From assembly GCA_903929655.1 (NCBI GenBank), contig CAIYVS010000746.1, positions 1 through 29,290 of the forward strand: 29,290 nt of DNA. The letters run 5' to 3'. Position numbers and translations under genes: made by a program. The stretch comes from an uncultured Bacteroidota bacterium (lineage in GTDB: Bacteria > Bacteroidota > Bacteroidia > Chitinophagales > Chitinophagaceae). The notes beneath the pieces are model-generated. The model worked only from the letters and a program-made list of their open reading frames with translations. It was not told the origin of the DNA and searched no databases. Of this stretch, positions 1 to 29,290 are shown one piece after another; the stretch's first letter is position 1; each line of letters opens with the position of its first letter.

Positions 1-99
1 CGGCATAATTGCGGGAGCTTCTTTAGACACCTTTACCAAAAACGGGGCCTTGTTCGATCCTAAAAGCACATGGGGCTTTTCTTTGGGCATCGTATACAT
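1..99 (-). CDS. Partial hypothetical protein (N-terminus only; runs off the left edge of the window)
   Basis: Manual translation from ATG at 99 gives MYTMPKEKPHVLLGSNKAPFLVKVSKEAPAIMP..., open to the window edge. A second ATG is at 90. No family recognised. Confidence 0.4.
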   Translation of the reverse strand, partial: MYTMPKEKPHVLLGSNKAPFLVKVSKEAPAIMP

Positions 100-169
100 C
101 TATTGGATAAGTGCAGTTTTGCTTTTATATTTTCCCTGCAAGTGGTTTATGAATGTTAAAATGAAGCAC

Positions 170-204
170 AAAAAATGGTGGCTGAGTTATCTGTAATACA
201 GCCA
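170..204 (-). terminator. Possible intrinsic terminator of the arg operon
   Basis: TGGCTG/CAGCCA inverted repeat (199-204 and 179-184) immediately after the argH stop, followed on the - strand by CCA and a T-run. The 14-nt loop is large, so this is a weak call. Confidence 0.35.
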
Positions 205-1500
205 TTAATCCCATCTTTTCAAAACATCTTCCATTAGCGCTTTTATTTGGGCATTGCATAGATTGCCTATACTACCTTCATGTGTATGATGTAATGCCTC
301 CTTATAATTAAAAGTACCCTTCTCTACTTCATCCCCAACCTGTTTATATGCCTCCCTGAATGGGATTCCCTGGTTGACAAGAGCGTTTACCTTCTCTACT
401 GTAAAAAGGTATTTGTACTTTTCGTCATCGAGTATATTTTCTTTCACAATTATTTGCTCCAGCATGATGCAAGCCATTTGCAGGCATGACTTCAGTTCTT
501 CAATCGCCGGGAATAATATTTCTTTAGTAAGCTGCAGATCCCTATGATAACCTGAAGGAAGATTATTAACAAGCAAAGTAAGCTCATTAGGTATAGATTG
601 AATACGGTTGCATTTGGCACGAATAAGTTCAAACACATCGGGATTCTTTTTGTGTGGCATGATGCTGCTGCCGGTAGTTAAGGAAGCAGGAAAGCTTATA
701 AACCCAAAATTCTGATTCATAAACAGGATAACATCCATACTAAAACGGGATAAAGTAGCGCTGATAGAACTCATGGCCATTGCTACAAATCGTTCGGTCT
801 TACCCCTGCTCATCTGCGCATATACACTATTATAATGCAGGGAATTAAAATTAAGCAATTGTGTGGTAAGTGTTCTGTTAAGCGGGAAAGAGGAGCCATA
901 GCCTGCACCAGAACCCAGTGGGTTTTTATCAGCCATATGATATGCAGTGCCTAATAAATCCATATCATCTACCAAGCTTTCTGCATAGGCCCCAAACCAC
1001 AGGCCAAATGAAGATGGCATGGCGAGTTGCATATGGGTATAGCCCGGCAGCAACTTGTCTTTATGCGTTTCGCTGAGATGCAACAGGAGCTCAAACAATT
1101 TCAAAGATGCAATCTTGATTTCCAGTAATTGCTCTCTTAAATACAATTTTATATCAAGCGCAACCTGGTCATTACGGCTGCGGCCGCTATGTATCTTTTT
1201 CCCTGCATCCCCTATCTTTTCTGTAAGCATCAACTCTACCTGGGAATGTATATCCTCCACATCCTCCCTCAAAGAAAATTCGTCATTCTCTATATCGGCA
1301 AGAATATTGGTCAATTCATTCTTCAATATGCTAAAATCCGCCTCAGACAATAAACCCACACTTTGCAACATGGTGATATGTGCCAGCGAACCCAATACAT
1401 CATACTTGGCCAATATCATGTCGAACTCCCTGTCGCGACCGACAGTAAAATTTTCTATTATTGCTGATATCTCCGTATTTTCTTTCTGCCAGAGTTTCAT
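205..1500 (-). CDS. argH: Argininosuccinate lyase
   Basis: Fumarate-lyase signature GSSIMPHKKNPD, HSGRSRND and LPGYTHMQ motifs; last gene of the arg operon. Confidence 0.97.
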   Translation of the reverse strand: MKLWQKENTEISAIIENFTVGRDREFDMILAKYDVLGSLAHITMLQSVGLLSEADFSILKNELTNILADIENDEFSLREDVEDIHSQVELMLTEKIGDAGKKIHSGRSRNDQVALDIKLYLREQLLEIKIASLKLFELLLHLSETHKDKLLPGYTHMQLAMPSSFGLWFGAYAESLVDDMDLLGTAYHMADKNPLGSGAGYGSSFPLNRTLTTQLLNFNSLHYNSVYAQMSRGKTERFVAMAMSSISATLSRFSMDVILFMNQNFGFISFPASLTTGSSIMPHKKNPDVFELIRAKCNRIQSIPNELTLLVNNLPSGYHRDLQLTKEILFPAIEELKSCLQMACIMLEQIIVKENILDDEKYKYLFTVEKVNALVNQGIPFREAYKQVGDEVEKGTFNYKEALHHTHEGSIGNLCNAQIKALMEDVLKRWD

Positions 1501-2567
1501 AATATTTTGTTTAGCACTTCAATATAGGTATTGATACCTTCTCTTATCTCATCGGTGTATATAAATTCATCAGCAGTGTGACTACGGGCAGAATCACCAG
1601 GACCCATTTTCAATGCAGGAAATGGCATCAAAGCCTTGTCTGATAATGTGAGTGAGCCATAATATTTTAGTCCTGCCTGCATGCCGGATTTGATAATCGG
1701 GTGTTCAAGTGAAATAGAGGATGAACGCAATCTCATACTTCTTGCTTCCACATCACAATGTACATGCTGCCTGATTGTCTCCAGTATCTCTTCATGAGTA
1801 TAACATTCATTGATCCTGATATCGACAGTAAAGTGACATTCAGCAGGCACCATATTATGTTGTGTGCCGGCGTTTATCATAGTTACCGTCATTTTTACCG
1901 GACCCAGTAATGGAGAAGTTTTAGAGAACGTATAATTCTTAAACCAGCCCAAACAGTTCATTGCTTTGTAAATGGCATTGTCACCTTCATCCCGTGCGGC
2001 GTGTCCTGATTTCCCTTTACAAATGCAATCAACTACCATTAATCCTTTTTCTGCAATGGCCATTTCCATTTTGGTGGGTTCGCCTACTATTGCAAAATCT
2101 ATTTTACCCAGCTCAGGCAATAAAGCTTCTATTCCCTTATTCCCTGATATTTCTTCCTCAGCGCTTGCGGCAAACACCAGGTTATATTTCAGATCATCCC
2201 GATCATAAAAATGCAGGAAAACAGCCAGGAGAGAGACGAGGCTAGCCCCTGCATCATTAGAACCCAGGCCATAAAGTTTACCATCTTTTTCAAGAGCTGT
2301 AAAAGGATCCAGTGTATAATCTTTATTGGGCTTTACAGTATCGTGGTGTGAGTTTAAAAGAATAGTTGGCTTATTACTATCAAAATGTTTATTCACAGCC
2401 CATACATTATTAATGCATCTCTTCGACAATATATTCCTGCTGTTGAGGAATTGCTGAAGCGCAATAGCAGTTCCCTGCTCCTCTTTACTGAAAGAGGGGA
2501 TGCCTATAAGTTGCTTCAACAAACTTAGTGCATCATCATACAAGCTTGTAAATTCCTGCTTACTCAT
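1497..2567 (-). CDS. argE: M20 family deacylase (ArgE-like N-acyl-ornithine/citrulline deacylase; probably succinylcitrulline desuccinylase)
   Basis: M20 metal motifs SHHDTV, GLGSNDAG, AEEE, GEPT and C-terminal SHTADE. Lies between argB and argH with 4-nt start/stop overlaps. Confidence 0.85.
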   Translation of the reverse strand: MSKQEFTSLYDDALSLLKQLIGIPSFSKEEQGTAIALQQFLNSRNILSKRCINNVWAVNKHFDSNKPTILLNSHHDTVKPNKDYTLDPFTALEKDGKLYGLGSNDAGASLVSLLAVFLHFYDRDDLKYNLVFAASAEEEISGNKGIEALLPELGKIDFAIVGEPTKMEMAIAEKGLMVVDCICKGKSGHAARDEGDNAIYKAMNCLGWFKNYTFSKTSPLLGPVKMTVTMINAGTQHNMVPAECHFTVDIRINECYTHEEILETIRQHVHCDVEARSMRLRSSSISLEHPIIKSGMQAGLKYYGSLTLSDKALMPFPALKMGPGDSARSHTADEFIYTDEIREGINTYIEVLNKIL

Positions 2568-3349
2568 AATATACTTGTACCTCCGGTTCCTGCAAACAGT
2601 TTGTCAAATTCGGCCGCATGGCCTATAAGTACTTTTTTCACACCTTTCCTGATGGCTGCAAAAGCATTCTCCAGTTTGGGTATCATGCCGTCAGTAATAA
2701 TTCCTTGCAGTTTTATATCTTCAAAACTCTGTTCGTCAATCTTGCTGATCACTGAATCATCATTTACAGGATCGGTCAAAACACCTTTTTTCTCAAAGCA
2801 ATAGATCAATTGCACATCCATCAGGTCTGCCATACTTTTTGCAAGTTCCTGGGCAATGGTATCAGCATTCGTATTTAACATAGTCCCTGCCCCATCGTGT
2901 GTCAAAGGCGCGAAAACAGGTGTAAGGCCGCTTTCAAGTAACATCTTTAGAACTTTAGTGTTGACCTGTTCACTTTTCACATCCCCCACAAAACCATAAT
3001 CCACTTCTTTAACCGGCCTCCTGTTAGCCTCTATAAGATTTGCATCCGCGCCTGTAAGGCCAATTGCATTGCATCCCAAGGCCTGCAGCGAAGCAACTAT
3101 TTTTTTATTGATGGATCCCGCGTAGACCATCGTCACTAAATCCAAAGTAGCTGCGTCTGTTATGCGTCTTCCATTCACATAATTAGGTTCAATACCCAAT
3201 TTCTTCCCGATCTCGGTGGCAATCTTACCACCTCCGTGCACCAATATTTTATATCCTTTAACCGTAGCAAAAGACTTGAGAAAAGAAGTTAACTGCTTTT
3301 CGTCATCAATTATATTGCCGCCTATTTTCACTACTGCTAATTGTTGCAT
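2564..3349 (-). CDS. argB: N-acylglutamate kinase (short 261-aa form)
   Basis: VVKIGGN, LVHGGG, GRRITD, NTNADT and GMIPKL amino-acid-kinase motifs; arg operon context. Confidence 0.95.
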   Translation of the reverse strand: MQQLAVVKIGGNIIDDEKQLTSFLKSFATVKGYKILVHGGGKIATEIGKKLGIEPNYVNGRRITDAATLDLVTMVYAGSINKKIVASLQALGCNAIGLTGADANLIEANRRPVKEVDYGFVGDVKSEQVNTKVLKMLLESGLTPVFAPLTHDGAGTMLNTNADTIAQELAKSMADLMDVQLIYCFEKKGVLTDPVNDDSVISKIDEQSFEDIKLQGIITDGMIPKLENAFAAIRKGVKKVLIGHAAEFDKLFAGTGGTSIL

Positions 3350-4302
3350 GAGCCTCCCTTTATAATTTCAGCAAGTACTGCCTGTGCAGCCCATACCCTG
3401 TTGGACGCTTGTTGTGTAACAATGCTGTTGGTCCCGTCAAGTACCTCGTCACTCAGTTCTACATTTCTTCTTACCGGAAGACAATGCATTATTTTGGCAT
3501 TGTTGGTTCCCCGCAAATGTTCTGTGGTCAGCATCCAGCTATTGTCCTCGCTAAGCACTTTCCCATAATCTTTATAAGAGCTCCAGTTTTTTACGTAAAC
3601 AAAATCTGCGCCCTTCAATGCTTTTTCCTGGTCATATTCTATAGTGGCTCCTTTTGTAAATTGTTCATCCAGTTCATAGCCCTCCGGATGGGTGATATAG
3701 AAATCAGCCTTACCCCAGGCATTCACCCATTGAGCGAAAGAATTTGCAACACACTGAGGTATAGGTTTGATATGTGGCGCCCAGGTAAGTACAACCTTAG
3801 GCTTTGGCTTAATATCGGCAAATTCAGACATGGTAATAATGTCCGTGAGACTTTGTAAGGGATGTAAGGTTGCGCTTTCGAGGCTGACTACAGGCAGTCC
3901 GGCATATTTCATCAGTTGACTAACCAGCACTTCATTGTAATCATCCTCCCTGTTTAGCAGGGATGGAAATGTTCTGATGCAAAGAATATCAAAATACGCT
4001 CCGAATATGGGTGCGGCATCCTTTATATGTTCAACCGAAGTGCCGTTCATTACAGCTCCGTCTTCAAATTCCAGCTTCCAGCCCTCTTTATCCATATTAA
4101 AGACCACAGCCTCCATACCCAAATTGCGGGCGGCTATCTGTGTGCTTAAACGTGTACGCATACTGGGATTTAAAAACAAAAGCCCTATACGCTTGTTCTG
4201 TCCAAGCATTTTGTCTTTAAAAGGCGCAGCTTTATATGAAAGCGCTTGCTGTACCAAATGTTCTATATCAGGAACATCATAAACTGAGATAAAATTATTC
4301 AT
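3337..4302 (-). CDS. argF: N-acylornithine carbamoyltransferase (ArgF'; likely N-succinylornithine-specific)
   Basis: SMRTR carbamoyl-phosphate loop, HPLQ, TWAPH, KNW and HCLPVRRN motifs typical of the AOTCase/SOTCase clade rather than classical OTCase; Val at position 90. Confidence 0.92.
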   Translation of the reverse strand: MNNFISVYDVPDIEHLVQQALSYKAAPFKDKMLGQNKRIGLLFLNPSMRTRLSTQIAARNLGMEAVVFNMDKEGWKLEFEDGAVMNGTSVEHIKDAAPIFGAYFDILCIRTFPSLLNREDDYNEVLVSQLMKYAGLPVVSLESATLHPLQSLTDIITMSEFADIKPKPKVVLTWAPHIKPIPQCVANSFAQWVNAWGKADFYITHPEGYELDEQFTKGATIEYDQEKALKGADFVYVKNWSSYKDYGKVLSEDNSWMLTTEHLRGTNNAKIMHCLPVRRNVELSDEVLDGTNSIVTQQASNRVWAAQAVLAEIIKGGSCNN

Positions 4303-4326
4303 TTCTTCAGGACGGCATAAATTTGA

Positions 4327-5469
4327 TCAGGAATTATTATTTGCTAGTTCTGTTTTTATTGCATTAATTAATTTGTCAGCATCTTCTTTCTGAATATTCA
4401 AAGCAGGCAATAAGCGTATTACATTGGGCTTAGCTTCGCCTGTAAAAATATGTTGCTTGAACAAAAGATTTTTGCGCAGGTCTTTATATTGCGCAGGCAC
4501 ATCAAAACCAATCATTAAACCCCTGCCTCTAACATTCTCCAGTTCGGGAATATTACGCAGTTCCTGCATGATATAGTCACCCATATGATGCGCGTGAGAC
4601 AATAATGCTTCGTTTTCAATTACTTCCAACACTGCCAAAGCTGCTGCACAAGCAAGATGGTTTCCACCGAATGTGGTACCCAGCATGGAATATTTAGCTT
4701 CTATATGGGGAGCAATCAAAATCCCGCCAATAGGGAAACCATTACCCATTCCCTTTGCCATGCTATAGATGTCTGCATTCACCCCTGCATAGTCATGAGA
4801 GAAAAATTTACCGCTACGTCCGTAGCCACATTGCACACCATCTGCTATATATATAGCCCTGTGCTGTGTGCACAAGGCCCTTATCGCCTGTAAAAATTCT
4901 TCGCTCGCAAGGTTAATACCCCCCACGCCCTGTATGCCTTCTGTAATTACAGCAGCCACCTCATCTCCGTGATTGGAAAAATAGATGCTGAGACTATCTA
5001 CATCGTTGAAGGGAAGAAAAGTAATATTATCGGTTCTGTTCACCGGTGCAACTATCTGCTCATTATCTGTTGCAGCCACTGCAAGAGAAGTGCGGCCATG
5101 AAAAGATTTTGAAAAGGCAACGATCTTTTTCCGCCCTGTTACAAATGAAGCCAGTTTCATCGCGTTCTCATTTGCTTCAGCACCGGAATTGCAGAGGAAT
5201 AGTTGATAATCTTCTTTCCCGGAAATCTTCCCAAGCTTATCGGCCAATTCCACCTGCAAAGGAATTTTAATGGAATTGGAATAAAACCCGATCTTATTTA
5301 ATTGTTCGGTAATTCTATGAACATAATGCGGGTGTGTATGGCCAATGGATATTACCGCATGGCCGCCATAAAAGTCCAGGTATTCCTGTCCTTTATCGTC
5401 CCATACATAGGAGCCATTACCTTTGGTAATAGTTATATCATTAAGCGGATAAACGTCAAATAGTTTCAT
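4327..5469 (-). CDS. argD: N-acylornithine aminotransferase (class III PLP)
   Basis: YLDFYGG, FLCNSGAEANE, SFHGRT, DGVQCGYGRSG and the PLP-lysine motif AKGMGNGFP; operon context. Confidence 0.93.
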   Translation of the reverse strand: MKLFDVYPLNDITITKGNGSYVWDDKGQEYLDFYGGHAVISIGHTHPHYVHRITEQLNKIGFYSNSIKIPLQVELADKLGKISGKEDYQLFLCNSGAEANENAMKLASFVTGRKKIVAFSKSFHGRTSLAVAATDNEQIVAPVNRTDNITFLPFNDVDSLSIYFSNHGDEVAAVITEGIQGVGGINLASEEFLQAIRALCTQHRAIYIADGVQCGYGRSGKFFSHDYAGVNADIYSMAKGMGNGFPIGGILIAPHIEAKYSMLGTTFGGNHLACAAALAVLEVIENEALLSHAHHMGDYIMQELRNIPELENVRGRGLMIGFDVPAQYKDLRKNLLFKQHIFTGEAKPNVIRLLPALNIQKEDADKLINAIKTELANNNS

Positions 5470-5478
5470 CGTATATTA

Positions 5479-6465
5479 TTAAAAAGAACTCGCTTTTAAT
5501 TGTAAGCCTGTTTGCTCTGCCAAACCAAATATTAAATTCATATTCTGCACTGCCTGCCCTGATGCACCTTTCAATAGGTTGTCTATGGCGGAGTGGATGA
5601 CTAATTTGTCGTCCACTTTTTCCAGATGAATGAGGCATTTATTAGTATTTACCACCTGTTTCAGGTCAATCATTTCCTTACTGACATGTGTAAATGGATG
5701 TTCTTTATAATAAGAGCTATATAAATCATAAGCAGCCTCCAGGCTCAGATCAGATGGTGTATAAGAGCTGACATAGATACCTCTTGCGAAATCCCCCCTC
5801 CATGGAATGAAATTTACATTGGCAGGCTGCGCTTGTAATTGCTGAATGCTTTGCATGATCTCATTCATATGCTGATGAGATAATGATTTGTAAGCCTGCA
5901 CATTGTTTACACGCCAGGAGAAATGAGAGGTTTCCTGCAATTTTTGCCCTGCGCCTGTGGAACCTGTAATGCCTGTGGTATGCACATCTTTCAATAAACC
6001 TGCTTTGGCAAGCGGCAATACGCCCAATTGAATGGCGGTTGCAAAACAACCGGGATTGGCAATATTCCGGGCTTGCTGTATTTGCTCTTTGTTAAGTTCA
6101 GGCAAGCCATATACAAATTGCCTGCCTGCAAAGGCTGCACTCTTTACCAGCCTGAAATCCTGCGAAAGATCAATGATCTTTATTTTTTCATCTATTTTAT
6201 TTGATTCCAGGAAGGTCTTTGCTTCTCCATGCCCTACGCAGAGAAAAAGCATATCTATATTACTATTGAGCTCTGAACTAAAATGAAGATCAGTCTCCCC
6301 AAGCAAGTCTCCATGAACCTTATGCACAGGCTGACCGGCATTGCTCCTGCTATGAACAAATACAATATCCGCGTTGGGATGGCGCAAAAGTATCCGCAGC
6401 ATTTCACCGCCTGTATAACCGGCCCCGCCAACAATGCCCACCTGTATTTTAGTACTAATGCTCAT
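5479..6465 (-). CDS. argC: N-acyl-gamma-glutamyl-phosphate reductase
   Basis: GIVGGAGYTG Rossmann motif, catalytic NPGCFAT, TGSTGAG and IDNLLKGASGQAVQNMN. Confidence 0.97.
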   Translation of the reverse strand: MSISTKIQVGIVGGAGYTGGEMLRILLRHPNADIVFVHSRSNAGQPVHKVHGDLLGETDLHFSSELNSNIDMLFLCVGHGEAKTFLESNKIDEKIKIIDLSQDFRLVKSAAFAGRQFVYGLPELNKEQIQQARNIANPGCFATAIQLGVLPLAKAGLLKDVHTTGITGSTGAGQKLQETSHFSWRVNNVQAYKSLSHQHMNEIMQSIQQLQAQPANVNFIPWRGDFARGIYVSSYTPSDLSLEAAYDLYSSYYKEHPFTHVSKEMIDLKQVVNTNKCLIHLEKVDDKLVIHSAIDNLLKGASGQAVQNMNLIFGLAEQTGLQLKASSF

Positions 6466-6475
6466 TTCTTAAATA

Positions 6476-7690
6476 TCAGTTTTCCTGCTGAATTGCCTGT
6501 GTTATGTCTTTATTAATTAAATGATAAATCCCTACCTGGTTGCCGAATATCTTGGCAAATCCTTTTACATCATCTCCAGTCCAGCCATTATTCATTTCCC
6601 CATAGGAACCGAATTTGCTGTTCATAAGATCATGTTCGCTTTCTATACCGGTAACAGTGAAGCGGTAAGGCTCCAATGTAACAAACACTTTGCCACTAAC
6701 AGTTTTCTGTGAGTCTTCCAGGAAGCACTCTATATTACGCATGGTAGGGTCCAGCATCATGCCTTCATGCAGCCAGTTGCCATACCAGGAGCTTAACTGG
6801 TCTTTCCAGTATAATTGCCACTTGGTTAAAGTATGTTTTTCAAGCAGGTGGTGGGCTTTGATGATGATTAACGGTGCAGCGGCTTCAAAACCAACGCGTC
6901 CTTTAATTCCGATGATCGTATCGCCTACATGTATGTCCCTGCCTATGCCATAGGGCTGGGCGACAGACTGCAGATATTGTATAACTTCTACCGGGTGCGA
7001 AAAAATAGTTCCATCAACACCTTTCAATTCTCCTTTTTCGAAATGCAGTTCTATATTCTTCCTGCCTGTTTCTGTAACTTGTGTGGGCCAGGCAGTTTCT
7101 GGTAAATATTCTTTACTGTTAAGCGTTTCCTTACCACCAACCGAAGTTCCCCATAAGCCCTTATTAATGCTGTACCTGGCCTTCTCAAAATTCATCTCCA
7201 CTCCATTTGCCTTCAGGAAACTGATCTCTTCTTCACGGCTCAGTTTCATATCCCTTATCGGGGTTATAATGCCAATACCGGGTATCATACTTTGAAAAAC
7301 CATATCAAAACGCACCTGGTCGTTGCCCGCACCTGTGCTGCCATGGGCCACAAAATCTGCATTCACAGATTTTGCATATTCCGCTACGGAAATAGCCTGT
7401 ATCATACGCTCGGCACTCACACTCAGGGGATATGTAGCGTTTTTCAGCACATTGCCATATACCAGGTATTTAATGCAACTCTCATAATACTCCTTCATCA
7501 CATCCACTACTTTGAAGGAAGCAACCCCAAGATCGTAAGCCCGCGCTTCTATTTTTTTAAGGTCATCCTCACTAAAGCCACCTGTTTGCACGGTAATGGC
7601 ATGCACTTCCAATTGCTCAACCCTGGAAAGATAAATGGCGCAGTAGGTTGTATCTAGGCCCCCGCTATATGCTAATACTACTTTTTTCAT
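6476..7690 (-). CDS. argG: Argininosuccinate synthase
   Basis: VLAYSGGLDT PP-loop, HGSTGAGNDQVRF and GIKGRVGFEA motifs. Confidence 0.97.
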   Translation of the reverse strand: MKKVVLAYSGGLDTTYCAIYLSRVEQLEVHAITVQTGGFSEDDLKKIEARAYDLGVASFKVVDVMKEYYESCIKYLVYGNVLKNATYPLSVSAERMIQAISVAEYAKSVNADFVAHGSTGAGNDQVRFDMVFQSMIPGIGIITPIRDMKLSREEEISFLKANGVEMNFEKARYSINKGLWGTSVGGKETLNSKEYLPETAWPTQVTETGRKNIELHFEKGELKGVDGTIFSHPVEVIQYLQSVAQPYGIGRDIHVGDTIIGIKGRVGFEAAAPLIIIKAHHLLEKHTLTKWQLYWKDQLSSWYGNWLHEGMMLDPTMRNIECFLEDSQKTVSGKVFVTLEPYRFTVTGIESEHDLMNSKFGSYGEMNNGWTGDDVKGFAKIFGNQVGIYHLINKDITQAIQQEN

Positions 7691-7697
7691 TATTAAA

Positions 7698-8396
7698 TCA
7701 GATGTATTTTAATATGCTTGCGTACAAAGCAAAAATGGATAAGACAAAATGATTCCTTTTAAAATTCCTCAAAAACCTGAACTGCTTTAAACGCAACAGA
7801 CGTTCATAGACTTTTTGCTTGTTTACAAAAGCTGCTGTTGTTTCCTCGGGCTTATAATGGTCTTTAGGGTCATACAGCATAGCTGTACAAAGGCAGTTTT
7901 TACGCCCTTTGCTCATCAGTATATCATAATTCACACAGCTTTTGCAGCCCTGCCAGAAAGCCTCGTCCTGGGTAAGCTCGGGGTAGGTCACAGGTTCATA
8001 TCCAAGCTCACTGTTAATTTTCATTACAGCAAGGCCTGTAGTTAAACCAAAAATCTTTGCTTCCGGATATTTTTCCCGGCTCAGATCAAAAATTCTCTTT
8101 TTGATCTGCTTTGCAAGTCCGCTTTTTCTGAACTCCGGCACTACAATAAGGCCTGAATTGGCTACGTATTCGCCATCACTCCAGCTTTCTATATAACAAA
8201 AGCCTGCCCACCTGCCATCTGGGGCAAGAGCTATAACGGCTTTACCTTCCAGCATTTTGGTCTGCAAATATTCAGGTGTGCGTTTTGCTATACCCGTGCC
8301 CCGAGCTTTTGCAGATTCCTCCATTTCCGTGCATATATCAATCGAAAAACCTGTATGGCGCTTATCCGCCACCATAACTTTAAAGCCTTGGCTCAT
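7698..8396 (-). CDS. GNAT-family acyltransferase, probable Bacteroidota-type N-acylglutamate synthase (ArgA role)
   Basis: GNAT motif A (VANSGLIVVPEFRKSGLA), IAKRTPEY, FWQGCKSC and CLCTAMLYDP. First gene of an operon that otherwise lacks argA/argJ. Confidence 0.8.
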   Translation of the reverse strand: MSQGFKVMVADKRHTGFSIDICTEMEESAKARGTGIAKRTPEYLQTKMLEGKAVIALAPDGRWAGFCYIESWSDGEYVANSGLIVVPEFRKSGLAKQIKKRIFDLSREKYPEAKIFGLTTGLAVMKINSELGYEPVTYPELTQDEAFWQGCKSCVNYDILMSKGRKNCLCTAMLYDPKDHYKPEETTAAFVNKQKVYERLLRLKQFRFLRNFKRNHFVLSIFALYASILKYI

Positions 8397-8512
8397 TTTT
8401 ACTAAATAATTAAAGAATAAATAATACCATCGCTTCCATTTAAAATGAAAGCATTGTAAACGAAGGTTATAAAAACCTCTTCAACAGGAAAAGCTGTTGG
8501 AATAACTTGGTA

Positions 8513-8641
8513 TCAACGTCGCACCCGGAAGAACACTTGCTTGTAAGAAAAAACTGTCCTTTCGGAAACAGCAAAAAAACCTGAACCGGAGCACATTTGT
8601 GCGTCGTGACTGGCCGGTAGCATTAAAAAGGTTTTTTTCAT
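8513..8641 (-). CDS. Putative leader peptide of the arg operon, 42 aa: MKKTFLMLPASHDAQMCSGSGFFAVSERTVFSYKQVFFRVRR
   Basis: Manually translated; below the ORF-track cutoff. ATG lies about 40 nt downstream of a promoter-like element, has an A-rich upstream context, and 3 of the last 4 codons are Arg (CGG GTG CGA CGT TGA). Confidence 0.5.
   Translation of the reverse strand: MKKTFLMLPASHDAQMCSGSGFFAVSERTVFSYKQVFFRVRR
8548..8638 (-). promoter_or_regulatory. Structured leader RNA / attenuator-like hairpins upstream of the arg operon
   Basis: Perfect 10-bp A7CCU/AGGU7 stem (8629-8638 with 8573-8582) enclosing ACCGG/CCGGU and GCAC/GUGC helices, then a bulged GAAA-loop hairpin (8554-8571) followed by U6. 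Confidence 0.55.
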
Positions 8642-8686
8642 TTCGTTATTTGGTTAGGAAATAAACGGTTAATTTTTTAAAGGATG

Positions 8687-8719
8687 CAAAGTAAAAGAAT
8701 TTTTATATAACAAATCAAA
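8687..8719 (-). promoter_or_regulatory. Bacteroidota sigma-ABfr-type promoter for the arg leader/operon
   Basis: -33 TTTG (8719-8716), a 21-nt spacer, and a near-consensus -7 element TTACTTTG (8694-8687; consensus TAnnTTTG, one mismatch). Confidence 0.5.
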
Positions 8720-8863
8720 TGTTTTTTGTTAAAAACAAAAAATTAATACACGCTTCATTTAGAAAAATCCCGGTAGCTACCCTTAATGCCTTAGTATCCA
8801 ACACTTATGTCAAAGAACTTCTCTACAAGCTATTTGACTGGGCAGGAAACAGAAAGTAAAAGC

Positions 8864-8893
8864 ATGTTAAAGCTGCAAGCCTACATTTAACAT
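8864..8893 (-). terminator. Probable terminator of the upstream GH92 gene
   Basis: ATGTTAAA/TTTAACAT 8-bp inverted repeat enclosing a small inner stem, 16 nt after the GH92 stop, followed on the - strand by GCTTTTACTTTC. Confidence 0.45.
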
Positions 8894-8909
8894 TTTGCCC
8901 TTAAAAGCG

Positions 8910-11219
8910 CTACCTGTAGAGCTTTTTGTTAGGTTTTGCGCCCATATAGAAAACCAATTCTCCGCCCTTCATGATGTCGGAATGTGTGATATAATTATGT
9001 TCCAGCACTTGCCCATTGAGGAGTATCTTTTGCACATAAACATTCTGATCGCTTTGACCTAGGGCTTTTATAGTAAATGTCTTGCCATTCTCTAAGTGAA
9101 CCAGGGCTTCTTTTACCGAGGGGCTTCCCAGTGAATACCTGTCGGAACCGGGCGCAACCGGATAAAAGCCCAATGCGCTGAAAATATACCAGGCGCTCAT
9201 TTGCCCGCAATCATCATTGCCACTTAATCCGCCAGGTGTAGGGAGATACATTTTCTTCAGTATCATCCGCACTTTTTCCTGCGTCTTCCAGGGCTCGTTG
9301 GTCCAGTTATAGAGATAGGCAATATGGTGCGAAGGCTCATTGCCATGCACATAATTGCCAATAATGCCATCTCTTGTTATATCCTCTGTCTCCTCAAAAA
9401 ATTTATCGGGTAGCTGCATGCTAAACAGGGAATCCAGGTGAGCGACAAAACGTTTTTTACCTCCCATCATTTTTATCAGTTCATCAGGTGCATGTGGCAC
9501 ATACAGACTATAATTCCAGGCATTGCCCTCTATAAAACCGGGCTCATCCGTATTTAAAACATTAAAGTCTTTCTTGAAAGTACCATCACTCAATTTAGGA
9601 CGCATAAAGCCTGCGGAAGGATCATACACATTCTTATAGTTCTCAGAACGTCGAATAAATTCATCATAAATATCCTTCCTGTTCAGTTTTTTTGCCATCT
9701 GGGCAATACACCAATCATCGTAGGCATATTCCAGCGTCTTTGAAACAGAGGACGAATTTTTATCTTCCGGCACATAGCCCATACTCATATAATACCCCAG
9801 GCCATCATAATTTTTATGCGTAGCAGTTGCCACACAGGCATCCAGGGCATGATTTGCATCAAAATGCACATTGCCTTTTACTACAGCATCGGCAATTACA
9901 GATACACTATGGTAACCGATCATGCACCAATTCTCATTGGCATAATGCGACCATATGGGCAGCATATGATGTACACTTTGGTCATAGTGCGCCAACATAG
10001 AACTAATCATATCTGAATTTCTCCTGGCCTGGATGATATTAAATAAGGGGTGTAACGCGCGATGGGTATCCCAGAGAGAAAAGGTGGTATAATTAATAAA
10101 TCCATCTGCCATATGCACTTGTTGGTCCAGGCCTTTGTATGTGCCTGTATCGTCCATATAAATTGTGGGACTTATAAAAGCATGGTACATAGAGGTGTAA
10201 AAAGTCTCCATTTCCTCCTTACGGTCCGATTGAATTTGTATTTTTTCCAATTCCCGCTCCCATTGCGCCTGTCCTGCTTCTTTCACTTTTTCAAAGTCCC
10301 AGCCAGGTATTTCTGAATACAGGTTTTCCAAAGCATAATGAGTGCTGACAGGAGACAAAGCCAGCTTGATTTTGATCTTCTCCCCTTCCCCCGTTTTGAA
10401 ATTAAAATAAGCCCTTATCTGCGTCCCTGCCATTTCAGGAAAGTTTTTATCCATTTTAAATTTTCTCCAGAAGCCTCTATATACCTCTTTCTTCGAATTA
10501 TCCTGAAAACCATAATCTGTGAAGGGTTTTGAGAATGCCATCGCAAAATATACGGTACGGTTCCTGGCCCAGCCGTTTGTTTGCCTGTAGCCTGTAATCA
10601 AAGAATCATTCTCTACTCTTATATATGTCCAGACATTTTTGTCCGGGTAGTTATAGATACCATACATCATGTCCAGGATAATATGGGCATCGTCGGATTT
10701 GGGGAATGTGTATTGATGAAAACCTACCAGGCTGCTAGTGGTGAGCTCGGCAATAATATTATGGTCTTCCAGTTTCACTTTGTAATAGTCAGGTTCTGCT
10801 ACCTCGGTACTATGTGAGTAAGCAGAGCGATAGCCGTTTTCAGGGTGATCTGCCGTACCGGGGTTTAATTGTAAAGTTCCGGTTGTGGGCATTATCAGAA
10901 AATCTCCCAGATCAGAATGCCCGGTGCCGCTAAAATGCGTATGAGTAAATCCTACAATAGTTTTATCATCATACTGGTAACCAGCGCAATATTTATAGAC
11001 ATCTTTATTGTATTTGCCATTTATCTCATAAGGAATGGTATCTGTTTCAGGGCTTAACTGTACCGCACCAAAAGGCACTGTAGCGCCGGGATAAGTATGT
11101 CCCATTTTTTGAGTACCTATAAGCGGGTTTACATAGTCAATTAGTTTTTTCGCCTGTTTGTCTTGTGCCATACAAGCAGAACCGGCAAATAGTAGTATAA
11201 TATTTATAAATTGTCGCAT
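8910..11219 (-). CDS. GH92 alpha-mannosidase, secreted
   Basis: YVNPLIGT, HTYPGATVPFG, FSLWDTHR, EGNAW, HGNEPSHH and GNDDCGQMSAW motifs. Start moved to ATG 11219, which gives a signal peptide (MRQFINIILLFAGSACMA|Q). Confidence 0.93.
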   Translation of the reverse strand: MRQFINIILLFAGSACMAQDKQAKKLIDYVNPLIGTQKMGHTYPGATVPFGAVQLSPETDTIPYEINGKYNKDVYKYCAGYQYDDKTIVGFTHTHFSGTGHSDLGDFLIMPTTGTLQLNPGTADHPENGYRSAYSHSTEVAEPDYYKVKLEDHNIIAELTTSSLVGFHQYTFPKSDDAHIILDMMYGIYNYPDKNVWTYIRVENDSLITGYRQTNGWARNRTVYFAMAFSKPFTDYGFQDNSKKEVYRGFWRKFKMDKNFPEMAGTQIRAYFNFKTGEGEKIKIKLALSPVSTHYALENLYSEIPGWDFEKVKEAGQAQWERELEKIQIQSDRKEEMETFYTSMYHAFISPTIYMDDTGTYKGLDQQVHMADGFINYTTFSLWDTHRALHPLFNIIQARRNSDMISSMLAHYDQSVHHMLPIWSHYANENWCMIGYHSVSVIADAVVKGNVHFDANHALDACVATATHKNYDGLGYYMSMGYVPEDKNSSSVSKTLEYAYDDWCIAQMAKKLNRKDIYDEFIRRSENYKNVYDPSAGFMRPKLSDGTFKKDFNVLNTDEPGFIEGNAWNYSLYVPHAPDELIKMMGGKKRFVAHLDSLFSMQLPDKFFEETEDITRDGIIGNYVHGNEPSHHIAYLYNWTNEPWKTQEKVRMILKKMYLPTPGGLSGNDDCGQMSAWYIFSALGFYPVAPGSDRYSLGSPSVKEALVHLENGKTFTIKALGQSDQNVYVQKILLNGQVLEHNYITHSDIMKGGELVFYMGAKPNKKLYR

Positions 11220-11315
11220 TGGGCAAACATTGTAGCTGTCTGGTTTTAAATGTAACAATAATTATCTGTCAATTTAAAATCTGCTCTTTGTATCTTGCAA
11301 AAACAAAGATCAAAA

Positions 11316-12257
11316 ATGACAGAACCATTAGCGCTCGGCATTGATATAGGCGGAACAAAAACGGCTTTCGGCCTGGTGAACAGGGAAGCGAAAATAGTAT
11401 TAAATGGCAGCATACCCACTACAGGGCATGGTGCTGTAGAGCAGTATGTTATGGCATTGAAAGAAGCCATCGAACCTATTTTAGAGCAGGCAGGAAAAAA
11501 TAATATTATAGGCGGCGGCGCAGGAGCGCCGAATGGCAATTATTATACAGGAGAAATCATGTTTGCCCCAAACTTACCCTGGCATGGCGTTATCCCTTTA
11601 GCTAAACTTTTATCAGATGCACTCGGAATTAAAATAAAGCTCAACAATGATGCTAATGCTGCCGCAATCGGAGAAATGACTTATGGAGTGGCAAAAGGCA
11701 TGAAGGATTTTATATTGGTTACCCTTGGCACAGGTGTAGGCAGCGGGTTTGTTGCTAACGGGCAATTGATATACGGGCATGACGGCTTTGCAGGGGAACT
11801 GGGACATGTCATTGCAGTGAGAGACGGGAGGAAATGCGGTTGCGGGCGTAATGGTTGTCTTGAAACCTATGCATCGGCAACCGGAGTTGTACGCACTGCC
11901 GAACAATGGCTTGAAGAAAGGAGTGATGCTACTTTATTAAGAGAACTCAAAGGCAAAATAACATCCGAAACTATATTTGAAGCTGCAGAAAAAGGAGACG
12001 TGTTTGCCCTTGAAATATTTGATTATACAGCAAAGATATTAGGACAAACCCTGGCCGATATGGTAGCCATCACATCACCACAAGCCATTATTTTCTTTGG
12101 CGGACTTTCCCAGGCAGGAGATATACTATTGAAGCCTGTGAAAAAATATATGGAAGAAACTATGCTGAACATTTTTAAGAACAAAGTGGCCATTTTACAA
12201 TCAGCCTTCAGCGACGCCAATGCAGCTATACTGGGAGCCAGTTCTATGGCATGGTAA
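11316..12257 (+). CDS. ROK family sugar kinase (glucokinase-like)
   Basis: GIDIGGT ATP loop, NNDANAAA, GELGH and the zinc motif CGCGRNGCLE. No N-terminal HTH, so a kinase rather than a repressor. Start set to ATG 11316 (ORF track starts at 11295). Confidence 0.92.
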   Translation: MTEPLALGIDIGGTKTAFGLVNREAKIVLNGSIPTTGHGAVEQYVMALKEAIEPILEQAGKNNIIGGGAGAPNGNYYTGEIMFAPNLPWHGVIPLAKLLSDALGIKIKLNNDANAAAIGEMTYGVAKGMKDFILVTLGTGVGSGFVANGQLIYGHDGFAGELGHVIAVRDGRKCGCGRNGCLETYASATGVVRTAEQWLEERSDATLLRELKGKITSETIFEAAEKGDVFALEIFDYTAKILGQTLADMVAITSPQAIIFFGGLSQAGDILLKPVKKYMEETMLNIFKNKVAILQSAFSDANAAILGASSMAW

Positions 12258-12258
12258 T

Positions 12259-12290
12259 GATTTGACAACTTTTCGAGAAGTTGTCAAATC
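12259..12290. terminator. Bidirectional hairpin terminator between the convergent ROK and GH125 genes
   Basis: Perfect 13-bp inverted repeat GATTTGACAACTT-ttcgag-AAGTTGTCAAATC filling the 40-nt gap between two stop codons. Confidence 0.75.
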
Positions 12291-12297
12291 TGGCTCT

Positions 12298-13716
12298 TTA
12301 TGCAAGCAGATGCGGCCTTTCCCGGTAAACCTTCCAAACAAACTCACCAAACAAAGTATTGGCCCAGGCAAACCATGAACGGGTAAATTTGGTTGCATCA
12401 TCTTTGTAAAACGACTCATGCATAAAACCTGTACCTGCATGTGTATGTTGCAAAGTGTCAAGGCAGTACTTTACTTCCTTATCATCATTGCTTGTTAAAC
12501 CACGCATAATGATACTCATAGGCCATATATAATCCATGCCTACATGCGGCCCACCGCCGCCTTCTGCAACCTTGCCTTTAAAGAAAAAGGGATTATCTTC
12601 CGACAAAACATATTTCCGGGTATCCTGGCAAACTTCGTCATCTTTCATCAGGGGTATTAAATACTGCAATGACAAAAGCGATGGAATATTGGCATCATCC
12701 ATCAGGTTAAAACTTCCGAATCCATTCACTTCATAAGCATATATCTCACCAAATTTTTCAGTCTTGATTTTAGCATTTTGGTCCAGGCCATTGTTTATTT
12801 GTTTTACAAGTGCATCTATTTCAGACGTATCCAGCTTACTTTTTACATTACCCGCAATGACAGACAACTGCATCAGAGAATGCATAGCAAAGAAATTACT
12901 TGGTATTAAATATGGATAGATGGTGGCATCATCGCTTGGTCTGAACATAGAGCAGATCAAACCATTAGGTTTTACCGGGTTGCCATAGCCATTCATCGGC
13001 AGCGTATCTGTTGAACTGGTTGTGCGTCGTTGGAAACTATAAGGTCCATGACCATCAAAACGCTGTTGTTCCTTAAATGTTTTAATGACCAGTTTCATAG
13101 CCTCAAACCACTCTTCATCAAATGCAGAACTGTCTCCTGTTGTTTCCCAGTAACCATATGCCAGGCGAATAGGATAACACAAACTATCCACTTCCCATTT
13201 GCGTTCATGTATGCCACGCCGCATTTCGGTATTGTCCTTATGCCATTCGCTCAGCTTATGCTCATTCTTATAAAATGCATTGGCGTAGGGATCCCTGATA
13301 ATACATTTTGCCTGCCTGTGGATGACACCTTTAATTAATTGTTGTAAGTCTTTATCTTCTTTGCACAATGGCAAATAGGGCCATACCTGGGCAGATGAAT
13401 CCCTGAGCCACATGGCATCTATATCGCCTGTAATCACGTAGGTATCCGGCTTACCATCTATCATATCAAAATCAACGGTGGTATCCAGTGTATTAGGGAA
13501 ACAGTTCTCAAACATCCAGCCTATCTCTTTATTACCAATGTTCTTTTTCACTTCAGCTATCACTTTTTCCACTGCTTTGCTCTTAAACCTTCTTTTCTTT
13601 TCTTCTATACGCACTACCGGGAAAACGGCATTGCTGCTTTTGCTGAAAGAATAGGGAGCGATCAAAACACCAGCAGCTACCAGCGAGGATTGAGCAATAA
13701 AACGCCTTCTGTTCAT
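12298..13716 (-). CDS. GH125 exo-alpha-1,6-mannosidase, Tat signal
   Basis: CFPNTLDTT, ITGDIDAMWLRDS, ERKWEVDSLC, MDDANIPSLL and FTRSWFAWAN motifs; N-terminal MNRRRF twin-arginine leader. Confidence 0.93.
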   Translation of the reverse strand: MNRRRFIAQSSLVAAGVLIAPYSFSKSSNAVFPVVRIEEKKRRFKSKAVEKVIAEVKKNIGNKEIGWMFENCFPNTLDTTVDFDMIDGKPDTYVITGDIDAMWLRDSSAQVWPYLPLCKEDKDLQQLIKGVIHRQAKCIIRDPYANAFYKNEHKLSEWHKDNTEMRRGIHERKWEVDSLCYPIRLAYGYWETTGDSSAFDEEWFEAMKLVIKTFKEQQRFDGHGPYSFQRRTTSSTDTLPMNGYGNPVKPNGLICSMFRPSDDATIYPYLIPSNFFAMHSLMQLSVIAGNVKSKLDTSEIDALVKQINNGLDQNAKIKTEKFGEIYAYEVNGFGSFNLMDDANIPSLLSLQYLIPLMKDDEVCQDTRKYVLSEDNPFFFKGKVAEGGGGPHVGMDYIWPMSIIMRGLTSNDDKEVKYCLDTLQHTHAGTGFMHESFYKDDATKFTRSWFAWANTLFGEFVWKVYRERPHLLA

Positions 13717-13802
13717 AGCTTAAATGTATAAAGAACTTAGATATAAACATACAAGCTTCTGAAAAGGTAAACTTATAGTATATTTAATCCAAACATGGAA
13801 AA

Positions 13803-16043
13803 ATGACTGCTTCTGCAATAAGAAAATACTGCTCCGTAATTATAGTATGTTTTTCATTTATAACACCTTCTACCCACGCTCAAAACCTCACCCGCTATGT
13901 AAACCCATTCATAGGTACAGGCGGGCACGGGCATACTTATCCCGGTGCTACCGTTCCTTTTGGCATGGTGCAATTAAGCCCCGATAATGGCTCTGAGGGC
14001 TGGGACTGGTGCAGCGGATATAATTACAGCGATTCTACCATAGCAGGCTTCAGCCATATGCATCTTAGCGGTACAGGCTGTGGCGACTGGACAGATATCT
14101 CCGTTATGCCCAATACAGGACTTTTCCCGGATACCGGCAGGTTCTTTAAAGTAAAATTCAGCCATACGAATGAAAAAGCAAGCCCTGGTTATTATAGTGT
14201 AAAATTGGACAATGGCATTGAAGCCGAATTGGCCGCGACTGAAAGATGTGGTTTTCACAAATATACCTTCCCTGCAAATTGTAAACCTGTTATCCGTTTT
14301 GATCTTGGTTACAATATTAATTATGACGAACCCATGGAGACCTCTTTACAAAAGATAGATGATTCCACCATTGTCGGATACCGTTATTCAAAAGGCTGGG
14401 CGCAGGTGCAGAAAGTTTATTTCGCAGCGCGTACTTCTGTCCCATTCAGCAAGTTATACTTTTCAGAAAAACAAAAAGACAATGAGTCGGGCCTAAAAGC
14501 AAAAATGGTAAGGGGCCAGTTAATATTTGAAAATGCTGCGGGTAAAACCATTATGATGAAAGTGGCATTATCTACCGTCAACACCAATAAAGCTTTGCAA
14601 AACTTAAATGAGATAAAGGGCTGGGACTTTAACAAAGTAAGAACTGATGCTGAACAAAAGTGGGAAACAGAGCTGGAAAAGATACAGATCAATACCACAG
14701 ATAATAACCTAAGAACCATATTTTATACGGCGCTCTACCATACCTGTATGGCTCCTGTATTATACTCCGATCCTGACGGCTACTACAAAAATGCAAAAGG
14801 GAATGTCTTAAAAATGAAGAAGGGACAGCGTTATACTGTTTTCTCATTATGGGATACCTTCCGGGGACTGAACCCTTTATTTACCATAACACAAACCGGA
14901 AGGGACCTGGATATATTGAACAGCATGTTAGCCTTTTGCGATGAGAATGGCCTTTTACCTGTCTGGGACCTCAGCACTTTCGAAACAAATTGCATGAGCG
15001 GTTACCATGCGGTGCCGGTGCTGGCAGATGCGGTGCTGAAAGATTTTCCCGGACTGGATGCGGAACGTGCTTATGAGGCCATGAAAAAAAGCGCCTTCCA
15101 AACCATGAGGGGCATACCCTTTTATATTCAATATGGCTATATACCGCAGGATAAAATGGGACAAAGCGTTACTTATACTTTGGAATATGCCTATGACGAC
15201 TGGTGTATAGCACAAGTGGCAAAAAAATTAGGCAAGACAGAAGACTATAAACTTTTTATGAATAGGGCCAATGCATACACATTGCTCTTTGACAAAAAAA
15301 CGGGTTTTATAAGAGGCAAAAATGCAAACGGCGATTGGGTTTTGCCTTTCGACCCTTATGTATCTACTGTTGTGGAAGGGCAGTCTATGTATGAAGAAGG
15401 GAATGCATGGCAGTACACTTTTTTTGTTCCTCACGATGTAAGAGGCCTTGCTAAAGAATATGGCAACTATGATAAATTCATACAAAAATTGGATTCTCTC
15501 TTCACAGTTTCCTCTGAGGTAAAAGGCGAGAACAAACCGCCTGATGTAAGCGGCCTCATAGGCCAATACGCTCATGGCAACGAGCCAAGTCACCATATTG
15601 CCTATATGTATGATTTTGTAGGCGCACCCTGGAAAACACAGCAGAAGATCAGGATGATCGTAGATTCCATGTACCATAATAATATGGACGGATATGCAGG
15701 CAATGAAGATTGCGGGCAGATGAGCGCATGGGCCATCTGGAGCATCATGGGTTTTTATCCTGCAAATCCTGCAGGCGGAGAATATGTTTTTGGCAGCCCA
15801 ATGCTGGATGATGTATCCATCAAATTAGCAGGCAATAAGACCATGCACATAAAGACTATCAATAACGCCAAGAACCATCCATATATACAGGCTGTAACAT
15901 TGAATGGCAAACCTTATACAAAGGTGTATATAGATCACTCTACATTAATGCAGGGCGGTGAAATGGTCTTTACAATGGGTGAGCAAGCCAATAAAAAATG
16001 GGGCCAGAATAAAGAAGACTGGCCAGCATCTGTGCACAATTAA
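13803..16043 (+). CDS. GH92 alpha-mannosidase, secreted
   Basis: YVNPFIGTGGHGHTYPG, FSLWDTFR, EEGNAWQY, GQYAHGNEPSHH and GNEDCGQMSAW motifs; signal peptide ending THA|Q. Confidence 0.95.
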   Translation: MTASAIRKYCSVIIVCFSFITPSTHAQNLTRYVNPFIGTGGHGHTYPGATVPFGMVQLSPDNGSEGWDWCSGYNYSDSTIAGFSHMHLSGTGCGDWTDISVMPNTGLFPDTGRFFKVKFSHTNEKASPGYYSVKLDNGIEAELAATERCGFHKYTFPANCKPVIRFDLGYNINYDEPMETSLQKIDDSTIVGYRYSKGWAQVQKVYFAARTSVPFSKLYFSEKQKDNESGLKAKMVRGQLIFENAAGKTIMMKVALSTVNTNKALQNLNEIKGWDFNKVRTDAEQKWETELEKIQINTTDNNLRTIFYTALYHTCMAPVLYSDPDGYYKNAKGNVLKMKKGQRYTVFSLWDTFRGLNPLFTITQTGRDLDILNSMLAFCDENGLLPVWDLSTFETNCMSGYHAVPVLADAVLKDFPGLDAERAYEAMKKSAFQTMRGIPFYIQYGYIPQDKMGQSVTYTLEYAYDDWCIAQVAKKLGKTEDYKLFMNRANAYTLLFDKKTGFIRGKNANGDWVLPFDPYVSTVVEGQSMYEEGNAWQYTFFVPHDVRGLAKEYGNYDKFIQKLDSLFTVSSEVKGENKPPDVSGLIGQYAHGNEPSHHIAYMYDFVGAPWKTQQKIRMIVDSMYHNNMDGYAGNEDCGQMSAWAIWSIMGFYPANPAGGEYVFGSPMLDDVSIKLAGNKTMHIKTINNAKNHPYIQAVTLNGKPYTKVYIDHSTLMQGGEMVFTMGEQANKKWGQNKEDWPASVHN

Positions 16044-16055
16044 TATACTAGGACC

Positions 16056-18686
16056 ATGTTTAATAAACTTTTTATTCTTGCAGTTCTTATTTCCATGATT
16101 ACATATCCCGTTTCCGGGCATGAACATGAATTGAATTCAGGATGGAAATGCTACCAGGCTTCAAAAGTCAATAGTAAAGGAGAGGAAATTTCCCTGCCAT
16201 CATTTCCGATAGCGTCGTGGATGCCGGCAGTAGTTCCCGGAACTGTTTTAACATCATTATTAAAAAACAAACAGATCCCTGATCCTTATTTCGGCTTGAA
16301 TAATGAAAAGATCCCCGATCTGAATAATACCGGGCCGGCATATTATACTTATTGGTTTGTAAATGATTTTAAAGAAGCTGAGGCTGCGCCTGATGAACAG
16401 GTTTGGCTGAACTGCAGGGGCATAAATTACAGCTTTGAGATTTACCTGAATGGAAATAAAATAAGCTCGCTTGACAAGGGCATGTTTCTAAGGCATACCT
16501 ATAATATAACGAAGTACCTGGCAAAGGATGGCAATAACCGACTTGCTGTTATTGTTTATCCTCCATCACCTGCAGGCAATGCCAATGGGGGCCAGGGCGG
16601 CGATGGCATGATAGCCCATAGTGTTACCAACCAATATGTAGCCGGATGGGATTGGATACAGCCCGTACATGACCGTAATACCGGTATCTGGGACAATATC
16701 TCCATACAAAGAACAGGGCTGATAAAAATAAACAACCCGCATATTGTAACTAAAGTGCCCGAAGCACGAAACCCCTTGGAACACCAGGACCCGGCCATAC
16801 TGAAAGTCTCTGCCGAACTGGAAAACCCAACAGACAATGGACTGGAAGGATATTTACAATATACTGTTGAAGAACAGGAAATTTCGCAGATCGTATTTAT
16901 TCCTGCCAGGACAACAAAACTTGTTAAGCTGGAAGACCTGCAAATTAAAAGCCCCAGGCTATGGTGGCCCAATGGATATGGCAAACAAGAGCTTTACAAA
17001 CTGAAGTACCGTTTTATTATTGACAGGCATCCTATACCATCAGATTCCGGCGAAATCACTTTTGGCATAAGGGAATTATCAAGTGCCTTGAATACAAAAA
17101 CCCTGAGCCGTGAGATATATGTAAATGGCCGGAAAATTTTTATAAAAGGAGGCAACTGGACACCTTCGGATGCGATGTTGCAATTATCAAAAGAGCGGTA
17201 TGATGCACAAGTGCGTTTTCATAAGGAGATGAACCTGAACCTGATCCGTGTATGGGGCGGTGGTATTACTGAACGCCCTGAATTTTATGAAGCCTGCGAT
17301 AAATACGGACTACTGGTGTTCCAGGAGTTTTGGATAAGCGGGGATTGTAATGGCGCATGGAACGACCCTATGAAACTGGAGGACACCAGCGTACGCCGGA
17401 AATATCCGGACGATCACCAACTATTTATTGCCTCTGCTGCCGACCAGATCAGGATGTTGCGCAATCACCCTTCTTTAGCTATATGGTGCGGAGGCAACGA
17501 GATAAAGCCCCCTAAAGATATACTTACTGCACTTCGCGATTCGCTGCTCCCTTCTTTAGATGGCACACGGTACTTCTTTCCTTATTCTAATGATGACAGC
17601 ATGTCTTACCAAAGTGGTGACGGACCTTACGTGATACAAGACCCAAAATATTTCTGGGAGCACAAGTCTTTCCCCTTCAATTCAGAAATCGGCTCTGTAG
17701 GCATAGGAGATTATGAATCGCTGGAGCGGGTCATTCCTAAAGAACATCTTGTTATCCCCGAACATTTTTCAAAAACCGAAAAACCGAAGTTTGACACAGT
17801 CTGGAATTATCACAAATACATCAGCTACGGGAAATATATTGATGCATACGGGAAACCCAAGAACCTGCAGGATTTCGCCAAAAGAGCACAACTGGTTAAC
17901 TATGAGCAATACCGCTCTATGATGGAAGGCTTTACATCTCATATGTGGGATTGGTACACTGGCTTTATCGTATGGAAAACACAAAACCCCTGGACGGCTT
18001 TACTGGGCGAAATGTATGACCACTACCTTGATCCTAATGCATGCTTATATGGTATAAGTGAAGGCGCAAAGCCTGTACATGCCATGTTCGATCGCTGGGA
18101 TAGTTCCATAGTACTGGCAAACAATACCCTCAACCCGATTCCCAATGTTACCCTATTGGTGAGAACTTATGACATTAGCGGCAAATCTTCAATCATAGTG
18201 GCAGCCCATGCGCCTTTAGCTACCAGTACTGCCTACAGATACGTTTCAGTTAGAAATGAACTAAAAGATATTGAAAAACAAAGCTTGCAAAAAGCCGATT
18301 TTGTTTCAGTACAATTGCTTGACTGGCACGAGGATGTAATAGATGAGAACCTGTATTGCCTGCCAGATACCAATGGTAATTATACCAGGTTACAGCAAAT
18401 GCATAAAGCCAATTTAAAAATTAGTGCTAAACTAGTTTCTGATGGAAAAATTGAAGTAAGATTAGACGATCCTAAGGACAATCCCATAGCTTATTTCAAC
18501 AGGTTGTCACTTGTTGATCCTAAAACAAAGAAACGAATATTGCCTGTTTTCTATTCTGATAATTACGTATCCGTTCTTCCCGGTGCAAGCAAAAGTGTAA
18601 CGCTTGAATACAGCCCGCAAAAAATCCAACCTATGTTATGTATAGAGGGATGGAATGTACCGAAACAATACATCCCGATACATTAA
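16056..18686 (+). CDS. GH2 glycosidase, beta-mannosidase / mannosylglycoprotein endo-beta-mannosidase-like
   Basis: QYVAGWDWIQPVHDRNTGIWD, FIKGGNW, LIRVWGGG, QEFWISGD, RNHPSLAIWCGGNE (acid/base Glu) and FNSEIG (nucleophile Glu); signal peptide. Confidence 0.88.
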   Translation: MFNKLFILAVLISMITYPVSGHEHELNSGWKCYQASKVNSKGEEISLPSFPIASWMPAVVPGTVLTSLLKNKQIPDPYFGLNNEKIPDLNNTGPAYYTYWFVNDFKEAEAAPDEQVWLNCRGINYSFEIYLNGNKISSLDKGMFLRHTYNITKYLAKDGNNRLAVIVYPPSPAGNANGGQGGDGMIAHSVTNQYVAGWDWIQPVHDRNTGIWDNISIQRTGLIKINNPHIVTKVPEARNPLEHQDPAILKVSAELENPTDNGLEGYLQYTVEEQEISQIVFIPARTTKLVKLEDLQIKSPRLWWPNGYGKQELYKLKYRFIIDRHPIPSDSGEITFGIRELSSALNTKTLSREIYVNGRKIFIKGGNWTPSDAMLQLSKERYDAQVRFHKEMNLNLIRVWGGGITERPEFYEACDKYGLLVFQEFWISGDCNGAWNDPMKLEDTSVRRKYPDDHQLFIASAADQIRMLRNHPSLAIWCGGNEIKPPKDILTALRDSLLPSLDGTRYFFPYSNDDSMSYQSGDGPYVIQDPKYFWEHKSFPFNSEIGSVGIGDYESLERVIPKEHLVIPEHFSKTEKPKFDTVWNYHKYISYGKYIDAYGKPKNLQDFAKRAQLVNYEQYRSMMEGFTSHMWDWYTGFIVWKTQNPWTALLGEMYDHYLDPNACLYGISEGAKPVHAMFDRWDSSIVLANNTLNPIPNVTLLVRTYDISGKSSIIVAAHAPLATSTAYRYVSVRNELKDIEKQSLQKADFVSVQLLDWHEDVIDENLYCLPDTNGNYTRLQQMHKANLKISAKLVSDGKIEVRLDDPKDNPIAYFNRLSLVDPKTKKRILPVFYSDNYVSVLPGASKSVTLEYSPQKIQPMLCIEGWNVPKQYIPIH

Positions 18687-19225
18687 CCGGGACATTCATC
18701 GGATGGAGATAATCCTTCTTTGTCTTTTGTCAGTATAGCTTTGCCATCTTTAAATGTGATGATCCATATACTGTCAAAATCATTATCATCCCATTTCAGG
18801 GCAGGGTCTTTTATACCCAGGGCGTGTACAATACCTGATATGGCATGGTGTTCCCACACTACCAGCACGGTGCCCTTTTTCGCTTTGATGTCCTTTGCTA
18901 TCTGCAGGGTATCCTTGTTTGCATATTTGCTATTCAGGACAAGATTATACTTTACAGCCATGGGTGTAGCAGTCTCAAACATACGGGCATGTTTTGTGCC
19001 CTTCTTCATTTCCAAAACAGGCACATAGGTATAATCGGGCACACCAAATTTATCATGTAATACTTTGGGCAATTGCAAGGCCCGGTTCAGCCCCTTACAG
19101 GTAAGATTATCGCCTTTTTCCGGCTTTTCGCCATGACGGATAAATACCACTTTGAGATCAGTTTGAGAGAAAACCGGGCTGAAAGCAAGGACGCTAAGAA
19201 CGAGTATGAATAATTGTTTTTTCAT
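18683..19225 (-). CDS. Secreted histidine phosphatase superfamily protein
   Basis: FIRHGEK catalytic motif, later LVVWEH, and signal peptide MKKQLFILVLSVLAFSPVFS|Q. Confidence 0.8.
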   Translation of the reverse strand: MKKQLFILVLSVLAFSPVFSQTDLKVVFIRHGEKPEKGDNLTCKGLNRALQLPKVLHDKFGVPDYTYVPVLEMKKGTKHARMFETATPMAVKYNLVLNSKYANKDTLQIAKDIKAKKGTVLVVWEHHAISGIVHALGIKDPALKWDDNDFDSIWIITFKDGKAILTKDKEGLSPSDECPG

Positions 19226-19329
19226 AACCCGCGAAGTTCTCTTTCTTGTGTGAACTGAATATTAAATCTGGCTTTGTGTCAAGCGTAAAATATACCGTCC
19301 CTATCGGGCAATGCTAAGATCCACCCTAC

Positions 19330-19791
19330 TTACTTTTTGGTTTTCAAGTCGTCTAATATCTCGAGTATGATCTTGTTTTGATACTCCAGATGCATTAAAA
19401 TGGTCTCGATTTCCAATTCGGCTTGCTTATTGATTTCGTAATCTGCTTCCGCGCGGGCATCTGCTATACCTGATTGCAGGTTCTGACCTATCATGATGAG
19501 CGGCATGAGGAATAACTGGATCATATTGGATATGAACAACCATAATACAAATGCAGGAAAAGGATCGAAGCGCCAGGCTTTTGGGGCGAGCATGTTCCAG
19601 CTGAGCCATAAAACAGTCCAGAAAAAAATGATGAGGAAGAATTTCATGCTGCCTACATGTTCTGTTATCCACAAAGCCAAACGCTCCATCTTACCCGCCT
19701 TTTTTCTATTTGCTTTGAACGCTTCCCTGTAAGGTTTGCGCGATTTCTTTAATTCATCCAGGGACTTTGCAATATTTTGTTCCGTAGTCAT
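19330..19791 (-). CDS. DUF1003 family membrane protein
   Basis: Two hydrophobic segments with FDPFP and IMIGQN...DARAEADYEIN, then a coiled-coil tail. Confidence 0.85.
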   Translation of the reverse strand: MTTEQNIAKSLDELKKSRKPYREAFKANRKKAGKMERLALWITEHVGSMKFFLIIFFWTVLWLSWNMLAPKAWRFDPFPAFVLWLFISNMIQLFLMPLIMIGQNLQSGIADARAEADYEINKQAELEIETILMHLEYQNKIILEILDDLKTKK

Positions 19792-19940
19792 TTTAGTATG
19801 CCTGTTTATGTTTCATTTTCATCCTCCCTGCAATATATCCTGAAATGAGCGGGAAGGACATTGATAAAAGGTATAAAGATTTATTAAATTGTGCTGAAAT
19901 TATATAAATAAACCAAGCTTCTGAAATTAATTTGCCTGTA

Positions 19941-21788
19941 ATGAAATATACCATTATAATAGTTCTGATACTCTTGAATACCAGTTGTATCGCTCAATCT
20001 CCCGACCCTTATATGGGCATCATTCCTGCCCCGGTATCTGTAAAAAGAACGAACGGGGAATTTATATACAGTCATGAAACACATGTTATCTCACAATTGG
20101 AGAACAACCGGGCGATGAATGCCTATCTGAACTTTATGCATTCCAGGGATATGGAAACAAAGAAACTTAGCTCCGCCCGGGAAGGCGGCGGCTATGAAAA
20201 TACCATCACCATTACAGAAGACGGGGCCGATGCGCTGCCTGCAGACGGATATAAGATCAGCATCACTGAAAAAAACATACGCATAGTTGGTAAGGGTGCA
20301 GGGCTTTTTTATGGCATACAAACTTTTATTCAGCTTATTTCCCAGAACAATAATTACAGCATGGTAATACCTTGCGCAGAGATAGAGGATTACCCGCGTT
20401 TTCCATACAGGGGTTTGCACCTGGATGTATCACGACATTTTTTCAGTGTGGCCTTTGTAGAAAAATATATAGACCTGATGGCTAGCTATAAGCTCAATAA
20501 TTTTCACTGGCACCTTACTGACGACCAGGGATGGCGCATAGAGATCAGGAAATACCCAAAGCTTACATCTGTTGGCAGCAAAAGGGCACAAAGCAGGGTG
20601 GGCCGTTATGGCCCTGATAGTACCGCCTTGTTTGACAATACACCTTATGGTGGTTTTTATACACAAGATGAAATAAAAGAAGTAGTGGCCTATGCTACTG
20701 CACGCTACATCAATATTGTTCCCGAAATAGAAATGCCCGGGCACTCTATAGAAATGCTGGCTGCATACCCTGAACTGAGTTGTGAGCCTGATAAAAAATA
20801 TAAAGTAGGAGAAACATGGGGCGGCTTTGATGATGTGCTTTGCCCCAGCGAAACCACTTTTAAATTCATGGAAAACGTGCTGACAGAAGTAATGGAACTT
20901 TTTCCGGGAAAGTATATTCATATAGGTGGTGATGAGTGTAATAAAGTGGCATGGAAAAAATCAAAATACTGTCAGCAATTTATCAAAGAACATGATCTGA
21001 AAGATGAAGAGGGCTTACAGAGCTATTTCATCAGGCGCATAGAAAAATTTGTAAACTCGAAAGGCCGCAGCATTATTGGCTGGGACGAGATACTGGAAGG
21101 AGGCGTGGCCCCCAATGCAACGATCATGAGCTGGAGGGGTGAAAAAGGCGGCATTGCCGCTGCACAGCAAAACCATCATGTTATCATGACCCCTGGCAGT
21201 GGTGGCTTGTATTTTGATCACAGGCAAAGCAAGTCTGACCAGGAACCTTTGTCTATCGGCGGTTATGCGCCACTTGAAAAAACCTATGCTTATGATCCTG
21301 TGCCTGCTGTATTAAGTGCTGAAGAACAAAAAAATATCATAGGCGTCCAGGCGAATGTATGGACAGAATATATTACTACAGAACAGAAGGTAGGATATAT
21401 GTTGCTGCCGCGCATGCTGGCATTGGCGGAGGTTGCATGGACGCCTCCATCGAATAAAAACTATGAGGATTTTTCTGAGACGCGCATACCCCAACAGCTT
21501 GCCAGGCTGGATGCCAAGGGCTGGGATTATCGTGTACCGGTTGCTATTGGCCTCAAGGATTCCATTGTGAGGGGTTCTGAATTCAATATAGAATTAAAAC
21601 CTTCGGTTGCCGGTGCTAAAATCTATTATACCATAGATGGTTACCTGCCCAGGGAAACTGATATGGAATATATCAAGCCTTTGCATCTAAGTGTGCCTGC
21701 CGGAAAAGAAATGATCTTTCAGACTATTGTTATTGCAGCATCAGGCAAGAGGAGTATTGTGACAAAAACGGTGTTGAGCAATAAATAG
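19941..21788 (+). CDS. GH20 beta-N-acetylhexosaminidase with C-terminal Fn3-associated/CHB_HEX_C-like domain
   Basis: YRGLHLDVSRHFF, FHWHLTDDQGWRIE, EIEMPGH, catalytic HIGGDE and GVQANVWTEY; C-terminal IYYTIDG. Start set to ATG 19941 (signal peptide ending CIA|Q). Confidence 0.95.
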   Translation: MKYTIIIVLILLNTSCIAQSPDPYMGIIPAPVSVKRTNGEFIYSHETHVISQLENNRAMNAYLNFMHSRDMETKKLSSAREGGGYENTITITEDGADALPADGYKISITEKNIRIVGKGAGLFYGIQTFIQLISQNNNYSMVIPCAEIEDYPRFPYRGLHLDVSRHFFSVAFVEKYIDLMASYKLNNFHWHLTDDQGWRIEIRKYPKLTSVGSKRAQSRVGRYGPDSTALFDNTPYGGFYTQDEIKEVVAYATARYINIVPEIEMPGHSIEMLAAYPELSCEPDKKYKVGETWGGFDDVLCPSETTFKFMENVLTEVMELFPGKYIHIGGDECNKVAWKKSKYCQQFIKEHDLKDEEGLQSYFIRRIEKFVNSKGRSIIGWDEILEGGVAPNATIMSWRGEKGGIAAAQQNHHVIMTPGSGGLYFDHRQSKSDQEPLSIGGYAPLEKTYAYDPVPAVLSAEEQKNIIGVQANVWTEYITTEQKVGYMLLPRMLALAEVAWTPPSNKNYEDFSETRIPQQLARLDAKGWDYRVPVAIGLKDSIVRGSEFNIELKPSVAGAKIYYTIDGYLPRETDMEYIKPLHLSVPAGKEMIFQTIVIAASGKRSIVTKTVLSNK

Positions 21789-21837
21789 GACCATGATTCA
21801 CTTGATTAAAGGATTGCCGGATTTTGGTGGCTAAAAC

Positions 21838-22139
21838 TCAAAACTTAATTGACACCTCCAAATGTCCACCAAGCCCGTCGGTAATAATACGTTGGAGGGT
21901 TGAGAAACGAACATCTTTTAGATCTTTTTCCAGCTTTGATATATATGACTTATTAGTCCCCGCAAGGTCAGCAACCTCTTCCTGTGTTAAACCTTTTTCC
22001 TGCCTGGCCTGCAATATAAGTGCACCAAGTTTAAATGCTTCATAGCCGGCCTCAAACTTTTCCCGCTTCTTAGTCCCTTTAAGGCCTACTTCCTTTCAAT
22101 AAATTGTTTAAGGCTTGTGAGATTTTTTACTTTCTTCAT
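21838..22139 (-). pseudogene. Frameshifted XRE/Cro-CI HTH protein (HigA-like antitoxin)
   Basis: ATG 22139 reads MKKVKNLTSLKQFIERK then TAG (22088-22086). Adding one A in the run at 22094-22096 restores a 100-aa protein: ...IEKEVGLKGTKKREKFEAGYEAFKLGALILQARQEKGLTQEEVADLAGTNKSYISKLEKDLKDVRFSTLQRIITDGLGGHLEVSIKF*. The span is 302 nt, not a multiple of 3. Confidence 0.85.
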
Positions 22140-22150
22140 AATCACTAAAT

Positions 22151-22609
22151 TCAAAGTTCACCCGCTTCTTTCAATATCTCCCTGACCACATCTTCTGAAA
22201 TACGGAAATTCGTATGTTTAACTTTATCCAGGAATGGCTTTACAGAATGTATAATTCCTCTTTGTTTCGCTTTTATGATGATACCAAAAGTACCAGTAAA
22301 AACAATATTTAAACGTGTGGCGATCTTCCGGGCGCCTCCATCATCAAGTACAACAATAGCATCGGTTAATTCATAAGTTAAGGCTATAGCGCTTGCTTCG
22401 CCTTTGTCAAGTTCAGCTTCTAATGCCTTCTGTTTATTTTTATCTTTTACTTCCTGTATCAATACCCAGCCGGGTAAATCAAATCTGAATTCTGCAGCCA
22501 CTTCGGGAGTAGTATATACTGAAGCGTAAACATTGCGTAGCAACTCAATTTCATTGATCTTTACAAGCAATATGAAGCAACTTGTATCGGCAATGACTAC
22601 TTTATGCAT
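22151..22609 (-). CDS. DUF3368 / PIN-domain protein (putative toxin)
   Basis: PIN acidic motifs VIADTS, LDKGEASAI and VLDDGGAR; C-terminal GTFGIIIKAK...FRIS DUF3368 pattern. Confidence 0.9.
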   Translation of the reverse strand: MHKVVIADTSCFILLVKINEIELLRNVYASVYTTPEVAAEFRFDLPGWVLIQEVKDKNKQKALEAELDKGEASAIALTYELTDAIVVLDDGGARKIATRLNIVFTGTFGIIIKAKQRGIIHSVKPFLDKVKHTNFRISEDVVREILKEAGEL

Positions 22610-22829
22610 TTGCTACATCCCTTTTAATGTCTGAAACGGGATAATTAAAAAAAGAAACCCCATATTGTGAAAGGATGTCAGCAAAATCAACACTGCGCAT
22701 GCCAACCATGTTTGCAGCCTGGGCCAAAGTTAATCTTCCGGATTCGTATAACTTTGCCGCTAAAAATTTCACTACATCATTTTGATCCATCCCTGATTTT
22801 ACCGGTATTTTTAAATCCACAGTTTTCAT
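22602..22829 (-). CDS. UPF0175 family protein (putative antitoxin)
   Basis: AAKLYESGRLTLAQAANMVGM pattern, 75 aa, overlapping the PIN gene start by 8 nt. Confidence 0.9.
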   Translation of the reverse strand: MKTVDLKIPVKSGMDQNDVVKFLAAKLYESGRLTLAQAANMVGMRSVDFADILSQYGVSFFNYPVSDIKRDVANA

Positions 22830-22833
22830 AGTA

Positions 22834-22841
22834 CAAAGATA
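22834..22841 (-). promoter_or_regulatory. Consensus -7 promoter element of the UPF0175/PIN operon
   Basis: TATCTTTG (exact TAnnTTTG) ending 4 nt before the ATG at 22829. Confidence 0.65.
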
Positions 22842-22887
22842 AAAATTTTAAAGCAACAAAGCTACTATATGTGCATTTCCCATCAAG

Positions 22888-24552
22888 CTATTTCTCCGTC
22901 AATACCTGCTGGCTGCGTGATATCGCATCTTTCATATCGTTCACCACATTAGCTTTGCCTATTTTAAATATCAGTCTTGCTTTTTGCAGTTCTTCAAATA
23001 CGCCTTCATGATTGACTTCTGACAATATGAGTTTGGTGTGCTGGTGATAGCACTCCTGTTGCACTTCCTCCAGTGTCCTGATACCTGTGGCATCTATAAT
23101 GGGCACATTGCGCATGCGGAGTATGAGCACCTTTGGTGTCTTTTCTATAATATTGATAGCATCTTTGAATTTGTAAGCAGCACCGAAAAACAATGGACCG
23201 TTTATTTCGTAGACCACCACTCCTTTAGGAATAATAAAATTGCTGACCGACTCTGTATCTGCCTCTTCCTGAACATCACTTAATACATCATTCAGTTCGC
23301 GCACATTGGAGAATTGTGTCATCTTGCGCATAAATAGGAATGCGGCCAGTACCATACCTATTTCGATGGCCACTGTAAGATCAACAAGTACAGTGAGTAA
23401 AAAGGTAACCAATAAAACGGCTGCATCAGAGCGGGGGCCTTTCATGATATAAACAAAATTGCGCCACTCGCTCATGTTATAAGCCACTACTATCAGGATG
23501 CCGGATAGTGTAGCCATGGGTATCAATGCAGCCCATTTGCCTACAAACAACATAATGAGGAGCAAGGTAATAGCATGTATGATACCTGCTACGGGTGTTC
23601 TCCCCCCGTTTTTTACGTTGGTAGCAGTGCGTGCTATTGCCCCTGTTGCGGGGATGCCACCGAATATAGCAGAGAACATATTGGCAGTTCCCTGTGCTAC
23701 CAGTTCCATATTTGATTTGTGATGCCCGCCTATCATACCGTCTGCCACTACTGCAGATAATAAAGATTCTATACCGCCCAATATGGCTATTGTGAATGCC
23801 GGTCTTATGAGTTTTTGAATAATAGCCCAGTCTAAATGTGGCACTACCGGCATGGGTAAATGAGTAGGTATGGCACCAAAACGACTGCCGATGGTTGCAA
23901 TGGGAATATGTAAAAAATAAACGGCTGCTGTTGTACCCAAAATGGCGATGAGCGAGCCCGGAACTTTATGTGTAACGCGTGGCCAGAACATTATTATAAG
24001 GATAGTGATAAGTGCAGTGACCAGCGAATACATATCTACTGTGGAGACCTGCCCCGCATATGCTCTCCATTTATCAATAAAATCTGCAGGAACAACGCCC
24101 ATACTCAGCCCCAGGAAATCCTTCATCTGGGATGAAAAAATAATGAGGGCTATCCCGGTAGTAAAACCAACTATTAAAGGATGGGGAATGAATTTTATGA
24201 TGACCCCCAGCCTGGCAAAACCCATTATTACCAATAGTATCCCCGCCAGGAAGGTAGCTATGATCAATCCGTTGATGCCATATTCCAGTACAATACCATA
24301 GACTATCACAATAAATGCGCCTGTCGGACCACCTATCTGTACCTTACTGCCCCCCAGGGCAGAAATCACGAAGCCGGCTATAATGGCGGTGTAAAGCCCT
24401 TTTTCGGGAGATACCCCCGAGGCGATGGCGAAAGCAATGGCGAGAGGCAATGCAACAATCCCTACTATAATACCTGCCATCAGGTCTTTCAGGAATTGTT
24501 GCTTATTATAATTCTTTAAAGTATAAATGATCTTCGGAACAAACATGGCCAT
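22888..24552 (-). CDS. sulP: SulP (SLC26-like) anion transporter with C-terminal STAS domain
   Basis: DLMAGIIVGIVALPLAIAFA, QIGGPTGAF, GGIPATGAIARTATNV, and STAS motifs YEINGPLFFGAA and IIDATG. The start could alternatively be ATG 24546. Confidence 0.95.
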   Translation of the reverse strand: MAMFVPKIIYTLKNYNKQQFLKDLMAGIIVGIVALPLAIAFAIASGVSPEKGLYTAIIAGFVISALGGSKVQIGGPTGAFIVIVYGIVLEYGINGLIIATFLAGILLVIMGFARLGVIIKFIPHPLIVGFTTGIALIIFSSQMKDFLGLSMGVVPADFIDKWRAYAGQVSTVDMYSLVTALITILIIMFWPRVTHKVPGSLIAILGTTAAVYFLHIPIATIGSRFGAIPTHLPMPVVPHLDWAIIQKLIRPAFTIAILGGIESLLSAVVADGMIGGHHKSNMELVAQGTANMFSAIFGGIPATGAIARTATNVKNGGRTPVAGIIHAITLLLIMLFVGKWAALIPMATLSGILIVVAYNMSEWRNFVYIMKGPRSDAAVLLVTFLLTVLVDLTVAIEIGMVLAAFLFMRKMTQFSNVRELNDVLSDVQEEADTESVSNFIIPKGVVVYEINGPLFFGAAYKFKDAINIIEKTPKVLILRMRNVPIIDATGIRTLEEVQQECYHQHTKLILSEVNHEGVFEELQKARLIFKIGKANVVNDMKDAISRSQQVLTEK

Positions 24553-24764
24553 GGCTGAAAAATATTGATCTTCTGAAATGCGAGCCTAAAAGTAAAAAGA
24601 AATTTAATGTCAAGTAATGATATTGAGCACAACAACATAAAAAATTAAATAATATTAATAATAGCTGATTTTACAATCAGGCTATTTCAGCAGTCTAAAC
24701 TTTTATTTTAAGATTTATATATAAAATAAGCAAAAACATACTATAAAGCTAAAAAATAGGGCAG

Positions 24765-24772
24765 TATCTTTA
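24765..24772 (+). promoter_or_regulatory. Possible -7 element for the Pls-like synthetase
   Basis: TATCTTTA (TAnnTTTG with a terminal A) 27 nt upstream of ATG 24800; no clear -33 element. Confidence 0.3.
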
Positions 24773-24799
24773 GTGTTTTTTAGTATTGTTTGCATTAGC

Positions 24800-27700
24800 A
24801 TGGATTCTATTAGTATCATTAAAGGACCGGAACGTTTGGATTTGCTGCACGATGAAACGCTTGCAGATATATTTCGTGCTTCCGCGAAACTATATGCTAA
24901 TAAAACTTCCCTGGTCTTTAATGAGCAGTACCTCAATTATACCAATTTAGACCGTTGGAGCGATGCGGTTGCTGCCTACCTTGTTCAAAAAGGAATTGGC
25001 AGGGGCCAAACAGTAGGTTTATGGTATCCCCGCAGTTTAGAACTCCATGTTGCCATACTGGGAATTGTGAAATCAGGCGCTGCCTATGTGCCGCTTGATA
25101 GGGAAATGCCCCCTGAAAGGGTGATAACTGTTTTGACGGAAGTTGGGGCGAGTGGAATTTTCAGCCTGGACCCTATCCAGGTCAATTGCCCTGTATTTTC
25201 TGTTGTGCCGATGCCCAAAGCAAGTGAAAAGATTGAGGTAAGCGCCGGCCCCCAACCAGATGACTGGGCTTATGTATTATACACTTCAGGAAGCACAGGC
25301 ACTCCGAAAGGCATTCCCATAACACACAGGCAGATATCACAACTGGCTCGTGCCGAACAAAGCATTTTTAATATACGCTCAGAAGACAGGGTGTACCAGG
25401 GTTTTTCGGTTTCGTTTGATATGTGGTGCGAAGAGACCTGGATAAGTTACCTGGCAGGGGCATCTATATGGGTAGCCGATGCAGCCACCGCAAAAAGCAT
25501 TGATGAGTTAAGCGATGTATTGAGGAAGGAAAATATCAGCATCCTGCATGCAGTACCCAGCCTGCTTGCAATACTGGAAGATGATATTCCATCTCTGCGA
25601 TTGGTAAACGCAGGTGGCGAGGCCTGTACCCCACAGGTACTGTCCCGCTGGTCTACACCGGAGCGGGAGTTTTATAATAGTTACGGGCCAACAGAAACCA
25701 CGGTTACTGCTACCCTGGCCCGCCTAAATCCGGGAGACCCGATAACGATAGGGCTGCCTATACCCAATTATAACCTGGCGGTTGTGGATGAGCATTTAAA
25801 CCCGGTGCCAATGGGCGAGAGAGGGGAGCTGGTTATCAGCGGGCCCGGCCTGTCCAATGGCTATATTAACCGGCCCGAACTGACCAGGGAAAAATTTGTA
25901 CCTAAACCAGAATCGTTAAATGCCATACCCGGAGACCGCATATACCGGACCGGGGACGCAGCCATCATCAATGCGAATGGCAGTGTAGATTTTTATGGCC
26001 GCCTGGATGACCAGATAAAATTAAGAGGCTACCGCATAGAGCTTGGGGAAATAGAGGCACGATTAAATAATCTGCCAGGCATATCAGCCGCGGCCGTGGC
26101 TGTAAAAAAAGACGCTAACCTGCAGGAACAATTAGTAGGATATGTACTGGCCGAAGATCTTACAGAATTCAGCGAGCCTGTCTTGCGGGCAGAACTTGCA
26201 AAGGTTTTGCCGCCCTATATGGTACCTGCCATCATAGTGGCGCTGCCGGAAATGCCCAGGCTGGCCAGTGGCAAAATAGATCGTAAAAATCTTCCTATAC
26301 CAGACTCCCTGCTGCAGAAAGCTGCATCCGGCGAGACAGAAGCTATAGACCCCAATTCGTCTGTAAGTGCCAGAGTGAAAGCCGCATTGAGCATTGTTTT
26401 TCCCAACAGGCCTATCGACCTTGAACAGGATTTTTTTACAGACCTGGGCGGGCATTCCTTATTGGCTGCCGTTTTTATTTCCAAGCTCAGAAAGGAGGGA
26501 CAGTTAAAAAATGTTTCGCTGAAGGATATTTACCTGCACCGGCCCATGAATAAACTGGTGGCGGAATGGGAATCTAAAGCCGGGACAAAAGCAAGAGAAA
26601 AGAGGGCATTCAATCCTATACCAAGAGGGCGCTACCTGGCATGTGCCTTTGCTCAAACACTTGCTTTAATAGTTGTTTACGGACTCTTTGCCATACAGAT
26701 ATTCCTGCCCTACCTGGGATATTATTACGTGGAAGAAGATACCAATAACCTGGGTTATGCGGTAGGTACGGCACTCTGCATGTTCTGTCTTATACCGGCT
26801 TTTTTCTCAATCATCAGCATTGCAACAAAATGGCTGGTAATAGGGAAAATAAAAGAAGGTGATTATCCTTTATGGGGTGTTTACTATTTCAGGTGGTGGT
26901 TTGTAAAGACATTGCAGCGATTGATGCAGGTACAGTTTCTGAACGGCACCCCGCTCTACCCTGTTTATCTCAGGATGCTTGGGGTAAAAATAGCACCGGA
27001 TGCACAATTAAGCGCCATGACCATTGGTGCTGAAGACCTTGTCAGCATTGGCAGCGATGTATCCATCAGTTCGCAGGCCATATTAAATAATGCAGTGGTA
27101 GAAGACGGTTTGTTAAAACTACGCCGCATCACACTCGGAGACCATGCCTATATTGGCAGCAGTGCCATCATAGCCGGAGATACTACTATTGAGGCCTGGG
27201 GAGAATTGCAGGACCTTTCTTTTCTGCCACCCGGCAAAACTATAAAAGAAGGTGAAGTATGGCAGGGCAGCCCGGCTGTTTTTGTCAAAAAAAGACCGCT
27301 TGATGAATTGCCGCAGCCATTGCATGTATCTGCAGGGCGGCGCAGGGTTTACAGTTTTATTTTCCTTTTATTACTGCTGTTGTTCCCTTTCATGGTGTTA
27401 TTACCCATATTGCCCACCATCATTATCATCAATAATATAGACAATGCCCTGCCCGATTACGATTTCAGTTATCTCGTCATTACGCCCTTTCTGTCATTAA
27501 GCTATATCATACTATTTGCTTTTGTTACAGTAGTCCTTACCCGCTGGCTGCAAAAAGGCATCAAACCGGGCAAATATTTTATTTATAGTCCCTTCTACCT
27601 GCGCAAGTGGTTTGCAGACCAGTTGATGTCTTTATCGCTTATAGTGCTGCACCCTATTTATGCCACCGTTTATGTTTCTACCCTCTTCCGGGCATTGGGT

Positions 27701-28741
27701 GCCAAGATCGGCAAGAGAACAGAGATATCAACCGCCAGCAGCGTAACACACCCCTTGCTGGAAATTGGTAAAGGTTCTTTTGTGGCAGATGCTGTGACAT
27801 TGGGAGAAGCAGATATACGCGGTCAGCAATTGATACTGGACAAGACCATTATAGGCAACAGCAGTTTTGTTGGCAACAGCGCCCTGATACCACAAGGTTA
27901 TAATTTACCCAGCCATATGCTGATAGGCGTATTATCTACTCCGCCTACTGCCTCACAATTAGAATCAGCCAATGCAAGGAACTGGTTTGGCTCACCCGCC
28001 ATACCCTTGCCACGCAGGCAGGAAAGCCATCCTTTTTCGTTAAGGCTTACCACTTTCCCTACTGTGCAGAGAAGACTGGCGCGGAGCCTTGTGGAACTGG
28101 TGAGGATATTGATACCCGAAACCATTGTTCTTTGCTGCAGTATTTTATTCATCGCTTACGCCCACGATCTGCTGGTTACAAAAAAATGGTGGAAGATCAT
28201 GCTGGAATTGCCATTCTATTATTTATACTTCATGGGCCTGCCGGCTTTCCTGGTAACCGTAATTATAAAATGGCTTGCCGTAGGTAAGTATAAAGTTCAG
28301 CAAAAACCTATGTGGACATCCAGGGTGTGGATGAGCGAAGCGATCACCACTACCTACGAGGCTCTCGCTGTACCCTTCTTCCTCTCTTATTTGCAGGGCA
28401 CCTGCTGGCTCCCTATACTATTGCGCTTATTAGGCGTTAAAACAGGTAAAAGGGTTTGGATGAACACAACTGATATTACAGAGCATGATATGGTTTCTAT
28501 TGGGGACGACACCGCCCTTAATGAAGATTGCGGCCCGCAAACACATCTTTTTGAAGACAGGGTGATGAAAACCGGCACGGTGACTATAGGCGCACGCTGC
28601 AGCATTGGCGCCCGTTCTATTATCTTATACGACAGCGAGATAGAAAACGATGTGCGTGTGGAACCATTATCATTATTAATGAAAGGAGAGAAACTGCAGG
28701 AAGGCACCGAATGGACCGGCAGCCCAGTAAGACCATTATAA
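24800..28741 (+). CDS. Single-module membrane-bound NRPS-like homopoly(amino acid) synthetase (Pls/PosA family): A-T-6TM with three C-like/LbH repeats
   Basis: A-domain cores YTSGSTGTPKG, NSYGPTE, GELVISG, YRTGD, GRLDDQIKLRGYRIELGEIE and SGKIDR; carrier motif LGGHSL (Ser codon 26456-26458). Six hydrophobic segments alternate with three LG(V/A)K(I/T) hexapeptide-repeat domains; terminal QTHLFEDR. No condensation or TE domain. Start set to ATG 24800. Confidence 0.92.
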   Translation: MDSISIIKGPERLDLLHDETLADIFRASAKLYANKTSLVFNEQYLNYTNLDRWSDAVAAYLVQKGIGRGQTVGLWYPRSLELHVAILGIVKSGAAYVPLDREMPPERVITVLTEVGASGIFSLDPIQVNCPVFSVVPMPKASEKIEVSAGPQPDDWAYVLYTSGSTGTPKGIPITHRQISQLARAEQSIFNIRSEDRVYQGFSVSFDMWCEETWISYLAGASIWVADAATAKSIDELSDVLRKENISILHAVPSLLAILEDDIPSLRLVNAGGEACTPQVLSRWSTPEREFYNSYGPTETTVTATLARLNPGDPITIGLPIPNYNLAVVDEHLNPVPMGERGELVISGPGLSNGYINRPELTREKFVPKPESLNAIPGDRIYRTGDAAIINANGSVDFYGRLDDQIKLRGYRIELGEIEARLNNLPGISAAAVAVKKDANLQEQLVGYVLAEDLTEFSEPVLRAELAKVLPPYMVPAIIVALPEMPRLASGKIDRKNLPIPDSLLQKAASGETEAIDPNSSVSARVKAALSIVFPNRPIDLEQDFFTDLGGHSLLAAVFISKLRKEGQLKNVSLKDIYLHRPMNKLVAEWESKAGTKAREKRAFNPIPRGRYLACAFAQTLALIVVYGLFAIQIFLPYLGYYYVEEDTNNLGYAVGTALCMFCLIPAFFSIISIATKWLVIGKIKEGDYPLWGVYYFRWWFVKTLQRLMQVQFLNGTPLYPVYLRMLGVKIAPDAQLSAMTIGAEDLVSIGSDVSISSQAILNNAVVEDGLLKLRRITLGDHAYIGSSAIIAGDTTIEAWGELQDLSFLPPGKTIKEGEVWQGSPAVFVKKRPLDELPQPLHVSAGRRRVYSFIFLLLLLLFPFMVLLPILPTIIIINNIDNALPDYDFSYLVITPFLSLSYIILFAFVTVVLTRWLQKGIKPGKYFIYSPFYLRKWFADQLMSLSLIVLHPIYATVYVSTLFRALGAKIGKRTEISTASSVTHPLLEIGKGSFVADAVTLGEADIRGQQLILDKTIIGNSSFVGNSALIPQGYNLPSHMLIGVLSTPPTASQLESANARNWFGSPAIPLPRRQESHPFSLRLTTFPTVQRRLARSLVELVRILIPETIVLCCSILFIAYAHDLLVTKKWWKIMLELPFYYLYFMGLPAFLVTVIIKWLAVGKYKVQQKPMWTSRVWMSEAITTTYEALAVPFFLSYLQGTCWLPILLRLLGVKTGKRVWMNTTDITEHDMVSIGDDTALNEDCGPQTHLFEDRVMKTGTVTIGARCSIGARSIILYDSEIENDVRVEPLSLLMKGEKLQEGTEWTGSPVRPL

Positions 28742-28873
28742 TATTCCAATCGTTTCTACAAATTTATACCAATTGGACATTTAAATTCTGTTTGAGCATT
28801 TTGGCTAAAGCCCCTCCTCATCATATTTCTACATACCCCCAACCTGAAGATCAGGACAATTGTCAGGAAATTT

Positions 28874-28897
28874 GTTGTTGGTCAGGCGACCAACAAC
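28874..28897. terminator. Hairpin downstream of the synthetase, possible terminator
   Basis: Perfect 10-bp stem GTTGTTGGTC-aggc-GACCAACAAC followed only by a weak CTTT tract. Confidence 0.4.
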
Positions 28898-28994
28898 CTT
28901 TGGAAAAATGCATTGACATGTAAAGTTCAGTGCAATTGGGTGCATTTCAAATTTTAGCTGTAATAGCAGGACAATGTGTTGTGATGAGTGTTGC

Positions 28995-29022
28995 GTAGAG
29001 ACGGGATGCATCCCGTCTCTAC
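28995..29022. repeat. 28-bp perfect palindrome, REP-like element of the GTAGAGACG...CGTCTCTAC type
   Basis: GTAGAGACGGGATG|CATCCCGTCTCTAC is fully self-complementary and begins with the GTAG tetranucleotide typical of REP/RAYT-associated repeats. Confidence 0.75.
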
Positions 29023-29290
29023 ATAGGGTCTGCTGAATAAGTCAAGGCATAGCATGATTTGCAATTTTCTATTGAATTTCAAGCAATTTTGCCTGTTTAT
29101 TATAGACAATACATCTGTGATGCTAATTTTCGCAAGAGAAATCTATTGTGATAAAAAAAGAGATGCAAGGTTTTAGAGGTGTTTTATCCCAAATCCATGC
29201 ACTTGCAGTAATAAAATCACTATTAAATGTAAGCTGGATAAGGGTTTCATACTTTCGCAGCAGGCCCTACATACATGTTATTATAAAATA

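Follow-up and report, generated by a model that had tools for sequence, protein, structure and literature searches.

A candidate arginine-sensing leader gene upstream of the arginine biosynthesis operon in Bacteroidota

What adjusts arginine biosynthesis to arginine supply in bacteria in which no arginine repressor is found? Arginine biosynthesis is a textbook case of control by the ArgR repressor. The arginine operon considered here lies in the window (the whole stretch of DNA that was analyzed, 29,290 nt from an uncultured Chitinophagaceae bacterium), and the initial annotation had pointed out that argR is missing from it. Domain searches upheld this: neither PF01316 nor PF02863 was found in the window or in its genome, which is 89.75% complete. 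The C-terminal domain of ArgR was found in 0 of 61 Chitinophagales genomes; control genomes, including that of Bacteroides thetaiotaomicron, gave matches. Between a promoter-like element and the operon lies a short ORF ending in Arg codons, for which arginine-dependent ribosome stalling or attenuation had been proposed. The locus is laid out as follows.

8687-8719, minus strand: promoter-like element, with TTTG at 8719-8716 and 8714-8711 (-33-like) and TACTTTG at 8693-8687 (-7-like); direct reading.
8513-8641, minus strand: leader ORF, 42 codons plus stop; direct reading, with a homologous ORF in 75 distinct loci.
8525-8527, minus strand: first Arg codon, CGG, the second-rarest Arg codon in the genome (7.2%); sequence and codon usage.
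8511-8521, minus strand: 11-mer CGACGUUGAUA, comprising CGA (the rarest Arg codon), CGU, the UGA stop, and then UA; invariance and codon usage.
205-8396, minus strand: the operon proposed to be regulated, in the order GNAT-like gene, argG, argC, argD, acetylornithine-type carbamoyltransferase gene, argB, argE, argH.

Read directly from the sequence, the leader ORF runs on the minus strand from an ATG at 8641 to a TGA at 8515-8513 and encodes an unannotated 42-residue peptide, MKKTFLMLPASHDAQMCSGSGFFAVSERTVFSYKQVFFRVRR (MKKTFL...FFRVRR). Its last sense codons are CGG GTG CGA CGT, three of the four encoding Arg and each of these by a different CGN codon, exactly as the initial annotation had described for a frame ending in RVRR. 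The distance that it had given to the first arg gene is also correct: the spacer between the leader stop and the ATG at 8396 is exactly 116 nt (8512-8397). That first gene (7698-8396, minus strand) encodes 232 aa, and its GNAT label is backed by weak matches, all of them below threshold (E about 0.002); no Pfam or NCBIfam cut-off was reached. Its product is probably the pathway's unnamed N-acyltransferase, and the gene is conserved over Bacteroidota families with 53-78% identity. A second in-frame ATG, Met8, lies at 8375-8373 and may be the true start, because many relatives' proteins align only from residue 5-8; in that case, the spacer would be 137 nt.

We take the promoter-like element to correspond to the -33 TTTG and -7 TAnnTTTG elements of Bacteroidota sigma-A promoters, with an approximate fit (TACTTTG) that makes it a candidate promoter. 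In the window's clade (alignment A1), the 3′ portion of this element, CTTTGCAT, is conserved. Directly upstream of it is a glycoside-hydrolase cluster (8910-21788), unrelated to the arg leader, whose members include a GH92 gene ending at 8910 and a ROK kinase gene at 11295-12257.

An ORF of this kind alone is not significant in AT-rich DNA, and we judged it not to be a chance frame because it is conserved. At the DNA level (blastn), the leader gave only chance-level matches in 60 related genomes, and relatives were therefore sought through the neighboring first-gene protein. An Arg-rich-tailed frame ending 85-145 nt upstream of the first gene was present at 26 of 30 loci from related genomes, and the tails at these 26 loci, each followed by the stop, included RVRR, HVRR, RRPRI, PRPRRGC, and SYRRRR. 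Species-representative genomes, when scanned, supplied a further 80 loci from Chitinophagaceae, Flavipsychrobacter, Puia, Ferruginibacter, and Agriterribacter among them, and the two sets together yielded 75 distinct Chitinophagaceae loci with a leader like the window's, referred to below as the long class. Throughout this class the ATG is invariant, the ORF mostly has 41-44 codons (some 50-64), and it ends in V/I/L-R-R-stop. No in-frame stop occurs in the ORF frame across the 75 loci, compared with 169 and 101 in the other two frames; all 75 sequences are open in the ORF frame vs. 2 and 16 in the others. Length differences preserve the frame, including insertions of 9-37 codons, and the body of the peptide is highly variable. 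When four leader peptides were looked up by exact sequence, one was found under the annotation "hypothetical protein" and three were absent from the protein collection.

As a chance control, we pooled 82 loci from the order and from a phylum-wide sample and collected ORFs that start with ATG, encode 8-90 aa, and end 60-160 nt upstream. Arg was the residue doubled within the last seven positions at 47 of the 82 loci, Pro at 10, Leu at 9, and other residues at fewer. Taken with the counts in relatives (26 of 30 loci, and 75 in the long class), this strongly bears out the conservation of the ORF and its Arg tail. Other Bacteroidota families have shorter Arg-tailed leaders.

Another Bacteroidota family, f45 (L226, L230, L235, L237, L240, L242, L244-L248, L250-L253, L256-L258, L260, L261), has a conserved arg leader of 21-22 codons that ends about 80-100 nt before the same first gene. 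An Arg-rich tail is present at 20 of 20 f45 loci and has the form (R/F)(I/V)PRRR-stop at 15; CGG CGG CGG occurs in 18 of the 20 tails, and most of the leaders read MQ...AHRI...R(I/V)PRRR-stop. Loci of a further sampled family, f26 (L221, L224, L225, L229, L231-L233), mostly have no Arg-tailed ORF by the criteria used, three others (L228, L234, L238) have F-R-R-(P/T) tails with CGT CGC, and ArgR was found in 0 of 10 f26 genomes. In a Chitinophagaceae metagenome-assembled genome (L071), the leader ORF has 79 codons, with four tandem 11-codon repeats (YGRPAPxANDF) before a GVRR tail; every repeat contains a CGA-CCN Arg-Pro pair.

The end of the ORF is constrained at the level of codons. At 74 of the 75 loci of the long class, CGACGTTGATA (Arg, Arg, stop, and TA) is the same letter for letter, without a single synonymous substitution; the Val codon before it is GTA at some loci and GTG at others. 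Arg38 and Pro39 are conserved as well, with unconstrained third codon positions (entropy about 1.9 bits). Of the Arg codons in the genome, CGA is used least (5.2%) and CGG second least; in the first arg gene at these 75 loci, CGA again has the smallest share (7.9%). The tRNA-Arg genes found in the genome have the anticodons ACG, CCG, and UCU, so that CGA and CGU would both be read by the same inosine-carrying tRNA-Arg(ACG). Reading of CGA by I:A wobble is inefficient pairing. Among the Chitinophagales short-class tails listed, all have CGA followed by CGN, with a third Arg codon and a stop codon that differ from locus to locus. Every leader class contains Arg-Pro pairs.

Judged by sequence, fixed rare Arg codons at the very end are what a sensor of hungry codons would require. 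Such sensing does not, by itself, call for the total invariance of CGU-UGA-UA. No other copy of the 11-mer was found in the genome on either strand, and a search for an intramolecular pairing partner gave duplex energies, upstream and downstream, equal to those of shuffled controls. Three further ideas were tried and rejected. Stop-codon read-through into an extended frame was one: the median distance to the next in-frame stop is 13 codons, the same as in the other frames. The others were a hairpin presenting CGACGUUGA in its loop and a CCC/GGG mini-hairpin, both of which are often pairable and show almost no double-sided covariation.

Upstream of the Arg codons, the ORF contains RNA features of its own.

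8630-8638, minus strand: A-run plus CC, codons 2-4, 5′ strand of candidate helix P1; centroid fold and RNAalifold consensus on A1.
8573-8581, minus strand: GG plus U-run 1 (7 U; U-run 8579-8573), the 3′ side of candidate P1; located class-wide about 65 nt ahead of the stop.
8554-8571, minus strand: hairpin B, CUGUUU / GGACAG with loop CCGAAA; covariation on 65 sequences.
8548-8553, minus strand: U-run 2 (U6), right after hairpin B and 25 nt upstream of CGA; terminator- or pause-like module.

Candidate helix P1 allows no covariation test, because both strands are invariant. Hairpin B is the sole class-wide consensus helix inside the ORF: compensatory changes occur in all six of its pairs, 92.8% of cells are paired across the 65 sequences, and its covariation score was reached by 0 of 500 shuffles. 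The two U-runs keep fixed distances from the stop in the long class (about -65 and -40, about 25 nt apart), and the Phe codons of U-run 2 strongly prefer TTT over TTC. Hairpin B and U6 together are the best-supported terminator-like element of the leader. They cannot be controlled by the Arg codons, because they lie 25 nt upstream of them.

The features predicted between the stop codon and the first gene are the following.

8508-8515, minus strand: UGAUACCA, which a ribosome held at CGA/CGU would cover and which would form the 5′ strand of long-range helix P0; spacer MFE fold and clade duplex energies.
8482-8499, minus strand: hairpin C, CAACAG / CUGUUG; spacer MFE fold, with arms conserved in clade alignment A2.
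8463-8479, minus strand: hairpin D, GAGGUU / AACCUU; some compensatory changes in A1.
8432-8452, minus strand: hairpin E, GCUUUCAUU / AAUGGAAGC; predicted folds.
8422-8429, minus strand: UGGUAUUA, 3′ strand of P0; spacer MFE fold and clade pairing.
8404-8421, minus strand: U-rich tract after P0, UUUAUUCUUUAAUUAUUU; the clade likewise has such a tract behind the P0 site or hairpin E.

The window's clade is represented by 18 distinct sequences, 12 of them taken from a metagenome pattern scan. In this clade, 8515-8508 would pair with 8429-8422 to form P0, enclosing hairpins C, D, and E and followed by the U-rich tract. The two strands covary within the clade: the P0 duplex of a member's own sequence averages -8.9 kcal/mol compared with -6.9 for swapped stop regions and is the better one in 13 of 18 cases (p=0.014, a value that overstates the support because the 18 sequences are related). 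The best P0 pairing site lies 29-45 nt before the AUG in 16 of the 18 members. When the whole leader and the gene start of the window are folded together, P0 is absent from the MFE fold, and the support for this predicted helix in the window's clade is therefore moderate. Across the whole long class, the P0 energies of own sequences equal those of swapped or reversed controls, and against these controls the stop region showed no helix with the spacer that would hold class-wide. A consensus terminator scan found none in the window's spacer. A hairpin with an immediate U-rich tract occurs in the spacer at 36% of long-class loci vs. 12% of shuffles, an enrichment that stops well short of universal presence. 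The sole terminator-like site near the leader in the consensus scan is inside the first gene after Met8 (8355-8372, minus strand; GTGGCG..CGCCAT followed by ACAGGTTTTT).

These observations give good support to reading the leader as a putative ribosome-stalling arginine sensor, in line with the arginine-dependent stalling or attenuation first proposed: the ORF and its Arg tail are conserved, and no ArgR was found. What we infer from this comparison is that the ORF is translated, that ribosomes stall on it, and how stalling leads on to expression of the operon. Our preferred account, which we hold to be rather likely, is that the leader is a translated cis-regulatory gene and that stalling at its Arg codons lifts termination in the spacer and turns the arg operon on. 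Ribosomes would translate the 42-codon ORF and reach first CGG and then the CGA-CGU pair just before the stop, and their dwell time at these rare codons would report the supply of charged tRNA-Arg. With arginine scarce, the ribosome would dwell there and shield the next 15 nt or so, with the stop codon and UGAUACCA among them; with arginine plentiful, it would terminate and leave the stop-proximal RNA bare. In the window's clade, the bare strand could then pair with UGGUAUUA 80 nt downstream and close a three-hairpin domain before the U-rich tract. The closed P0 domain would be the OFF state, in which transcription ends within the 116-nt spacer, either intrinsically or aided by Rho. A ribosome whose A site holds CGA would sit over the 5′ strand of P0 and block pairing, and RNA polymerase, by this proposal, would therefore enter the operon. 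The switch must depend on dwell time, because the positions of a stalled and a terminating ribosome differ by only 3-6 nt. By analogy with pyrBI, hairpin B and U6 are probably an arginine-independent pause or termination checkpoint that polymerase would pass only with a ribosome close behind.

The output of the sensor may be Rho dependent instead, as in tnaC/speFL. On this reading, the sensor is the same, the bare C-rich, G-poor RNA after the stop loads Rho, transcription ends in the 100- to 140-nt spacer, and a ribosome at CGA-CGU masks the site. We regard it as a serious rival, since such RNA adjoins the stop and a rho gene is present in the genome, while thinking it rather unlikely overall. 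At 74 loci, base composition is 33% C and 6% G over the first 15 nt after the stop and 30% C and 21% G over the following 15 nt; the C-rich stretch is unpaired in the MFE fold of most long-class loci and is followed by two or three hairpins and then by an A/U-rich stretch. The length of the spacer and the lack of a canonical spacer terminator at most loci also agree with Rho. However, the stretch with more C than G spans only about 30 nt, shorter than typical rut sites, before the hairpins begin, and in the PRPRRGC short class the stop lies inside a hairpin arm instead. Two equally scoring matches to the Rho RNA-binding domain (contigs C724:1255-1473 and C719:1176-1397 of genome G000) could reflect a duplicated assembly, strain heterogeneity, or two rho genes.

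A further possibility is a programmed arrest of the ribosome. In its simpler form, which seems to us quite unlikely, the tail (R-P-x-P-F-W/R-V-R-R) and CGA-CGU-UGA-UA would program a sequence-specific arrest through the nascent chain and I:A wobble and might sense free arginine, in the manner of the fungal AAP or TnaC, and not tRNA charging alone. Such an arrest is worth considering because the 11-mer is invariant and the Arg-Pro motifs are conserved. It would account for the conservation of Arg38 and Pro39 in spite of freely varying third positions, for an invariant 11-mer with no RNA pairing partner found, and for the Arg-Pro pairs in all classes, including the relative with four CGA-CCN repeats. 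The window's own peptide fits poorly, its tail being KQVFFRVRR with no R-P-x-P; the remaining peptide is highly variable, and the CCC/GGG mini-hairpin can explain part of the P-F-W-V conservation. Moreover, a stall at high arginine would have the wrong sign for a biosynthetic operon unless it also promoted termination. An elaborated form strikes us as unlikely, if a little less so: the 11-mer and the Arg-Pro tail would make up a programmed arrest module in which the switch is set by the inosine-wobble codon pair with the nascent chain, or by a 9-nt loop read by a trans-acting factor or tRNA, and which, with the in-ORF terminator checkpoint, would form a two-stage attenuator of a design undescribed for any amino acid.

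Stalling at the Arg codons might also act after transcription, remodeling the spacer so as to expose the A/U-rich start of the first gene or protecting the mRNA, with no transcription termination involved. Bacteroidota start sites have no Shine-Dalgarno sequences and depend on unstructured A-rich RNA, a setting that would suit such control, as would the lack of canonical spacer terminators at most loci, and some loci have UAUCA-type sequences complementary to UGAUA near the start codon. We consider it very unlikely, because the complementarity between stop and start regions is not consistent and because constrained folding of the window left pairing of the start region unchanged with and without a stalled ribosome (0.48 vs. 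0.51). Least credible, to the point of being highly improbable, is that the leader is not a translated sensor at all but a structured noncoding RNA or protein-binding site with a chance open frame, or a small protein with its own function: hairpin B and the U-runs could be features of the RNA or DNA, CGACGUUGA could form a 9-nt loop on a 3-4 bp stem, and one relative's peptide is annotated as hypothetical, but the frame is open in 75 of 75 loci (vs. 2 and 16) with an invariant ATG and frame-preserving indels, the enrichment is specific to Arg across families with unrelated sequences, the peptide body is too variable for a folded protein, and the loop-closing stem lacks double-sided covariation.

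We compared the preferred reading, a stalling-based arginine sensor, with known systems. The classical leader-peptide transcription attenuators are trpL, hisL, leuL, thrL, pheL, and ilvL. As far as we found, attenuation of this type has been described for Trp, His, Leu, Thr, Phe, and Ile/Val, and no case was found for Arg. The arg leader resembles these attenuators in having a short ORF between a candidate promoter and an amino acid operon, cognate codons clustered near its end, predicted hairpins with a U-rich tract downstream, and a stop codon beside RNA predicted in the window's clade to pair elsewhere. It differs in its amino acid, in its long ORF (42 codons) with only two to three regulatory codons at the very end that are fixed as rare, and in that the best-supported terminator-like hairpin is inside the ORF, upstream of these codons. 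A clear terminator/antiterminator pair is not general here, and since these features are not clear-cut, the leader is not a clean member of the class. No Rfam model matches it: a cmscan of 8000-9300 at E up to 10 returned four chance matches, far below gathering scores. No arg leader peptide in Bacteroidota is described in the literature that we searched, which, together with the Rfam result, is consistent with the suggestion that the mode of regulation is undescribed. For Flavobacterium psychrophilum, hisG, ilvE, and Trp (Bacteroid-trp) leaders have been noted (PMC9723704, supplement). To the initial annotation, our analysis adds the fixed CGA-CGU-UGA-UA, the rare-codon usage, the covarying in-ORF hairpin, the clade-specific long-range helix, and a distribution complementary to that of argR.

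Other leaders share single elements with this one. The E. coli pyrBI leader ORF has about 44 codons, read-through requires a ribosome close behind the polymerase, and UTP is sensed via polymerase pausing. The pyrBI ORF runs through a terminator hairpin with U-runs upstream, much as the arg leader ORF runs through its terminator-like hairpin B; unlike pyrBI, which has no regulatory codons, the arg leader has a putative Arg-codon sensor downstream of its in-ORF hairpin. In the Salmonella speF leader (orf34), Arg codons reportedly read arginine supply, and the leader is said to block Rho-dependent termination. The tnaC/speFL leaders have, as proposed for ours, a stall site at or next to the stop and then a long spacer with C-rich, G-poor RNA. 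However, they control catabolic or polyamine genes through conserved sensor peptides that bind small molecules, whereas the conserved feature here is Arg codons and a role for Rho is hypothetical. Under arginine limitation, ribosomes slow down at rare Arg codons of the Staphylococcus aureus leader peptide rbfL, which controls the downstream gene in this way: the leader occludes the adjacent ribosome binding site and represses a biofilm regulator (PMC13009471). In our case, by contrast, 116 nt separate the leader from the next start codon, and the arg operon, as the target, should be induced.

The fungal arginine attenuator peptide (AAP; arg-2/CPA1 uORF), to which the leader had initially been likened, works without Arg codons, sensing free arginine through its conserved nascent sequence and halting the ribosomes that scan the mRNA. 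The likeness stands as an analogy, both being upstream ORFs of an arginine-pathway gene with stalling at the end (here proposed). It goes no further: the leader has neither AAP-like logic nor a recognizably similar peptide, the body being variable, the Arg codons invariant, and the window peptide free of R-P-x-P. Since the Arg codons are the conserved feature, the leader would sense charged tRNA rather than free arginine.

If this reading is right, a ribosome-based arginine sensor replaces ArgR across large parts of Bacteroidota and explains how the pathway is regulated in abundant soil and water bacteria. The leader would also be a small gene for annotators to call, and its fixed CGA (read by I:A wobble) and in-ORF terminator-like hairpin would offer a natural system for codon-specific stalling and transcription-translation coupling in which initiation does without a Shine-Dalgarno sequence. 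The known alternative, the ArgR/AhrC regulon, has this operon as its target and responds to the same physiological signal. Of 151 Bacteroidota genomes sampled evenly, 65 have ArgR and 59 have a homologue of the first arg gene; only 2 of these 59 clearly have ArgR. In both, argR (G088:C10:12711-13502 and G181:C6:85392-86234) is directly upstream of the first gene, at 60-100 nt and on the same strand, with no Arg-tailed leader; it occupies the position that the leader takes elsewhere.

Follow-up and report, generated by a model that had tools for sequence, protein, structure and literature searches.

The stretch of DNA analysed here (the window, 29,290 nt from an uncultured Bacteroidota bacterium of the Chitinophagaceae) harbors a standalone gene for a membrane-embedded synthetase related to the enzymes Pls and PosA, which make cationic polymers from a single amino acid. 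This raises the question which monomer the enzyme uses and whether its product differs from the polymers of the characterised enzymes.

Architecture of the synthetase

The open reading frame extends from 24773 to 28741 on the forward strand, and translation from its first ATG at 24800 results in a protein of 1313 aa. The database copy has the same length, and homologues have 1310–1320 aa. The frame is free of stops and frameshifts, and all catalytic motifs are intact. A six-frame search identified it as the only copy at the TIGR02353 level in the genome (673.3 bits). The gene, its parts and its upstream region are as follows:

24553–24799, no strand: intergenic region between sulP and the synthetase gene, 247 nt, AT-rich; presumed promoter region
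24800–28741, forward: Pls/PosA-family synthetase gene, 1313 aa plus stop; TIGR02353 670.9 bits, TIGR01733 387 bits
24872–26275, forward: adenylation (A) domain, aa 25–492; Pfam AMP-binding and AMP-binding_C
26357–26584, forward: carrier (thiolation, T) domain, aa ~520–595; Pfam PP-binding 532–567, LGGHSL motif
26633–26845, forward: transmembrane (TM) helix pair 1, aa 612–682; hydropathy peaks 2.21 and 2.24, model helices H9–48 and H51–81
26867–27334, forward: soluble unit C1, left-handed beta-helix (LbH), aa ~690–845; LbH_EIF2B match 729–795, model strands
27341–27553, forward: TM helix pair 2, aa 848–918; hydropathy peaks 3.02 and 2.20, model helices H261–283 and H290–317
27572–28069, forward: soluble unit C2, LbH, aa ~925–1090; homology to C1 and C3, model
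28085–28285, forward: TM helix pair 3, aa 1096–1162; hydropathy peaks 2.25 and 1.91, model helices H489–527 and H530–561
28307–28738, forward: soluble unit C3, LbH, aa ~1170–1313; Pfam Hexapep 1261–1289

The Pfam scan revealed AMP-binding (25–355), AMP-binding_C (417–492) and PP-binding (532–567) domains together with hexapeptide/LbH matches. According to Pfam and NCBIfam, the A and T domains directly precede the membrane domain, and neither scan found a condensation or thioesterase domain in the protein. Core motifs A3, A5, A7, A8 and A10 of the A domain are all intact, and the carrier motif LGGHSL at aa 549 includes the phosphopantetheine serine (aa 553). The NCBIfam model TIGR02353 (Pls/PosA) spans aa 618–1310 and is covered from position 2 to 695 of 695; its score of 670.9 bits compares with a curated cutoff of 423.1 bits.

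Hydropathy analysis showed six strong TM segments in three pairs (612–641/651–682, 848–881/888–918, 1096–1128/1137–1162). The three soluble units of about 180 residues are homologous to each other (25%–32% identity, E 3e-11 to 2e-26). C1 has gamma-carbonic-anhydrase-like LbH matches and fold matches to LbH acetyltransferases, and C2 is homologous to C1 (E 4e-16) and C3 (E 3e-11). C3 bears the clade-invariant motif GPQTHLFEDRVMK (invariant columns Q647 to K657 of alignment A1). The pattern HLFEDR[VI]M was sufficiently specific to retrieve 598 relatives among species genomes. In an AlphaFold2 model covering the 713 C-terminal aa (mean pLDDT 90.8, pTM 0.90), a unit of a helix pair and a beta-helix occurs three times. 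For the whole polymerisation domain no solved structure was found; only single LbH acyltransferases matched, with TM-scores by query of at most 0.15.

The layout A-T-6TM-3x(C-like) without condensation and thioesterase domains, as given in the preliminary description, was thus borne out by the Pfam and NCBIfam scans, hydropathy, the homology of the units and the AlphaFold2 model. The proposed membership in the Pls/PosA family likewise held by the TIGR02353 score, and the C-terminal-domain tree agreed. Pls of Streptomyces albulus (epsilon-poly-L-lysine synthetase, BAG68864.1; PDB 7WEW) belongs to the same TIGR02353 family and has the same domain order, with six TM helices and three tandem LbH units. 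PosA of Acinetobacter baumannii (delta-poly-L-ornithine synthetase, ATY43264.1; PDB 8G95–8G98; PMC10522769) has the same layout, A-T-(2TM+LbH)x3.

Adenylation pocket and position within the family

The specificity code of the synthetase is DMEHNGSVTK (aa 207, 208, 211, 250, 270, 272, 294, 302, 303 and 492). The extraction method was validated on the published code of Chitinophaga vietnamensis. The pocket aligned to the A domain of PosA (PDB 8G95–98) without gaps over 161 residues (175.8 bits; 123 bits for Pls, 7WEW). In this alignment, D207, M208 and E211 correspond to Asp217, Met218 and Glu221 of PosA. The PosA code DMEHNGTVSK is identical at 8 of 10 positions, including the Asp, the gating Met and the Glu. 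The other two (positions 7 and 9) are Ser/Thr swaps: Ser294 and Thr303 take the places of Thr304 and Ser313, so the hydroxyls are kept while the identities are exchanged. In PosA, these hydroxyls form hydrogen bonds to the delta-amine, and the Met gates chain length; the Glu at position 3 binds the terminal amine and is conserved throughout the CHPA synthetases (PMC10522769). Pls shares Asp and Glu at positions 1 and 3, but its code DAESIGTVVK has Ala at position 2 instead of Met; the synthetase does not match the Lys-type code DAESIGTV[VI]K. Of the 75 full-length homologues obtained from the 80 best species genomes, 74 had codes of the DME type.

In the C-terminal-domain tree, the synthetase falls into a clade with SH-aLRT 99 that comprises 24 representatives, 20 of them with DME codes. 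PosA itself is not a row of the tree and is anchored only via its nearest 50%-identity representative; this representative (P0144, 476.5 bits to the PosA A domain) belongs to the same clade. The Pls-like DAE-type representatives fall outside the clade, with 47 of 48 on the other side of the tree. Looking up the clusters of the clade members yielded hardly any names for them. Two Bacteroidota enzymes were already predicted to use ornithine (PMC10522769, Supplementary Table 2). Pedobacter caeni WP_073234317.1 has the identical code DMEHNGSVTK. Chitinophaga vietnamensis WP_201747873.1 (P0114) has the code DMEHNGSVSK; its C-terminal domain shows 72% identity, and it shares a six-row clade with the synthetase. 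The two enzymes come from different genera, and for both ornithine is a prediction only. The same table labels P. caeni as "Acidobacteria", while Pedobacter is a genus of the Bacteroidota. On the basis of sequence, the synthetase belongs to the PosA (ornithine) branch and not to Pls proper.

The host of PosA is a gammaproteobacterium and not a member of the Bacteroidota. Of the 80 best matches among species-level genomes, about 74 were Bacteroidota, and more than 100 protein clusters at 70%–79% identity came from Chitinophagaceae. The C-terminal domain is 53%–76% identical across Bacteroidota families and about 40% identical to the non-Bacteroidota representatives of the clade. The distribution is patchy, with the synthetase in 4 of 400 sampled genomes of the phylum and 5 of 24 genera of the family. 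The GC content of the gene (47.1%) exceeds that of the genome (40.4%), and equally high values occur in only 0.5% of genomic windows of this size. Recent horizontal transfer was considered as the reason and rejected: in 68 of 74 relatives the gene likewise exceeds its flanks in GC content (mean +4.2 points), and we therefore regard the excess as a family trait.

We conclude that the synthetase is probably a single-module, membrane-embedded NRPS-like polymerase of the PosA branch that makes delta-poly-L-ornithine or a close variant. The preliminary description had suggested an uncharacterised cationic isopeptide homopolymer. The predicted chemistry is supported, but "uncharacterised" probably does not apply to the product: the synthetase has a substrate pocket that differs little from that of PosA.

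Specificity could nevertheless be shifted, because the two code positions out of ten that differ from PosA both contact the substrate amine. The enzyme would then be a Pls/PosA-type polymerase for another basic monomer, such as L-lysine, D-ornithine, diaminobutyrate or a hydroxylated or acetylated ornithine. In crystals, the PosA pocket accommodates D-Orn and L-Lys as well (PMC10522769), and a GNAT acetyltransferase co-occurs with the synthetase clade. We consider another monomer unlikely, however. The Ser/Thr swaps retain the hydroxyl groups, and Met at position 2 sterically disfavours lysine, as seen from the approximately 10-fold increase in Lys efficiency in PosA M218A (PMC10522769). Furthermore, the codes DAE (Lys), DFE (Dab/Dap) and DGE (beta-Lys) sit elsewhere in the C-terminal-domain tree.

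Predicted reaction, precursor supply and candidate partner genes

For substrate, linkage, polymerisation, export and biological role, we infer the following course by analogy with Pls and PosA. The adenylation domain would activate L-ornithine to the aminoacyl-AMP, and the carrier domain would receive ornithine as a thioester on its phosphopantetheine arm, which is likely primed by an unlinked Sfp-type phosphopantetheinyl transferase (PPTase). The C-terminal domain, predicted to form a six-helix membrane bundle with three packed left-handed beta-helices, would in repeated cycles form a bond between the ornithyl thioester on the carrier and the side-chain (delta) amine of an acceptor that is either free or already growing. 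The product, a short isopeptide polymer with positive charge (delta-poly-L-ornithine or a close variant), would be released, probably outside the cell, and may act as an antimicrobial or antifungal.

The C-terminal units share the fold of LbH acyltransferases acting on sugars, lipids and amino acids. The enzyme might thus form no free polymer and transfer one or a few ornithyl units to a membrane lipid or surface glycan, resulting in a cell-bound cationic modification. The unusual conservation across Bacteroidota families (53%–76% over the C-terminal domain) is seen more often with physiological functions than with antibiotics, and neither an exporter nor a degrading enzyme is linked to the synthetase. 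Against this, all characterised members of the Pls/PosA family make a homopolymer (PMC10522769), the C-terminal domain follows TIGR02353 collinearly over almost the entire model, and the patchy distribution is easier to reconcile with an accessory trait than with a core function of the envelope. Such a transfer is therefore rather improbable, and release of a polymer remains our preferred reading.

A SulP/STAS permease gene (22888–24552, reverse strand) is located divergently to the synthetase, and 549 nt of dispersed repeats separate the synthetase from the end of the contig. Both flanks agree with the preliminary description. Neither TAnnTTTG nor an Rfam match was found in the 247-nt intergenic region (24553–24799). 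The idea that a gene or RNA had been overlooked in the downstream 549 nt was rejected, as there was no credible ORF and no Rfam match. SulP, DUF3368, DUF1003 and glycoside hydrolases were rejected as partners, since none of them recurs beside the synthetase in nine relatives. PosA is encoded by a single-gene operon, and the synthetase is likewise standalone without co-transcribed partners.

The preliminary description had also noted that no PPTase, peptidase or precursor gene is adjacent within the window. The PPTases are indeed unlinked, and no degrading enzyme is linked. With regard to a precursor gene the statement was inaccurate, because a complete arginine-biosynthesis operon is present at 205–8396 (reverse strand), 16 kb from the synthetase. 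This operon was rejected as a conserved precursor-supply partner: in nine synthetase-bearing relatives, argG was located either on a separate contig or at a distance of 167 kb to 2.4 Mb. Its carbamoyltransferase is of the N-acyl-ornithine type (best NCBIfam match N-acetylornithine carbamoyltransferase, 274.4 bits with a cutoff of 288), and for this reason free ornithine may not be a main-line intermediate in the host. Two arginase-family genes are present in the genome and could be a source of free ornithine. A search of the genome (89.75% complete) yielded no ornithine cyclodeaminase.

The genome check for PPTases proposed earlier revealed two Sfp/HetI/AcpT-like (Sfp-type) PPTases, on contigs C580 and C572, both unlinked to the synthetase. 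Among relatives from the best 80 species genomes, a PPTase adjoins the synthetase in 26 and a small GNAT acetyltransferase in 18, the latter 0–232 nt downstream on the same strand; most relatives also lack a linked PPTase or GNAT. This linkage, which a fraction of the Bacteroidota clade shows, has not been described for PosA. Among the genomes sampled, the GNAT was restricted to those bearing the synthetase. The host has an unlinked orthologue in the middle of a 25.8 kb contig (C228), between proline dehydrogenase and fdhD. A junction of the window end with this contig was rejected due to that mid-contig position. No GNAT was found elsewhere in five synthetase-bearing genomes of Mucilaginibacter, Pedobacter and Edaphocola, and we therefore regard it as optional. 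An NCBIfam scan of the GNAT matched no family.

We consider it very improbable that an intact gene is silent here or yields no functional enzyme because the host lacks a cognate PPTase or the gene lacks GNAT/PPTase neighbours: the dispersed repeats downstream and the linkage seen in 26 and 18 of 80 relatives would fit, but the frame and catalytic motifs are intact, two Sfp-type PPTases and a GNAT orthologue are encoded elsewhere in the genome, and linked partners are also absent in most relatives and in PosA.

Implications for Bacteroidota

The kind of enzyme, its architecture and its Bacteroidota homologues are already catalogued, and a specialist would not be surprised by them. NCBI names homologues from Chitinophaga and Flavipsychrobacter "Pls/PosA family NRPS". 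Together with the published table (PMC10522769) and the numerous Chitinophagaceae clusters, this shows that novelty for Bacteroidota was overstated before. What stands is that no demonstrated product of any Bacteroidota homologue was found in the literature searched, which also held nothing specific on NAPAA or poly-lysine in Bacteroidota.

The association with the GNAT is the sole element that might add novelty. We tentatively suggest that the PosA-type synthetase of Bacteroidota may form the centre of a small system to which a dedicated GNAT is loosely linked; the GNAT would N-acetylate the polymer or protect the producer. If the GNAT acetylates the polymer, this would be a new tailored poly-ornithine. 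If it acetylates polymer retained in the cytoplasm, this would be a self-immunity mechanism, which is not described for Pls or PosA enzymes.

Delta-poly-L-ornithine is an antifungal cationic polymer that has so far been shown for Acinetobacter baumannii only; recently, a role in disease-suppressive consortia of the rhizosphere has come under discussion. If our prediction is true, soil and freshwater Bacteroidota of the genera Chitinophaga, Flavipsychrobacter, Mucilaginibacter, Pedobacter, Flavobacterium and Chryseobacterium would represent a second, broad source. Since several of these genera can be grown in culture and live in association with plants, the prediction of an ornithine polymer lends itself to a direct test and could be relevant to biocontrol and to the understanding of bacterial-fungal antagonism.

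Architecture of the synthetase

The predicted synthetase gene lies in the sole long open frame of its region (24773–28741, +). Its first ATG at 24800 gives a protein of 1313 aa, the same length as the copy in the protein collection and near the 1310–1320 aa of its homologues. The following domains were detected with Pfam:

aa 25–355: AMP-binding
aa 417–492: AMP-binding_C
aa 532–567: PP-binding

Hexapeptide/LbH matches were also present, and the same scan found no condensation or thioesterase domain in the synthetase. The amino-acid adenylation model TIGR01733 scored 387 bits. Residues 618–1310 matched TIGR02353 ("Pls/PosA family non-ribosomal peptide synthetase", NCBIfam) at 670.9 bits (curated cutoff 423.1), and the synthetase is the only copy at this level in the host genome. 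The core motifs of the A-domain and the carrier serine (LGGHSL) were intact. Six strong hydrophobic segments (Kyte-Doolittle) form three pairs (612–641/651–682, 848–881/888–918, 1096–1128/1137–1162), and the three units of helix pair plus soluble part are mutually homologous (25–32% identity, E 3e-11 to 2e-26). The last 713 residues were modelled confidently by AlphaFold2 (mean pLDDT 90.8, pTM 0.90) as three repeats, in each of which two long helices are combined with short helices and a beta-helix. Matches to the C-terminal domain in the PDB, by sequence or fold, were limited to single left-handed beta-helix acyltransferases and gamma-carbonic-anhydrase-like proteins; no solved structure spanning the entire domain was found there. 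The preliminary description had given an A-T-6TM-3x(C-like) architecture at 24800–28741. This anatomy and the coordinates were correct, as follows from the intact motifs, the domain matches, the helix pairs and the model. The feature is real and was recognised correctly, and the protein is almost certainly a member of the Pls/PosA family.

Substrate code and placement in the family

The substrate-pocket segment aligned without gaps over 161 residues to the adenylation domain of PosA, the delta-poly-L-ornithine synthetase of Acinetobacter baumannii (PDB 8G95-98, 175.8 bits), compared to 123 bits for the A-domain of Pls, the epsilon-poly-L-lysine synthetase of Streptomyces albulus (7WEW). The ten-residue specificity code was extracted by applying the published PosA positions, a method validated by its reproduction of the published code DMEHNGSVSK of Chitinophaga vietnamensis. 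The code of the synthetase was DMEHNGSVTK, versus DMEHNGTVSK for PosA and DAESIGTVVK for Pls. Mutagenesis of PosA revealed that Asp217, Met218 and Glu221 are essential or gate chain length, and the hydroxyl residues Thr304 and Ser313 hydrogen-bond the delta-amine (PMC10522769). The equivalents of the first three are identical in the synthetase, whereas Thr304 and Ser313 are replaced by Ser and Thr, with both hydroxyls kept.

An exhaustive profile search with a threshold of E ≤ 1e-30 yielded 613 clusters (50% identity). For 98 full-length members, a maximum-likelihood tree was computed from the C-terminal domain alone, which makes it independent of the pocket. The synthetase fell into a clade of 24 rows (SH-aLRT 99), 20 of them with DME codes, together with P0144, the tree representative nearest to the PosA A-domain (476.5 bits). 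The Lys (DAE), Dab/Dap (DF) and beta-Lys (DGE) types were outside this clade. The earlier assignment to the Pls/PosA family thus held, by TIGR02353 and by phylogeny; neither code nor tree was that of Pls sensu stricto. The code, the tree and the position of P0144 place the synthetase in the PosA (ornithine) branch, and it probably polymerises L-ornithine.

Possible ornithine supply and surroundings of the gene

The window harbors these further features:

205–8396 (−): complete arginine-biosynthesis operon (argH, ArgE/DapE-type M20 deacylase, argB, carbamoyltransferase, argD, argC, argG, ORF)
7698–8396 (−): the 232-aa ORF of this operon
8910–21788: glycan-degradation block (two GH92 alpha-mannosidases, GH125, GH20 hexosaminidase, GH2 with exo-beta-D-glucosaminidase Ig domain, ROK kinase)
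22151–22609 (−): DUF3368 protein of 152 aa, between the GH20 gene and sulP

Since the arginine operon sits in the first 8.4 kb, the statement that the window has no precursor gene was inaccurate. The operon carbamoyltransferase is of the acyl-ornithine type (best match N-acetylornithine carbamoyltransferase, 274.4 bits, just below the cutoff of 288), which indicates an acyl-ornithine route that bypasses free ornithine. Given what is known of arginine synthesis in Bacteroidota, free ornithine would then be no main-line intermediate in the host, a caveat on the ornithine reading and no refutation. Two arginase-family genes of the host genome are a possible source. In nine synthetase-bearing relatives argG was either on a separate contig or at a distance of 167 kb to 2.4 Mb from the synthetase. 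The operon was therefore rejected as a conserved partner, and its proximity of 16 kb is treated as coincidental.

Upstream of the synthetase is a divergent SulP/STAS permease, followed by DUF3368 and DUF1003 proteins and then by the GH20, GH2, GH92 and GH125 glycosidases with the ROK kinase. This block resembles a utilisation cluster for N-glycans or mannosides and has no relation to the synthetase. DUF3368 family proteins are frequently the toxin-like member of a small two-gene module. The genes flanking the synthetase showed no conservation among relatives.

The window is an entire contig of 29.3 kb from a genome of 847 contigs (89.75% complete). The 549 nt 3' of the synthetase stop (28742–29290) yielded neither a credible ORF nor an Rfam match; they are a non-coding mosaic of short dispersed repeats. 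A MITE/REP-like element of about 90 nt (28937–29025), which holds the 28-nt palindrome GTAGAGACGGGATGCATCCCGTCTCTAC (28995–29022), occurs on at least seven other host contigs with 88–96% identity, and the last 82 nt match another host contig (C612) at 98.8%. The contig break is probably due to these repeats.

Distribution and accessory genes

More than 100 protein clusters with 70–79% identity to the synthetase are from Chitinophagaceae (Flavipsychrobacter, Nemorincola, Chitinophaga), and several clusters of this family already carry the NCBI name "Pls/PosA family non-ribosomal peptide synthetase". Scanning species-representative genomes with the C-terminal alignment of the clade gave at least 598 relatives. 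Of the 80 best, about 74 belong to the Bacteroidota; the genera include Chitinophaga, Flavipsychrobacter, Taibaiella, Edaphocola, Ferruginibacter, many Mucilaginibacter, Pedobacter, Flavobacterium, Chryseobacterium and Arcicella. Among the 75 full-length genes of these best 80, 74 had DME-type codes and 43 exactly DMEHNGSVTK. Distribution was patchy in even samples (5/24 other genera of the family, 0/16 other families of the order, 4/400 genomes phylum-wide).

Pedobacter is a genus of the Bacteroidota. Supplementary Table 2 of the PosA study therefore has two entries from this phylum, not one: Chitinophaga vietnamensis (Bacteroidetes, DMEHNGSVSK, "Orn") and, under 'Acidobacteria', Pedobacter caeni WP_073234317.1 (DMEHNGSVTK, "Orn") (PMC10522769). 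[quoted passage not shown] Our literature search turned up no member of the Bacteroidota for which such a polymer has been demonstrated. By its sequence, the synthetase is a new predicted PosA-branch member of a known family, whose Bacteroidota homologues are already annotated and listed.

The GC content of the synthetase is 47.1% versus 40.4% for the host genome. In 68 of 74 Bacteroidota-clade loci (L024–L103) the gene likewise exceeded its flanks in GC (mean +4.2 points), so the excess is no evidence of recent horizontal transfer, which we rejected. It is a family-wide compositional bias, liable to mimic such transfer. Four loci labelled Janthinobacterium lividum, Phycisphaerales, Methylophilaceae and Alphaproteobacteria MAGs (L048, L082, L091, L094) carry synthetases 53–68% identical to the Bacteroidota type, which suggests mis-binned Bacteroidota contigs or inter-phylum transfer.

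Lack of a PPTase in the genome had been named as an argument against the reading. Two Sfp/HetI/AcpT-like PPTases are encoded on other contigs of the host genome, which removes this objection. Among the best 80 relatives, an Sfp-type PPTase was within 1.5 kb of the synthetase in 26 loci, and 18 loci, including those of the closest Flavipsychrobacter and Chitinophaga relatives, had a GNAT acetyltransferase of about 160–180 aa 0–232 nt downstream on the same strand. The host has a full-length orthologue, unlinked to the synthetase:

contig C228 of the host genome (G000), 13255–13791 (−) (locus L104, 1756–2292): GNAT, between proline dehydrogenase and fdhD

It is 57% identical to the Flavipsychrobacter GNAT and 50–57% to synthetase-linked GNATs, and matched no NCBIfam family. 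Of nine other synthetase-bearing genomes sampled, three had GNAT at a threshold of E ≤ 1e-20 (unlinked once), as against none of about 430 sampled genomes without synthetase; it was absent from five further synthetase-bearing Mucilaginibacter, Pedobacter and Edaphocola genomes. We concluded that GNAT is an optional accessory that tracks the synthetase in these related, not independent, genomes. It might tailor the polymer or protect its producer, both speculative roles. Its association with the synthetase is the sole lead that goes past published work.
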